A DNA stretch of 64,000 bases from Phyllobates terribilis (lineage: Eukaryota), in contig NW_027362762.1 in NCBI RefSeq assembly GCF_046119375.1, positions 928,388,001 to 928,452,000 on the forward strand, written 5' to 3'. Shown piece after piece: positions 1 through 64,000 of the stretch. The position numbers and the translations under genes were made by a program. The notes beneath the pieces are model-generated. The model worked only from the letters and a program-made list of their open reading frames with translations. It searched no databases and was not told the origin of the DNA. Each line of letters starts with the position of its first letter. Within the stretch, counting starts at the first letter, position 1.

Positions 1-402
1 GAACCTCATCCGGAGGTCTGCCTCAGTAAGATCCTCAAAGACAGCCTGTAACTTTTGGAAGATTGCGGACACTGACTCCTGGTCTGCGGCCGACCATGTT
101 TCCACTTCCCGTTCCGCAGCACCGGTCGGTTGTCCTAATACAACAGCAGCTCTTTGTTTGCCTGTCATGGAGTACATGTCCAAGATACCACATATCTTCC
201 GTTTGAATCCAGACAGGGTATCTGGTTTGCCGTTGTACTGGGGGAGCCACTTTGCTCCAGGAATGTACGGTAGAGTTATAGGAATGACAGGGGTTACAGG
301 CGCTGCTGGTGGAGCGGCCGCCTCGGTCTGCCCGGCGTCGGTCGCTGGTTGTACTTCAGGGACGTTGGCCGGTACTCCGGTGTTGTGCTGTTAGTCGGAC
401 AT
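1..402 (-). pseudogene. Gag N-terminus with an in-frame stop at codon 4
   Basis: Manual translation gives ATG(402) TCC GAC TAA, then ...ITLPYIPGAKWLPQYNGKPDTLSGFKRKI..., matching MPYIPGAAWLPQYSGESHTLSDFKERL of the gag at 31446. Confidence 0.85.
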
Positions 403-765
403 TCTGGCGCCCCCCTAGCTAACCGTGGCCTACCTTCTAGTTTTTCTTCCGGTAGGCCACAGCTCCGCAGGTGACGGTCGTCTTCAGGACCTTGCGTCGC
501 TTGCGTCCTACGCCAGAGAGTTCAGCGACGCTCCTTACAGGGCCTGGCGTTTCCCAGTTTGACGTCGAGGCATGGAGCGTGTCCGGGGCTTTGCGCTCTT
601 TTGCAGGTACGCCCCTCAGTTTCCCACGGTTACACCCTTCTTCTCGCTCGGCGGCCCAGCAATGGCGGCAACCTTCACCACAGTCAATATACAGTTCACT
701 TCAATAAAGGCGCACAGTACCCGGTGGCAACGGGCATAACACTGCGTCGTTGCAGCGGGCACGGG

Positions 766-783
766 ATCCTGTTCGTGACGCCA
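766..783 (-). promoter_or_regulatory. Primer binding site, tRNA-Ser(CGA)-type
   Basis: Plus strand ATCCTGTTCGTGACGCCA matches the 18-nt 3' end (with CCA) of a vertebrate tRNA-Ser-CGA isodecoder as recalled; lies 9 nt from the LTR edge. Confidence 0.85.
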
Positions 784-792
784 GGAAAGAGA

Positions 793-2598
793 TGACTAGC
801 CCAGGGGATGGGGATGACTCGGAACCCGGGCCTTTGCGTGGCCTTTGGGGATGTCGCGGTGGTCGGCTCCCGGGCCCGTACCCTGGGTTCACTCTTTAAA
901 AAAAGGGGAATAATAGATTTCTTGGTTTTATGACAGTTCGTGATGCCACCTGTGGCTTCTGGTGAAAATCACCAGCGCTGCGCAGTCCACTGAGGCCGGT
1001 GATATGGCAGCTCGATGGTATAGCTCCCCACAGGTGAGCTAGGCCTCAGGGCAGCGTACGGAATGGGGAATGCAGGACAGGCGAGAGCCAGCCGGGTCAG
1101 AGCAAGAACAGGGACAGACACGATAGTCACTTCAGTACCTTTTACTGATGGAAATTCAGGCACGTCCCGGAGCACTGTAGGGTGAAGGGTGCATGACAGG
1201 ATCCTCCCCAATGAGCGGGTGTATGGCCTCCTGTTACTTGCCTCTGCGTAGTAAGGTTCTGAACTGCCTGGAGCTAGGCCTAACTTTGTCTCTGTCCTGC
1301 GCTGGCTGACCTTGTGGTAGGGCCTTTTCTTGGAATACACGTACCTCAGCTTAAGGGGCCTATGTGTCTCCCGGCTCTGTTACGTATCAGCACTTTAGCG
1401 TTCCTGGGACTTGTAGTTCTCCAGGGATTCCGGTTATGCCTTACTGGGGTGAGCTAGTTAAGCTCCTCTGTCCCCTATGTACTAACTATCCACTCGCCTT
1501 CGGCCTACTCGGGCCCTCACTAGGCTATACACACTAACGGCAGCTTGCCGCGCTTCACCGATCTTATGGCGCCGGCACACCTTAAGCTCTAACTGAGCTA
1601 CAACTCAACTGAGCTCGACTCTGCATTCAGATGTATACTCGCTGAACTCTCCAGAGGAACTGCTGAATCACTGAGCTCCACTGCAGACTGACCTCTCTTT
1701 GGCTCATCTTCTGCAGGAACTCTCTCAACCGACTTGGCTCTACGTCGACTCCAGACTGAACTGCCTGGCTCCACCTTCCCTTTTTATATCCCTAACGGGC
1801 TCCCTTTGCTGGTCTGAGGTGGAAGGTGGAGATGTGTGAATGTTTATGGGGGCCTCTTGTGGAGGAATCCATCAATGCACACTTCTAGGATCTGTGATAC
1901 CAAGCGCAGCTGGGCGTCACAGATACAGGTGGCGACTCCGCTCCATCCGTATCCCCCTGGGATCCACTAAGCCTCCGGGCTTTTCTGACTGAGACGTGAA
2001 GTGACAAAGTCAGATATCGGGGGCCGGTTACCCGTCTTGCAGCAGGAATCCCTCTGGCTAGGCCAGAGTGAAGAATACAGGTGGCGACTCTGCTCCGTCC
2101 GTATTCCCTGGGATCCTTTTGCCTGTGGAGCCTATCTCCTCTGCTCCCCTCCAAGGCCTTCTTAGAACAGGACCCTGACCAGGTAGAGACACTGGTTAAC
2201 TCTGACCCGCTCCTCGTCTCAAGGCCAGAGTACGAGGACCGCAAATCTTCAGCCAGATGCAGACTCTTGCTGGACCCTGACAGAAGACCCGCAATCAAAG
2301 ACCTTGAACTTAAGATGGGCGTAAATTATATATGATACTGTATGTGCTCCCTGTAAGTGGTTCCTCCACCCTCACCCACTACCTGGTTCCCCCTATCTTT
2401 GGTTCCCCCCATCTCCTTTATCCCGGACCGGGGCAGCACCCTGGTGCATTTCGACCCCCTACAGGACAGGAGTGGTGTAGTGTTGAGTGGTGAAGTGGGG
2501 TCCTGAGTGATGCTCCATCCTTACCTGGGAGAGGAGATACCACACCTCTAACTGAGGTGCAGTACCCCTGTGGCGAATGAACCCTCAGGGGCGCCACA
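793..2598 (-). repeat. 5' LTR of element 1 (~1.8 kb)
   Basis: TG...CA ends (TGACTAGC...GGGGCGCCACA); TATA-like GATATAAAA near 1782-1790 and AGTAAA at 1141-1146 on the minus strand; ~40-bp duplicated U3 block at ~1925-1965 and ~2078-2117. Confidence 0.75.
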
Positions 2599-4107
2599 CA
2601 TATATTTTAATAGAACAGGGGTTCTCTTCCTCAAAATAAAAATAAAAACATCCCTTTAACTGCTACCAATGAGTTAATAATATTTGTGACCTGGACTCTC
2701 CCACAAAAAAAATAATTTTCAAGGGGCACTCCATATCTACTGAAAGAGATATGTTCTGCACAGAGTGCACAGACACAGAATTGCAGAGTTTGGAAAGTAA
2801 AGAGGTGAGTGCGCCGCACCTTGTGTCAATAAATTTTTCCAGTTCAGTTGAGTCCATTACACTGTCGCTCTCTTCTTATACGTGGGCAGGTTGTTTTGGA
2901 AATCGATTGTCATTCCATATTAGTCTGAGTTATTTTATCACTTGTGGCAGCTCGATAACAAATCTACGCTCTTTCATTGTGCTAGTGGTATCAACAATGC
3001 CCAGAGGGGTTCAGCTTAATATAGCGTGCTAAATGGTAATGGAAAATTAACAAGCTCTTCCATGCATGGAGGAAGGTGTAGTAAGGGCAATGTGCTTGTC
3101 CAAGGACATTGGAAATCATTACAGAGACATGGCTGCCAAACTGGCACATTATATAATTTTGTTGTGTACTATATTTGTACAGGGCCGGGAAAACTTATGT
3201 TGGTGGCCTAGGTAAATGAGGCCAATAGCGCCCCTTCCCTCCTAGCAAAAGGATGGGTCAGAAAGTAAGGTGACAGGACCCCTAATGCATCACCCCCTCT
3301 CCGATGGGTCAGGTAACAAGCTCTGACGACCACTTCCACTAGAATTGCAACCGTTTTCACCAAAAAATACACGCAAAAGTTAAAAAAATCGGTTTACTTT
3401 AGGAGTGAGGCTTGAAAGGAGGTAAATTTCGCAGTTAGATGTAGAATTACTCATTGTTTGTGGATCTTTTTTCCCACGATACCAGGGACAAATAGCGATA
3501 TTCATCCCTAATGTAGAAGGAAAAAATTTGAAAATCCGCGCTGCTGGTGAATGAAGGCAATTTTTTTTCCTTCTGCATTATCTAACTTGGTCTCTGGACC
3601 TGTGGACCTTCTGCAGCTGGGATTACACACTTTTCTAATGTTGTGTGATCACAATTTAATCAGGTTAGTGTAACCTTTATTCATAGAATAGACCCATCAT
3701 CACTACATGAATATACCACCAGAAACATCTTCACTACATGAATACTTCAACAGAACTGCCACCTGTACACGAATACAGCATGAGATCTACTATCAGTACA
3801 GGAACATGACACCAAAACCACTATCACTTTTTTTGCAAGCTGTATTAGTCGCATGAAAAACACAAACACCATCAGACTTATCCCTTTAACTATAAAGTGG
3901 TCTGGTTGGTTTCCATTAGGGTATCTATCAAATGCTGGACACCTTGACTGAAACCAAATGGGCCCCCATTATATTTCAGCTATATTAGCTTACATGACCC
4001 TCCTTGGGTTGGACATAAAATATAGTATGGGATGAATATCCTAAGGAAGTAATTAAAAGCACAATAGGGTTTTATCCGGTTTAAAATCGATTCAATGAAA
4101 AAAATTT

Positions 4108-4911
4108 GGGCGCCAAATTTAAATATCGGCCGCGACCAATCACCGATCTTGGCTCCACATTTAAACACCGCTGTGCTCATTGGTCGCCGACGCTGGGCGC
4201 GACCAATCACCGATTTTGGCGCCACATTTAAATAGCGTCCGCGACCAATCAGTACAGCGGTGTTTAAATGTGGAGCCAAGATCGGTGATTGGTCGCGGCA
4301 GATATTTAAATTTGGCGCCAAAATCGGTGATTGGTCGTGGGCAGCGCCAGCGACCAATCAGCGATTTTTAACACAAATGTCCGGACCTTTGTAACACCAT
4401 GCTGATACTATGGGGACATCAGCGGCTAGGGTGTGAAGGGAGGACCGGGGAGCGGCGCTGCGGGTCGGGATACTTCTGCTGCGAGCGCCCGCTCATGTCC
4501 CTGGTTCTCGCAGCGGAAGTATCCGCACAGACAGCGCCGCTCCCCGGTCCTCCCTTCACACCCTAGCCGCTGATGTCCCCACAGTATCCGCATGGTGTTA
4601 CAAAGGTCCGGACATTTGTGTTAAAAATCGCTGATGGGTCGCTGGCGCTGCCCGCGACCAATCACCAATTTGAGCGCCAAATTTAAATATCGGACGCGAC
4701 CAATCACCGATCTTGGCTCCAGATTTAAACACCGCTGTGCTGATTGGTCGCGGCCGATATTTAAATTTGGCGCCCAAATCGGTGATTGGTCGCGGGCAGC
4801 GCCAGCGACCCATCAGCGATTTTTAACACAAATGTCGGACCAATAAGCGACGCGGGATTTCCTGGACAGACAGACAGACAGACAGACGGGATAAGACAAT
4901 TATATAGTAGA
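4108..4911 (-). mobile_element. 3'-truncated non-autonomous Helitron with a large internal palindrome
   Basis: 5' end A|TCTACTATATAA at 4911 followed by (GTCT)n, as in the copies at 8125 and 19631; CCAAT satellite units present; no CTAG 3' end found; left boundary approximate. Confidence 0.75.
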
Positions 4912-5009
4912 TAAATACAGCACTAGAACCACCATCAGTACTTGGCAACAAGAACAAAGCTTAGTACAGAAATCAATTGCAATTTCAGGTTAGCGCTATA
5001 TACATTTGT

Positions 5010-6096
5010 AACGCATGTACCTATAACTCTCAGTATGTCCTTAACAATGGTAATGTGATGCTGGGAGTTGTTGTTACCAGCAATTATCAGACTATGGACC
5101 ATACACAGATAAACATTTACATCCAGGTACCTTACAGCTGATGTGTTGTCTCATTGGAGTCATTTTTAACCCTTTCATCTCCATCTCGTCCAGATGCCAT
5201 GATGACTTTTCATAGCCTGACCAGGCCCTCATCCCTAGCAAGTACTCCCGTTGGGGCCTATATAATTATCACCAGTAAAGACCCTGGGACTGCACTATCT
5301 TGTCTCTGTGTTCCTTGCAGTGCCAGCACTCACAGCACTAGAACGCCCTGCACAATCACCACCATCATCCAGTCACGCTGCCCTGAAGCTACACTCCTCC
5401 TGTGGGGAGTCACATCACCTTGCTGCACATACCATCAGCTTCAGCAGACTGCTCCGCACCGGCGGTTACCAATAACCGCAATCCACAGGTGGCTTAGTTG
5501 GACTATATATAACAGAGACAAATAGACTACCCTGGTTTGACCACCCTGGGTCACGGACCGGGTCGCCGCCACGGTGACTACAACCTCCAGCATCTACAGG
5601 CCCGGCTCCGGGTGCCCCCTACGGCCCAGGGGGCGCGTCACTAACTTTTCTCTAAACCATGTCCCAAGTTCACGCTGTCCTCTCTCCATATCCATACTGT
5701 GCCCCTTCTTCACACTATGCCCTGATACTGCCCATCATGCTTCCATCTCCAAACTGTGTCCCTTCCTCACATTGCCCCCCCCCACCACACACACACTATG
5801 ATGGTCACCAAAGCCCTCCACACAGTATTATATCCACCATGGCCCCCATACACAGTATAAAGTCCACCACAGCCCCCATATACAACGCATGTACCTACTG
5901 TATAACTCTCAGTATGTCCTTAACAATGGTAATGTGATGCTGGGAGTTGTTGTTATCAGCAATTATCAGACTATGGACCATACACAGATAAACATTTACA
6001 TCCAGGTACCTTACAGCTGATGTGTTGTCTCATTGGAGTCATTTTTAACCCTTTCATCTCCATCTCGTCCAGATGCCATGATGACTTTTCATAGCC
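5010..6096. repeat. Local duplication: A(5010-5217), B(5217-5885), A'(5884-6096), where B copies 6918-7586
   Basis: Direct sequence identity at an offset of 1701 bp (B) and ~875 bp (A), with a few substitutions and one 5-bp indel. Confidence 0.9.
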
Positions 6097-6340
6097 ACAG
6101 CTCGTCTCTATAAACTTCCCTCTTCTTCGGCCTTCTGTAACACAGTGCACTTAAAAATAAGAGTGTTATTATAATTCCCTATGCATAAAAATATCTGTCC
6201 ATATTGTGCCCTAAATAAGCCTCTTATGTTATATGGCCTCCACATTGTCTTTATGAATCATGGACTATACCGTGGCTGTCTCCTCTCCACTACTTTCCCT
6301 TTCACTCTCTATATCTCCATACTGTCCCCTGCCATGCTAA

Positions 6341-7341
6341 TGTGGCACTCCAGGGGGTCTGGTTGCCACAGTGGTAGTAATACCATGTCTGGGAGCAAAA
6401 CAGGAGTTTCCTGGTCAGGGAACACACTATATGCAACACCTCCTGCTCCAGACCAGAAAAGGGGAGGATCCTGCCCTATATAACAGGATCTGGAGGCGGG
6501 GTTAGTCAGTTTAGTCAGAAACAGGGCTGTAGTCCAGTTGAGGACACTAAGGAGCAAGGAGCTGAGGACTGGAACTTGAAGAGCTCATCCTAGCCGGAGT
6601 AGATACAGAGAACCGGACACCGGAGTCCGAGGCTGTGGGACCCTTCAAGCCCAGCAGCAGATACCGCAAGGCAGGAGATTGCAGGTCTCCTGGCCTACAG
6701 AAGCCCGGAGGCTCAGCCACACGAAAGGACCAGTACCGCCACAGAGGAGCGAGGAATACACGGGATCCGAGTCGCCAGCCATACGGGTGAGCACAGCACG
6801 TCACACTCAGGGACGTGGGCTACAACACGACTATAAGCGGGATAGCCAAAAGAGTACAGTCAGAACGGCAGGCCTACAACTTCACCTGGCCAGGGGAATT
6901 CTAGGATTGCTCCCAGACTGACCAGGCCCTCATCCCTAGCAAGTACTCCCGTTGGGGCCTATATAATTATCACCAGTAAAGACCCTGGGACTGCACTATC
7001 TTGTCTCTGTGTTCCTTGCAGTGCCAGCACTCACAGCACTAGAACGCCCTGCACAATCACCACCATCATCCAGTCACGCTGCCCTGAAGCTACACTCCTC
7101 CTGTGGGGAGTCACATCACCTTGCTGCACATACCATCAGCTTCAGCAGACTGCTCCGCACCGGCGGTTACAAATAACCGCAATCCACAGGTGGCTTAGTT
7201 GGACTATATATAACAGAGACAAATAGACTACCCTGGTTTGACCACCCTGGGTCACGGACCGGGTCGCCGCCACGGTGACTACAACCTCCAGCATCTACAG
7301 GCCCGGCTCCGGGTGCCCCCTACGGCCCAGGGGGCGCGTCA
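6341..7341 (+). mobile_element. Solo Gypsy LTR (1001 bp)
   Basis: TGTGGCAC...GCGCGTCA with 4-bp TSD CTAA (6337-6340 and 7342-7345); TATATAA at 6477-6483; AGTAAA at 6975-6980; homologous to LTR 24861-25870. Confidence 0.93.
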
Positions 7342-7479
7342 CTAACTTTTCTCCAAACCATGTCCCAAGTTCACGCTGTCCTCTCTCCATATCCATACTG
7401 TGCCCCTTCTTCACACTATGCCCTGATACTGCTCATCATGCTTCCATCTCCAAACTGTGTCCCTTCCTCACATTGCCCC

Positions 7480-8075
7480 CCCCCACCGCACACACACTAT
7501 GATGGTCACCAAAGCCCTCCACACAGTATTATATCCACCATGGCCCCCATACACAGTATAAAGTCCACCACAGCCCCCATATACAATATGAGGCCACCAC
7601 AGCCCCCCATGCAGTTATAGTAGCCTCCATACAGTATGATGTCCCCCACAGCCCTTTATACACATATATTATATACCCCACAGCATACACTATGATTGCC
7701 TCCATAGTTGCCCATACATAGTATGATGGCCATCACAGCCCATATAAAGTATGAAGCCCACCACAACCTCTTCATAAAGTATGATGGCCCCCATAGCCCT
7801 CTATACACAGTAAAATGTCCCCCATAGCCCCAAAAACAGTATGATGTTCTCCACAGTCCCCCATATACATTATAATGTTCCCCATAGTGTCCCACACAGT
7901 GTTTTGGGCCCTCACGACTGTCACACAGTAAAATGTCTCCTAAAGTCCTATACACAGTATGATGGACACCACAGCCCTTCACACAGTATAATGTCCACTA
8001 AAGACCCCCATACAGTATGATGTTCCCCACAGCCTCCTATATACAGTATAATGTCCCCCTCAGCCCTCTATATAC
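7480..8075. repeat. Degenerate minisatellite (CACAGTATGATG...CCCC units, ~20/40-bp period)
   Basis: Repeated cacagtat(g/a)at..cc.cca units; related tracts occur inverted at ~52270-52500 and ~54030-54220. Confidence 0.75.
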
Positions 8076-8124
8076 AGTTTGATACCCAATCATCCAACTC
8101 CCAGGCCAAATAATATAAAAAATA

Positions 8125-10032
8125 TCTACTATATAATCGTCTTATCCCGTCTGTCTGTCTGTCCTGGAAATCCCGCGTCGCTCATTGGTCCGGCAGCGGC
8201 CAATCAGCGCCGCGGGATTTCTGAAAAAAGATGGCGGCCGTTAGCGGCTCATTTGGCGGACGGAGGTCAGCGGGGAGATGAGTGGCGCTAGCAGCACAAC
8301 TACCCCGACCGGCGCTGCCTGTGCGGCTCCTTCTGCTGCGAGAAGCCGGGAGATGAGCGGCTGCTCGCAGCACAACTACCCCGACCTCCATGCGGCTAAC
8401 GTCGGAAGATCAGCGGCTTGGCCCGCTGATCTCCCGACAGCAGTGTGAACGGAGGACCGGGGAGCGGCGCCGCCAGTCGGGATGCTTCTGCTGCGAGCAG
8501 CAGCTCATCTCCCGGCTTCTCGCAGCAGAAGGAGCCGCACAGGCAGCTCCGCTCCCCGGTCCTCACTAATAAGGAGCCGCACAAGCAGCGCCGCTCCCGG
8601 GCCCACACTAATACGACGCTGATTGGTCGCGGTGGCCGGCCGCGACCAATCAGCGAGATGGGCGGCAAATTTAAACGCCGCTCTGCTGATTGGTCGCTGT
8701 GGCCAGCCGACCGTGACCAATCAGCGAGATGGGCGGCAAATTTAAACGCCGCTCTGCTGATTGGTCGCGGTGGCCGGCCGCAACCAATCAGCGAGATGAG
8801 CGGCAAATTTAAACACCGCTCTGCTGATTGGTCGCGGTGGCCGGCCGTGACCAATCAGCGAGATGGGCGGCAAATTTAAACGACGCTCTGCTGATTGGTC
8901 GCGGTGGCCGGCCGTGACCAATCAGCGAGATGGGCGGCAAATTTAAACGCCGCTCTGCTGATTGGTCGCGGTGGCCGGCTACCGCGACCAATCAGCGAGA
9001 TGGGCGGCAAATTTAAACGCCGCTCTGCTGATTGGTCACAGCCGGCCACCGCGACCAATGATCGAGATGGGCGGCAAATTTAAACGCCGCTCTGCTGATT
9101 CATCGCGGCCGGCAATCGCGACCAATCAGCGATATCGGCGGCAAATTTAAACGCCGCTCTGCTGATTGGTCGCGGTGGCCGGCCGAGACCAATCAGCGAG
9201 ATGGGCGGCAAATCTAAACGCCGCTCTGCTGATTGGTCGCAGTGGCCGGCCGCGACCAATCAGCGAGATGGGCGGCTAATCTAAACGCCGCTCTACTGAT
9301 TGGTCGCGGCCGCTGGCCGACCGCGACCAATCATCGAGATTGGCGCCAAATGTAAACACCGCTGTGCTGATTGGTCGCGGCCGTCAGCCGCGACCAATCA
9401 TCGATATGGGCGGCAAATTTAAACCCCGCTCTGCTGACTGGTTGCAGTGGCCGGCCGCGACCAATCAGCGATTTTGGTGCCAATTTGAAACACCGCTCTG
9501 CTGATTGGTCGCAACCACCGGCCGTGACCAATCAGCGATATTGGCGCCAAATTTAAACACCGCTCTGCTGATTAGTCGCGGTCTCCGGCCGCGACCAATC
9601 AGCAATATTGGCGCCAAATTTAAACCTCGCTCTGCTGATTAGTCGCAACCACCGGCCGTGACCAATCAGCGATATTGGCGCCAAATTTAAACACCGCTCT
9701 GCTCATTGGTCGCGGTTACCGGTCACGAATAACCAGCATTATTGGCGACAAATTTAAACACCGCTCTGCTGATTAGTCGCGGCCGTGACCAATCACCATT
9801 ATTGGCGCCAAATTGAAATAAAGCTCTGCTGATTGGTCGCGACCGCCGGCCGCAACCAATCAGCATTATTGCCGCCAAATTTAAACCCCGCTCCGCTGAT
9901 TGGTCGCGTTCGCTGGCCGCGACCAATCAGCATTATTGGCGCCAAATTTAAACTCCGCTCTGCTGATTGCGCCCGGTCGGCCGCATACCTATTCTAGAAT
10001 ACCCGATGCATTAGAATCGGGCCACCATCTAG
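8125..10032 (+). mobile_element. Non-autonomous Helitron (1908 bp)
   Basis: A|TC 5' end; 3' hairpin CCCGAT-8 nt-ATCGGG (10002-10021) then CTAG|T; no TSD; (GTCT)n near the 5' end. Confidence 0.9.
8618..9970. repeat. 67-bp palindromic satellite array inside the Helitron (~20 units)
   Basis: Unit CGCGACCAATCAGC-gagatgggcggcaaatttaaacgccgctct-GCTGATTGGTCGCG-gtggccggc, with a 14-bp internal inverted repeat. Confidence 0.95.
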
Positions 10033-10038
10033 TATATA

Positions 10039-11239
10039 TGACGCGCCCCCTGGGACATATTCCTTTTTGAGGGGAATACCCGGCACCGGATCAGATGGGG
10101 GGTTGTAGTCTCCGAGCGGCTGTGACCCGGTCCCGTGCCCAGGGCGTCAAGCTCAGTGTTATGTGGCAGCTTTACAGATGTTACTAAAGTTCTTTTGTGT
10201 CGACTACGCCACCCGTTGTGATGCGGACACTGTGGCCGCCGCTGCTGCAGGGTCCGCTGAGGCTGATGGTGGGTGCGCAGCTTGGTGGGATAACCCCCAA
10301 CGGGAGGGGTATAGCCTCAGAGGGGACAGGCGCAGAGGATGGGGGTTGTGGTGGTGCGATGCAGCCGGCAATGAAGACAGACTCGGGTTGTGCAGTTAAG
10401 GGTGTTTACTTACTGCTGATGTTGTACTGGTCACTCCAGCTGCTAGTGACCACCCGAGCCGTGCTGCGTCCACCAGGTCCTGGATCTGGCCAACCCCCAA
10501 ACAAGTCCAGAGCGTGGCCCTGAGCTCTCCCTCTGTCCTTTCTTCAGCCGTCCCCACCAGTGATTCACCTAGGTCCAGCTCCCTCGGGCCTTCTTTTGGG
10601 ACACCCTTGGCCCTGGGTTCCCTGACCCTTCATGTGGTGTGCCTTCGGGGTGAATGTGGTGGGTGACCGTGACAGACACTGCCCACGGTCTCCGGTCTCT
10701 GGCTGGGGAATGTCTTTGCCCCCACCAGCTTGGGTTCCGGTACCCTCTTGCTGACTCCTCACCCGGTGCTCTAATTTGGGTTCTTGGGTCCCTTCAGTCT
10801 TCCCCCTCTGGGTCTTTCTCTGCTCCACTCTCTCTCTCTCCAGGGCTGCTGTTTCCTTCTCTCTCCTCTCCAACTGACTTGTTCTCAGCGTCTGACCCTG
10901 ATCTAAGTTGGTGCCCTCCTTATATATCCCTCTATGTGTGAGCTCAGGTGACCAGCACCCAATGAGCTCCTATCACTACCCAGACTGCTCCCCCTATCTG
11001 CCCCTACACTACATGGGATGTACCACCCCCCTCCCACTCCAGCCAGGAACAGGCTCGGTTGTACCTGCACATTTCTAAGTGGGAGTACCGTCGGCCTGCT
11101 CCTCTGGAATGGGATGTATGTAGTGCATGCAGTCTATCTGAGCTCAGTTCCACACTCCTTCCTTACCCGGGAGTGGAATATCACACCTCTGGGTTGAGGT
11201 GCAATACCCCTGTAGCAGCCGAATCCTCAGGGTGCTACA
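10039..11239 (-). repeat. 3' LTR of the non-autonomous element
   Basis: TG...CA ends; AGTAAA poly(A)-type signal at 10405-10410 and TATATAA at 10920-10926 (minus strand). Confidence 0.95.
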
Positions 11240-11254
11240 TTCCCCCCTGGTAAA
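11240..11254 (-). promoter_or_regulatory. Polypurine tract
   Basis: TTTACCAGGGGGGAA abuts the LTR TG; the same 15-mer occurs at 25871-25885. Confidence 0.85.
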
Positions 11255-11753
11255 TCACAGCACGTCCTCGGGCTGTAAGACATAAAACACCAAAACATAC
11301 AAAATTTTTATATGAACATATAAAACATATAAACATTATATATATATAAAACTTTTTATATAAACATTCTCGTAGACTTCTCTTGTCTCTGGTTCCTCCT
11401 CCGGACACTGTGCAACGTGTGTCCGGGAAAAGTGCGACAGTCTCTTAGAAAAATCTGGTTTTCTTATAAAACCGGTAGGGGGCGCTTTAGGACGCGCAAC
11501 TATATACAGGGGAAGTTGGAAGTTGGCCGCTCTCAGTCCTCGGCCAGGTAGAGGAAAGGGAATGGCTGCTCACAGTCCTCAGCCTGTAGGATGAAGGGGT
11601 TAACGGGTAAAACAGTTCACTGGTCCCAACGGGGACTATTTTAGCAGCAACAGTTTCAGTTTCTATATACCCCGATTGGGTAACTATTTACAGCTCCTTC
11701 TCTGCCGCACTCAACGGCGTCTTCCTCCTGCTCTTTCTTGATATGATGTTTCT

Positions 11754-13163
11754 TCAGACCCGTCCGGGTCCTCTTGTGATGGGCGCGGTGGTGTTAGCAC
11801 CCGGGTTGCCCGGGCCTTGCGGCCAGGCCTGGGGTATCTGGAAGGTGAAGGGCACCGTAAGAACGGCGGCGCCCTGGGCTACCTGGCCTTGCGGCCAGGC
11901 CGGAGGCTCCGCGGAGGTAGGGGGCGCTGTTGGTGATGCGGCGCCCGGGGGTACTAGGCCTTGCGACCAGGCTGGTGGTATTTCCTGCTTTGTCACGCTC
12001 CGGGTCGAGGCGCGTGACGTCACAGGGGTCGCTGCGGCGGCTTCCGGTCGGGGCCTAGTCCATTGCGGTGACGTGGCGGCTACGGGCACAGCAGGGGGAC
12101 TTTCGGGCTCTGCGACGGGGAGCTGGGGCAGGTGGACGGTTTCTCGGCTTGGGGTATAGGCGTCCCCTTTACCTGCCTCCATGCGTTCGGCTCCCTTCTC
12201 GGCGCCGTCTCCGGCCTTGGGTCCTCCCGCGCCATCCTCAGAGGCGGTCTGCTTCCTCTTCCAGGGTAGCGTGCTCCGTTGACTGGTCTCAGCTTGCTGG
12301 GTCATCTCCCGGCTCCACTCCGCCAGTATCTCGCGCTGTACCCGGGCCATCCTCCTTGCGAGGCCCTCCAGGGCAGTTTGTGCACACTCCCGGTCTCGGG
12401 GGAGCTGCGCTAGGATCTCCGCTAGACCTAGCGGGGTTGTGGACTCTAGCAGGCTCCTGACCATCGGGTCGGTGCTGCTCTGCTCGGCTTCCGGCAGGCT
12501 CCTGGCCAGCGGGCCGGTGCTGCTCTGCCCTCCTTCCTCGGTCTCTAGCAGACTCCTGGCCAGCGGGCCGGTGCTGTTCTGCTTTCTTTCCATCTCCGGG
12601 TGAGCTTCTCCGCTACTCCTTGTTAGACCTCTTGCCTCCGGGTGCGCTCGCTCCAGACTCCTCCAAGCGACACCCATCTTTTCTCTTCTCTTTCGTCTCC
12701 TCCCACTTCGAGGGCGGTCCCGGGGCAACTCGGTGACTGTCAGCTCCAGGGGGAGTTCTTTCACGCTGACAGACACCTCCAGCATCACAGTCTCTGTTGG
12801 TGGGGGCGGTTTCCACTTTTGGCGCCATTTTCTGTCCCTGCCCACGATGGGATGTGGCCTCTTGCCCTCCTTTGGCACGCCCATAATGGCGTCCGCTGCT
12901 CTTCCAAGGCGGGAAATCTGCGGTTTTGGCGGGAAGCGTCGCCCAGTGGCGGGAAACTCTGCAGATGGCGGGAACAAGCTGGAAATGGCGGACAATCGGC
13001 GGGAAACGACTGGTGATGGAGTCCGATGGCGTGGACCCTCCGGAACCGGCAGGAGTCTTCTTTCTGAGGTAAACTTGCACTTTTCTTCAGGCACGCAGTA
13101 CCCGGTTGTTGTGGGCACGTAATCCTGCCGACTACGCCAAAGTTGACGCGCCCCCTGGGACAT
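11754..13163 (-). CDS. 469-aa ORF of unknown function (R/P/A-rich, internal repeats, short coiled-coil-like stretch)
   Basis: ORF track; the only long ORF in the element's sense direction. The ATG lies in U5 and the frame reads through the PBS; the first internal Met is at ~12884. Confidence 0.45.
   Translation of the reverse strand: MSQGARQLWRSRQDYVPTTTGYCVPEEKCKFTSERRLLPVPEGPRHRTPSPVVSRRLSAISSLFPPSAEFPATGRRFPPKPQISRLGRAADAIMGVPKEGKRPHPIVGRDRKWRQKWKPPPPTETVMLEVSVSVKELPLELTVTELPRDRPRSGRRRKRREKMGVAWRSLERAHPEARGLTRSSGEAHPEMERKQNSTGPLARSLLETEEGGQSSTGPLARSLPEAEQSSTDPMVRSLLESTTPLGLAEILAQLPRDRECAQTALEGLARRMARVQREILAEWSREMTQQAETSQRSTLPWKRKQTASEDGAGGPKAGDGAEKGAERMEAGKGDAYTPSRETVHLPQLPVAEPESPPAVPVAATSPQWTRPRPEAAAATPVTSRASTRSVTKQEIPPAWSQGLVPPGAASPTAPPTSAEPPAWPQGQVAQGAAVLTVPFTFQIPQAWPQGPGNPGANTTAPITRGPGRV
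13122..13139 (-). promoter_or_regulatory. Primer binding site, tRNA-Ser(AGA/TGA)-type
   Basis: Plus strand ATCCTGCCGACTACGCCA matches the recalled 3' end of vertebrate tRNA-Ser-AGA plus CCA; lies 4 nt from the LTR. Confidence 0.9.
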
Positions 13164-14344
13164 ATTCCTTTTTGAGGGGAATACCCGGCACCGGATCAGA
13201 TGGGGGGTTGTAGTCTCCGAGCGGCTGTGACCCGGTCCCGTGCCCAGGGCGTCAAGCTCAGTGTTATGTGGCAGCTTTACAGATGTTACTAAAGTTCTTT
13301 TGTGTCGACTACGCCACCCGTTGTGATGCGGACACTGTGGCCGCCGCTGCTGCAGGGTCCGCTGAGGCTGATGGTGGGTGCGCAGCTTGGTGGGATAACC
13401 CCCAACGGGAGGGGTATAGCCTCAGAGGGGACAGGCGCAGAGGATGGGGGTTGTGGTGGTGCGATGCAGCCGGCAATGAAGACAGACTCGGGTTGTGCAG
13501 TTAAGGGTGTTTACTTACTGCTGATGTTGTACTGGTCACTCCAGCTGCTAGTGACCACCCGAGCCGTGCTGCGTCCACCAGGTCCTGGATCCGGCCAACC
13601 CCCAAACAAGTCCAGAGCGTGGCCCTGAGCTCTCCCTCTGTCCTTTCTTCAGCCGTCCCCACCAGTGATTCACCTAGGTCCAGCTCCCTCGGGCCTTCTT
13701 TTGGGACACCCTTGGCCCTGGGTTCCCTGACCCTTCATGTGGTGTGCCTTCGGGGTGAATGTGGTGGGTGACCGTGACAGACACTGCCCACGGTCTCCGG
13801 TCTCTGGCTGGGGAATGTCTTTGCCCCCACCAGCTTGGGTTCCGGTACCCTCTTGCTGACTCCTCACCCGGTGCTCTAATTTGGGTTCTTGGGTCCCTTC
13901 AGTCTTCCCCCTCTGGGTCTTTCTCTGCTCCACTCTCTCTCTCTCCAGGGCTGCTGTTTCCTTCTCTCTCCTCTCCAACTGACTTGTTCTCAGCGTCTGA
14001 CCCTGATCTAAGTTGGTGCCCTCCTTATATATCCCTCTATGTGTGAGCTCAGGTGACCAGCACCCAATGAGCTCCTATCACTACCCAGACTGCTCCCCCT
14101 ATCTGCCCCTACACTACATGGGATGTACCACCCCCCTCCCACTCCAGCCAGGAACAGGCTCGGTTGTACCTGCACATTTCTAAGTGGGAGTACCGTCGGC
14201 CTGCTCCTCTGGAATGGGATGTATGTAGTGCATGCAGTCTATCTGAGCTCAGTTCCACACTCCTTCCTTACCCGGGAGTGGAATATCACACCTCTGGGTT
14301 GAGGTGCAATACCCCTGTAGCAGCCGAATCCTCAGGGTGCTACA
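13144..14344 (-). repeat. 5' LTR of the non-autonomous element
   Basis: Near-identical to 10039-11239 (one T/C difference noticed, at 10487 vs 13592); TATATAA at 14025-14031. Confidence 0.95.
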
Positions 14345-15286
14345 TATACATATTCACCTAATCCAGGCTCACCATCCTCACAGTCTCTATCTCATCTTCT
14401 ATCTTGTGTAACAGTGGACGCAGGCTGCACGATGCAGTGATGTCATCCATCTCGTCCAATGTCCCCTGTGTGGTGCCAGCCTCCAACAGGCTGCAAGTCC
14501 GAAGTAGCCTTTGGCCTGCCGGAGTAACCAGTGGAGCAGAGAGTTGGCTAAAGCTCCTCTGTCCCTGTCCTGGGCAGCGATCACATTTTCAATTATATTC
14601 GGAAATTAGGGAGGTTATATTGGCTTGGGTGCAGGTAGAGAGAGTGGTAAGTGATGTTAGTTCCAGGGGATCAGTGGCAGTGGAGATTGTAAAAGTGACA
14701 TTAAGTACAGTATTTTGTGGATTATAACACGCAATGTCTTATAGTTCGAATGTATCTGGCTGTTGCTGTGGGGAGAGGGCGGCTGTGGAGGAGCGGGTCA
14801 CAGGAGGCAGGTGCAGGGTCACAGGAGGAAGGATCCGGTGCTGGGGCTAACACATGTGCTCTCTATTAATGAATATGCACTGCTCCCCACACCCATAATC
14901 CCACCCACCTCTCTGCACTGAAGACCGTGCCAAGATATGTGTGGGACTATGGGCGTGGGGAGCAGTGAATATTCATTTTCTTTAATAGTGGGTACACGTG
15001 TTGGCCGCAGCCGCCAGCTTCCTGCAACGGCTACGTGATCACGTGTGTCCGCAATTAAGGAAAATAAATATTTACTGCTCCCCACGCCCATAGTCTCGGG
15101 CGTGGGGAGCAGTGAATATTCCGGCAGCTGTCGTCGGTGCGTGGGGGCGCATGGCATTGACGTCATACGCTGCGCTGCTTACAAGGTGAAGTCAGTAGAC
15201 GGCATCAGAAGAGGACGCCTCGCTGCGAGGGAGCGGAGGGAAGGTGAGTAGAATCGTTTATTCTTTTATTTGAGATGGGGGACCTA

Positions 15287-16916
15287 CAGTACAGACCAAA
15301 AGTTTGGACACACCTTCTCATTTAAAGATTTTTCTGTATTTTCATGACTATGAAAATTATACATTCACACTGAAGGCATCAAAACTATGAATTAACACAT
15401 GTGGAATTATATACTTAACAAAAAAGTGTGAAACAACTGAAAATATGTCTTATATTCTAGGTTCTTCAAAGTAGCCACCTTTTACTTTGATGACTGCTTT
15501 GCACGCTCTTGGCATTCTCTTGATGAGCTTCAAGAGGTAGTCACCGGAAATGGTCTTCCAACAATCTTGAAGGAGTTCCCAGAGATGCTTAGCACTTGTT
15601 GGCCCTTTTGCCTTCACTCTGCGGTCCAGCTCACCCCAAACCATCTCGATTGGGTTCAGGTCTGGTGACTGTGGAGGCCAGGTCATCTGGTGTAGCACCC
15701 CATCACTCTGCTTCTTGGTCAAATAGCCCTTACACAGCCTGGAGGTGTGTTTGGGGTCATTGTCCTGTTGAAAAATAAATGATGGTCCAACTAAACGCAA
15801 ACCGGATGGAATAGCATGCCGCTGCAAGATGCTGTGGTAGTTATGCAGGTTCGGTATGCCTGCAATTTTGAATAAATCCCCAACAGTGTCACCAGCAAAG
15901 CACCCCCACACCATCACACCTCCTCCTCCATGCTTCACGGTGGGAACCAGGCATGTAGAGTCCATCCGTTCACCTTTTCTGCATTGCACAAAGACACGGT
16001 GGTTGGAACCAAAGATCTGAAATTTGGACTCATCAGACCAAAGCACAGATTTCCACTGGTCTAATGTCCATTCCTTGTGTTCATTAGCCCAAACAAGTCT
16101 CTTCTGCTTGTTGCCTGTCCTTAGCAGTGGTTTCCTAGCAGCTATTTTACCATGAAGGCCTGCTGCACAAAGTCTCCTCTTAACAGTTGTTGTAGAGATG
16201 TGTCTGCTGCTAAAACTCTGTGTGGCATTGACCTGGTCTCTAATCGGAGCTGCTGTTAACCTGCGATTTCTGAGGCTGGTGACTCGGATAAACTTATCCT
16301 CAGAAGCAGAGGTGACTCTTGGTCTTCCTTTCCTGGGGCGGTCCTCATGTGAGCCAGTTTCTTTGTAGCGCTTGATGGTTTTTGCAACTGCACTTGGGGA
16401 CACTTTCAAAGTTTGCCCAATTTTTCGGACTGACTGACCTTCATTTCTTAAAGTAATGATGGCCACTTGTTTTTCTTTACTTGGCTGCTTTTTTCTTGCC
16501 ATAATACAAATTCTAGCAGTCTATTCAGTATGAATATCAGCTGTGTATCCACCTGACTTCTGCACAACACAACTGATGGTCCCAACCCCATTTATAAGGC
16601 AAGAAATCCCACTTATTAAACCTGACAGGGCACACCTGTGAAGTGAAAACCATTTCCGGTGACTACCTCTTGAAGCTCATCAAGAGAATGCCAAGAGTGT
16701 GCAAAGCAGTCATCAAAGCAAAAGGTGGCTACTTTGAAGAACCTAGAATATAAGGCATATTTTCAGTTGTTTCACACTTTTTTGTTAAGTATATAATTCC
16801 ACATGTGTTAATTCATAGTTTTGATGCCTTCAGTGTGAATGTACAATTTTCATAGTCATGAAAATACAGAAAAATCTTTAAATGAGAAGGTGTGTCCAAA
16901 CTTTTGGTCTGTACTG
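15287..16916 (-). mobile_element. Tc1/mariner transposon with DD38E (Intruder-type) spacing, full length (1630 bp)
   Basis: TA TSDs; 268-bp TIRs (15287-15554 and 16649-16916) with ~4 mismatches; intact transposase. Confidence 0.95.
15450..16502 (-). CDS. Intact transposase, 350 aa, DD38E catalytic triad
   Basis: GRPR linker, [18 protein letters not shown] and [11 protein letters not shown] motifs; 38 residues counted between the second D and the E. Confidence 0.95.
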   Translation of the reverse strand: MARKKQPSKEKQVAIITLRNEGQSVRKIGQTLKVSPSAVAKTIKRYKETGSHEDRPRKGRPRVTSASEDKFIRVTSLRNRRLTAAPIRDQVNATQSFSSRHISTTTVKRRLCAAGLHGKIAARKPLLRTGNKQKRLVWANEHKEWTLDQWKSVLWSDESKFQIFGSNHRVFVQCRKGERMDSTCLVPTVKHGGGGVMVWGCFAGDTVGDLFKIAGIPNLHNYHSILQRHAIPSGLRLVGPSFIFQQDNDPKHTSRLCKGYLTKKQSDGVLHQMTWPPQSPDLNPIEMVWGELDRRVKAKGPTSAKHLWELLQDCWKTISGDYLLKLIKRMPRACKAVIKVKGGYFEEPRI

Positions 16917-17144
16917 TATATACCAGGATGGGGGGACATATATACCAGAAAGGGAGCCATATATACCAGGATGAGGATCATATATACCAGGATGGGGATC
17001 ATATACTGTATACCAGGATGGGGATCATATATACCAGAATGGGGGCCATATATACCAGGATGGGGATCATATACTGTATACCAGGATGGGGATCATATAT
17101 ACCAGGATGGGGGCCATATATACCAGGATGAGGATTATATATAA
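16917..17144. repeat. 22-bp minisatellite (TATACCAGGATGGGG..CATA), resuming at 19632-19770 after the Helitron
   Basis: Tandem units visible directly; the array is split by the Helitron insertion. Confidence 0.9.
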
Positions 17145-19631
17145 CTAGATGGTGGCCCGATTCTAATGCATCGGGTATTCTAGAATAGGTATGCAGCCGA
17201 GCGGTATTTATATTTGGCGCCAAAATCGCTGATTGGTCGAGGCCGGCAACCGCGACCAATTAGCTAAGCGGTGTTAAAATTTGGCACCTATATCGCAGAT
17301 TGGTCACGGCCGGCGGTCGCGGCTAATCAGCAGAGCGGGGTTTAAATTTGGCGCCAATAATGCTGATTGGTCGCGGCCAGCGAACGCGACCAATCAACAG
17401 AGCGGGGTTTAAATTTGGCGGCAATAATGCTGATTGATTGCGGCCGGCGGTCGCGACCAATCAGCAGAGCGTTATTTAAATTTGGCGCCAATAATGGTGA
17501 TTGGTCACGGCCGCGACTAATCAGCAGAGCGGTGTTTAAATATGGTGCCAATATCGCTGATTGGTCGCGGCCGGCCACCACGACCAATCAGCGAAGCGGT
17601 GTTTAAATTTGGCGCCAATATCGCTGATTGGTCACGGCCGGTGGTTGCGACTAATCAGCAGAGCGAGGTTTAAATTTGGCGCCAATACTGCTGATTGGTC
17701 GCGGCCGGCGACCAATCAGCAGAGCGGTGTTTAAATTTGGCGCCAATATTGCTGATTGGTCGCTGCCGGAGACCGCAACTAATCAGCAGAGCGAGGTTTA
17801 AATTTGGCGCCAATACTGCTTATTGGTCGCGGCCGGCGACCGCGACCAATCAGCAGAGCGGTGTTTCAAATTGGCACCAAAATCGCTGATTGGTCGCGGC
17901 CGGCCACCGCAACCAATCAGCAGAGCGTTGTTTAAATTTGGCGCCAATCTCGCTGATTGGTCGCGTCTGGTGTCAGCGACCAATCAGCAGAGTGTTGTTT
18001 AAATTTGGCGCCAATCTCGCTGATTGGTCGCGTCTGGCGTCCGCGAAAAAAAGAGAAGAGCGTTGTTTACATTTGGCGGCAATCGCGCTGATTGGTAGCG
18101 GTCACCGGCGGCCGCGACCAATCAGCACAGCGGTGTTTACATTTGCCGCCCGTCTCGCTGATTGGTCGCGGCCGGCCACCACGACCAATGAGCAGAGCGG
18201 CGTTTAAATTTGCCGCCCATCTCGCTGATTGGTCGCGGTCGGCCACCGCGACCAATGAGCAGAGCGGCGTTTAAATTTGCAGCCTATTTCGCTGATTGGT
18301 CGCGGCCGGCGACCGCGACCAATCAGCAGAGCGGCGTTTAAATTTGCCGCCGATATCGCTAATTGGTCGCGGTGGCCGGCCGTGACCAATCAGCAGAGCG
18401 GCGTATAAATTTGCCGTCCATCTCGCTGATTGGTCGCGGTGGCCGGCCGCGATGAATCAGCAGAGCGGCGTTTAAATTTGCCGCCCATCTCGATCATTGG
18501 TCGCGGCCGGCCACCGCGACCAATCAGCAGAGCGGCGTTTAAATTTGCCGGCCATCTCGCTGATTGGTCGCGGTGGCTGGCTGCGACCAATCAGCAGAGC
18601 GGTGTTTAAATTTGCCGCCCATCTCGCTGATTGGTCGCGGTAGCCGGCCGCGACCAATCAGCAGAGCGGCGTTTAAATTTGCCGCCCATCTCGCTGATTG
18701 GTCGCGGTGGCCGGCCGTGACCAATCAGCGAGATGGGCGGCAAATTTAAACGCCGCTCTGCTGATTGGTCGCGGTGGCCGGCTACCGCGACCAATCAGCG
18801 AGATGGGCGGCAAATGTAGACGCCGCTGTGCTGATTGGTCGCGGTGGCCGGCCGTGACCAATCAGCACAGCGGCGTCTACATTTGCCGCCCATCTCGCTG
18901 ATTGGTCGCGGTCGGCCAGCCACCGCGACCAATCAGCAGAGGGGCATTTAAATCTGCCGCCCATCTCGCTCATTGGTCGCGGTGGCCACCGCGACCAATC
19001 AGCAGAGCGGTGTTTAAATTTGACGCCCATCTCGCTGATTGGTCACGGCCGGCCACCGCGAGCAATCAGCAGAGCGGCGTTTAAATTTGCCGCCCATCTC
19101 GCTGATTGGTCGCAGTTGGCCGGCCACCGCGAGCAATCAGCAGAGCGGCGTTTAAATTTGTCGCCCATCTCGCTGATTGGTCGCAGCCGGCCACCGAGAC
19201 CAATCAGCGTCGTATTAGTGTGGGACCGGGAGCGGCGCTGCTTGTGCGGCTCCGTATTAGCGAGGACCGGGGAGCGGTGCTGCCTGTGCGGCTCCTTCTG
19301 CTGCGAGAAGCCAGGAGATGAGCGGCTGCTCGCAGCAGAAGCATCCCGACCGGCGGCGCCGCTCCCCGGTCCTCCGTTCACACTTGCCAAGCCGCTGATC
19401 TTCCGACGTTAGCCACATGGAGGTCAGCGGCGCCGGTTGGGGTAGTTGTGCTGCTAGCGCCGCTCATCTCCCCACTGCATCGCCGCTGACCTCCGTCCGC
19501 CAAATGAGCCGCTAATGGCCGCCATCTTTTTTCAGAAATCCCGCGGCGCTGATTGGCCGCTGCCGGACCAATGAGCGACGCGAGATTTCCAGGACAGACA
19601 GACAGACAGACAGACGGGATTATATAGTAGA
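17145..19631 (-). mobile_element. Non-autonomous Helitron (2487 bp), same family as 8125-10032, ~30 satellite units
   Basis: Reverse-complement hairpin plus CTAG at 17145-17175; TC start at 19631; same internal palindrome and 67-bp array (~17210-19210). Confidence 0.9.
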
Positions 19632-22069
19632 CAAGATGGGCTCAATATGGGGATCATATATACCAGGATGGGGGCCATATATACCAGGATGAGGGTTATA
19701 TATAACAGGATGAGCCCAATATGGGGATCATATATATCAGGATGGTACAAGGATAGGGCACATATACAGGATGGGGGACATTAGTACAGATTTGGGGGAC
19801 ATTACACCCATAACAGTGTCAACAGCAGATTTCCCCCATAACAGTGCGTCATGACCACAAATTTTGCTTCAATTTTTTTTTATATTTTCCTCCTCTAAAA
19901 CCTAGGTGCGTCTTATGATCTGGTGCATCTTATAATCCACAAAATACGGTAGGGTAGTTAAAGTAGTTCTTTAGTTTAAAAAAAAATAATCATATTGACG
20001 AATGAGCTCTATGTGATGCCTAATTTACCCTGTAGAGGCACTGCAGGGAAATTTGAACAGTTACTCCTAGGTTTCCAAACAGATCATAGCTGATCACTGG
20101 AGACCTATAGGGGGACAGTTTGTGATCAGCTTAGTGCAAAATAGCTTACTCTCCAAAAATGTGCGGGAAGCTCCAGGGAAAAGGGGAGACCTCCTGGGCA
20201 AGTAGGCAATTTTCGTACACCTGAGTAAAATGAAACAAAACCTCCAAGACATGCACACTGCGCACCAACACATTTCCTGAAAGCCAACTGGCTAAAATTG
20301 GCAAATATGGCTTGTCGTTAAGGGACTCTTCTAACTGGTCGGAATCATGTAGGAGTTATCTGTGATGAGGTTAGGTTGTATGTGGTTGTAGCTTTAAGAA
20401 TAATTCCTAAAACAGGAGGTTATCTCACCACTGGGATCTCCAGCGATCCCAAGATTTGGGTTTTCTCTGGAACCTTGGAACCGGACTCTGTCCAGAATGG
20501 AGATAATTGAGCGCTGTGCACAACTTTTCTCCGGCAGTCCCATGGACAATAAATGGAGCAGTAGTTGAGCATGCTCACCTCCACTCCTTTCAAAATGGGG
20601 CGGTGTCAATCCTGGTCCCAAGATTACAGAGAGAGTCTCGTTCTTGAGATCCCTGGGTGTCTGAGCAACTGGTAAGTTATTCGCTACCCTGTCACATTAA
20701 CATAAGATTAAAATTATGTGACATAGGCCTCAATATATAGAGAGTTCTCAAGGCAAACGTAAAACATGGAATGTTCGGAGCCGGTTTAGTGATCCTGGAC
20801 AGTGATCCCTACACAATGTGTGCAGCACAGGAGAAGACCTGTAGAAGGGACATGATATCGGCTTTAGTAATTACTTGCAGACCGCTTCAGTTTACTCATA
20901 CATTTCTAGGAGGTAATACAGGAATGTCACAAAGCAGAGTTCTAAGAAAAGATGCTTCACCATAGTTCATGTGGAAGGCAAGTATTACTATCACAGACAT
21001 GTCACGAATGGCGACAGATCACTTTTAAATGGTGTTTTGAACATTTAGAGACTATCCTTACAAATAAATTTAGATCTAAAATATTCTGATCTTCTCAAAC
21101 TACGGAAATAAGTGGCTTAATAGAGCAATTTGGAACACATTTACAGTACTTATGTAATTAAAGATTTACAGGTCGAAATCCCAAGTACAGTATTCCTAGA
21201 ATTACCCTTTTAATTGGTTCTCTCATGCTGCTTCATGGGCCAGTCGTGATAATGGTCAGCAGTCAGACGGCTGCGTTTTTTTTTTTTTATGAACAAATCT
21301 CCGTGGATGAATATGTAAGCCTTTAAATGGTGGATTACTGTACACATACAGCCTGGGAAATATTTTACATTTTTTTCCAGCTTTGAATAAGCTGTAGTTT
21401 TCAAGGTTATTTTACAAAGTAATTAGATTGTCACTATGGCAGTATCCTACGGTGTGGAACACTGAGATATTCTAACACGGCACATAATGGAGAATTAGAA
21501 AGTTGTTAGAACAGCAGGTTTTGGTATCTGAAAGGTATAATCTAGTAATGTGGCGATTACTTGCAGTCTAGATGGACCCTACTAATGGACCTATAGACCA
21601 TCGGTGTCTATTTGGATCCATTGGTAAACTGGACTGTGGGCAAAAAAAGAGCAAAAGGTGGATCACTGAGGAGTGGAAAAATTTGGCCTGGTAAGAGAAA
21701 TCCAAATGTCTGTTGCACCATGCCGATATGGGGTCAGCATTTGAGGCACGCAGCATGAATCAGTGAACGCATACAGTCATGTGTCCAAAGTTCAAGCTGG
21801 TGGAGGTGTGGGAGGGTTTTCTTGGTATCTCGCTGGATCCTCTTGTACCTGTAGCCATGTCCCTTTCCATGTCCTGTTCTTAGCCTCATAAATGTGCATT
21901 TGGGGGCAGTGGCGTAGTCTTAAGACAAGGAATCTCTAAGCCATGCAAAGGAAAGCCTTTAGGGACTACCACATAGCAGGTGGTTCCTGGGAGAATTTTC
22001 AACTCCTCTAGGAGTCTAGAAAGTCTCCCCTTTTTCTGGATGCATAATAGATGTTTCAGGAAAGTTAGC

Positions 22070-22900
22070 AAGTGGACACAATATAGTCAAAAGTATTGTG
22101 TTCCCTCCACATTACACGTATGGGAGCTTCTCTCACCTCCCATTCTAAATCCATAGACATTAATATGGAGTTAGTCACTTTTTGCAGTTATAACAGCTTC
22201 TACGCCTTTCTACATTTTAGACGTCTCTGTGGAAATTATTGTCCATTTACTCAGAAGAGCATTTGTGAGGTCAGACCCTGATATTGGGGAGAGGTCAGGC
22301 TCACAATCTCCATTCTAATTCATCCAAAAGGTGTTGGATGAAGTTGAGGTTTGGGTTCTGTGCACTCTGTCATGGACCTTGTGCACTGGGCACAGTCATG
22401 GGAAACAGAAACGAGTCTTCCCCAATCTGTTCCCACAAAACTGGAACCTACAATTGACTAAAATGTCTTGTTATGCTGAATTATTAAGAATTACCCTTCA
22501 CTGGAACTAAGGGACCAAGGCCGACCCCTGAAAATAAGCCCACTAAACCATACAGCGGACACAATGCAGTCAGATGGGTAACATTCTCCTGGCAGTCACC
22601 AAACCCAAACTAGTTCATCAGATGCCAGATAGAGAAGTGCAATCCTTCACTCCACAGAACACATTTCCACTGCTATAGAGTCCAGTGGTGACGACTTCAT
22701 ACCACTCCATCCGATGCTCGGCATTGTGCTTGGTGATGTACGGCTGCGTGCAGTTGCTCAGCCATGAAGTTCCCAGTAGGGGGCGCAGTGTTTGTGCTGA
22801 TCTTATACCAGAGGAGATTCTGGATTCTGCAGTTATGGAACGGTGGTGACTTTTCTGCCCTCTGCTCCTCAGCAATCGGGCACTCGCTCTGTAACGTTAC
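22070..22900 (-). pseudogene. Degenerate Tc1-type transposase remnant
   Basis: Fragments such as PYITKHNAEHRMEW resemble the Tc1 region before WSDE; a TIR-like ...AAAAGTATTGTG lies near 22085; many stops. Boundaries approximate. Confidence 0.55.
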
Positions 22901-24689
22901 GGGGTCTCCATTTTGCAGCTGGGTTGGAGCAATTCCTTCCACTTCTCAATATCACTCACAGATGATGTGGGAAGATTTAGGAGGGGCAATGGGGCTGGAT
23001 GTTATATATTGGGGGTCGAGGAGTCGGACGCTATACAAGAAACGTGAAATGCTAAATAAAATACAGTCTTTGTTTTTATGCTTATTTATTTAATTTATTT
23101 CCACATTATTAATATATTTTCTTTCTTTTTTTCTTTCGATGAAATTGAAATATGTGTGCCCCTTGATGGTTCATTAATTCTGAGATCTGAGTGGTAACAT
23201 AACCATAACAATAATCACAGCTTAGCCTGGAACAGCCCCGTCTTTCAAACTCTCCCAGGATCCAAATCCAAACCACATTCATAGTAGTATTGGATTTTTT
23301 GCAATAATTCCAGCCGACAGATGAGAAAATGAAATGAAAAGGGGCCCCTTGCCACCAATTATAGCCCTTCATTATGCAGCAAATATGTCTCTTCTGTTTA
23401 TAAGTGATGACATTAAACTGAACTCACTCCCAACGCAAACAGGAGATTCGATGTTGTGCTGCCAGGATGACTTCAAATCACAGTGTCACCGGTGTATAGA
23501 TTTGGATTGGCTTTGTATACAAGGGCCAAGCTTCAGTATACCTCAAACTGATGCATGACTCCAATGCAATTGCTTTAATGAACAACTAAATACCAATGCA
23601 CTGCCATATACGATTATTGCCATACCAAAAATAGCAAAACAAGTTCAGAAAAGAAATAAATGCTACAAATCTCCTATGTCATGTTATTTATGTGATATTT
23701 ATCTATTAAAGCATGTAGACAGTCTTCAGAAGTGAGCGGATATTTTGAAATTCAAATTCACAGACTTCACCAAAATTTCCAAAAAAGTCCCGAGTTGAAG
23801 TACTGGAAAGCTTGTAATTGCTCAGTGTGACATGCAGAAGTAGTGCTGTTGCTTCAAAAGCATCCAGCAGCTATTAGAAGTAACACAAGCACAGGAGAAA
23901 GGAGGTGTGCTCCAGAAGCAACCAGCAACTAGAGTTGTTAACACAGTCACAGGAGACAGGGAGTGTTTTAGCAGAGCCCCAGGGGGATTGTGGGGAAGTT
24001 GTTTACTGTCTGGCTGGAGCTGAAGAGAAAGGTAGTGTGTGTGTGATCTGTATCTCACAGCAGGCAAGGGAACAGAATTCAGGTCAGGAGTGAAGCTAAA
24101 CACAGGTCAGATAGACTCCCTGAACTAACAGTGCAGAGTATTATACGGCAGAAAGATAAGGACTGGATGGAATCGTGTCACGGGGATCATCTCCCTCATC
24201 AAACCCTCCCGTCCTCCATCTCCATGCAGGATAAAGAATTCTGTGCACTATTGTGTCCTTGTGAAGGAAAAACCTGTGGTTATGTATGCATAGAAGTGTG
24301 CTGCTAAGAGATCTAATCTGTGCTGAATTATGCTACTGAAGAGACTGTAATATTATGCATTGTGAAGAAACTACTGTATTGTTACTGGAGCCGGTTACTC
24401 AAGAAATTCCGACTGTAGTGTAATGAAGATTGTTGCTGTAATATCCCTGAATTGCACTGGCCGTGCTTCAGATTAAATTCCACTGCTAAACTGTTGAAAA
24501 AGACTCTTGTCAGATGTGTCTGGTCAGCAATTGAATCTGTTGTGTGCCTGAGAGAAGCTGCAGCATATGGTCCTCTGAGTAATGGTTCCCCCAGAATTAC
24601 AAAGAATTCATGAAACCCGTCTCGCCCTATCTGAACCTAGCGGCGTGTGTGTAACATCAGAAAATACACATGCGGAGAGGAGCAAGAGA

Positions 24690-24860
24690 GAGGACCTCAC
24701 TGATCATAAGAGCTTTTAACTCTACGGAAGACAGAGACAACCCTGCTGACTATAAGAGCTTACACTCTATAGGAGAGAGAGAAAGAGGATCCCGCTGATC
24801 ATAAGAGCTTACAATCTACAGGAAAGAGAGAGAGACGACCCCGCTGATCATAACAGCTTA
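24690..24860. repeat. ~47-bp tandem repeat (CCCGCTGATCATAAGAGCTTACAATCTACAGG...), interrupted by the LTR insertion
   Basis: Four imperfect units directly upstream of 24861. Confidence 0.75.
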
Positions 24861-25870
24861 TAACGCGCCCCCTGGGCCGTGTGTGTAGGGGAATACCCGG
24901 AGTCGGGTCTCTGTGTAATACTGGGGGTTGTAGTCTCCGTGGCGGCGACCCGGTCCCGTGGCTCAGGGTGGTCAAACCAGTGGCGGGTCTGTTTCTTTGG
25001 TTTTGTAATATTTAAATGTCCGACTACGCCACCCGTGGATTGCGGTCACTGAGAACCGCGGCTGCGGGGCAGACCGCTGAGGCTGATGCTGTGTGCGCAG
25101 CAGAGGGTAGTATAACTCCCCATGAGAGGAGTATAGCCTCAGGGCAGCGTCGGTAGATGGTGAGGGTTGTGGTGCATGGGCGCTGCAGAAATGACTCAGA
25201 GTCTGTGCAGTGCAGTTCAGGGTCTTTACTGTTGATAATGAAGAAGGCCCTGCCGGGAGTACTGGCTAACATTAGAGGCCTGGTCAGTCTGTGAGCGAAC
25301 AAGAGTCCCCCTGGCCAGGTGGAGGTATAGGCCTTCCCGTCTGACCGCACTCTTCCTGGCTACCCTGCTGTAGTCGTGTAGTAGCCCACGTCCCTGAGTG
25401 TACCGTGTGGTGCTCACCCATATGGCTGGTGACTTGGGGCCTTTGGTGCCTTCCGCTCCTCGATGGCGGTGCTGGTCCCTTGCGTGTGACTGAGCCTCTG
25501 GGCTTTCTATGGCCAGAGGACCTGAAATCCCCTGCCAGGTGGTTTCTGCTGCTGGGTGTAGATATCCCCACAGCCTCGGACTCCGGTGTCCGGTTCTCTG
25601 CGTCTTCTGCCAGGACGAGTTCGGCTCCAGTCCCTGGTCTTCAGCTCCTGGCTCCTACAGAGCTCCTTGCCGCTGCTCTGTCCCTTTCCCTGGAACTAGA
25701 CTTCTCTGCTAACCCGCCCCAGATCCAGTATATAAAGGGCAGGTTCCTCCCCTCCCTGGACTGGGGCAGGAGGCGTGGCTTACAATAATGCTCCTGACCA
25801 GGAAAACCCATGCTCGCTCTCAGACATGGTATTTCTACCACTGTGGCAACCAGACCCCTGGGGTGCCACA
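24861..25870 (-). repeat. 3' LTR (1010 bp)
   Basis: Ends GGGTGCCACA next to the PPT; left terminus reads TA instead of TG; AGTAAA at 25225-25230; TATA-like TTTATATA near 25730. Confidence 0.92.
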
Positions 25871-26325
25871 TTCCCCCCTGGTAAATTTCAGTACTCCGGG
25901 ACTAAACATATCTTATGAAAACATAACATGACAGGGTATAAGCAATAACACAACATATATACAAGAAGTTTAGTCTTTATAGGTCACGGCGCTTCCATAA
26001 CCAGGTGTCCATGTCACCCAAGAAGTATTTTGAGGGACCCGTCCCAAACCCTCCACGTAGGCCCTGGGGTGGCTACAGGGCATCGATGATCCGACGTTGG
26101 ACCACGTCTTCAGCCACCTCCACGGGTTTTTGTTCTGTGGTCTGGGACAAAAAGGGGCACTTTACAGGTGCAACTATTTACAAGGTACAGTTCCGGTTAT
26201 TCATTGTCCATAACCTGTTAGTCCATAAACCCTGTCGGGTAACTAGAAAAAACAATTAGTATGCAGGCAACAAACATTAAACGTTTCAACAGTTGCAATA
26301 TACAGGTATTTATATCACATTACAT

Positions 26326-27708
26326 TTAGATTCTCCAGCGAGCGGGCATCTGACCTCTAGTGCTCCTGGTGGACCTACATAACACACTATCTGGTGGTGT
26401 TCTTTCTGGGTCCCCTGTTTCTACCCCTTGTGTAGTGGGCTCACTAGTGTCTGCACTACAGGTGTTTGGAGCAGTTTTGGGTAGGCTGGGCAGCTTTCTG
26501 CGTACTCTTTGGCTTACTACGGGCACGGCAGGCTCACTACTAGCAGAGGGTTGATTGTCCTGGGCTGCTGGTATGGAATCTTCTGCCTCCAGGGCCGGTT
26601 GCTCTCCCAACTCTACTTGCTCTTCTGTACGCCCATGAGGGGCTGGCTGGAGAAAGGTAAGGACGGGTACCACAATAGCGTTGTTAATTTGTGTCCAGGA
26701 CCGGGGAAATTCTCCGAGTACTGTACTGACCATTTCTTCCCTTTCCTCTGCGGGTTGAGGGCTATCTTGGTCTTCATCAGTGCTTTGCAGCTGCTCGGGA
26801 CACTTCTTCAGGTGGTCTCTGGAGACAGTGGCTGTGGTCTCTCCTCCATCCTTACTGATAACGTAGACTTTCGGATTTTCATGGCTTGAGGGCAGTACTG
26901 TGTATGGTTCTTTCTCCCACTGGTCATCCAACTTATGGAGCCGCCTCTTCCTCTTCAAGACCTGCTCTCCAGGTGCCAGGGGAACAGCGGGAGCATGCTG
27001 GTTGTAAGTCCTCTCTTGCCTTTCTCTTGCTTGACTTCTCTCAACACTCTCCTGCACTTTCCGGTACTGCTGCTGCCATTCTGTATCCCAGTCTGCCTCT
27101 GGCGAGGTGTCCTCGGGGGTCAGGACTCCCATATCCAGGTCAATAGGCAGCTTACCAGGTCTTTCTCTCATTAGGTAAGCCGGGGTGCAGTTGGTGGAAT
27201 TTACTGGGCTGTGGTTATACAAATCCACCAGATCAGGCAGTTTTTCGGGCCACAGACTGCGTTCTTCCAAGGGCAACATTTTCAGCAAGTCTATCACCAC
27301 CTGGTTCATCTTCTCGCACAATCCGTTGGTTTGGGGGTGATAGGGCGTTGTCCTTATCCTTTTGCAGCCATACAGGTTGCAGAACTCCTGGAAGACCTCC
27401 GCTTCGAAGGCTGGACCTTGGTCAGTCAACACTTGCTCCGGATACCCGTGTGGACGGCAGAAGTGCTGCTGGAAGGCTCTAGCTGCGGTCTGAGCTGTTA
27501 AGTCCTTGACAGGGACCACTACCAGGAACCGGGAGTAATGGTCTTCGATGGTGAGGGCGTAGACGCACCCGGACCTACTTGGAGCCAGCTTCACATGGTC
27601 CAGGCTACCAGTTCTAGTGGCTGCTTGGTGATGATGGACTGCAGGGGAGTCTTCTGGCTGGCACGGTCCTTCCTTCTCAGGTTGCACGGGCCGCAGTCTC
27701 TGCACCAT
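26326..27708 (-). pseudogene. Integrase core and C-terminus (frameshifted from upstream pol at ~27606)
   Basis: LDHVKL, IEDHYSRF, TDQGPAFE and HPQTNGLCEKMN motifs; C-terminal GEQVL region. Confidence 0.92.
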
Positions 27709-29608
27709 CTCTCAATGGCCCCTTTCATGCCTACCCAGAAGAACCGTTCACGCAACAGGAACTCCAACTTCTTCCATCCAAAGTGCCCTGCTCCGTCGTG
27801 GTATGCCTTCAGGACCATAGCCGCGTCTCGTCTCGGGACCACTACCTGCCAGGTCAGCTCATGTGTCCGGGAGTTGACAATTCTCCGGCACAGCTTCCCC
27901 TTGTAGAGAAACAGTTTACTCTTCTCCTTCCAGAGCTGTTTGGTTTCTTCCGGAGCGTCTGGGTCAAGGCGGGCATCAGCCTGTGTCAGCATCTCTTTTA
28001 CCGGGTGGACAGCTGGGTCACTGTCCTGCGTCTCCGCCCAGCTGTGGTGGGGTAAGGGATTGAACGTGGCAGAGCGCCTGTCCCTTACACGGTGGGAATA
28101 CTGGGTAATCCCATGACGGTGGAACGCAGGGAGTTCAATCTCTTCCAGTTCTTCTGGATCTTCCCCTCCGTCCAGCAAGTTTGGCATTCTGGACAGGGCA
28201 TCTGCGTTGGCATTTGTGCGTCCCGCCCGGTATTTGATAGTGAACTCATAGTTGGATAGGCGGGCCATCCATCTCTGCTCCAGAGCACCAAGTCTTGCAG
28301 TGTCAAGGTGTGTCAACGGGTTGTTGTCCGTGTACACGGTGAACTTGGAAGAGGCAAGGTAATGTTTAAAGCGCTCTGTCACTGCCCATACCACCGCGAG
28401 GAACTCTAGCTTGAAGGAGCTGTAATTTTCAGGATTCCTTTCTGTGGGCTGGAGCTTCCTGCTGGCATAAGCGATTACCCGTTCTCTGCCCTGTTGGATC
28501 TGGAACAGCACCGCCCCTAGCCCGATGTTGCTCGCGTCTGTGTGGAGAATAAAAGGCTGGCCGTAATCAGGGTACGCCAGGATTTCATCCCCTGTGAGGG
28601 CCATCTTCAGCCGGCGGAAAGACTCATTCTCCAGCTGGTCCCATTTGAAGGGTGGCTTCTGGTTTTTGGCCTTCCTGGACTGGCCTATCAGGAGATCCTG
28701 CATAGGAGCGGCCATTTTGGTGAACCCGGAGATGAATCTTCGGTAGTAGCCTACCAACCCGAGGAACTGCCGCACTTCCTTTATGATGGAGGGTCTTGGC
28801 CAGTCCTTAATCACTGTGATCTTATCAGGATCTGGAGCTACTCCGTCAGCACTCACCACGTGTCCCAGGTACTGTACCTTCGGCTTCAGTAGATGACACT
28901 TGGAGGGTTTCACCTTTAGGCCGTAGCCTGCCAGGGCGTCAAACACTTCTGCCAGATGTCTCAGATGGTCCTCGTATGTTTTGGAATACACAATGACATC
29001 GTCCAGGTATAGCAGGACCGTCTCGAAATTCCAGTGCCCCAGGCAGCACTCCATCAACCGCTGGAAGGTTCCTGGCGCGTTGCAGAGCCCGAACGGCATA
29101 CAGTTGAATTCGCTGAGACCCATCGGGGTGGTGAACGCGGTCTTCTTCTTGTCGGCCTCTGCTACAGGAACCTGCCAGTACCCGCTAGTAAGATCCAAAG
29201 TGGAGAAGAAGTTAGCAGACTTTAATGCAGCTAAAGATTCCTCTATCCTAGGTAACGGGACGCATCTTTGTGTGTGATACGGTTGACCTTCCTGTAGTCT
29301 ACACACATTCTCATGGTGCCATCTTTCTTTTTCACAAGAACTAGTGGAGCTGCCCAGGGGCTACCGCTGTCCCTGATCACCCCAGCCTCCTTCATTTCTC
29401 GCAACATTCCCTTGGCATTCTGATAGTGTGCAGGGGGTACAGGTCGGTATCTTTCCTTTATGGGTGGATGGTCTCCCGTGGGGATGTGGTGTTCTACCCA
29501 CTTTACTTGCCCAAAGTCTAGCGGGTGTTTGCTAAAAACTCTTTCGTACTCCTGAATCACCCGGTAGACTCCCTGTTTGTGGTGTGGGGGAGTGGAGTCG
29601 GTGCCCAC
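27591..29608 (-). pseudogene. Reverse transcriptase, RNase H and integrase zinc finger (1-bp deletion at ~29268)
   Basis: [47 protein letters not shown] and H..GH...C..C motifs. Confidence 0.95.
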
Positions 29609-29623
29609 ATGCAGTTTCTGACA

Positions 29624-30460
29624 TCAGTTCTCCATTTGTTTCTTGGAGCCGTAACCCTCCTCTGGTTGAGATGGAGGCAAGGGTTCCACGGCCTTTATAG
29701 AATTTTGGTTAACGGTGAACAATTTGGCTAGAGTGGCATACCGGGGCAAGTATACTTCTCTTTCCCCAATATTTAGGATGCGGACGGGCACCCTCCCATG
29801 GCGTACATCGACCACCCCCCGTGCTGTCAAAATGGTGGGCCTACTGTCTGAGTAGATGGGTTCTACCATGGCTTGGTAGTCCCTTCCTCTTAACCCGATT
29901 GCAGTCTGGCACCAGATCATCATCTCACTTTTTGGGGGCATGGCGATAGGGAACGGGTAACTCATCCTAACGCTACCAATCTCACCACCAGACAGTTCTA
30001 CCTGTTGCCTTTTCATCAGGGCTCTGATCTCTTTTAGTAGGACACGCTGCTGGCTGGAGCTGGCGTTCACCGCAACCTGCTGTAATATGAGAATTATCTC
30101 TGCAAGACAATTTTCATTAACATTAGTACCCAAGGTTATCTTAGGGTGGCTTTCACGACGGTCAATGTCCACAATAATCAGTCCTTGCGCTGGTAGTTCA
30201 ACTTTACCAAATTTGATGGTCACCTCCTTGAATCCTACCTGCGGTACGGGCTGACCATTGCTTGCGATGATGCTAAAATCGTCGTCTGGGTAGTGGGTAA
30301 TATCCGAGTCATTCCAGTACCGCTTAAAAAGCACATAGGGGATGGTGGTTACCTGTGACCCGGTGTCCAGTAGTGCACTCATAGGAATGCCATCCAGCAC
30401 CACAGCCAAGACCAGTCGCCCCCTACGTACTTATCACGCCAGCTCGATGGGCCTGATGGT
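29624..30460 (-). pseudogene. Aspartic protease region of pol; nonsense codon at 29624-29626
   Basis: ALLDTGSQVT active site; the TGA is in frame with the downstream RT ORF. Confidence 0.92.
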
Positions 30461-30461
30461 C

Positions 30462-31446
30462 TTATGCCTGGGGGGTTGGCCCTCTGCCCCAGGTTGGGCC
30501 CGTTTAAATAACAGTACCTTGCCATATGTCCTGGTTGGTTGCAGCGGCGGCAGATGGGTTGTCCGTCCTCGTCGTAGCGGTTGCTGGGTCTTCCTCTGGA
30601 CGATGGGATCCTCCTCTGTTGGCGCCAAGGGACGTCCTCCGGACTGGAAGCCAGCTGGATCTTTCCTGGAGGGGACACCTGTAAAGACTGCACAGTTCTG
30701 GTTAGCGCGGCAACGCTTTTGGTCAACTCTTGGACCTGATGGTGCAGGGCTGCAGCCGGGGCTTTGTCCAAAGCCTGTGCATCAGCTCCCACATGCTCTG
30801 CAGACAAGGGCGCCGCCTCCTGGTGATAGGTGATAGCAGGGCGCCTGTGGGTTACAGCACCACCTGGTGCCGGTTCTCGGAGCACCTGGATGGCCCTGTC
30901 TTTGAACTGCGCAAAGTCCAATTCAGGGTTCTGCAAGGCCATTACCCGCAACTGGGTTCGGTGGGCGCTGGACTGTAGACCCTCAATGAACTGTTCAGTC
31001 AACAGCTTATCCTCATTCCGCACGCTGTCAGGGTCTGCCTGCTTAATGGCTCTCAGGGCATCCTGCAAATTCAAAGCATAGTCCCGTATACTGTCTTGTG
31101 CCCGCTGTTTGCATCCATAATATTTTAGTTTGATCTCTGCTGAGGTGCGGGTATCAAAAGTGTCCTTTAGATGGGCCAGTATTTCCTTTACAGTCCCCTT
31201 TTCCCTGGCTGACCAGGACTTCACTTCTCTTTGGGCAGCTCCGATTAACTGGCCTGTCAGGATGCTCACTTTTTGTTCCTCGGACAGGGGGTATAATTTG
31301 AATAGGTTATACAGTCTTTCTTTAAAGTCGCTCAGGGTATGCGACTCCCCTGAGTACTGGGGCAACCATGCCGCTCCGGGGATATACGGCATCGTGAACG
31401 GCATCACTGCGGCAGCAGCCGCGCTGGCGGTGGGAGCTTCCTCCAT
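30462..31446 (-). CDS. Gag with CCHC zinc knuckle
   Basis: CRRCNQPGHMARYC knuckle. The ORF track runs to 30379; the natural stop is inferred at 30462-30464 after removing one base from the G run at 30470-30475. Confidence 0.88.
30502..30508 (-). promoter_or_regulatory. -1 ribosomal frameshift slippery site T TTA AAC
   Basis: X XXY YYZ heptamer in the gag frame just after the zinc knuckle, at the gag/pol overlap. Confidence 0.75.
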
Positions 31447-31768
31447 TCCTGGTGTCTTCCTCCCCCCTCGTTAACCGTGGCTTACCTTCCGTTGCTTCTT
31501 CTCCGTAAGCCGCGGCTCCGCAGGCGATCGTCGGGGTCGAGGACCTTGTGTCGCGCACTGGTGACGTCGGCGTCCGCTGGGCTCCTTCCAGGACCTTGCG
31601 CAGCGTCAGTACGTAAGGCGGGGCTTTGGCTCTCGCGCGCTTTTGGCGTCCACGCCCCTCTTCTTCCCGCGCGGCGTCCCAAAAATGGCGCCCAATGGCG
31701 GGAAAATGGCTGCGGATGGCGGGAAAACGGCTGCGGATGGCGGGAAGCTTCACCACGGTATGTATCAC
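31322..31768 (-). CDS. Leader ORF ('ORF0', 148 aa) between the PBS and gag, overlapping the gag start
   Basis: ORF track; motifs RKVL...CGAAAYGEE are echoed in the element 1 leader, and FPAIGRHF is echoed in the 469-aa ORF. Confidence 0.4.
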   Translation of the reverse strand: MIHTVVKLPAIRSRFPAIRSHFPAIGRHFWDAAREEEGRGRQKRARAKAPPYVLTLRKVLEGAQRTPTSPVRDTRSSTPTIACGAAAYGEEATEGKPRLTRGEEDTRNGGSSHRQRGCCRSDAVHDAVYPRSGMVAPVLRGVAYPERL

Positions 31769-31812
31769 AGTCTTTGTTCAGGCACGCAGTACCCGGTGGT
31801 TGTGGGCACAAA

Positions 31813-31830
31813 ATCCTGCCGACTACGCCA
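31813..31830 (-). promoter_or_regulatory. Primer binding site, tRNA-Ser(AGA/TGA)-type
   Basis: ATCCTGCCGACTACGCCA, identical to 13122-13139, followed by the same AAGT spacer. Confidence 0.9.
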
Positions 31831-31834
31831 AAGT

Positions 31835-32196
31835 TGACACGCCCCCTGGGCCGTGTGTGTAGGGGAATACCCGGAGCCGGGTCTCTGTGTAATACTGGGG
31901 GTTGTAGTCTCCGTGGCGGCGACCCGATCCCGAGGCTCAGGGTGGTCAAACCAGTGGCGGATCTGTTTCTTTGGTTTTGTAATATTTAAATGTCTGACTG
32001 TGCCTCCCGTGGATTGCGGTCACTGAGAACCGCCGCTGCGGGGCAGACCGCTGAGGCTGATGTGTGCGCAGCAGAGGGTAGTACAACTCCCCACGGGAGG
32101 AGTATAGCCTCAGGGCAGCGTCGGTAGATGGTGAGGGTTGTGGTGCGTGGGCGCAGCAAAAATGACTCAGAGTCCGTGCAGTGCAGTTCAGGGTCT
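31835..32196 (-). repeat. Truncated 5' LTR (essentially U5 only)
   Basis: Matches 24861-25225 with ~19 differences counted by eye; homology stops abruptly at 32196. Confidence 0.9.
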
Positions 32197-34144
32197 CAGG
32201 TGTGATAATCCGCTAGATGTCATAGATGCAGGTCATTGTAGGGAGCCCCACATGGCAACGCAAAATGACATTAGCCTGAAACTGCGGATTTCAGGAAATT
32301 CCTCTCAAACTCCGCGGATTGATCTGCTCATCTCTAGTAATCATGTAATATCTAGTGTGCTTTTACTGACATTACAGGGAGCAGGGGGATAAATATTTGG
32401 ATGAACAATTTGCACATTATAGGGGAGAGGGGGATAAATATCTGGATGCAATTTGTGCACATTAACCCCGTTGCCCCTGTAATGTGCAAATTGTACATCC
32501 AGATATTTATCCCCCTCCCCCTGTAATGTGCAAATTGTGCATCTAGAATATTATCCCCCTCCCCCCTGTAATGTGCAAACTGTGCATTTAGGTATTTCAC
32601 CCCCTCTTTCTACACACACCTCTGTAAATAGCTGGAGGAGGATAAAGTGCAAAAAGGGCATCCAGCTATTTACAAGGGGGGACAACGTACACCCAACTAT
32701 TAAGGGGTGCAATAATGTGTAAAATGTGCGTCCAGCTATTTACGAGATGTGTGGATAATGAGCACAGATACATCCAGCTATAGCTGTATTTTATATATGT
32801 CTGTAAACCCTCTTCACATGTACAGCACTCTGAAATTAAAGGGGTTGTCCGTTCTTAAGCTAGAAGTCTGCAGTAACTGTGTGCGACTGCAGACTTGTGA
32901 ATCCTCAAATCATGTGCACTGCGTGCTGTGAGGATTCTCCGGGAGTGGACGGGCACGTGACTGCAAGTAAGTTATTTGCATACATGCCGTCACCAGCCGG
33001 CTAGATGGGTGAGGCCTCACTTAATACAAGTTATTTTATTGCTATTATTTATTTATTTTAGTTGTTTTTTTCTGGGAGGGTGCCCATTTAGACTTTTGCT
33101 ATGGGGCCCCATGATTTGTATATATGCCCCTGGAGCAACAGATGGCCATACGCACTGCCACTGTAGTGGCGCTACAGGTTCCTTGTTCTGCCTATCAGTG
33201 CGGGTGATTTTACCCCTCTGATATACGATATAGATTGGTGATAACTTGTTTTCATTGGAAAACCCCTTTAAGATTTTTTACCAGAAAAGTAGAATTCCCC
33301 CCCTTCCTGCTTTAAATTATCTCTAACTGGCTGTAATCCCCCCATGTTTCAGGAAATATTATCCAGCAAAACAGTGGCGCAGCCTTAATGAAAAATTATA
33401 TAAACATGAAAATAAATTGTTTGTGACTGCTGTGCACAATTTTGCAACTTTTCAGCGAGCAATGTGTGAAAAAAAAAAATTTTAGAGCCCTAATGAATCC
33501 AAATTTGCATTATAACAGGTAACATATGTCCCGTTTAGTCATGTAAGTTGCACACACGCTAAATTCTCTCTGACAGAAGCAGCAGAACCGGCAAATGCCC
33601 TCCGGTGCTGACAAGACGATGAAAATGCTGAACTCACAGAGACGAACAATATGTCTCCATAGTTTTGATACAAACAAGAGGAAAGAAAGTAGAAAGTACA
33701 TGTAAAACTGAGTCAGAGAGAAGCTGAGAACCACTTACCACCGTAGCCATAACAACTTCGCAGATTTACGCACTATTTTGCTCGGCAGATAAATTTAGGA
33801 ACTTTGAGTAGTCGTCAGGGTCTTAATATAGAATTTAAATAATGTTTGTGGAAAATAGATTTTGAGGACAAATGCAAAGTTCTTTAACTTTTAACACCAT
33901 CAAACTACTATTGTTCCCTCCCCGCAACTTGTTAGGGCACACATTGCACCCTCACGTTTTTTTAAATGCATAGTGACCAATGGTCAGTAAAATTCTTTCC
34001 CTATACATATAGTTTTTTTTATGCAAAACAGATGGATTTTCTTCCCCCTTTATCTTCTGAACTCATCATTCTCTAAGGTCTTAGCCAAAACAAGATGGAC
34101 TGCCAGCTCACTTAGGAGTCAGCTTACAGCTGCCTATAGAAGTA

Positions 34145-35781
<1,637 letters not shown>

Positions 35782-36152
35782 TATATGGAGGTGAGAAGAG
35801 GTGGGGGGGGAGAGTATCAAAATACTAAATTATTTAACCCGTAAGGTAAACACAAAAAAAAAACGTAATGCCAGCATTGCCAGTTTTTAGCCGCAATAAA
35901 ATACAATTCAATAAAAGCAATCAAAACATCACATATAATATCAAAACGGTACCATTAAAAACTACAACTGGGCAGACAAAAAAAGTTCCTTTTTTTTTTT
36001 TACAAAGTTCAACTTTTTTTAAGATTCAATAAAAGTAAAAGAAGTTATGGCTCTTGGAAGACGTGTAGGTAAAAAACAAAACTACAAAAAAATAAAAATT
36101 GGCTGTGTCGTTAAGTGGCGAATCAGCTGTCGATGGGTAGAAGAAACAGGGA

Positions 36153-36515
36153 GGTCTTAGTCAGATTTTCACATACGAGTGCTTTGTATTTTTCACGGAT
36201 AGCTCTCCTACCTGTGAAAGTCTATGGGGCCATTCACATGTCGTGGAGACATGTCCGATTTTGATCCAAGAGTTGGATCAAAATCTGCAATTCAAGTCAA
36301 TGGATCAGTGAAGAAATCGGACCGTACTCGGATCTCATCCGAGTGTGCTCCGATTTTCACGGACTGTCATAAACGAAGAGGTGGAGTAACTTTTTTTTAT
36401 TTCTCAACGTACAAGAAAACTGGATGACACTCGGACTACACTATGCTCAAAGTCTGATCAAAATAATCAGTCCGTTTTTCTCATATGTGAGAAAAACTGA
36501 TGTCTGCATGAAGCC
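36153..36515 (-). mobile_element. MITE, inverted relative of 41168-41566
   Basis: 36410-36515 aligns to the reverse complement of 41168-41275; boundaries approximate. Confidence 0.6.
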
Positions 36516-39152
36516 TAAAAATTCTATTCTATTCTATAAGAGTTAGGCGGGGGTGGAACCTTGAATATTCATGAGGATCCAGTTTGGTGAAGAAATGTGG
36601 ACAAAGGCATGCAACCATAGTGCTTTTCCTTTAAAAAAAAAATCCTTATTCCTGCTATAACAAAAAAAGTATCTTATGGGAATTTGGTTTAGGAAATGAT
36701 GACCCAAAAAACAGCATCACATCCTGACGGATGAAAAATGTCCTCCAAATACCTTGAATTCATCATCTCTGACCACTGGTGATATAACCGATCCTCTGGA
36801 GTCTGTCACGTCTAAAGGAAAACATTGACTGACTATACAAATAAAATATGAAAGTTAGAAACCTGCGTGCGATGGCTCAACTCTGAAAAACTAAGAGCAG
36901 ATGAGAAAAGTCTGGTCATCTTTCAGCAGCACGGACTGTGTTACACTGTACACAGAGAAGTAATGTTACCCAGTCCACCGCTATACATCACTGGGATATT
37001 TCTATGCAATTCACAGTTTATCAAATTTCACCACTGTAGCTATCTACATATATGCCCCCTTCCTATTACTGCATATCTGACACATTGAATGATTATTGGT
37101 TCTTAAAGGGATCCCGATAGCACATTTTTACATATGAAAGTAGTGGTATGGTTGTATAGGTGCTTGTCCTCCAATAAAAATGTTATAAGAAATCTAGAGT
37201 ATAAGCAATATGCAAATGAGTCTGGAAGTGCACTTGGAAGAAGCAGTTCAAGAGAGCAGTTCACAATGCAAAAAAAAAGGACTGCGAAGTAGTCAGTTTG
37301 GAGTCCGATAGTGGTTGAGGCATGGGCCAATTATTCTAATACTGCAGTGCTGGACAATTTGTGCCTACCGACTCCTGACGGTGGCCGCAATGTTTCTACA
37401 AGCTCACCTCGCCGCAATCAAGAGAAATTGCAAGATATAAGAGAGTTGTGTTACTTTGAAAATATTATTTAGGGTCTCGGACTTAATCTAATCAAAATTA
37501 TAGCTATTATCTACAGAAATGAGTACTTGGACTAATGGTAAATCTTTTCAGTTTAATCTTCGAAAATTACTGCAATAGTGCTCCTGTGCTCTCCCAGCAT
37601 GCTGACAGTGTTGGGGGAGATGCCTCTATGCATTCAACTTTTACTAAATCTTTATTTTATCAATAGGTCTATGCTAGAACTCATATCTAGCACCTTATAC
37701 TTGCAATAGAAGAGTCCAGTGCACCACTCTGTTGTCCATGCATACTATGTGCAACCCTCCGCATGGTTGCAGCAACTTAGATAAATCCAGGAACCAGGGC
37801 ACCAGACGTCCTCATTTTGGTAAATTTATTACTACAGAAAAATCACAATGTTTCAGTTGTGCAGGGCATTGATCAAACCATAAAAAAGCATATCCCTCTT
37901 TTGTAGGCAGGTTAGTGAAGGATTAGTGAGCTGTCATAAGAGCATACAGATGAATATGTAAGCAGAGCACCAGATAGAGCGCCCCCCACAGGTTCGCCCC
38001 GAAACACGAGCATATCATTATCTCCAAACTGAAAGTAAAGATTATACAAGAACCACAGGACGGATTTCATTAACCAAGGTATCATTTTATCAGTGTAATG
38101 TCGCCCGCTTGACAGTGTATGTAGTTTACTGAGCACAATCCTGCTGACAGGTGCCCTTTAAATGTACTAAAAACTTTATTTAAAAAAATATTATTAATCA
38201 TGACAAAAAGTAAGTAGCAGACTTACGGTATATGCAAGCCCTGTAAACTTAACAATCTATACAATGCAGTAAACATTATTTACGGTTATAGGGACATATC
38301 GTAAATTAAAAAAAGTTCTGGCTATAAATGCTGGAAAGCAGAAGCAAAAAATAAAATGCAACACCCTCATTTGCTGGATATAAAATAGTTAACTTTGCAG
38401 CATCCAGTTTCCTCCCTCCCTCTTTGGAAGCATACATTTTCCCACAAAGGTTTTGGGGGCTTTTTGGATCAAAAATTCACAGGAAAATATATTTATGTCA
38501 TGTTCATTAAACGACACAACAGGAAAAAAAAACTACAGAGTAAAAACCATGACAGAAAATATCACAGACGTCATTGTTTTTGCGTGTACAGGGTGGATGG
38601 AGGACTTTACAGAATAAGGAGGCCCTAAGACTGTGACCAAGGGCAGTCGTGAACGTTAGCCGCCTAGTCCTGGCACAGTTCCCTTCAATGTAGCCAGAAG
38701 GAAAAATCCGACAACTGTCAACCATGTCATTCATGTGGCCACCAACATGACTAGATTTTAGTAACCTCTAAATTACTTTTAAACCACAAATTATATTACA
38801 TTATCAACAACTGAACCTCCATAATTATAACATTTCACACCATATTAAAACAAATATTATGCAAAAAAAAACTGTCAAAATTTTTTTAAAACACCCCATT
38901 CAAAATCCCAGATGGGGCAGAGTGATCATTTTATAGGGTCCATCACAATAAATATAGCCATTATTTAAGCATGGCGGGATATCACCTCCTCCTGACCACA
39001 TCTCTGTTGTTAGTGGCGACATCAGGCTGCCCGCGCAGGCGCAGTGTGATATCCGGGATGCTGGAGGTGGCGGGGAAAGTACTGACGATTGCCTGGCATG
39101 AACCAGTAGTGAGTGTGTATTATAAATAATGCTGGTTGGAATTAACTCAGTA

Positions 39153-39186
39153 CCCCCTGAAGAAGCAATATGCGAAACATGCATTG
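39153..39186 (+). ncRNA. Degenerate Penelope-type minimal hammerhead motif
   Basis: CCCC-CTGAAGA-A-GC(aatat)GC-GAAAC-atgca; the stem III palindrome looks CpG-decayed and stem I is unpaired. Confidence 0.4.
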
Positions 39187-40522
39187 AAATCCTTTTTTGA
39201 TCTTTGTCTACACTGAAATTATTAATGTTGTTAGATATAATTGCGATAGGTATTGTTTCAGTTTTTGGATGCTAAATGATTAGTTTTTTTTACGCCGCTG
39301 ACCACGTATCCTTTCTATATACAGTCTTGTTCGCAGCCACCTGGTACGAGAAGAGTTAATATATTGCCCCGCGCTCACCTTTCTTGCCAAAAATACCCTC
39401 AACCAATATTCCCTAGAAATAGTTTCTATTTTTGTAGCTAATCAAGACACAGAGCAATCTCATGGCCACATCCACTTATTCGTTTCTGGAAAGAAGTTGC
39501 AGACCCGTTACCATGGTAACTGTTGCTCAGATTTAGTTTTTTTTTCTTTTATTATTAAAGGAAACTGCACCCTAAAGAGTAAGACACAGACAAGGGAAAA
39601 AAATGTAATGGTTGATGTTATGTAAGTGTATTTAATAATTGAAAGAGAAGCTTCATCGCCTTATAATGGAATGCAAAAAACGTCTTTTGTATAAGCATCT
39701 ATGTCACTAAATTATTCATAGATATATGACCCTGGAGAGCAACTAGTGACAGCTCTGCAGCCATATGTTTGCTATCTGGGGTTTTAATGCAGCAGTTTGT
39801 GAGGGATATTAGTTCCTCTAGGGCAGGAGAAGGCTCGTGGCCAGATTCGGTTTGGGCCCCTGCACATGAAAAGATGGGATAAATGAAGTCACTATTGTGT
39901 CTGTCTCGCCGATTCATATGAAAATTAACCTTGACCATACTTAACAACATTGGAAACGTTGAGTGTTTAAAGGGGTTGTCCAGGCTTGATGCTCAAGTCT
40001 GCAGTCACATAGAATGACTGCAGACTTGTAAACCAAGGCCAGACAACCCATCTAAGCTACATCCACAGTCCCACCTTTAGGCACTATTCTCCATAAATTT
40101 TGCCCATTTTAAACCATAGATATCTTGACACTGTTTCCAAAAATTTGAGTATGTTCTGGCAATTTTGGCACATGCCTCTGCGGTGTGTATGAGCATTTAG
40201 ATGGGTTTTTCCGTTTCAAAAATTAGTCCATCAAAAGAGACCCCCCCCAAAAAAAAACCTATGTAGAAGAGCTGGAAAAACACAAAGCCACTATAGTGTC
40301 TTAAACAAGTGACAAGAACGCTTGTGTACAGGGAATTGCTCACATGGTCAGGTTGTGAGCCACAACATACAATGCACTGGAAGAGGCTGGTGCAGACCTG
40401 AAAATAGTCAACAATACCAGAAGTGGGGAAGAAAGGATTTTTTTTTCTGTTCTGCCAAGTGTACCAATGATAATTCCAAAGAAAGGAGCAGAAACTAGGA
40501 TAACAGAATGCGGTTTATTGTC

Positions 40523-40600
40523 GACGCGTAAAACAAGTAAAACAAACTTGTGGTTTGTCCTGAGGAGAAAGTTTGTTTTACTTTGAAACGCGTCCTTTAT
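40523..40600 (+). ncRNA. Hammerhead-like core with an adjacent inverted partial copy (Penelope-like remnant)
   Basis: CTGAGGA-G-AAAGT(ttgtttt)ACTTT-GAAAC-GCGTC at 40560-40594; 40535-40549 is the exact reverse complement of 40569-40583. Confidence 0.45.
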
Positions 40601-41167
40601 CCTGGGACCTGCTCTTTTCTCTAGAACTATCATTGATACATACACTTGGCAGCGCAGAAAAAAAAAACGATTGTTCCCTACGTCTTGATTCATTGCCAAA
40701 AAAAAGCATAAACTGAGCTGGAACTCATCTTACCCGGGTCTAGCACTGCTTCTTGCCACTCCTACTATCTTTGTCGATTGGCTGCAACGATTTTGTCTCC
40801 TCAACAGAGCTGTATAGTCATTATCGGGTGCTGTAGTTGGAAAGTTGTTCACACCAAATCTGCATTCATCTATAGGAGTCCAGACCAGATGAAAGATCAT
40901 AATAGAAACCGATTTGCAAATTGTCATTTTAACTTACATCATTGTGATCTGTAAAGTCAATGAGGAACCATCACCGACAAGTCCTTCAAAAATAACAAAT
41001 CTGAGATCACTGATGTACTGCCGGCTTTGGTCAAACCACCAAGTAAAAGGCTACATTGTTGTCCCTTGTAACTGATCTGTGGTATCTTACAGACCACCTG
41101 GTAATTAAGTTGACAATTGTGCATGCCCAATTTTCCATTATATGAGATTAAGAAAAGATGACCATAA

Positions 41168-41566
41168 GGCCTTATTCAGATGTCAGTTTTTCTCACGTAC
41201 GAGAAAAACTGACCGATTTTTTTGATCAGACTTTGATCGGAGTTTGGTCCAAGCGTCATCAGTTTTTCTCGTACGTGGAAGAAAAAAAAAAAAACTTTCT
41301 CCGCCTTCTCCTTTCTGTCAATCAGTAAAAATCAGATGGCATCGGAGTGTGGTCCAATTTTTTCATGGATCCATAGAATTGTATTGCGGATTTTGATCCG
41401 ACCCTCAGATCAAAATCGGATATGTCTCCCCTATTTACCGAGGATCACCCGGTCCAGGAAAAAACAAGTTTTTCAAGTTGCGAGTTGTCCCATAAACTAT
41501 CACAGGTACGAGTACGATCCGTGAAAACCACGGATAACACACATACGCAAAAAGCTGAATAAGGCC
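41168..41566 (+). mobile_element. Harbinger-like MITE
   Basis: 12-bp TIR GGCCTTATTCAG / CTGAATAAGGCC in a TAA/TTA context. Confidence 0.75.
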
Positions 41567-41908
41567 TTACCATGAAAAAAGAGGAACGTTACAAAGTAGC
41601 CAATATTTTTCAGTTTGGGAAGAACCATTTATGTGGGACTTCCGGACCATCGTGACCAACTGGATGGCTTATTGGATGTTCAAAATGGTCACTGTAAACA
41701 GAGATCTAAACCCTGACTGGCACCTCCACCTTTTCTATGCATTAGTTTTGATAAATATCCACCATGAAAAAACTGGGAATACAGGCAACATGTTATGTGA
41801 AGCTGAGAAAACCTTACTAATAAACTTGTGCCGGCAGCTGCTATACAACTGACAGAGAAGAAACCATGCAACTAAAAATCAGACAGAAATTGTGTATCTG
41901 TAACATCT

Positions 41909-42460
41909 GTGATAGTTCCGGTCCCTTTAGGTCATGCTTCGGCCGCTAGACGGCACCGTGCCTTTGTTACGGGTAATGAACGACGGCATCAATTGTTTTA
42001 TTCCTGGTACTTTTGGTGTCGCTAGATCAGGGAGCTATGAAGTTAATTGTCTGGCTTTAATTACTCCTTTCTGAGAGCCCTGGGTGGGGTTGCCCGTTAT
42101 TTAAACCCCTGGGTCTCTGACTTCCACTGCCAGGTATATAGTTCTGCTACCTGGCTTGTTCTAGTTCTTGCTTGTGTTGTTTTCCTGATCGCGGGGTGTA
42201 TTTTGACCATCCTCTTGTTTTACAATTCTGTTCCTGACGTGACCTCTTGGCTTTGACCCTACTTGGCGACCCTTCCTGCCTCTGGTTTGCTCCACCAGAC
42301 AGCAGCCTTTCCATGGAAGCAATCCAGGGGGACCTCGTTTTAGGACCAGATCCCTGTACAGGGGTTAAAGAATGAAGATGGGGGTTCCTTTGGAATCTGT
42401 CAGACGGAGTGGCTTGTGCCAAGTCTGTCCGAGGTAGCCTTTGAGCATGTGGCCTTGAAC
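41909..42460 (+). mobile_element. Possible degenerate solo LTR
   Basis: TGTGA start, TATTTAAA box, pyrimidine-rich tract and CCAGATCCCTGTACAGGGGTTAAA; no TSD or clean end found. Confidence 0.35.
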
Positions 42461-45244
42461 AGACGTGGACAATATCAAAATTCATACTGTGACATTTTGT
42501 TCCAAAGTGAAGTGTTTTTTTAATACAAAAAATGTATATCTAGCAATCAAGTTCATATAAAGACGATATAAGACAATGTTTTTCGAGAAATGTGATTTTA
42601 TGAAAACGTTTCAATTACAATTAAAAAAGAAAAATGCGATTTAAATATTAGGTACAATGAAATTTCCATACACATGCCAAAAAAACAATCTGCATCTGAT
42701 GATGGTTTATGTTACACATGGTGAGGAGAAGGAAGAGGAATGTTTGCCTTTTTGCTACATCTTGAGCGACTTTGAACAATAAGCACTAATTACATATTCA
42801 TGTAATATGTTCACGGGTTTCTGCTCAAATTAACGTCTTCTTCAAAAACATTCTTTGGTACAATCTGAGAGCAAGAATTTGGCAGATGACAGATCTGATC
42901 TGGTGGAGTCAACATCGGGCATCACTTGTCCCTCTACACGTTATTAGGACAGATTCCAGCTGAATTTTACAAGATACTTAGAAAAGGCAGCGAGTTGTAA
43001 AGAAACAGACGGCGTGAAGCCTGTAAGCAATAGAGATTCAAGCCTTTTGTTCAAGAATATTACCAGCTACAAAACAGCTTTTACAATGTTTTTTTTTTGG
43101 AATTGACTCAGGATGCATAGAGCTACCGCTTATCTTCTAGGACCATAGACACTGGAAGATAAATCCATTGGAAGGGAGAGATTAGATGAGTTAATCTCAG
43201 AGTCAACAAATGTCTATGACCAGATTAACAGGGTTGTCTGCCATTTTTGACATTCAGACATAAAAGTGGGGGGTTTACGCATGGTAGCCTCTTCTATGAA
43301 GTCCACATGCCGTTTTAAGACATATGGATGTCACGGAGATGGATGGTAACCTACTCTATGAGACAAAATGAAGAACTGATATAAAAAGAAAAAAAAAATG
43401 TCCAAAACTATTGGCACAGACTACTTTTAGAAATACCCTCGGCAATAATGAGCACGCTCACCTACTTGGCAACAAAGGTTGTCGTTCAAAAGAGGTCACA
43501 AAATCGGAAAAAAAAAAAAACCTAAGCCTCAGTTCACATGTCAAGTTGTCATCCGTTTGTAACGGATCCAGTATAAAAAAAAGTTAATGGAGTTTATTGA
43601 TCCAGCTTAAAAAGAAAAAAAAAAAAAAAACAGATAGCGGACAGAAAGGAGGCAAACAGAAGACAATTTAGGACATTTCCTTCTCTTTTCAGATTGGATA
43701 AAATTGGAAAAATGTATAGATAAAAAAAAATGTTAGGCCTAATCATCTGTTACCATCCGAAAAACACCTTGTAAAAAAATGAGAAATGAACCCTCCATGT
43801 CTAATGGTTAACAAAAAAAATGGAAAAACAAAAAGAAAAAAAAAAAAAAGACTTTGATCTTACTAAATTGTCAGAACAATACAGGTGCCTGAAAGACAGA
43901 TATACAAAGACATGCCTTTGTATTCATTCTCACTGGGCTGTGGCAATGTAAGCAGAGACATAAAGGGTCTTCAGAGACCTTTGTTTCTTCAGTATAAGTT
44001 AACCAGAACGTTCATTCCAAAAAATGTTGGAGTAGGTGGTTTTTTTTGTTTTTTTTTTTTGCTTAAAAGAAAAAAATTCCAAAATTCCAGAGGGATAAAC
44101 TTAGTTTACCTAAAAGGATTGTAACCCACATCATGCAGAGATCCTGAGAGCCTGAACGCTTTTGTACAAAATGTTATGAAAACATTTTTTTTAAAAAATG
44201 TGGTCTCTTTCCATTTTACATTATCTTCCTGTTAACATCACATCTGTGTATTTAGACTTAGAATGAGTTTTATGAGCAGGACCTATAATCAGTTAATCAG
44301 TTGCTTCACTTCAATGAAACAGTGAAGATATAGTAGTGATTCTTCAGCACACAAATGTCTGGCTCCACTCTCGGGTTCTTTACATAAAATATGTTGAGCA
44401 ATACTATGGAGGAACTTAAAGGGACTGTCCAGTTTAGAAAACTTATTTTCAGTTACAAAGTGTTTTTGGAGGACCTTGTCCTGCCATGCCTAATTTTCCC
44501 TTCAGGGGCACTGCAGGAAAACCTACTGATTACAGCTAATTGCTGGGCATCCCAAGGAAACACTTTACGATTAGAGATACTTCTAATCAGTAGGGATTGT
44601 TTAACGTGGAGAACCTCTTAGTGCAGTTGGTTTGTACCTCTACCTGAGCCTATTCCATCACTAAAGATAGGCATACCCAACATTTTTGGGTCAAAGCAAA
44701 CAATAGTTTTAGATGTGAAAAAGTCAACATGACGTCCTATCAGTGTAATACAGGACAGGCTGGATGTCAATCAAACTAGGGCCAGCCAGCATGACTTGTC
44801 CCGAGAATAGCCCCACCCCCTTGACTGTATATAGACTTGGGAATACAGTCTCGTTTTACATGATGCCACATCTGCTACAGACTAAAAGAACATCATTGGC
44901 ATGGATAAAAGGTTAGTGGCAATATGGTGGCCCAATTCCTGATGACAGATTCCCTTTAACTTCTTTTTTTCAAGTGGAGCAACCCTTTAAAATGTACCAA
45001 AACAAAGATAATATTTATTTCAAAGCATGTTTTATATTGTTTCCCAACGCTCACATTACAGAAATCTTGAACTATAAGTCCACATGAGATGTGAATCAAC
45101 CATAAAATGCCCAGCTTTTCTTCATCAGTCTTCAAAGAGAAGCGTAAAAGTTTTATGACGAAAAAAAACAAAGAAAAGTGTGACCTAAAACAATGAGCCT
45201 GAGGAAAATGGTGACACAGTGCCGATCGAATATTAACATCATAA

Positions 45245-45621
45245 GGCTATGTGCCCACGTTGCATTTATGAAGCAGAAAATTTCTGCTGCATAAATGCAA
45301 GTCCTCTCCCGGAAAAACGCATGCGGAATTCCGCACGCGTTTATCGCGCATTTTTCGCGCGTTTTCCACATGCGGAATTGCCTTGCGTTTTTTATGCATT
45401 GGACTAAGGCAATTCCGCTTGCGGAAACGCAAAATTAAATGACATGCTGCGGATTTTTGAACGCGGCATAAACACTGCGGAAAAATCCGCAACATGTGCA
45501 TAGAACTTGCGGAATCCCATTGGGGACCATGGGGTGCGGATATACATGCGTTTTTCAAGCGTTTACGCTGCGGAAATTCCGCAGCATATACGCTTGAAAA
45601 ATGCTACGTGGGCACACAGCC
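45245..45621. mobile_element. Palindromic Harbinger-like MITE
   Basis: TIR GGCTATGTGCCCACGT / ACGTGGGCACACAGCC; TAA on both flanks; TGCGG/CCGCA-rich interior. Confidence 0.8.
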
Positions 45622-46094
45622 TAACACTTTGAGGAAAAAAAGTCCTTAACGTTTACAACAGCCGTTTTCAATGCAATTTGATCCAGCTCCGTAGAGTTTT
45701 CTGGTGAGTCAAGGTCAGTGCAGGAGACCACCAGCTGAGGAATCACGTTTGGTCCATGGCAAGTTGCGTTAGCAAATTAGTTACAGCAGATTTCTGCACT
45801 TTTGCATGTCCACAGAAATATCCATTAGTAAAGTTTGCAAGAAAACTGTCAATATTTTAGTGCTGTACCAGACAGAGATCTTGTAGTTTCCCTGGCATCA
45901 CTGCCGCAGAAGTGCAATTCACAGAAGTGATGAATTTCTCAATGCATAACATAAAACATTCACGGTAAATGCTCTTGATGCAATGAGGAAAATAGCAGAA
46001 TTCACATTTACAGATATAATTCAAGTTCTCCTCTTTCAGTAACGGTTGGGGCATAAACCACCAAGTAAACCATAGTTCTCAAGAACATGTCCAA

Positions 46095-46762
46095 TCAGCA
46101 AAATCCATTCATATCGCTGGAATTGAAACTGGTATAACCTGGGCTCATCTGTTGCAAAGCCGGCATTCGAGATTCCAAGGAGTTTTCAGGTTTAGGAGAG
46201 GTTACCTGACTCCTCTTTCTTAACATTTGTCCAATGCCCATCATAGGAAATCGACCTCGGCTCCTAACGCAATTTGGGCTTCCCAAGTTGCCGGAAATGT
46301 TATTGTTACACGATGGGGAATGGGGAGAAGTTGGGGACATGGATTCAGAGCTAGACGGGCTACTTTTGTCTTCGTACGTGAAGGATGAAAGGGTGGAATG
46401 AGCCTTTACTGGGGTTGTGTTGTCAAACTGAAAGATGGGTGACAGAGTTCTTTCACTGGAATGACGAGGAGAGAAGGACACCGGGGAACCAATGACTCGA
46501 TACTGGTGAGATGGAGACAACTCGATTTGGTCTTCTCTGTTCACAGATTCAAAGGAACGTACAACGTTCAGATGAGGTTCCCTCATGCGGACGCCCATGT
46601 TCATGTTCACAGTCTCTTGTGAGTGGGAGTCTTGACGTCTCATGATCTTAGGCGTTCTTGGATCAGGACTTTGCAATTCCAAATATTCCAAAGAACAGGA
46701 GGTGACACAGACCGGCTTGTTTAACCTGACTTCATGAAAGGGACTTAACCCACCGACGGATT
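46095..46762 (-). CDS. HUNK: HUNK last coding exon (exon 11)
   Basis: ttttgcAG acceptor, phase 1; VVRSFESVNREDQ, SSERTLSP and GSPNCVRSRGRFPMMGIGQMLRKR; stop at 46095-46097. Confidence 0.93.
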
Positions 46763-47686
46763 CTGCAAAAGGGAAATGAACATCAATTGTTTCAATCTGC
46801 AATGACTAACTGCTAGACATAAGAGCTAGACATATATTCTCCCCAACTACAATCTCCTAAAATGAGTAATGAGGAAAGTAAAAAAAAAAAAAAAGGTAAA
46901 AATATAACTTGCTTGCAAAAAGCAACCACTTTGTGAATACCGTAGAGTGGTGGCCATTTAATAACGCTTCACTTCCAAGAATTATGACCACTAATCGCTT
47001 TTCTCCTATCCATGTTCTTAATAACCACATCGTTCTCACCATTAGATACAAATGTATGGTGATCACTGATGTGTTAATTTACTACATATGTGACACGATG
47101 TTGTTTATTTATGGATAAAACCTAGCATTAATGTGTCCACACGATGCAAAAAAGACCTTCATCTCAGCAATGCCGTAGGTGTTGCTTAGGAAACATTTGC
47201 TTTAAAGGGCACCGAGCCTTTACTCTATGCAAATAATAACATTTATACTCAAATCGACAAGGTTATTGGTTAATCGGTTCTAGAGATCCATCCGGGTATC
47301 ATTTTAACATTCATATCTCCAATTCCATAATAATTTAAAAATTATTCTGACTTTATAATGCAATGTAAAAAAAAGAAAACCAAAAAAAAAAAATAAAAAT
47401 TAAAAAAAGTTTTCATTCCAAAATGGTTTCCAAAAAGCAAACTATTTTAATAAAAAAATTATGTTCCGGTATCAAAGCTAGTTTTTAATATATCTGTGAT
47501 GGGTGCCCCATATTTTGGATACAGGACACCAAAACAAAGGCAATTACATCTAGCCATATGATAAAAATTTGTCTGAAGCCACCAGTGGAGTGTTACGAGT
47601 TTACTTCATACTGTTTATGCACTTAAATCAATAGTAAAAAAAAAAAATCAGCATTCAGTAAATGGCGGGAAAGAAGAACCCCTTAA

Positions 47687-48128
47687 AGAGGACCTATCTT
47701 TTTTTTTTTTTTTTTTTTTTTTATTTAAACTGGAGTACCTTCCCGCAATTGGCGCAATTGAACTGATTTTGAAACAGTGCTTTTTTTTCTTCTATGACCC
47801 TCCGTTCCAAAGTTATGCCCTGTGGATTATATGAGCAATTTTTCTCTTCCATCAACTGGGTGTATAGCATAGAATTTTTTCTGGGGGCGTGGCCGTGTTC
47901 TGATTGGCCGGTATCAGAGAAGAAAATACAAAACGCCCACAGAGAAGTTCTATGGTACACGCCCAGTTAGTTGAAGAGAAAATTTGCACTTTTGTCTCCA
48001 AGGGGCCATAACTTTGGAATGGAGGAGCATAGAAGAAAAACAAAAAGTGTTCCAGAATCAGATGAGCAGTGGCAATTGGATAAGGTAGTCAATTTAAATT
48101 TAAAAAAAAGTCTAGTAAAAGGTACCCT
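47687..48128. mobile_element. TTAA-flanked T2/Kolobok-type MITE
   Basis: TTAA-AGAGGACCT ... AGGTACCC-TTAA termini. Confidence 0.55.
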
Positions 48129-48358
48129 TAAAGCAGTAGCTTGTCTTAAAAAGTCACTTTTTTTGTCTACAGGGGACACCCAATAGAGTATTTTTCAGTT
48201 AGGGTCCCCAATCTTCAGTTCTCCAGCAGTAAAACCACAGAGGACTTGGCGCATTACACAGTTTCTAATAATATGTATGAGCTGGCAATGTAATGTATGT
48301 ATATGCTGCGTGCCCCAGACAGAGACATCAATTTAGCACTTTAAAACTCATCACTTAC

Positions 48359-48521
48359 CCCGTTCAGACTTTGAGGACTTTCTCTCCTTGAGAGGAGGCT
48401 TGGAGTTATGGCCCTGAGTCATGACACTTGGAGCCTGCCTGTGGGATGGGGAGCATTTTTCCATTTTCTTTTGGCCACAACGCTGTTCTGATCGCTTTTC
48501 TGAATCTTTAGGTTTTCTTTC
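48359..48521 (-). CDS. HUNK: HUNK exon 10
   Basis: tttccAG|GAA ... CGG G|gtaagt, 163 bp; ERKPKDSEKR...LKERKSSKS aligns to human DKKPKEQEKR...LKDRKASKS. Confidence 0.88.
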
Positions 48522-48727
48522 CTGGAAATAACAAAAAGAACATACCATTGTTAAAAGATAAGTCTTCATAAAAGAAGCAAAAAACCTTCAGATATTCTCA
48601 CATTATAGATCAGGAAGTTAGACATTTATTATAATTACCAGCATTTTACTTTGTAATTGGTATGGGGGGAACAAAATGGCTGCCACTAGAGTTCCATAGA
48701 GATTGTACCATAGGTTTCCTAAAGATC

Positions 48728-49110
48728 NNNNNNNNNNNNNNNNNNNNNNNNNNNNNNNNNNNNNNNNNNNNNNNNNNNNNNNNNNNNNNNNNNNNNNNNN
48801 NNNNNNNNNNNNNNNNNNNNNNNNNNNNNNNNNNNNNNNNNNNNNNNNNNNNNNNNNNNNNNNNNNNNNNNNNNNNNNNNNNNNNNNNNNNNNNNNNNNN
48901 NNNNNNNNNNNNNNNNNNNNNNNNNNNNNNNNNNNNNNNNNNNNNNNNNNNNNNNNNNNNNNNNNNNNNNNNNNNNNNNNNNNNNNNNNNNNNNNNNNNN
49001 NNNNNNNNNNNNNNNNNNNNNNNNNNNNNNNNNNNNNNNNNNNNNNNNNNNNNNNNNNNNNNNNNNNNNNNNNNNNNNNNNNNNNNNNNNNNNNNNNNNN
49101 NNNNNNNNNN
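48728..49110. other. Assembly gap (383 N)
   Basis: Run of N. Confidence 1.
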
Positions 49111-50568
49111 AATATAATTTTTTTATTGTGTTTTATGTGTTTTTTTTAATGTTTTTGATGAGTTTGGAAGAAAGAGTACACTGTACAATTGTAGCATCAC
49201 TCACAGAAGAGAATATTTAACAAAGTGACCGAAGACGGTGACTCAGCGACTTGTAATTACTGATAATTTTTTCTATTTTCTACGCAGGATGCACATTCTT
49301 TGGGTAAGGCGATCTTGCAAATCCTAACATAACTAAGCACATAACACCTCTATTTTGACAGCTACCTGGAATTTCTCTGCTTCGGAGATCTGACTTTGTC
49401 CGGATGCACTCACCAAAAAGCTTTTAATAATGATATGAAACGTCAAGAATCTTTACATTTGTGCGCCTTTCTTAGAAATCTGCCTTTTCATGTGTTAGTT
49501 GTTTATTCCATTGAACTTAAAGTTCAAAGAACTCTAGACAATGCCCCATTAGAAGAGACTAGTAGAACTGGAAATCGCTTCATTTTCATGGGCTGCTGCC
49601 ATTCTTAGTCCTTATACAAACAGGTGTAGCTATAGGGGGTGTAGAGGTAGCAGTTTCTGATGCCTGAGGGACTTCAAGGAACCTCTAGGACATAAGCCAT
49701 GAGAATTGTATATGATACCGAGTAAGCAGAAACCCCTTTTAAGATTTTACATCTGCCCAAAAGCAGAGTCTTCTATCGAATGTGAAAACCAAGGGGCAGG
49801 AGTGAGCAGAGTGGGGTAGAGATTCAATAGAAATTCAGTATTGGTTTCAGGCAGATTCGGGCCAGTAGATTTGATTCAGTCTGATTACCGAAAAAACTTT
49901 TAAGCTCTGAGATCTCTCCAGATCACAAAGCACAATAAAAGAAGGCGAAAGAGGAGGTTAAAAAAATAATAAAATATTATGCTCACCAGCCCTAGGCCTG
50001 CTCCTCCCCGGTCCTGCTCTCACCACTCTCTCTGGTCTTTTGATCTTCTGGCGCTGTCTATGTCCCATGCCGGACCGGTCAGAGAGCTGTGGCAGCAGGA
50101 TAGGAGTGTGCCGGGCCTTGGACAAGCGAGTATAATAGGGAGTACATAGAGACTTCTTAGTCAAAGGCATTATGGCTGTGATAAGCCACACATGAACCGC
50201 AATCAACTAGTCAACGGAGACACACAGTGCCCGGAGACACGTTGAAAAGCTGGCAGGGGACTAAGTATAATCACTGTGAAACGCAGTAGCGTAGCCAGAT
50301 TCTGATTCATGCTGTCAGTAGTTTGGGAAGTATTAATTTAATAACCCCTTCACGAAACTCAAAAATAATCCAGCAAAATGGAAGCAAGCTGCCCTATATT
50401 TTGTTGGATTCTTGCAAATCAAATCCCAAAAATGTTGGATTTGCCAAAATCCAAAATTTGGTGGAAATTTGTAAGAAATCAGATTCATTATGAATCGATT
50501 TGCTCAGTCTGGAGAATAAGCTGAGCACTTCTACTCCTGGGTTTGAGAAGTCAATGGGGTCTCAGGAC

Positions 50569-50923
50569 CAGGGCTGTGGAATCTGTAAGCCAAAACTCCA
50601 GACTCAGACTCCTCAATTTCCCCGACTCAAGACTGATTCCAACACCGACTCCACAACACTGCCTCACTACTGAGCATGTACATAAAGTGAAGCACAGATT
50701 CATCTCAACTAAAAGCGGAGATCCATAGATCAGGAACAGAATAGTCGTTTATAGGACATTTCAGAACTTTCCCAAATTTTTATGAAAAAATTTACAGCAC
50801 TGAACTACTGTATCCAATGTATTATATATTTTAGATTTTAGGAGCCGGAGCATTTTATACCGACTCAGACTCCACCAAAATGGACATCAACTCTTTCTCC
50901 ATGACTCCGACTCCACAGCCCTG
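50569..50923. mobile_element. hAT-like MITE with CCGACTCC repeats
   Basis: CAGGGCTGTGGA / TCCACAGCCCTG TIR; the 8-bp TSD is only partly matched. Confidence 0.65.
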
Positions 50924-53354
50924 CTTAGACCACAGACCCTCAACAATCAACATTACATAAAGAAAACAATTTTCAAGGTTTAGTTATCCCTCAGGTTATA
51001 ACTTTAGATAAAAGCACATATAGGTACGTAGGGCCCTACAGAACCTTTCATTGTACAAAATTACATGTGAATCCAACAGATATGACCCTCAGTGCGCCAT
51101 ATCATTAATACATATTCTGCCCAACATGCATTGTACCCAGGGCAGACTTTCTTTATATATGGCACAGTATGGAGGTACCACATGGCGGCAGAGTACCTAT
51201 GGCACCAGAGTGTAGCTATCAAGACTCTGTGTGTACAGGCTCACTGCACTTTACTCTATCATTCTGCCATATGCATGGGGCCTAAGACTATTTTAATGCA
51301 CGTGCCCTGTAAATTTTAAAGGGTAGAGGAATATGTCGGTGCTGTATTAATTATTTATATCTGTATGGGCACCTAAAAGTTGTGAATCTGACAATCTGTG
51401 CTAATGTAATTTTCCTGAAATGGGTAGACTGTTCCCCTGAGTGCAGGGGTTAATGCTCTGCAGACTGAGGAAGGCCGGGATGTGCAGTTTCCTTGTATCA
51501 CATGAAGCAGCCACATCCTCCACTTTCATTCCTTTAGAAAGCTGAGCCCTAGGAGGAGTTTCCGATCCCTCTTTCCCTTTTCAACGAGCAGGAAGTGACT
51601 TCCCTGACCATTGCTGAGACACGCTCCATCTGGCAGGGCCTGGGACACAAAGCATCACTTCCCTATTGTATTACATCCTGAGCCTGCATGGAAACCACTG
51701 AACCGCATCTTGTTGGGAGGGGTCTACTCTTTCTATGGCGGTAATACTAGACCTCTACAAAAGGCGTTTCCTTATCGGTTCCCAAAAGATACAACACAAT
51801 CAACGGACAGATACATCCTTACATCTTCTGGGACTTTCATTTTGTTTTCCTAAGTGCATTTCTCTGTAGCAATAATATATTTTATTTATATGGAGTAATT
51901 ATCCTTACTTTTGAGGCTGGACATATATATATTATGTCAGCCAAACCTTGTGATTTTGGTAGGACCTGTGTAGTGTTCACAGGGATGTGTATGGAGATGG
52001 TGTCACTCGCCTTCAACTGCAGATGCTTTTGGAGATATTGATCAGGCATGTTGGGTTTCAACATGCCCGATCCTTTAGCTTTCTTAAAAGACTCTCCTAT
52101 CCCAATTATGATAAAAAAAAAATATCTAAAAAAAAGAGCGTGGGCTAAACAAGAATTTGTCGGGAAACCATTTTTGATGTATTGGCACCTACAAAAAGGC
52201 GTACCGCTAATAGTGCCAGACCACGCAGCCGTTATGGGTTTGCTCTACAAGTCAGGTGGGGAGCCCAGTGCCACTATACTATTCGTTAGACTATGTGGGG
52301 GCTATTATGCTGTTTGGAGGGCTGTGTGGGGTCCATAATACTGTGTGGAGGGATGTCCTATTGTGTGGGGGCCTCATTCTGTATCGGAGAGCTGTGTTGG
52401 GGCCACTTTGGAGGTATCATAATTTGCATGAATTCTCTGTTGGAGGTATCATACGGTGTTTGGTTTGGGGGGCACTTTTGTTGGCATCATACTTCATGGA
52501 GGTCATGAAAGGGGTATATTAGTGTGTAGTAACACTAAAGGGTTTCAATAGAAGCAAAATGATTTTGTAACGGCTGCAAAGTCTTGAGATATGTTCTTTT
52601 GTGACCCCCCCGAATATGTAACTTTTCTTTGTTTTTGAGGAGATGGGGAATTAGAATGTCTATGGGGCTCCATGATTTCTATGTATGCCCCTGCAGGTAC
52701 ACCTAATCTATGAGGCATAGAAGAAAGTAACCCAGCATCAGCAGTTTAGGTTTGATCCCGCACAGATCTTGTTTAACCCTGTAAGCATTGGGTGCCTGAT
52801 GTGTCTAGACACTTATCTCCATTCCCTACTTCTAAGACACCATGCAGATTAGATTTAGTCATAAACTTCAAAATTCTACATTGTCTTCAGTAATTAGTCA
52901 AATTGTAAGAGAAACAAATGACCAAATAGGGTCAAATGGATTGTTCCCATTTGGGACCCCCTCTATAATCTAGCATGGCACCACACAATAGCCATTTATT
53001 TCCCTATCTTTCCTCAGTCACGAATTTTGGAAGCTTGACCTATCACCGGCCTTGCTGCTTTCTGAAAGGGAATTATCTAGTTTTCGCAAGCTTTTTAAAA
53101 CAGGAAGGTGGATGTCATAAATCATCCAATCAGAGTGAATGTTTCATTTGTCTGATGCAGTTTCTACAATGAAAGCTGAATGCTAATTGGCTGATATGAG
53201 CAGCATAGTCCTTTCTGAGAGATACTGCATGAGGCCCAGTGATGGCATTCAGTAAGATAATAAAATATTTTGTAGGCTGTCTCTTTATAGACACGGCTTA
53301 TTTATTGTGATTTACTTTGCATTATCGAGAAGAAAAGGCAAAGAGGATTCTCAC

Positions 53355-53438
53355 CTCGTAGGAGTTTTTATTTGACTTGTATTTCTCCAGTGGATGCATC
53401 TGGTTCTTGTGGCAAACGTTGTCATTAATGTCAGGTTT
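53355..53438 (-). CDS. HUNK: HUNK exon 8
   Basis: ctAG|AAA ... GAG|gtgag, 84 bp; KPDINDNVCHKNQMHPLEKYKSNKNSYE (not in the ORF track). Confidence 0.85.
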
Positions 53439-53610
53439 CTAGCATGAGAAAGAACAGCTGTTAATTACAGAGCTCTGCGCATTCTGAAGATAACAGGACC
53501 ATTGTGATAATCATGGCTTGTAAATCATCCACTCTGTAATCCCCCATATCCTCGAGAGAAACCCCCTGCCCTCCCTTAGAACATGGCGACAGATAGCAAG
53601 TCAAGCTTAC

Positions 53611-53779
53611 CCTCATGGTGATCAAGTAGCGCTCCAATTTCCGGTTTAGCAGGAAGTAAACGGCAAGGGTATGACAAGCGCGATTGGAGAGGATGACGTT
53701 GATGACATCACTGTGCTTATAACCGAGCTTCTCCGACATGTGACGGATCACGCACTGACTCAAGTCTTCAAGATGGATC
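53611..53779 (-). CDS. HUNK: HUNK exon 7 (UBA region)
   Basis: ccAG|G ATC ... AGG|gtaagc, 169 bp; IHLEDLSQCVIRHMSEKLGYKHSDVINVILSNRACH. Confidence 0.93.
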
Positions 53780-56135
53780 CTGGAGGGTAGAAAGACACTG
53801 GTCATTAGTGGATGAATTTATGAAGCTGCTTGCAGAATTAACAATTTTTGTTGGTATGCGTTAATATTTTCACTGGTTATATCTACGGATCCATTAGATA
53901 ACCATCCATTTTCTTCCATTTGAAATGGCTCCAGTAAACAAAAAAACATCCTTTATTTAACGGATCCGTTTTCCATAGACTCGGTGTTAAAAAAAAAGAA
54001 AACAGATACAGTTGAAATCAGTTTTTTTTAGGGCTGTGTGGGGGTCATTATACAGTGTGGAAGGTTGGGTTGAGTGGGGTCCATCATACTGTGTAGAGGG
54101 ATGTCCTATTGTGTGAGGCTGTGGAAGGGCTGTGTGGGGCTGTGTCGGGGCTACCCTGCCGTGTGTGGGGAACTGTGGGGGCCATCATACTGTGTTGGGA
54201 TCACTTTTGTTGGCATCAAACTTCATGAAAGGGGCATTTTAGTGTGTGGTAACACGAAAGGATTTCAATGGGAGCAAAATTATTTTGTAAGGGCTTCAAA
54301 GTTGTGAGATATGTTCCATAACCTCAGTGTTAAAAACACAGATCCAGTTGAAATCAGTTTTTTGTAGCCGGACAAAAAAGTTGTGTCTGCACAACTTTTT
54401 TGTTAACCGATTGCTGCTGGATCTGTTCTAACTGATTATTACTGGACATGTGAACATAGCCTAAAAGAGTTGAGGACAGGCAGACTGCTCATCACATATT
54501 GATTTCAGTGGAACACCCACCCAGACTGATTAATTGTATAATCAATTAATTTATTAGAATATGTGGAATGTAATGCAACTCTGAGAGAACACCCATGTAG
54601 ATGGTGCCCTAGGCAGGTTTTAACCCAACGACCCAATGCATCCAGCCAGTCAGCCGCTCTCTCCAGATGCCACAATTGATATGAAGGGATCCTTGTGAAA
54701 ACATCCCCCCTGGCATATGTAGCCATAGGACCATTGAATAATTAAAGGGACCTTCATGTGGTTGTGGTCTGAAGTATAGTCATTTTTAACAGGAGACTTG
54801 AATGATAATGATGTCTCCTTGTTAACTGCTTCAGGGGGTTTGTAGGACTTCTCATGACCTACTGCTCCCTCATTAGGCTAATAATCTCCTGAAGTAGCAG
54901 ATGTTTTCCTTACTGATACCAGGTGTGTTTTTCAACACTTCTCCGTACTGAACTTTACATGGGTTATCCATGTTAAAGAAAATGTCCAAATTGCAAAATC
55001 CCCAGTAAATTACGTCCTTTTCTAATAAAAGGTGGCCAGAAGACCAAAACCCTTTTCTAAATGTCCTAATGGGGCACATGGACATCATGGAGAGGAGATC
55101 CTTCTTGCTTGGGACCTCCCTCAATGTGTTAAAAATCATCGTTTCTCAGCAGCACTTTGTCCCCTGTAAACAGGATGTGTGCGGCCAAGAACAATGACAG
55201 CCTATGCGCACAGATTGATTTTTTTATCCAATTGCTCTGTGCACATGGGAAGAGAGGTCGGCCTTTCTAAACAGGTCATTAAATGAAAGCCGATGATCAG
55301 CAAATATGTAGCTGATTGTTTAACGCCGCTAGTTGGCGATTGTAAACGCACCCTTAGAGTTTCAATATATATGGCGCCTGCTCCTCAATTCACTGGTGGG
55401 GTCTTGGTTTTAAGATTAAATGCTGTCTCAGTATTTTCAGTGAAGCCCAGTTATCACCCCCTCAAAAATAAATGAATGTAACTGTTACTATTAATTGACT
55501 TATAAATGGCACTGGAAGGGTCTTAAGTGTTTAATAAGCTTCAATATTATAAAACATTGCTTTCACTGGAAAAAAAAATCTTTGAGGCATTAAGGACTTC
55601 TGCTAATCCCTTTTAAGCCACAATTAAAGGAGTAGCAGACTCGCCCCTGACTTTCCCCATTACACACAGTGTAAACATGCTGTGGTGAAGGAAACCTTTG
55701 TAGAGGAGAATTAGCCATTGCTCATTGTTACAGCCTTGTTTGCATGTAAATAGAATTACCAGATCTGCTGATGACAGCAATGGATCAGGGTGGAGGATTT
55801 GACTATTGTCTCAAGACACAGGAGCTGTTACATTTCCCACTAGTAAGGTGTGAACCCATTTGGAGTTGTCAGCTGGCCATACAAATTAGCTCCCCCCCCA
55901 CCTGACAGCTCCCTCTCTCCCAACATAGTCACTACTGGACTCCTGTCATTGTTTTATCTCCCAGTCCATCAAAAAAGTCAGTCATTGAAATTCCAATTCT
56001 TCCCTTCCCCTGACATCATCTAGTGGGGGTAGAGTTTGGAGGCCTAACATAGATGAATGATTAGGAATTGTTGACCTTGGCAATCACTCTTATTACACAT
56101 GTTCCAGAACTGATCTTATGATAGATTCGTCCCAC

Positions 56136-56395
56136 ATAGAATCATATAATGTTAGAGTTGGAAGGGACCTCCAGGGTCATCGTGTCCAACCTCCTGCTCA
56201 ATGCAGGACTCACTAACTCATCTCAGACGGATGTCTGTCCAGCCTCTATGTGAAGACTTCCATTCAAGGAGAACTCACCACCTCTCGTGGCCGCCTGTTC
56301 CACTCATTGATCACCCTCACTGTCAAAAAGTTTATTCTAATATCTAATCTGTATCTTCTGCCTTTCAGTTTCAGTTTCTTGTGGATATTACAGTG
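56136..56395 (-). mobile_element. CR1 LINE 3' fragment
   Basis: ATAGAATCATATAATGTTAGAGTTGGAAGGGACCTCCAGGGTCATC is the reverse complement of the typical CR1 3' end with its ATTCTATG-type tail. Confidence 0.75.
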
Positions 56396-57094
56396 TTATA
56401 TGTAGGACCGGTGGTAAAGCTACAGTATCATCTTCAGATATGATGCCCAAATAGTTGAGTTGACTTCTCCTTCATCTTTAGCCACAGCCCCCTCATTACA
56501 TAATTGAAGTTTTCCGTACGTCCAAAGATTTCATGTGTTTAGAAGAAGTGTTTCTAATGATTGCTTCTTGAGCTAAATTAGCCTTTTCCCGATTTGCCTC
56601 ATTGACCAGCGAGATGTAGAACGTTGGAACCATTGTCTGTGCAGACGTGCCTAGCTTTAGATTACACCACAGCAATTCATGAAGCTTACGTCCTTCCAGG
56701 TTTACTTGTATGAAACAATTTAGAAATTAAGATAGAGCTAGAGCTACTTGCCCATCGCGTCATGCCGGGAAGGTAAGCGGATGCCAGACAACTTGAACGC
56801 CATTTATCAGGGGCTACAAAAATATGGAAAGAAAAAAATCCAACTTACTTCAACCTGGATGCCCCTAACAGCCAGATTGTTGGTAAATCTCTTATATGTC
56901 AGTCCTCCATAGTATTCCGACCTCCAATCATTTATCTGGATTAATTTTCTGATTGTTTTTTTTTTTTTCAGATAATTTTGGATCAAAAGGGGAATTTAGG
57001 AGCTTACAGCATACTGTTTTCTCATAAATATAGTCATAAAATCTACCAGCACAGAATTTTAGATCCATTTTGATTAATAATTTTGTGAATCTAC

Positions 57095-57224
57095 CTGTTT
57101 GGGTATGTGTTAACTCCTTTTCCATGATAGTTGTCATTAAGCCATCGATTCGCCAGAGCTTGCTGGATGTTTGGTCTCTTTAAAGGATCTGGTTCCAGCA
57201 GGGACCGAAGGAAATTAATAGCAG
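57095..57224 (-). CDS. HUNK: HUNK exon 6
   Basis: ttcAG|CT ... AAC AG|gtag, 130 bp; AINFLRSLLEPDPLKRPNIQQALANRWL. Confidence 0.94.
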
Positions 57225-57533
57225 CTGAAAAACAAACAATTATGTTACACGGGCTACTCCAGAAATACAGCATCTACTCCCTATAATCGAATGATCCTAC
57301 AGATTATTTTCTAGTCACTGTAAAAACTTTAATAAGACATAATTAAAAGGGTATTCTCCATCTTTCAAAGAAACTTGCCATTCCAAACATCTTTTAAAAT
57401 GTATTTAAAGGAGTGGTTTCATCTGAACAATTCCTTCTCGAAGGGCCTTATTAGGTCAGAGATGTGGTCCTTAACTCAGGACAAAAAGTAGAACCATTCC
57501 ACTGAAAAGTTACATGGACTGCTTTTCATTTAA

Positions 57534-57944
57534 AGGCGACAAGTCAGCCGGTCAAAAGTGGGCAGGTTTTTTATATCATTCTATTCCCACTGCTCCACCG
57601 AGCATTGCCGTTTTTGTTTTTTTTAAATTTGACATATGGTTCTGGAGTTATGGGCATTTATATTTAGTGCTAATTTTTATGGCGGTGCTTATTTGTCAAG
57701 TGTGAAAAGCAGCCTAAAGACACACCCACAGAGAATGTGAGCCACGCCCCCAGAGAATGACGTGAGCCACGCCCCCAGAGAATGATGTGAGCCATGCCCC
57801 CTTAGTAATGGCCATAAAAATTAGCACTAAATATAAAAGCCTATATCTCTGGACATGTATAGCAGATAAAAAATGTATTCCACAGGGGAGCAGTGAAAAT
57901 AAAAAGCAAAAACTAGCCACTTTTGACCTCATGACAGGTCCCCT
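57534..57944. mobile_element. TTAA-flanked T2/Kolobok-type MITE
   Basis: TTAA at both ends; internal inverted repeats; three copies of GAGCCA(C/T)GCCCCC. Confidence 0.65.
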
Positions 57945-58500
57945 TTAAATAACTACATGTAATACTACATTTTTCCTGTAGTGGCCACTGCAGTGAAAAT
58001 GAACAGTTAACATATGCTGTATTGTAGCAATCAGATAATCACCACATCATCTCTAAAAAATGAGTTATCTGGAATAGGAAACAAATCTTAACATGCAAAA
58101 CATGGTTTTAATTTTTGATCTACAAAGGCTTATGCCAAAATGTTAATAAAATACGTAAATTAATTCCTTTTTTTATTTCAAATAATAATTGTGATATTTG
58201 GCCGTTCAACATGAATTAGAAAACCGAATAGTGACATATTGAGAAAGGGAAAGTGTTAATTTGAAAATCCATCCCAAAAGGCTTGGCTCAGTGTTCAGCA
58301 GCTTTACAGAGAAGGCACTACAGGCATTTTTTGTAGACAAAATACGGTGCAATTGCAGACTAATTTTTCCCTTCTTGCAGTTATGGAAAAATGCTATTGC
58401 GATTGGCCTAAAAAGCCATCTTTAGCCACAGAAAATGAGAAGCAACATGTGAGCGCTTCGCGGTGCTATGAATCATCTCGGAAATGTGGAGACTACTTAC

Positions 58501-58628
58501 CAGAGGAGAGGTGGGAGGGCAATGGATTCATGGCTTTGTCTACCATCTTCTGATACAAAGCTCGCAAGCTAAATGGTTCAACGGTGAATGGCAACGTGCC
58601 CGTCAGCATGGCATACATGTTAACTCCA
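58501..58628 (-). CDS. HUNK: HUNK exon 5
   Basis: caAG|T GGA ... G|gtaagt, 128 bp; GVNMYAMLTGTLPFTVEPFSLRALYQKMVDK. Confidence 0.96.
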
Positions 58629-59226
58629 CTTGAAAAAAACAAAAATGGTGCAAGAAAGGTGAATACTGGGTAGAGAAGTAAACTATATACACAGTACGTC
58701 ATTTATGAGCCAACTTTGGGACCAATACTAAAATAGCAGAAACTGTTTGAAATAAATGCTATTATGTACTTATAACTTTGGCCTTTGTACACAAAAACAA
58801 TGCATCTCAAGACTGAATTCATAAGAAAATGGTCACACATAGGTTAGCATTGGAGCTGTATACAAAAAACGGTGTATTAATAGTAACAGACGACAAAGCA
58901 TGTAGTCTGATCCTGCACTCTTAATCAATTTCATCTTTTACCCACTTCTTCATAACATCCATGCAATAGGTTATCAAAAAGGTAATGAACAAAAGAAGGA
59001 ATTGTAACTGTCGGACCAGACTACATAACATTTGTTTGTAGTCTGTCACCATGGAGACACATAGGTCTGCACAGAAGCTATAAACTTAAAATGGGAGTTT
59101 CTTAGAATAGGATAAATTGTAAATGGAATGTGTGAATGTTAGTAAGGTGTATTCACGGAAAGATGTCCAACCTTTACGGTTAAAATAAGCCAGACATTTT
59201 TAAATGATGGCAAAGTATAACGTTAA

Positions 59227-59591
59227 AGGGGTTGTCCGGGTAAAACAATTTATCTTCTATCAACAGGGTAGGTGATAACTTGTTGATCGATGGGGGTCCG
59301 ACCGATAGGCAGAACAGAAAACTTGGGAGTGGCAGTGCGCATGCCCCACCTGCGCTCCATTCATTTCCTATGGGGCTAATGAGTGCTGCACTCAGCTTTT
59401 TCCAGCAGTCCCATAGACAATGGATGGGACAATGGTTGGGTGTCCAACATGAGGTACCATTTCGTAACAAGGATAAAAGTTCCCTGATCTGTTGATTGGT
59501 GCCTGTTCCAGAAATCAGACACGCACCGATCAGCAAGTTATCACCTATCATGTGGAAAGGTGACAACTTTTTTTTTCACTGGACAGCCCCT
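59227..59591. mobile_element. TTAA-flanked T2/Kolobok-type MITE
   Basis: TTAA-AGGGGTTGTCC ... GGACAGCCCCT-TTAA termini. Confidence 0.75.
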
Positions 59592-60347
59592 TTAAGACCA
59601 AGCAATCAAAATGTTGATCCTTCAAGAAAAAGGACATCTAAAAAGAACATTGAGAATACCAGTCCTAATATACTTTTATTTCTTTAGACAGCTCTTAAAA
59701 GCTGCAGAAATCACTCAAGAGGCACATTGGACATTTCCCCTGTTCTTCTGTATTGTAAATATAGAGAAGGTGGGTATTTTAACCATGTAGAAGGACAATC
59801 AAGACACCTGGATGTATTAAGGCTCCACTTTAAAAGTAATAACATACAGAACTGTCTAATTGCCTGGTGGTAACAGTCACAGTACAACCATTCCCCCATT
59901 TGGTGGCCACGTGTGTCTGTTTTGTATGCTCTCTCCTCAAACAGAAAACCCCAAAAACAAAGTAGACATTTCGTATTATTGCTGGTTATTCGTGGGGCAG
60001 CTGGAGCTGGACGGCTGGTAACTCATTAACGTCATCGAGCTTTGCATGTAGTAATGGAGGGCTAACTTCTGGTGAAGGTCATGGATACCAGAAAAAAGGT
60101 GAACCGCACCGGCAAAGGACTGTTTATCAGCATTCCAAAGTGTGTTAAGAGGGGAGTCAGAAATGGTAATGTTGTAAGGCGGGTCTCCTTATCATGTCTC
60201 AGGGGCAGCAAAGTACCATTTAAGGTATGCACAGACTTTGTACCAACTATAGTTGCTACATAAATCAGAAACCAAACATGAGAAATCTACATTTCATAGG
60301 AAATCAAGAATAGCGTTGTATTCCAAACTTTACTTAAATTAGAATCA

Positions 60348-60380
<33 letters not shown>

Positions 60381-60387
60381 CTACTTA

Positions 60388-60639
<252 letters not shown>

Positions 60640-61513
60640 TCAGCTGTAGCTATATAAGTTCTCTTTGAATTCTCGCTAGCTTTGATATCCCAAATTTATT
60701 TGGTCAAAATTTTTCAAGATGTTCCAAAAATTCTTAATTTTTCATAATTTTTGCCTACAATAGATCGGTTACTTGAATGTTATTCTATAGCATGTGCATT
60801 TTACAGGGGTGCCCTTTAAAATCCAGTTTGCTTGTTTGTTTGTTTTTAGTAGCCAGGAACTTCAAGAAAAAAATATTCAAAATGCTGTACTTTTTGGCCA
60901 CCTCGTTCTTGGATTTGTCCTACTTTTACATTAGAATTACTTGAAATCAGTATCAATATCTGATTATTGCCGGATTACCAGACACACAAGGATGTAATTT
61001 GAAGATCATTGGCCTCAATGGAAAAGCTCTAATGGGGCCCCCAATTATTTTAATAGTATTGGTCTTTTCATACAGGCCAAAGGGACTTTTGGGGACCTTT
61101 GGACTCCAGTGCCTGGGTGCGACTGCAACCCATGCACATATTGTAGTTATGTCGCTACAGATACTCTAAATTATGGACCACTCAGAAAAGTATATGAAAC
61201 TCATGTCAGGAGCTGGATTGTGGGACGTTCTGGATAAAGGGAAGTTTACTATAAACCAAATTTCTTAAGCGCTTTTCATTTGGAAAAATTCAACAATTTC
61301 AGGAAAAAATATCCCAAGTGCTAATGTGTCGGACGTAGAACTTAACAGGCAGCATACTGCAGAGTCAGCAGCGAAGTTTGGCAGGACAGGGAGGAAGTGG
61401 AAAACAATAGGAGCACAGAGGCTCCATTGGGACAACCTCTCTGCTTGGACAGATGAAGAGTAAATGGAGGAATACAATGTTAATGGGAGACTCATTAAAA
61501 AAAATGTACATAC

Positions 61514-61569
61514 CGATGAGCTTGATGTCATTGTTCTCGTCTAGTAACAGATTTTCAATCTTCAAGTCT
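61514..61569 (-). CDS. HUNK: HUNK exon 3 (catalytic loop)
   Basis: ctgcAG|A GAC TTG AAG ... G|gtatgt, 56 bp; DLKIENLLLDENNDIKLI. Confidence 0.95.
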
Positions 61570-62768
61570 CTGCAGGGAAAGACGATAATTAATGAGTGTG
61601 CAGAGTCACGCAGGGGTTAATATCAGATTACAAGTCATTATCATCAAGGCAGAAATTCTTCTCTAGGTCAAGGGAAAAATAGTTGGCCATTATCACGGCA
61701 GCCAGCCCTGATATCCCACAGAGAAAAGGCAAGATCACTGGATTGTCTGCTTTGGATCAGTTGATTATCGCAAACTGTCAACACAACAGCAAGTGTTCGA
61801 TTTCTCTGCAGTGCCCCCACAGGAGAAATTAAGCATTGCATGGTGCCCATTAAAATAAATATAACCGTTCATTGCTGGGTCCTTCAGAGAGAAAGATTTG
61901 TGAATGTCCCAAATTGAGGATCCTTCTTTACTAATTTGAATATAGGAAAACATGTGGATTTTCCGAGCTGCCGATGGATTGGTAATGAGATCCGGGATAC
62001 ATGAACTATATAAATGCGGTATTATTATTGACGCGTTTTGAAGCTGACACACAGGTATGTATTGTGTGTCTGTGAATGCAATCATTCACTGACAGCAAGC
62101 AGAGATTTTAAAATGAGTGAGAAATTGAAGCGCAAAGTATCTGCCATCTTTCCATTAACTTGCTGCATGGACAAGGAGAACTTTGGGGTCTAGGGTTTTC
62201 ATGGTTTCTCGATTGGGGGGGTTGCATCTATCAGACATATTCCGTAGAAAAACCATGAATGCCTAATTGCAAATTATTGTACACAAGAAAAGTATGGATT
62301 AAATATAAAAGTAAATCCATAAATATGAGGAAAGGGAGAAAAAAAAAGTGCATTGTTGATGGTCTATGAATAAAAGATGGTTTTGTAGAGCGTTTCCACA
62401 AGGAGCCACAGGGGCACGTAAACCCCGTACACGTGATGATCTGCGGCCCACAGGCAGCATCACATATAATAGGAACTGACAAATGCATTTTATTCTGTGC
62501 AATTACTGTCTGATTGCAGAAGCTTCTCCTCTGTAGCACAAGCGGCCAACGAGCGCTGTTCACTTTCAGTGAAGTGTATTACACAGGGTGGGTAGCAATA
62601 GAAGACTTTATTCTAGGGCATGAATGTGAAAGTGCCCCCTTAGATTACTAAAGTCTGAACTGCATAGCAAAACTTAAAAAATAAATAAAATTACCCCCTT
62701 CTCTACAATTTTTGTTCCTTTGCGTCGAAATTTTTAACCTTTAGCCAACTATGTTAAAGGGTTTAAGG

Positions 62769-62954
62769 CAGGGTTCCCCAACTCCAGTCCTCAAGGCCCA
62801 CCAACAGGTCATGTTTTCAGGATTTCCTTAGTATTGAACAGGTGATGTAACTATTGCCTGTGCTGATGATGGAATTATCACCTGTGCAATACTAAGGAAA
62901 TCCTGAAAACATGACCTGTTGGTGGGCCTTGAGGACTGGAGTTGGGGAACCCTG
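62769..62954. mobile_element. Palindromic hAT MITE (186 bp)
   Basis: Long perfect inverted arms; exact 8-bp TSD GTTTAAGG (62761-62768 and 62955-62962). Confidence 0.93.
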
Positions 62955-64000
62955 GTTTAAGGGACCAGATTAAACTGGGGTTCTCTTCACAGGATACACC
63001 CTTAGCTTCCCCTAAAAAAAATGTGTTTCATCATCAGGAAATGACCCAATTATTCAAGTTTTTGTGCTAGCAAAAATACATTTATGTGTTTTTTTTTTTG
63101 CATATCACAATTTGTATTAAAATGGAGATCTTGCAATTTTCACATTGGCCACTAGTTTTTAAACACTAACTTCCTGTGGTATCAGGAAATTCACATGTAC
63201 ATTAGCAGCAATGAACAGATTCTGACCCCGTTTTTCTGTACTAAAGCATCTAATGAGTGTGTGAAAATACCATTGTGAATGGAGGGGGAGCCGTCAGTTT
63301 TGACATCGACTACTGCGATTGGTGTATCCTGCGTTATTAGATGCGACTAGAGTTGTTACCCGTCATTATAACCCTGCCTTTGATAAGGAAACAGCTGTAA
63401 ACTCCTCATGAAAGTACAGGAAGTGTCAGTGTGTAAATTGCAAGATTACTATTTTTTTTTTAACTAAAGATCGGGATATGAAAAAGAAAATAATGCAAAG
63501 AATGTTTAAAAAAATATATAAAAACTGCATGTAATACAAAAACCTGATTTACACAAGAGCTAATTTTCTGACTATACATTCCCTTTAAAAAAGCACTCCC
63601 ATCAAAGTTTGTATCCTCTTACTATATTGAAATCATCATATCATATGGCACTGTGCACTTACAATTGCTCGCTTTGCCTTTCTACCAAGTTCTCCTCTTT
63701 TCTCTGCTCTATATAGATACAGGAAGTCTCTTGTCCCTGCATTTGTCATTCTCCTCTACAACTTCTGACCCAGCTGCTCCCTCCTACCCCCTGCCATAGA
63801 CTTTTGCAGTAACTTATAACTTGTGCAGAGAAAATTGACCTCCTGTTTCTACATAGATCTTAGAAGGATTCAGCTAGTCAGTTTTTAATCACGAGATGTC
63901 ACAGACCTAATGGAAAAGAGAAGAATTAGCTGGGTAGAAAGGCAAAATGAGCAATTGTAAGTACAGAGTGTTCTATATTAGGATGCAATATATTAAGAGG

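What the first reader, a model, noticed from the sequence alone, without database searches (positions are those of the whole stretch)
766..948. Each LTR carries a second PBS-like site in U5 that co-varies with the primer tRNA
About 145-160 nt inside the U5 end of the LTR, the tRNA-3'-end portion of the PBS is repeated in the same orientation. Elements with the Ser-AGA PBS have CGACTACGCCA (10201-10211, 13306-13316) or CCGACTACGCCA (25020-25031). Element 1, with the Ser-CGA PBS, instead has GTTCGTGATGCCA (936-948), 12/13 identical to its own PBS with a CpG-type mismatch. The solo LTR (~7190-7202) and 31995-32006 hold decayed versions. Matching changes at both sites point to selection or to a copying mechanism. 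Possible roles (inference): a second tRNA-binding site, a decoy for 3' tRNA fragments that target the PBS, or one arm of an RNA switch. I do not recall this being described.
Basis: partly seen in the sequence, partly recalled or inferred. Interest (0 to 1): 0.85.

Follow-up and report, generated by a model that had tools for sequence, protein, structure and literature searches.

The report
Second tRNA-matching site inside frog retrotransposon LTRs
Several related frog Ty3/Gypsy retrotransposons carry, about 120-180 bases inside the LTR, a short second copy of the site where their primer tRNA-Ser binds, and this copy changed together with the real site when one lineage switched to another tRNA-Ser, which points to an undescribed extra contact between element and primer tRNA.

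Summary
Every LTR of this family in the window carries a direct copy of the first 10-13 nt of its own primer-binding site (PBS). The copy lies on the element's sense strand (window minus strand), 143-172 nt inside the U5 end. Exact 11-mers occur 5 times against 0.01 expected by chance.

All LTRs, including element 1, are homologous here, and the copy sits in the same alignment columns. It lies directly 3' of a helix supported by two compensatory changes, and directly 5' of the AT-richest patch.

Sequences printed in papers for human tRNAs agree with tRNA-Ser-AGA (equally Ser-TGA) and Ser-CGA.

Two diverged relatives from public assemblies also have the site (L001 10/13, L010 10-nt exact). Four others (L002, L005/6, L011, L012) lack it. 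The co-variation therefore rests on one PBS switch, in which all six type-specific positions changed alike at both sites.

No conserved internal pairing partner, HIV-type primer activation signal (PAS), larger duplication or complement to the 5' half (seed end) of 3' tRNA fragments was found.

Best reading (confidence about 0.4): an auxiliary docking site for the 3' end of the primer tRNA. Main rival: an alternative or former priming site. Whether the site lies in R, U5 or U3 is unresolved; R or U5 is favoured.

The parts
766..783 (-). E1 primer-binding site (18 nt, tRNA-Ser-CGA type)
   Evidence: It matches the tRF-Ser-CGA-013 sequence printed in PMC9659620.
936..948 (-). E1 inner PBS-like site, 12/13 identical to the first 13 nt of the E1 PBS
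   Evidence: 2 matches in the window against 0.02 expected. Same alignment columns as the other inner sites.
891..935 (-). E1 AT-rich patch directly 3' (sense) of the inner site; possible poly(A) signal region, or TATA-like
   Evidence: It is the AT-richest 30-nt window in the last 400 nt of the LTR. Its function is inferred.
949..1060 (-). E1 conserved domain 5' (sense) of the inner site, closed by helix P1 (3' strand 949-955, 5' strand 1028-1034)
   Evidence: RNAalifold and pair counts. Two of the seven P1 pairs show compensatory changes among lineages.
793..2600 (-). E1 5' LTR. The U5 end is at 793. The upstream end near 2600 is inferred from the shared LTR start motif only; the 3' LTR is outside the window.
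   Evidence: TATAAA in a GC-rich context at 1783-1788.
1..297 (-). E1 gag N-terminal part (cut by the window edge), no stop codons in the 99 codons seen
   Evidence: tblastn with frog gag proteins, 36-48% identity.
10039..14344 (-). E2: complete non-autonomous element. LTRs at about 10039-11240 and 13144-14344, 99.9% identical; 1.9 kb interior without gag or pol; flanked by TATA on both sides.
10201..10211 (-). E2 3' LTR inner site (11/11)
13306..13316 (-). E2 5' LTR inner site (11/11)
13122..13139 (-). E2 PBS (tRNA-Ser-AGA/TGA type), 4 nt after the LTR end
   Evidence: tRNA 3' end as printed in PMC10359600.
24861..25871 (-). E3 3' LTR, preceded (sense) by a polypurine tract; TATATA at 25729-25734
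25020..25031 (-). E3 3' LTR inner site (12/12)
26326..30409 (-). E3 pol (PR-RT-RNase H-IN), broken: 2 frameshifts and 1 in-frame stop relative to an intact relative
   Evidence: Pfam. tblastn against the intact pol of L002, counts only.
30379..31446 (-). E3 gag, PNMA-type, open reading frame of 355 codons
   Evidence: Pfam PF14893. 83% identical to a Phyllobates terribilis protein.
31813..31830 (-). E3 PBS (tRNA-Ser-AGA/TGA type)
31835..32196 (-). E3 5' LTR, truncated on its upstream side; 94.5% identical to the 3' LTR
31994..32005 (-). E3 5' LTR inner site, decayed (8/12; two of the four changes are at CpG)
6341..7341 (+). Solo LTR of the same group, flanked by CTAA on both sides; inner site 7191-7202 (10/12)
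5490..5501 (+). Copy of the solo-LTR inner site inside a segmental duplicate (5214-5885 equals 6915-7586, 99.3%)

Best explanation
The motif is an inherited second copy of the 5' part of the PBS. It can pair with the last 10-13 nt of the same tRNA-Ser that primes the element: the 3' strand of the acceptor stem, the discriminator base and CCA.

It lies in the ~430-nt module shared by the autonomous E3 and the non-autonomous E2. That module comprises the last ~370 nt of the LTR, the PBS and about 60 nt of leader, and I infer it to be the cis-acting region. Within it the site sits directly 3' of a conserved helix and directly 5' of an AT-rich, probably unstructured stretch.

I think it most likely serves as an auxiliary docking site that captures or holds a primer tRNA-Ser on the genomic RNA, close to the initiation region. 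If the site lies in R, as the upstream TATA boxes suggest, this would happen at both ends of the RNA. Selection for pairing with the primer tRNA would then explain why it changed together with the PBS.

Shown: the sequence, its position, its homology across lineages, the co-switch, and its intactness in a young copy.
Inferred: that tRNA binds there, that binding helps priming or tRNA packaging, and that the site is in R.
For: - Exact matches are far above chance.
- The site occupies the same alignment columns in E1, E2, E3, the solo LTR, L001 and L010.
- All six type-specific positions differ in parallel at the PBS and the inner site.
- The site is recognisable in E1, L001 and L010. Their gag proteins are only 31-47% identical. 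Their flanking LTR sequence is 28-53% identical in a forced alignment, close to what unrelated sequence gives.
- L010 has a 10-nt exact prefix at -157; analytic expectation is about 0.001 per LTR.
- E2, with LTRs 99.9% identical, keeps a perfect site. Only the LTR tail, PBS and early leader are conserved between E2 and E3.
- Helix P1, which abuts the site, has two compensatory pairs, so the region acts at the level of single strands.
- The match covers tRNA positions 64/66-76. PBS segments of 8-10 nt are reported for Ty3 and Ty1 (my own recollection; PMC5371799, describes their bipartite PBS).
- A second tRNA-complementary motif that must be co-adapted with the PBS is established for HIV-1 (PMC1865047).
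Against: - There is only one co-switch event.
- The same tRNA end cannot pair with both sites at once, so two tRNA molecules or a hand-over are needed. No precedent for that is known to me.
- Four related lineages do without the site.
- In E1 and L001 the site carries 1 and 3 mismatches, while the adjacent PBS with its CpGs is perfect. That looks like relaxed constraint.
- A stepwise change of six adjacent bases by point mutation is slow, which hints at a templated event.
- Predicted accessibility of the site is inconsistent between elements.
- No direct evidence of tRNA binding exists.
Confidence: 0.4

Rival explanations
1. The site is an alternative or former priming site. It would be an older PBS, from a time when the LTR ended just before it, or a still occasionally used second initiation site. 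In this reading the two sites stay alike because each can be re-copied from the tRNA when it is used. No docking function is needed.
For: - A 10-13 nt complement that includes CCA is long enough to prime, by comparison with Ty1 and Ty3 (my own recollection for the lengths; for the bipartite PBS).
- In E3, the solo LTR and E1 the site is preceded by CA plus 4 nt. That is the same geometry as the real LTR end plus spacer in E2 and E3.
- A block change of six adjacent bases looks templated.
- With one indel, L010 matches its PBS over about 15 nt, reaching into the T stem. This suggests origin as a longer copy.
- The patchy distribution and mismatches in E1 and L001 fit a non-essential element.
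Against: - No copy matches beyond 13 nt without gaps, whereas copying from tRNA gives 18.
- No LTR in the sample ends at the inner site.
- The CA-plus-4 geometry fails in E2, L001 and L010.
- Working through reverse transcription from this site gives products that lack the last ~150 nt of one or both LTRs (my own reasoning).
- The new tRNA shares only 6 nt with the old inner site, so re-copying by mispriming there is hard to start.
- There is no larger duplicated unit around the two sites.
Confidence: 0.25
2. The site is one arm of an intramolecular RNA switch. The inner site and the PBS compete for a common complementary segment, giving different folds at the 5' and 3' ends of the RNA, for example to control polyadenylation or initiation.
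For: - The site abuts the covarying helix P1.
- In AGA-type LTRs, RNAalifold pairs GUAGUC of the site with GGCUAU of the upstream block, with one double change in the solo LTR.
- The AT-rich patch next to the site could be the poly(A) signal.
Against: - E1 has no equivalent partner for its type-specific bases.
- No tRNA-sense segment with 10 or more of 13 matches occurs at a shared position.
- Minimum-energy partners differ in every element.
Confidence: 0.08
3. The site is a decoy or target for 3' tRNA fragments, the host small RNAs that act on PBS sequences.
For: 3' tRNA fragments repress LTR elements through PBS complementarity (PMC7472051 and PMC12853362). The site is complementary to the 3' end of such fragments.
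Against: - The site lacks complementarity to the 5' half (seed end) of 18-22 nt fragments.
- An extra target on the same RNA would add repression rather than relieve it.
- Nothing in the sequence data speaks for it.
Confidence: 0.06
4. The site is a cis-regulatory DNA or RNA element unrelated to tRNA, such as a promoter-proximal factor site next to a TATA-like box. Its likeness to the PBS would then be accidental or carried along by recombination.
For: - TATA-like strings follow the site in E3, the solo LTR and E1.
- In L010 the site overlaps the perfect palindrome GTCACGTGAC, whose core is an E-box (general knowledge).
Against: - It cannot explain why six type-specific bases match the element's own PBS in both types.
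- The young E2 has no TATA-like string there.
- Stronger TATA boxes in a shared GC-rich context lie far upstream in six lineages.
Confidence: 0.08

Closest known systems
HIV-1 primer activation signal (PAS) in U5 (PMC1865047)
   Same: It is a second short motif upstream of the PBS in the leader that pairs with the primer tRNA. It has to be adapted together with the PBS when tRNA usage is switched.
   Different: PAS pairs with the T-psi-C arm, so one tRNA binds PBS and PAS together, and it lies about 50 nt upstream. Here the motif repeats the acceptor-end part of the PBS itself, so one tRNA cannot bind both, and it lies 116-177 nt upstream. No conserved complement of the T-arm 5' side was found.
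Bipartite PBS of yeast Ty3, and extended PBS boxes of Ty1 (PMC5371799)
   Same: Ty3/Gypsy-type (Ty3) and Ty1/copia-type (Ty1) elements with more than one tRNA-complementary segment. In Ty3 one segment lies in U3 at the other end of the RNA.
   Different: In Ty1 and Ty3 the extra segments pair with the T-psi-C and D arms of the same tRNA molecule, and the acceptor-end segment is short. Here the PBS is a full 18-21 nt and the extra segment duplicates the acceptor-end complement.
Engineered retroviral vectors with two primer-binding sites (my own recollection of work by Voronin and Pathak; not retrieved here)
   Same: Two sites on one RNA are complementary to the same tRNA end. Initiation at both was reported.
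   Different: Those are artificial constructs with two full 18-nt sites. The site here is natural, shorter, lies inside the LTR, and is conserved across diverged lineages.
tRNA-like sequence in HIV-1 U3-R proposed to aid minus-strand transfer (my own recollection of Piekna-Przybylska et al. 2010; not retrieved here)
   Same: A primer-related sequence in the LTR, away from the PBS.
   Different: That element is tRNA-sense and can pair with the PBS. The site here is PBS-sense and pairs with the tRNA.
Tf1-type self-priming
   Same: An LTR sequence related to the PBS.
   Different: In Tf1 the RNA 5' end is complementary to the PBS (an inverted repeat). Here the two sites are direct repeats.

Membership tests
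Ty3/Gypsy LTR retrotransposon (host elements) | Gene order gag, PR, RT, RNase H, IN | tested here: met
   Pfam hits on the E3 reading frames in that order. Intact relatives L002, L005, L010 and L012 show the same order.
Ty3/Gypsy LTR retrotransposon (host elements) | LTRs starting TG and ending CA, a PBS complementary to a tRNA 3' end just after the 5' LTR, a polypurine tract before the 3' LTR, and a short target duplication | tested here: met
   - E2 LTRs run TG...CA.
- The PBS lies 4 nt after the LTR.
- E3 has a polypurine tract before its 3' LTR.
- Flanking repeats are TATA (E2) and CTAA (solo LTR).

HIV-type primer activation signal | Motif complementary to the T-psi-C arm (anti-PAS), a different part of the tRNA from the one the PBS binds | tested here: not met
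   The site is complementary to tRNA positions 64/66-76, which is the PBS-binding part. No conserved 8-mer complementary to the T-arm 5' side occurs in the last ~320 nt of any LTR.
HIV-type primer activation signal | Co-adaptation with the PBS when the primer tRNA changes | tested here: met
   Six of six type-specific positions changed in parallel. This is one event only.
Ty3-type bipartite PBS | Short acceptor-end segment at the 5' end plus T-arm and D-arm complementary segments in U3 | tested here: not met
   The PBS is 18-21 nt and the second segment repeats the acceptor-end complement. A scan of the whole LTR against the full tRNA was not done, because the long tRNA sequence was not typed into a script.
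Functional primer-binding site (second initiation site) | Complementarity to the tRNA 3' end including CCA | tested here: met
   10-13 nt including the TGG that pairs with CCA.
Functional primer-binding site (second initiation site) | Lies at the boundary of the LTR, with 18 nt renewed from the tRNA in each cycle | tested here: not met
   The site is 143-172 nt inside the LTR. No copy matches beyond 13 nt ungapped. No LTR in the sample ends there.
Functional primer-binding site (second initiation site) | cDNA starts at the site | not testable with these tools
   This needs sequence data on naturally occurring cDNA ends.
3' tRNA-fragment target site | Complementarity to the 5' (seed) half of 18-22 nt 3' fragments | tested here: not met
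   The match stops at tRNA position 64-66. Bases beyond it do not match the PBS.
Tf1-type self-primer | LTR sequence complementary (inverted) to the PBS | tested here: not met
   The two sites are direct repeats. No tRNA-sense match with 10 or more of 13 bases occurs at a shared position.

The most novel reading that the evidence does not exclude
A lineage of vertebrate Ty3/Gypsy elements needs two molecules of the same primer tRNA on each genomic RNA, or a hand-over between two sites. The second site would be an obligatory acceptor-end docking site near the end of R. It would co-evolve with the PBS and take part in primer selection, tRNA packaging or strand transfer. No such mode of primer use has been described for any retroelement.
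Probability: 0.25. Interest if true: 0.8.

Novelty: new variant of a known kind. Interest (0 to 1): 0.55.

Why it matters
Extra contacts between primer tRNA and genomic RNA are known for HIV-1, avian retroviruses, Ty1 and Ty3. All of them use other parts of the tRNA. A natural, conserved repeat of the acceptor-end complement, which followed the PBS through a primer switch, would be a new solution to the same problem.

It also offers a natural experiment on how retroelements change primers. These families are very abundant in the giant genomes of poison frogs, so the question can be settled by counting copies alone.

On the practical side, the motif can mislead LTR annotation tools that look for a PBS. 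It also adds PBS-like targets inside solo LTRs and in both LTRs, which matters for studies of tRNA-fragment targeting.

Tried and rejected
- Frog genome DNA for the closest gag homologues (Phyllobates, Anomaloglossus, Dendrobates, Ranitomeya): located, but no DNA was returned because the files are too large.
L008 and L009 gave no LTR.
- Scan of viral contigs with the RT piece: nothing found.
- The one metagenome scan, with a 15-nt flank pattern: 119 or more chance hits, none homologous to the LTRs.
- ARAGORN: no tRNA gene in the window, so frog tRNA-Ser could not be read. Identity rests on human sequences printed in two papers.
- Conserved pairing partner for the site: none.
- U5 hairpin between site and PBS: a closing helix is conserved but shows no compensatory change. 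Folding energy is no better than shuffles in E1, E2, E3 and the solo LTR, and is significant only in L001 and L010.
- Larger tandem duplication of a U5-PBS unit: rejected.
- HIV-type PAS: not found.
- Canonical AATAAA or ATTAAA: absent from the E1, E2, E3 and solo LTRs, so the R/U5 border stays inferred.
- Transcript ends from assembly contigs: L002 and L005 are circular graph walks that start at the LTR start, so they say nothing about the transcription start. L001 starts 477 nt upstream of the PBS in sequence resembling the region after the upstream TATA of E1 and E3, but the library type is unknown.
- Literature searches for a natural second PBS copy in an LTR found none.
Full report
**1. 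What is in the window**

The first 34 kb hold several copies of one group of Ty3/Gypsy LTR retrotransposons, all but one on the minus strand. They are embedded in a 67-bp satellite and sit next to a Tc1-like transposon.

- E3 (about 24861-32196) has a PNMA-type gag and PR-RT-RNase H-IN. Its pol is broken by 2 frameshifts and 1 stop, counted against an intact relative. Its 5' LTR is truncated on the upstream side.
- E2 (10039-14344) is a complete non-autonomous element. Its LTRs are 99.9% identical, and it has a 1.9-kb interior without gag or pol.
- E1 enters the window with its gag start, leader, PBS and 5' LTR only.
- A solo LTR lies on the plus strand at 6341-7341, between CTAA repeats. Part of it is duplicated.

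The closest gag proteins are from poison frogs: Phyllobates terribilis at 83%, then Anomaloglossus, Dendrobates and Ranitomeya. The host is therefore most likely a dendrobatid frog.

**2. The observation**

The + strand shows the tRNA-sense sequence. The PBSs are at 766-783, 13122-13139 and 31813-31830.

Inside every LTR, 143-172 nt from its U5 end, the first 10-13 nt of that element's own PBS recur in the same orientation:

| LTR | Position | Match to own PBS |
|---|---|---|
| E1 | 936-948 | 12/13 |
| E2 (both LTRs) | 10201-10211, 13306-13316 | 11/11 |
| E3 3' LTR | 25020-25031 | 12/12 |
| E3 5' LTR | 31994-32005 | 8/12 |
| Solo LTR and its duplicate | 7191-7202, 5490-5501 | 10/12 |

Shuffles give 0.01 expected matches for the 11-mer against 5 observed, and 0.02 against 2 for the E1 13-mer.

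**3. Homology and co-variation**

MAFFT shows that the last ~330 nt of the E1 LTR are homologous to those of E2, E3 and the solo LTR. The inner site falls in the same columns in all of them.

The two PBS types share TGGCGT and CAGGAT and differ at all six positions between (CACGAA versus AGTCGG). The inner sites differ at the same six positions in the same way. This cannot be chance.

E2, E3 and the solo LTR are related (about 70-75% identical in this part), so they count as one lineage. The data therefore document one co-switch, not several.

**4. tRNA identity**

No tRNA gene is in the window and no tRNA database was available.

- A table in PMC10359600 prints human tRNA-Ser-AGA-1-1 and tRNA-Ser-TGA-2-1. 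Both end in the sequence complementary to the E2/E3 PBS over 19 nt.
- PMC9659620 prints a fragment named tRF-Ser-CGA-013 that equals the E1 motif.

AGA and TGA cannot be told apart, and frog tRNAs were not seen.

The inner sites cover tRNA positions 66-76 (E2), 65-76 (E3) and 64-76 (E1). That is the 3' strand of the acceptor stem, the discriminator, CCA, and up to two bases of the T stem.

**5. Relatives**

A profile search of 1.8 billion proteins gave many PNMA-type gag relatives. DNA could be fetched only for short public assembly contigs.

| Locus | Gag identity to E3 | PBS type | Inner site |
|---|---|---|---|
| L001 | 58% | Ser-CGA, perfect over 21 nt | 116 nt upstream, 10/13; two of the three mismatches are CpG-type |
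| L010 | 30% | Ser-CGA | 10-nt exact copy 157 nt upstream; about 15 nt alike if one indel is allowed |
| L002 | 44% | Ser-CGA | none (best 8/13) |
| L005/L006 | 37% | Ser-CGA | none (best 8/13) |
| L011, L012 | 24% and 28%, a separate clade | AGA-like | none |

The Ser-CGA type is therefore the common state in the ingroup. The switch to the AGA/TGA type happened on the branch leading to E2, E3 and the solo LTR.

The inner site is old but patchy. Either it was lost at least twice, or it arose more than once.

Around the site, E1, L001 and L010 are only 28-53% identical in a forced alignment, while the site itself stays recognisable.

**6. Where the site lies in the LTR**

- E1, E2, E3, the solo LTR, L002 and L005 each have a strong TATA box in a similar GC-rich context. 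It lies 580-1000 nt upstream of the LTR end.
- The L001 contig starts, without a TATA box, 477 nt upstream of its PBS. The sequence there resembles what follows those TATA boxes.
- This favours a start of transcription far upstream, which puts the inner site well inside the transcript.
- No canonical poly(A) signal exists in the E1, E2, E3 or solo LTRs. The AT-richest patch of the last 400 nt begins right after the inner site. In L005 an AATAAA sits at a comparable distance from the PBS.

I therefore place the site near the 3' end of R, with U5 being the ~110-130 nt that follow. This is inference.

The AT-rich patch also looks TATA-like in E3, the solo LTR and E1. If it were the promoter, the site would be in U3 and present only near the 3' end of the RNA. 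I rate R/U5 against U3 at roughly 2:1.

**7. Structural context**

RNAalifold on five LTR copies predicts a 7-bp helix (P1) whose 3' strand ends at the first base of the inner site.

- Two of its pairs show compensatory double changes: CCCGUGG/CCACGGG in E3, CCCGUUG/CAACGGG in E2, and CCUGUGG/CCACAGG in the solo LTR and E1. The region is therefore constrained as a single strand.
- The type-specific bases of the inner site have no conserved partner. The weak pairing with an upstream GGCUAU in AGA-type LTRs has no counterpart in E1.
- The stretch between the AT patch and the LTR end can close into a long hairpin. However, it shows no compensatory changes, and its energy is no better than shuffles in the window copies.
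- The 150 nt upstream of the inner site are not similar to the 150 nt upstream of the PBS. Only the 10-13 nt (perhaps 15 nt) are repeated.

**8. What it most likely is**

A six-base block that follows the PBS through a primer switch must either bind the same partner as the PBS or be copied from it. That partner is the 3' end of the primer tRNA, or its DNA image.

*Preferred reading (about 0.4): auxiliary docking site.* The site would be kept by selection as an auxiliary docking site for tRNA-Ser.
- It lies in the only LTR part conserved between an autonomous element and the non-autonomous element that shares its cis-acting module.
- It is intact in the one demonstrably young copy.
- It has survived in lineages whose LTRs are otherwise unalignable.
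- It has the length of working PBS segments in yeast elements (lengths from my own recollection).
- Co-adaptation of a second tRNA-binding motif with the PBS is established for the HIV-1 PAS.
- Stepwise extension of pairing from the shared TGGCGT seed gives a plausible path for selection.

*Main rival (about 0.25): alternative or former priming site.* The block-wise change, the longer gapped match in L010, the CA-plus-4-nt geometry before the site in some copies, and the patchy distribution all fit this. Against it:
- No copy reaches 18 nt.
- No LTR ends at the site.
- By my reasoning, priming there gives products lacking the last ~150 nt of an LTR.
- The new tRNA shares only 6 nt with the old site.

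*Minor rivals.* An RNA switch, a decoy for tRNA fragments, and an unrelated regulatory site each fail at least one test.

**9. Against any strong claim**

- There is one co-switch only.
- Four relatives lack the site.
- E1 and L001 carry mismatches at the site while their PBSs, including their CpGs, are perfect. Because the PBS is renewed from the tRNA at each cycle and the inner site is not, those mismatches were probably already present in the active parents. The site therefore tolerates imperfection.
- The E3 5' LTR copy has four changes in 12 nt against 5.5% overall LTR divergence (two at CpG; rough probability 0.005, post hoc).

**10. Novelty**

Six literature searches found no description of a natural second copy of the PBS inside an LTR. 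The kind of thing, an extra primer tRNA contact that co-evolves with the PBS, is known. The form, a repeat of the acceptor-end complement that a single tRNA cannot occupy together with the PBS, is not. I file it as a new variant of a known kind and give it moderate interest.

Early in my reasoning I began to recall a tRNA-Ser sequence from memory. I stopped and did not use it. The tRNA identities rest only on the sequences printed.

The consensus lines that the alignment tools printed were not used. For the broken E3 pol only counts are given.

Noticed in passing
window 31994-32005 versus 25020-25031: The two LTRs of E3 differ at 4 of the 12 inner-site bases, with none in the ~40 nt on either side. 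The LTRs as a whole differ by 5.5%. Two of the changes are at CpG. The cluster is unusual (rough probability 0.005, post hoc) and unexplained.
   Followed up: partly
window about 503-515 (minus strand), 268 nt downstream of the E1 PBS: The E1 leader contains TGGCGTAGGACGC. Its first 8 nt equal the start of the other (AGA-type) PBS. Expected by chance about 0.07 times, so it is probably coincidence.
   Followed up: partly
L010 1272-1285: The inner site of this distant relative overlaps the perfect 10-nt palindrome GTCACGTGAC, which has an E-box core. A second, DNA-level role is possible.
   Followed up: no
window 11241-13143: The interior of the non-autonomous E2 has no gag or pol. It carries a 45-nt GC-rich tandem repeat (12449-12583) and repeated GGCGGGAA-like motifs (about 12900-13010).
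   Followed up: partly
window 8617-9989 and 17194-19209: Two arrays of a 67-bp satellite, partly in opposite orientation, flank E2 and the Tc1-like transposon. Related units also occur at 4127-4801.
   Followed up: no
window 15285-16918: Tc1/mariner-type transposon. It has a 350-codon open transposase frame (15450-16502, minus strand) with HTH_Tnp_Tc3_2 and DDE_3 domains. Its terminal inverted repeats (15285-15558 and 16645-16918) are 98% identical.
   Followed up: partly
window 5214-5885 and 6915-7586: A 672-bp segmental duplication (99.3%) carries the U5 half of the solo LTR plus 245 nt of flank. A further 213-bp repeat lies at 5010-5217 and 5884-6096.
   Followed up: no
L011 81-11888: A relative assembled as a tandem array (element, one shared LTR, element; period 6185 nt, 94.5% identical). 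Its PBS lies only 17 nt before the gag start codon.
   Followed up: no
L002 and L005 (whole contigs): Both public contigs start exactly at the first base of the LTR and end 30 nt into it. They are circular walks through the assembly graph, not evidence of circular DNA or of transcript ends.
   Followed up: yes
window 34143-34361 and 35561-35783; 52291-52596 and 54034-54316: An inverted repeat pair (94% identical) and a diverged direct repeat pair (72%) lie in the AT-richer right half of the window. They may be ends of other transposons.
   Followed up: no
   Followed up: no

Follow-up and report, generated by a model that had tools for sequence, protein, structure and literature searches.

A covarying predicted pseudoknot next to a copy of the primer binding site in the U5 region of a frog Gypsy clade, with a possible role in docking the primer tRNA

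Several long terminal repeats (LTRs) in the genome of Phyllobates terribilis carry segments that can pair as RNA stems, which raises the question of what structure is encoded there and what it could do for the elements that carry it. The window analysed here, a stretch of 64,000 nt at positions 928388001-928452000, sits in a genome of 10.6 Gb. A preliminary description of this DNA had assigned the stems to four LTR families; the four LTRs belong to subfamilies within one tRNA-Ser-primed Gypsy clade and are not independent lineages. The host element has gag, protease, reverse transcriptase (RT)-RNase H and integrase between LTRs, with its primer binding site (PBS) placed after the 5' LTR, which makes it a Ty3/Gypsy LTR retrotransposon, and the polymerase of element 4 has its nearest named relatives in poison frogs and toads, followed by fishes and invertebrates. 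The end of a tRNA-Ser(CGA) gene in locus L295 is the complement of the element 1 PBS; the second PBS type is here labelled AGA-type. Element 3 (11754-13421, minus strand) is a young, pol-less element with LTRs that are 99.9% identical and a 555-codon open frame without a Pfam match. Together with a Tc1-like transposon (15285-16918), it lies between two arrays of a 67-nt palindromic repeat (8550-10030 and 17100-18900) that have opposite orientations.

The paired segments belong to a module of about 120 nt, whose parts are listed in Table 1. In sense order, the P1 5' arm is followed by the P2 hairpin with its 8-nt loop, by a C/A-rich stretch with GCTGC and by the P1 3' arm; then come a linker ending in GCAGC, the P4 hairpin, a 3-nt joint, the PK1 arm and a short internal copy of the PBS. 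An A-rich linker, a region here called domain II, the LTR end and the true PBS complete the arrangement. PK1 is formed by seven loop bases of P2 that pair with the seven bases adjoining the PBS copy on its 5' side, with no spacer in between, and it occurs in three sequence variants. The placement in U5 given earlier holds for all copies, each of which lies 60-230 nt 3' of an AGTAAA hexamer and 5' of the LTR end. If this hexamer is, as its position and conservation suggest, the polyadenylation signal, the module would be confined to the 5' leader of the genomic RNA.

Table 1. Positions of the module, its copies and related features in the window (two-sided changes in P1, P2 and P4 refer to 38 subfamily rows)
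Feature	Position	Strand	Remarks
Element 1 5' LTR, tRNA-Ser(CGA)-primed subfamily	793..1921	-	
Element 1 TATA	1783-1788	-	Putative role, from position and conservation
Element 1 AGTAAA, candidate polyadenylation signal	1141-1146	-	Putative role, from position and conservation
P1 outer stem, 5' arm	1042..1049	-	Partner 990-997; 6/8 pairs with two-sided changes
P1 outer stem, 3' arm	990..997	-	Partner 1042-1049
P2 inner hairpin, bears the pseudoknot loop	1021..1041	-	Arms 1036-1041 and 1021-1026; 3/5 pairs with two-sided changes
PK1 5' strand, inside the P2 loop	1028..1034	-	Partner 949-955; 99.6% paired; two pairs with two-sided changes
PK2 5' strand GCTGC, candidate second pseudoknot	1007..1011	-	Partner 977-981; 98.9% paired, no two-sided change
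PK2 3' strand GCAGC (candidate)	977..981	-	
P4 variable hairpin	959..975	-	5/6 pairs with two-sided changes
PK1 3' arm	949..955	-	Adjoins the PBS copy on its 5' side
Internal PBS copy, 13 nt	936..948	-	One change here; complementary to the tRNA-Ser(CGA) acceptor end
Domain II, conserved multi-stem region lying between copy and LTR end	793..891	-	Split anti-PBS motif in loop; from alignment, by eye
True 18-nt PBS for tRNA-Ser(CGA)	766..783	-	
Element 2 module (solo LTR 6339-7340)	7084..7201	+	PK1 7100-7106 with 7184-7190; copy 7191-7201 decayed; PK2 3' strand altered
Local duplicate of element 2 module	5383..5500	+	
Element 3 3' LTR module	10201..10320	-	PK1 10298-10304 with 10212-10218, doubly compensated variant; copy 10201-10211
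Element 3 5' LTR module and domain II	13122..13425	-	Copy 13306-13316; true PBS 13122-13139
Element 4 3' LTR module	25021..25142	-	PK1 loop 25120-25126 altered; copy 25021-25031
Element 4 5' LTR remnant module	31813..32113	-	Intact PK1 32091-32097 with 32006-32012; copy decayed; true PBS 31813-31830
Fragmented coding region of element 4, with PNMA-like gag, protease, RT-RNase H, integrase	26326..31470	-	Ty3/Gypsy order

A profile search over 819 kb gave 126 matches, which were reduced to 36 non-redundant rows and, with two window copies, made up an alignment (A2) of 38 subfamily rows. The eight arms of the outer stem described before are exact (990-997/1042-1049, 10257-10264/10313-10320, 25077-25084/25135-25142 and 7084-7091/7138-7145), the inner hairpins and the small neighbouring hairpins are present, and the covariation first seen in a few LTRs is borne out across these 38 non-redundant rows. 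In P1, P2, P4 and the two crossing helices, 97.4% of the cells are paired, and 16 of the 31 pairs show two-sided changes, a number that none of 500 shuffles reached; when the register was slid, only 32-59% of the cells paired. By one covariation measure, the count of further pair types, there was no excess over the shuffles. Because shuffles ignore relatedness, column pairs were also ranked by corrected mutual information, and here a PK1 pair came first among 8,813 column pairs. Among well-paired columns, the top eight are all pairs of P4, P1, PK1 or P2, with non-pairing lineage markers also ranking high, and the columns most strongly linked to primer type form a P2 pair. PK2 (GCTGC:GCAGC) is nearly invariant and is for this reason unproven.

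G-U cells outnumber A-C cells by 30 to 5 and recurrent G-U types outnumber A-C types by 8 to 1, which points to pairing in sense-strand RNA; a structure in the antisense strand or in minus-strand DNA was considered and is disfavoured by the same excess. The z-scores of single-sequence folding of the sense strand, by a program that cannot model pseudoknots, are weak (-3.0 to +0.3). As judged from the alignment, helices P1, P2, P4 and PK1 are shown to covary and the module is a real, selected RNA structure; that the RNA folds in this way in cells is what we infer from it.

The preliminary description recognized the stems but overlooked PK1, the candidate PK2 and the way in which the PBS copy varies together with the true PBS. 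In its place, it had proposed a 9-bp ACGCTGCCC:GGGTGGCGT helix, in which the PBS copy closes a multibranch fold. This helix is 78.1% paired, compared with 77.9% in shuffled alignments, a level reached by 213 of 500 shuffles, and it contains three pairs that do not form in 14, 23 and 25 of the 38 rows. It is the minimum-energy fold only in the copy at 25 kb, where two loop changes break the pseudoknot. The proposed link between RNA fold and PBS copy is thus upheld, but not the closure through the copy: PK1 abuts the copy and leaves it free.

A self-cleaving activity had also been suggested. HDV-like ribozymes have a nested double pseudoknot, a 3-bp P3 and a catalytic C in the joint after P4. 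The frog module has strands in a similar order, namely an outer stem, two crossing helices (PK2 as a candidate), a variable P4, a short joint and a closing long-range helix; this order (P1, PK1 5' strand, PK2, P1', linker, P4, 3-nt joint, PK1 3' strand) resembles that of HDV, with PK1 covarying, PK2 conserved without two-sided change and an extra hairpin enclosing the PK1 strand. It differs in that the 5' strand of the long-range helix lies within a hairpin loop and in that P3 and an invariant catalytic C are lacking. A 3-bp P3 is possible in at most 3 of the 38 rows in any of three registers, and the joint between P4 and PK1 (alignment columns 127-129) reads A/variable/variable, with C in 9 of 38 rows at one column only. 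In the Rfam comparison that had been proposed, the module had no match at E<=10, to a ribozyme or otherwise, and no ribozyme model matched in window positions 1-34000 or in eight distant loci introduced below. The hammerhead core consists of CUGANGA and GAAA; CUGANGA occurs in 0 of 38 rows, and a hammerhead of the retrozyme kind was rejected on this count and on the lack of an Rfam match. A ribozyme, HDV-like or of a new type, that cuts read-through transcripts past the polyadenylation site of the 3' LTR would be in keeping with the invariant G/C-rich nucleotides of the module and has precedents inside LTRs, since the accessible part of PMC7761336 describes type III hammerheads in the LTRs of plant retrozymes, which are mobilised by Gypsy elements. 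These (PMC7761336) share with the frog module a conserved structured RNA within an LTR; the frog module, however, lacks the hammerhead core, and its clade includes elements with gag and pol. A cut at this place would also part R from the PBS in the genomic RNA and would leave the copy unexplained, and we consider self-cleavage highly improbable.

The feature that can be tied to function is the copy that PK1 abuts. The copy corresponds to the first 9-13 nt of the true PBS and matches the acceptor end of the tRNA; in the tRNA-Ser gene of L295, NCCA and the acceptor strand together come to 11 nt. The match between copy and PBS spans 11-12 nt in 39 of the 43 AGA-type 5' LTRs and 9-14 nt in 29 of the 33 CGA-type ones. 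The two types agree in all 51 local 5' LTRs, and a genome-wide count gave 38,314 AGA/AGA and 4,288 CGA/CGA cases against 1 and 4 discordant ones (0 in reversed-pattern controls), where the spacing windows of the discordant searches differed slightly from that of a concordant search. These concordant LTRs represent few evolutionary events and not thousands: a tree built from the fold without the copy has five changes of primer type, of which at least two are forced by strong branches, and recombination might inflate this count. Each cycle renews the true PBS from the tRNA, while the copy is inherited like any other sequence, and their agreement therefore points to selection. As a separate observation on the true PBS, it runs approximately 27-54 nt into the tRNA-Ser, instead of 18, in 11 of 12 loci (L288-L299) that were fetched by a tRNA-end pattern, suggesting that plus-strand synthesis ran beyond its usual stop, which we take to be m1A58. 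There are at most 197 such extended sites, tRNA genes being counted in.

The copy also leaves traces of its own in the genome. There are 155 sites at which the post-copy linker and domain II come after an 18-nt PBS. Among the first 30 of these that were inspected, 28 are preceded by a normal LTR end, and 24 of the 28 alignable junctions join no more than 1 nt off register. Thirteen junctions repeat their own domain II at >=97% identity, and 8 of 28 join a domain II that is less than 90% identical and therefore belongs to another subfamily. These fossil junctions imply that the copy is at times where the plus strand anneals, and that this happens between co-packaged RNAs as well; what the 155 junctions show is the use of homology at the DNA level and not tRNA binding. 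Two further loci (L450 and L452) are CGA-type/AGA-type recombinants, the joint being a short stretch over which the PBS start matches the LTR end of the other family.

Junctions between subfamilies mean that mixed dimers occurred, and the module could accordingly be looked upon as a dimerisation or packaging signal, either through kissing of the PK1 loop and arm between two RNAs or through two bound tRNAs that bridge a dimer, as proposed for Ty3 (PMC11381356 and PMC4974528, in the parts available). A loop-arm helix of 7-8 bp is possible in trans, and the 8 of 28 junctions that join different subfamilies fit such a role. However, the loop is not self-complementary, a contact in trans does not need the arm to abut the copy, and deletion of the Ty3 PBS did not block packaging according to the same partial sources (PMC11381356, PMC4974528). 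We regard this role as unlikely.

A full PBS directly after the PK1 arm was found three times. In the 5' LTR of one of these elements (L453), the sequence jumps from U3 into the P2 3' arm, so that R and the PK1 loop are gone, and an in-register 18-mer stands in place of the copy, with domain II and then the true PBS coming after it; the 3' LTR has the normal form, and the element is bordered by a 4-bp target duplication. Priming at the copy, yielding a short strong-stop DNA, would account for both anomalies together, as expected of such an event, and deletion plus gene conversion could be an alternative for this single case. For the other two (L454 and L455), which are without domain II, no partner LTR was found within 10 kb. 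The rarity of copy-primed cases is no measure of the true rate, because such products may fail to integrate.

The copy is thus a replication hazard, yet it is kept, tracks the primer and always abuts a helix. This bears on whether LTR end and PBS were duplicated long ago and the module is a neutral relic of that event, its stems being retained through shared descent. Such duplications do arise here and enter both LTRs (L470/L471 and L479/L480), and the PK1 arm resembles an LTR terminus in having a CA close to its end. A relic would nevertheless not be expected to have four helices with two-sided changes beside freely varying linkers, to follow primer switches, to persist while causing replication errors or to recur in the same layout with unrelated sequence, and we judge this explanation extremely improbable. 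In the two pairs of LTRs just named, the duplicated domain II is present in both LTRs, suggesting that priming in the next round used the downstream one of two full PBSs.

The recurrence of the layout comes from distant Gypsy relatives. Among 80 metagenome loci, 54 with sufficient upstream DNA were screened, and a recognisable PBS was present in 24. Eight of the 24 have a copy of 9-12 nt located 63-203 nt upstream, two of them with one or two wobble changes; of the remainder, 1 has a 6-nt match, 2 are truncated and 13 are without a copy. Each copy fits its own PBS, which is of Ser, Leu or Lys type. A strict descriptor, requiring that a hairpin loop form 7 bp with the bases preceding TGG, was passed by 32 of 36 frog rows and 4 of 8 distant copies, compared with 0 of 8 true PBSs and 67 of 7,737 other TGG sites (0.9%). 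As for the failures, L245 does have the complement over 8 bp and its hairpin is weak, a single bulge or mismatch occurs in each of L232 and L261, and L211 is truncated. The differences between the PK1 helices of L233, L240 and L245 are compensatory. No copy was found in 88 further loci or in 30 Lys- or Leu-primed frog loci. A sequence profile of the frog module gave no match in the 80 metagenome loci (best score, 4.9 bits), and the distant cases therefore have the layout and not the sequence in common. The 79 matches of a pattern scan of viral contigs were motif-only throughout (<=12.6 bits), and a generic scan for repeat plus descriptor was swamped by satellites. On a quick RT tree, copy-bearing loci stand at three separate places, a distribution for which a single origin with losses and convergence are both possible. 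Many prokaryote genome bins (L340-L417) contain eukaryotic Gypsy elements, probably through contamination from a host or another source.

Also of note, 31 of the 68 frog LTR rows have a GCCAYAYRGG-like motif in R, at a distance of 160-360 nt upstream of the module. In the distant, Lys-primed L232, L233, L240, L245 and L261, it forms the loop of a compensated hairpin just 5' of the pseudoknot; it is possibly a shared protein-binding or tRNA-end-mimic motif.

The reading that we favour, with about even confidence, is that this pseudoknotted leader module would dock the acceptor end of the primer tRNA on PK1 and hold it there without normally priming from it. The pseudoknot predicted for the 5' leader of the genomic RNA would end precisely at a short second PBS. 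The tRNA would invade this copy by its free NCCA end, opening the acceptor stem only, and its last base could stack on PK1, so that an uncharged 3' end would be favoured and extension hindered. The docked tRNA might be held for packaging or later hand-off and so serve as a primer supply, and docking might be coupled to a halt of ribosome scanning. For an unmodified tRNA-Ser(CGA) end on the copy, the modelled duplex is worth -15.5 to -23.4 kcal/mol against about 9 kcal/mol for opening the acceptor stem, and docking of such a tRNA would thus be energetically favoured. In folding models of 39 rows, the openness of the copy did not exceed that of the true PBS (19 of 39 rows; means, 0.30 and 0.32), which counts against docking.

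Scanning is a matter on which the AUG content of the leader bears. AUG depletion is deepest between polyadenylation signal and PBS (11 versus 67 expected and 9 versus 34) and extends upstream into R (77 versus 146 expected), counts to be read with the relatedness of the rows and the uncertainty of some TATA calls in mind; the four window elements have 3, 2, 4 and 0 AUGs versus 10-14. Depletion over R and U5 is consistent with, and not decisive for, scanning through the module, and a bound tRNA might stall it. The peak of the depletion, along with a multi-pseudoknot fold in a leader of about 1 kb, would also suit an internal ribosome entry site (IRES) or a block to 5'-3' exonucleases just past the polyadenylation site, with no role for a tRNA. 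However, AUG is scarce upstream in R as well, as cap scanning predicts, Rfam gave no IRES or xrRNA match, and neither role explains why the copy tracks the primer, which makes both very unlikely.

The main rival to tRNA docking is a switch within one RNA, in which the copy and the split anti-PBS motif of domain II pair with each other, freeing the true PBS, while the pseudoknot does no more than position or stabilise this helix and no second tRNA binds. The copy could then follow the primer through its pairing with the anti-PBS motif in the same RNA. By eye, the motif in the domain II loop does vary with the primer, being GACTAC in most AGA-type and GTGAC or GCGAC in most CGA-type rows, and the copy is flanked by short anti-PBS stretches in the distant L232, L233, L245 and L212. 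The two halves of the motif are, however, wrongly ordered for one helix with the copy, the AGA-type subfamilies L034, L291 and L297 keep the copy without the motif, predicted partners of the copy are inconsistent over 39 rows, and the stop of the copy at the acceptor-stem boundary is left unexplained. We therefore hold the switch to be possible, if rather doubtful. Domain II (793-891 and its equivalents) has an outer stem of its own that is compensated and whose arms are swapped in element-1-type subfamilies, and its 5' strand could alternatively pair with the sequence directly 3' of the true PBS.

Docking of the primer tRNA would touch on two open questions that have been studied chiefly in yeast Ty elements and retroviruses, namely, how an uncharged primer is obtained from a mostly charged tRNA pool and by what means a single RNA is allotted to translation or to packaging. 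A bolder extension, by analogy, is that the module might be a eukaryotic T-box-like leader, which captures the uncharged primer by its 3' end, locks it on the pseudoknot and in this way loads the primer and also moves the RNA over from translation into packaging, in at least three separate Gypsy lineages with Ser, Leu and Lys primers; we put this forward tentatively and give it only a small chance of being right. Either way, the module is compact, its helices are backed by covariation, it exists in natural primer-switch variants and in tens of thousands of copies, tRNA capture by it is testable in vitro, and it would be a structured-RNA family new to Rfam. Furthermore, the fossil junctions record strand-transfer errors and mixed dimers between subfamilies and reveal one route by which LTRs grow, through capture of a PBS. 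Our literature search found no duplicated acceptor-end PBS and no U5 pseudoknot in animal Gypsy elements; annotation in repeat databases, subscription journals or supplements is possible. The "PBS-like" sequence of PMC4580426 is, from the part of that paper available, an ordinary PBS.

The closest parallels are found in yeast. In the available parts of PMC4974528, the 10-nt PBS of Ty1 is described as not being what packages the primer, this being the task of extra tRNA-binding sites, and a pseudoknot near the 5' end of Ty1 RNA is reported to be required for the initiation of reverse transcription (PMC4974528, PMC11381356). In both Ty1 and Ty3, the partners of the extra segments are the T arm and the D arm of the primer tRNA itself (PMC4974528, PMC11381356). 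The frog module shares with these elements an LTR-retrotransposon RNA with more than one tRNA-complementary segment; in contrast to what these sources describe, its second site duplicates the acceptor-end site, is part of U5 in both LTRs and borders directly on a pseudoknot helix. Because the acceptor-end site is repeated, a second tRNA or sequential binding would be needed.

In the T-box, according to the accessible text of PMC7583486, the tRNA end stacks on helix A1, a geometry that senses an uncharged 3' end. The likeness to the T-box discriminator is one of analogy, in that the frog copy offers a UGGN able to pair with the tRNA NCCA beside a helix on which it could stack. In the T-box, 4 nt are paired and a specifier reads the anticodon (PMC7583486), whereas the 9-13 nt of the frog copy would open the acceptor stem, and the frog module has no terminator. 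By eye, no serine codon that tracks primer type was seen in alignment A2, and the T-box family model had no Rfam match in window positions 1-34000 or in the eight distant loci. By these comparisons, membership in the T-box family fails, and the function of the frog module would be that of the extra segments by which Ty1 and Ty3 bind tRNA, with the difference that the acceptor-end site itself is repeated.

What the first reader, a model, noticed from the sequence alone, without database searches (positions are those of the whole stretch)
8618..9970. Helitron satellite unit resembles a cell-cycle promoter module (CCAAT, CDE/E2F, CHR, CCAAT)
Each 67-bp unit has two GACCAATCAG boxes (NF-Y consensus) in opposite orientation. 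Between them lies GGCGG-caaa-TTTAAA (e.g. 8661-8675) or TTGGCGCCAAA-TTTAAA, and one unit has TTTGAA (9484-9489). A GGCGG-like CDE 4 nt upstream of a TTTGAA/TTTAAA CHR, combined with multiple CCAAT boxes, is the established layout of DREAM/MuvB-regulated G2/M promoters, and TTTGGCGC is an E2F site. The two complete Helitrons carry ~20 and ~30 CpG-rich units. Inference: a mobile multimerised cell-cycle promoter/enhancer, or a genome-wide sink for NF-Y, E2F and MuvB.
Basis: partly seen in the sequence, partly recalled or inferred. Interest (0 to 1): 0.85.

Follow-up and report, generated by a model that had tools for sequence, protein, structure and literature searches.

The report
Helitron minisatellite of CCAAT-box hairpins
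A young rolling-circle transposon (Helitron) carries 20 to 30 tandem 67-bp units that look like promoter pieces (strong NF-Y sites plus an E2F- or CHR-like box), but the two "opposite CCAAT boxes" are one hairpin-forming palindrome copied from the transposon's own 5' end, and no regulatory activity is shown.

Summary
A 67-bp tandem array (20 units at 8618-9969; 30 units at 17194-19208 on the other strand) lies inside two non-autonomous Helitrons, and every motif is at the stated coordinates.

- The two "opposite" CCAAT boxes are the arms of one 15-bp-stem palindrome. A shorter version of it sits in the element's own 5' terminal region.
- The motif letters are unlikely by chance (about 6e-4 per 67-mer) and vary less than the rest (6% vs 16%). 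The excess variation lies mostly in the palindrome centre.
- After insertion, motif and non-motif positions change at similar rates.
- An intact CDE-N4-CHR is present in only 15 of 50 units, and an E2F 8-mer in another 15. The same letters also read as an Sp1 GC box plus a TATA-like box.
- CCAAT spacing is 24/43 bp and inverted, not the 31-33 bp direct repeats of G2/M promoters.
- CpG sites changed 2.7-8 times faster than other sites between the two copies, which points to germline methylation.
- Public run contigs gave no information on transcription starts.

My reading is a Helitron-borne minisatellite derived from the 5'-end palindrome. It is probably a dense NF-Y site cluster serving the transposon lineage, not a demonstrated DREAM module.

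First readers of this scan noted the same family in at least ten other windows of this genome.

The parts
8125..10032 (+). Non-autonomous Helitron, element 1 (1908 bp)
   Evidence: It starts with TCTACTATATAA after an A and ends with CTAG before a T. It has a 3' hairpin and no long ORF.
8173..8209 (+). Palindrome in the 5' terminal region (CGCTCATTGGTCC..GGCCAATCAGCG), homologous to the unit palindrome
   Evidence: Local alignment to the unit scores 35; the best of 1000 shuffles scores 26. It folds as a DNA hairpin of -17 kcal/mol, z -3.8.
8228..8239 (+). AAGATGGCGGCC box in the 5' region (resembles a YY1 site and contains an ATG)
   Evidence: Read directly from the sequence. The YY1 assignment rests on recalled consensus and was not tested.
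8618..9969 (+). 67-bp tandem array, about 20 units. Units in the 5' half carry GGGCGGCAAATTTAAAC; units in the 3' half carry TTGGCGCCAAATTTAAAC.
   Evidence: TRF; unit alignment.
10002..10021 (+). 3' terminal hairpin CCCGAT-GCATTAGA-ATCGGG, 11 nt before the CTAG end (10029-10032)
   Evidence: The geometry matches the Helraiser right terminal sequence (RTS), whose palindrome lies 11 nt upstream of the end (PMC4778049).
17145..19631 (-). Non-autonomous Helitron, element 2 (2487 bp), same family
   Evidence: Same ends as element 1. It is 94-96% identical to element 1 in the 5' region and at both array ends.
17194..19208 (-). 67-bp tandem array, about 30 units
   Evidence: TRF.
18760..18880 (-). 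Two units whose spacer is inverted between palindromes
   Evidence: units A2_06 and A2_07.
4080..4911 (-). Diverged, rearranged copy of a related subfamily. It has the 5' end TCTACTATATAA, an inverted internal duplication, and units that keep GACCAATCA and TTGGCGCCA(A/C)ATTTAAA.
   Evidence: inverted repeat I16 with 311-nt arms at 91%.

Best explanation
The array is the internal variable-number minisatellite of an abundant, young, non-autonomous Helitron family.

Shown:
- Each 67-bp unit is a 37-nt palindrome (GCTGATTGGTCGCGG..CCGCGACCAATCAGC) followed by a 30-nt spacer with a GC-rich core and CAAATTTAAAC.
- The palindrome is a longer version of one that lies 48-85 nt from the element's own 5' end. 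The satellite therefore most likely grew out of the 5' terminal region.
- The array changes by gain and loss of units and by flips at the palindrome. The centre occurs in both orientations, two spacers are inverted, and the two copies have 20 and 30 units.

Inferred:
- Because the arms are near-perfect NF-Y sites, the array is probably a dense NF-Y site cluster with two non-overlapping footprints per unit.
- An E2F/Sp1-type GC core and an exposed TTTAAA lie between footprints. This is a generic CCAAT/GC/TATA-like, proliferation-type promoter or enhancer grammar that serves the Helitron lineage.
- It would do so by driving, or keeping open, the master elements in dividing germline or embryonic cells.
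- The individual inserted copies seen here are methylated in the germline and decay neutrally. They are not host-selected regulatory elements.
For: - Array and unit structure.
- Helitron ends.
- Homology of the unit palindrome to the 5'-region palindrome.
- Stable unit hairpin, -27 kcal/mol, z -7.5.
- Flipped centres GGTGGCCGGCC/GGCCGGCCACC and inverted spacers.
- The motif combination is improbable by chance (6e-4).
- Motif columns vary 6% against 16%; 3 of 67 circular shifts do as well.
- Variants that predate the two insertions avoid motif columns (15 vs 55, p 1e-5), while private post-insertion changes do not (19 vs 33, p 0.16).
- The diverged subfamily keeps the same boxes.
- CpG transitions are 8.6% against 3.3% at other sites (9.5% vs 1.3% in the 5' region).
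- The NF-Y contact range and 24-bp minimum spacing (PMC4982600) give footprints at unit positions -8..16 and 22..46.
- NF-Y binds tandem CCAAT repeats of ERV9/LTR12 even in closed chromatin (PMC3730095).
Against: - There are no binding, accessibility, methylation or transcription-start data. The run contigs were uninformative.
- Units are not independent. Concerted evolution and shared descent inflate the conservation statistics.
- Once the palindrome centre is excluded, motif columns are not significantly more conserved (p 0.12), and the MK-like (McDonald-Kreitman-style) contrast of pre- versus post-insertion changes is only a trend (p 0.07).
- Non-autonomous elements do not need a promoter, so the array may be neutral filler.
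- Whether the autonomous partner has the array upstream of RepHel is only an unchecked first-reader note (s1-234824).
Confidence: 0.5

Rival explanations
1. One reading: each unit is a DREAM/MuvB-regulated G2/M module (CCAAT, CDE, CHR, CCAAT). The Helitron is then a mobile, multimerised cell-cycle promoter or enhancer, or a genome-wide sink for NF-Y, E2F4 and LIN54.
For: GGCGG-N4-TTTAAA matches the published CDE/CHR layout, and TTTAAA binds DREAM as strongly as TTTGAA in vitro (PMC4176359). TTTGGCGC is an E2F 8-mer. These sit next to strong NF-Y sites, and the combination is unlikely by chance.
Against: - Only 15 of 50 units have CDE-N4-CHR and 15 of 50 have the E2F 8-mer.
- Column 55 (G/C) is split 23:20, so the CDE itself is not conserved.
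- CCAAT boxes are inverted at 24/43 bp, not direct at about 31 bp (PMC4982600).
- The NF-Y footprint overlaps GGCGG.
- CHRs function at transcription starts, and none is shown here.
- The letters also read as an Sp1 GC box plus a TATA-like box.
- CpG decay indicates methylation, which by recalled knowledge blocks E2F binding.
Confidence: 0.1
2. Neutral filler: the array is an ordinary transposon-internal minisatellite made by replication slippage at a hairpin-prone palindrome. The motif matches are inherited from the 5' region and have no function. Their apparent conservation comes from youth and homogenisation.
For: - Helitron-borne minisatellites are common: the 166-bp arrays of Heli2Xen in Xenopus (PMC12001565) and oyster Helentrons (PMC7492417).
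- Copy number varies (20 vs 30).
- Post-insertion changes are indifferent to motifs.
- Significance is lost once the palindrome centre is excluded.
- CpG decay.
Against: Pre-insertion variants avoid the motif columns 3-fold. The diverged subfamily keeps the same boxes while loops and linkers differ. The family with arrays is held by runs under three organism labels.
Confidence: 0.25
3. Cis-acting role in rolling-circle transposition: the repeated hairpins are copies of a 5'-terminal RepHel recognition or structure element. They would act like subterminal repeats that recruit the transposase or shape the single-stranded intermediate.
For: The unit palindrome is homologous to one in the 5' terminal region, and that region is essential for Helraiser transposition (PMC4778049). 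The predicted ssDNA hairpins are very stable. Successful non-autonomous copies keep the arrays although they need no promoter.
Against: Arm mutations are never compensated, so there is no support for a selected stem. No CTAG follows the unit hairpins at 11 nt, so they do not mimic the terminator. The diverged copy's 5' region has only the left arm at that place. No internal Helitron repeat with such a role is known to me.
Confidence: 0.12

Closest known systems
Caenorhabditis Helitrons carrying repetitive heat-shock elements bound by HSF-1 (PMC6927752)
   Same: Helitrons carry tandem, overlapping copies of a transcription-factor motif and spread them through the genome.
   Different: There, binding and effects on gene expression are shown. 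Here the factor would be NF-Y/E2F-type, the host is a vertebrate-like genome, and nothing is shown experimentally.
ERV9/LTR12 U3 tandem repeats with CCAAT (and GATA) motifs bound by NF-Y; the related R66 tandem repeat (PMC3730095; 24-bp CCAAT dimers in PMC4982600)
   Same: A transposon-borne tandem array of strong CCAAT boxes at the minimal 24-bp spacing.
   Different: That carrier is a retroviral LTR, not a Helitron. Its boxes are direct repeats, whereas here they are the two arms of a palindrome.
Bat Helitrons with captured host promoters (HelibatN3 / NUBPL; PMC4778049, PMC4224331)
   Same: A non-autonomous Helitron family that spreads promoter-like sequence. The 5' region here also has a CCAAT pair and an ATG-containing box.
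   Different: No host donor gene was identified here, and the promoter-like letters are multimerised as a satellite.
Helitron/Helentron-borne satellites (Xenopus Heli2Xen 166-bp minisatellite, PMC12001565; oyster Helentrons, PMC7492417)
   Same: An internal tandem array fills most of the non-autonomous element and varies between copies.
   Different: Unit length and sequence are unrelated. No factor-site grammar was reported for those arrays.
CDE/CHR cell-cycle promoters (CCNB1, CCNB2, CDK1; PMC4176359, PMC3287175)
   Same: The letters GGCGG-N4-TTTAAA together with nearby CCAAT boxes.
   Different: See the membership test: the spacing and orientation of the CCAAT boxes, the position at a transcription start, and conservation of the CDE are either not met or not testable.

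Membership tests
Canonical Helitron (non-autonomous) | 5' end TC and 3' end CTRR, with no terminal inverted repeats | tested here: met
   TCTACTATATAA at 8125, at 19631 (minus strand) and at 4911 (minus strand). CTAG at 10029-10032 and at 17148-17145.
Canonical Helitron (non-autonomous) | Short hairpin about 10-12 nt upstream of the 3' end | tested here: met
   CCCGAT..ATCGGG at 10002-10021, 11 nt before the end. The geometry matches Helraiser (PMC4778049).
Canonical Helitron (non-autonomous) | Insertion between A and T without target-site duplication | tested here: met
   Elements 1 and 3 follow an A, and both complete 3' ends are followed by T. Element 2 follows a G, which is one exception.
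Canonical Helitron (non-autonomous) | No RepHel gene (hence non-autonomous) | tested here: met
   No ORF of 200 aa or more lies inside either element.
NF-Y binding site | RRCCAATSR consensus | tested here: met
   19 of 20 and 25 of 30 units on the forward strand; 15 and 21 on the inverted arm. The consensus itself comes from recalled knowledge.
NF-Y binding site | Occupancy by NF-Y in vivo or in vitro | not testable with these tools
   No ChIP or EMSA data are available.
CDE/CHR (DREAM/MuvB) G2/M promoter | CHR hexamer (TTTGAA, TTTAAA or TTCGAA) | tested here: met
   TTTAAA in 15 of 20 and 22 of 30 units; TTTGAA once in each array. Validated CHR variants are listed in PMC4176359.
CDE/CHR (DREAM/MuvB) G2/M promoter | GC-rich CDE exactly 4 nt upstream of the CHR | tested here: inconclusive
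   Present in 8 of 20 and 7 of 30 units only. The remaining units have GGCGCC or mutated forms.
CDE/CHR (DREAM/MuvB) G2/M promoter | CHR on or next to a transcription start site | not testable with these tools
   The run contigs give no molecule ends (table 6: none).
CDE/CHR (DREAM/MuvB) G2/M promoter | Multiple CCAAT boxes as direct repeats about 31-33 bp apart | tested here: not met
   The boxes are inverted (two arms of a palindrome), 24 and 43 bp apart. The reference spacing is from PMC4982600 and PMC3730095.
CDE/CHR (DREAM/MuvB) G2/M promoter | DREAM/MMB binding and cell-cycle-dependent expression | not testable with these tools
   This needs experiments.
E2F site | TTTSGCGC | tested here: inconclusive
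   An exact match (as GCGCCAAA) occurs in 6 of 20 and 9 of 30 units, all in the 3' half of the arrays.
Transposon-borne minisatellite | Tandem array between the element's terminal regions, with copy number varying between copies | tested here: met
   20 vs 30 units, with both array ends 94% identical between the two copies.

The most novel reading that the evidence does not exclude
A vertebrate Helitron lineage has built its own promoter/enhancer as a satellite of NF-Y-plus-E2F sites. This would tie expression or chromatin opening of a rolling-circle transposon to S/G2 phase of dividing germline or embryonic cells, when the host replication factors it needs are present. It would parallel the S-phase dependence of other HUH-Rep replicons. 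By spreading thousands of such arrays it would also seed proliferation-responsive elements, or titrate NF-Y, across the genome.
Probability: 0.15. Interest if true: 0.75.

Novelty: new variant of a known kind. Interest (0 to 1): 0.4.

Why it matters
If NF-Y, and possibly E2F, really bind these arrays, this would be a vertebrate counterpart of the Caenorhabditis Helitron/HSF-1 case. It would be a DNA transposon spreading tens of factor sites per copy, in a genome that holds many copies. It would also suggest how a replication-dependent transposon times its activity. If they do not bind, it is one more Helitron-borne minisatellite. It would then be a useful warning that palindromic satellites can mimic promoter grammar.

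Tried and rejected
- Rfam scan of 3900-20000: no RNA family.
- Compensatory changes between the palindrome arms: none found. All arm mutations are one-sided, so there is no support for a selected stem.
- Second small hairpin (GGCGGC..GCCGCT) in the GGGCGG-type units: it is broken, not compensated, in the TTGGCGCC-type units.
- Unit hairpins as mimics of the 3' terminator: rejected, because no CTAG lies 11 nt downstream.
- Coding repeat: rejected, because 67 is not a multiple of 3 and there are no long ORFs.
- Laying reads from public runs: only short Logan contigs of a high-copy family were obtained. The profile looks similar in the 'RNA?' runs and in runs of unknown type, and no molecule ends are listed. 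This says nothing about promoter activity.
- Scans of metagenome and viral contigs for the unit or the palindrome: 0 hits, so no outside copies were available for comparison.
- Asymmetry between arms: the core pentamer is intact in 36 of 48 units on the left arm against 46 of 48 on the right. This is nominally significant, but it rests on a few inherited variants and disappears at the 10-mer level.
- Literature searches for a Helitron linked to NF-Y, CCAAT or E2F found no description of this array.

Full report
**What is there.** Tandem Repeats Finder reports a 67-bp period with 20.1 copies at 8618-9969, and 30.1 copies at 17194-19208 on the opposite strand. GACCAATCAGC occurs 67 times in the window against 0 expected, all inside Helitron copies. 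The arrays have a CpG observed/expected ratio of 1.33-1.35, against 0.59 for the window.

**The carriers.**
- Element 1 is 8125-10032 on the + strand. Element 2 is 17145-19631 on the - strand.
- Both begin with TCTACTATATAA. Both end with a 6-bp-stem hairpin (10002-10021 in element 1), then 11 nt ending in CTAG, then a T.
- This is the geometry described for Helraiser, whose palindrome lies 11 nt upstream of the CTAG end (PMC4778049).
- Neither element contains an ORF of 200 aa or more, so both are non-autonomous.
- A third, diverged and internally inverted copy lies at about 4080-4911 on the - strand.
- The two complete copies are 94-96% identical in the 5' region and at both ends of the array. 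They differ in unit number in the middle. The array is therefore an inherited, variable-number minisatellite of the family.

**Anatomy of the unit.** Aligning 48 units gives this layout:
- A 15-bp-arm palindrome, GCTGATTGGTCGCGG - centre - CCGCGACCAATCAGC.
- A spacer, either GAGATGGGCGGCAAATTTAAACGCCGCTCT (5' half of both arrays) or GATATTGGCGCCAAATTTAAACACCGCTCT (3' half).

The two "CCAAT boxes in opposite orientation" are thus one palindrome. As single-stranded DNA the unit folds at -27 kcal/mol, z -7.5. The palindrome centre occurs in both orientations (GGTGGCCGGCC and GGCCGGCCACC), and two units of element 2 have inverted spacers at 18760-18880. Flips at the palindrome are therefore part of the array's dynamics. 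Arm mutations are never compensated. The diverged copy keeps GACCAATCA and TTGGCGCCA(A/C)ATTTAAA, so the E2F-like form is probably ancestral and the GGCGG "CDE" form derived.

**Origin.** The element's own 5' terminal region holds a shorter version of the same palindrome at 8173-8209 (CGCTCATTGGTCC..GGCCAATCAGCG). Its alignment score to the unit is 35, against a maximum of 26 in 1000 shuffles. It is followed by AAGATGGCGGCC at 8228-8239. The satellite therefore most likely arose from the promoter-like 5' region of the Helitron.

**Chance and conservation.**
- In 200,000 random 67-mers with the unit's first-order composition, an NF-Y 9-mer together with an E2F 8-mer or a CDE-N4-CHR occurs at about 6e-4. 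The 10-mer RRCCAATCAG alone occurs at 5e-4.
- Motif columns differ from the consensus in 6% of units, against 16% for other columns. Only 3 of 67 circular shifts of the annotation do as well.
- The difference persists among non-CpG columns (p 0.015). It fades once the hypervariable palindrome centre is left out (p 0.12).
- Other stretches that are not named motifs (CAAA, CCGCTCT) are equally conserved.
- I ran a McDonald-Kreitman-style (MK-like) comparison of changes before and after insertion on 14 collinear unit pairs. Variants shared by both copies, which predate the insertions, avoid motif columns (15 vs 55; 3.5% vs 10.9% per site, p 1e-5).
- Private differences that arose after insertion do not (19 vs 33; 4.4% vs 6.5%, p 0.16). 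The contrast is a trend (odds ratio 0.47, p 0.07).
- Units are not independent, so these p-values are optimistic.

**How well does the cell-cycle grammar fit?**
- TTTAAA is a validated CHR and binds DREAM as strongly as TTTGAA. A CDE lies 4 nt upstream, and CHRs sit on or next to transcription starts (PMC4176359).
- Here, CDE-N4-TTTAAA is intact in 8 of 20 and 7 of 30 units. The E2F 8-mer is intact in 6 of 20 and 9 of 30.
- The distinguishing column (G or C) is split 23:20.
- Published NF-Y contacts run from -7 to +17 around CCAAT, with a 24-bp minimum spacing (PMC4982600). Applied to the unit, the two boxes occupy positions -8..16 and 22..46.
- These footprints are compatible with each other. 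However, the second overlaps GGCGG at 44-48 and leaves only GGCAAATTTAAA free.
- The boxes are inverted at 24 and 43 bp. G2/M promoters use direct repeats of about 31-33 bp.
- The same letters also read as GGGCGG (Sp1 core, from recalled knowledge) plus a TATA-like TTTAAA, which is a generic CCAAT/GC/TATA promoter.
- The NF-Y part is therefore well founded at sequence level. The DREAM-specific part is not.

**Methylation proxy.** Between the two copies, CpG sites carry transitions at 8.6% (21 of 245). Other sites differ at 3.3% (28 of 836), odds ratio 2.7, p 0.001. In the non-repetitive 5' region the figures are 9.5% against 1.3%, odds ratio 8, p 5e-4. This is the signature of germline CpG methylation. 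The arrays are still CpG-rich because they are young.

**Expression and distribution.**
- Runs under three coded organism labels hold the array's words.
- Laying four runs gave only short Logan contigs of about 100 bp, with similar profiles in the 'RNA?' runs and runs of unknown type. No molecule ends were listed. Transcription from the array is neither supported nor excluded.
- Rfam finds nothing.
- Scans of metagenome and viral contigs found no further copies.

**Comparison with what is known.**
- Helitrons that carry repetitive factor sites are documented for HSF-1 in Caenorhabditis (PMC6927752).
- Helitrons that spread captured promoters are documented in bats (PMC4778049).
- Helitron-borne minisatellites are documented in Xenopus and oysters (PMC12001565; PMC7492417).
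- Tandem CCAAT repeats bound by NF-Y are documented in ERV9/LTR12 (PMC3730095).
- I found no paper linking a Helitron to NF-Y or E2F sites.
- The termini resemble in style those of the horizontally transferred Heli1Xen1 family (TC..TATATAA; hairpin CCCG..CGGG; CTAG). That is a lead only.

**Earlier notes of this scan.** First readers noted the same family, with the same reading, in at least ten other windows of this genome. One calls the units "CCAAT-box hairpins". Another says the array lies upstream of RepHel. None of these notes is checked, and I could not check them.

**Verdict.**
- The best reading is a Helitron minisatellite derived from the 5'-end palindrome. It is probably a dense NF-Y site cluster with a generic proliferative promoter grammar serving the transposon lineage. 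The copies seen here are methylated and decaying.
- My rough odds: transposon-level NF-Y cluster or promoter 0.5; neutral filler 0.25; cis role in transposition 0.12; true DREAM module 0.1.

Noticed in passing
window 16917-17143 and 19647-19806: Element 2 sits inside a 21-bp minisatellite (TATATACCAGGATGGGGATCA) that continues on both flanks. The upstream flank of element 1 (7507-8083) is also a 29-31-bp tandem repeat ending in TATA-rich letters, which suggests insertion into AT steps of other repeats.
   Followed up: no
window 10039-14344: An LTR element with 100% identical 300-bp LTRs (10039-10338 and 13144-13443) starts 6 bp after the 3' end of Helitron element 1. It is a very recent insertion next to the Helitron.
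   Followed up: no
window 4175-4485 and 4507-4817: The diverged Helitron copy is a near-perfect inverted duplication (311-nt arms, 91% complementary, 21 nt apart). It has no recognisable 3' end.
   Followed up: partly
window 8316-8382 and 8412-8429: Element 1 has private insertions of 63 and 18 nt relative to element 2, and they create a long inverted repeat in the 5' region. Contigs from other copies skip them (joint 8315 to 8383). Element 2 and some other copies have 11 extra nt after 8267.
   Followed up: partly
window 8228-8270: AAGATGGCGGCC is followed by a short open frame (ATG GCG GCC GTT AGC ...) and then GAG|GTCAGC. This resembles a captured promoter, first codons and splice donor, as in bat HelibatN3, but no donor gene was identified.
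   Followed up: no
window 15285-15558 and 16645-16918: A 274-nt inverted repeat pair (98%) flanks a 350-aa ORF (15450-16502, minus strand). It looks like a young DNA transposon with long terminal inverted repeats, lying directly beside element 2's flank.
   Followed up: no
window 9480-9489 and 17866-17875: The single TTTGAA unit in each array is the same inherited unit (GTGCCAATTTGAAAC). It carries an extra CCAAT pentamer overlapping the CHR-like hexamer.
   Followed up: partly
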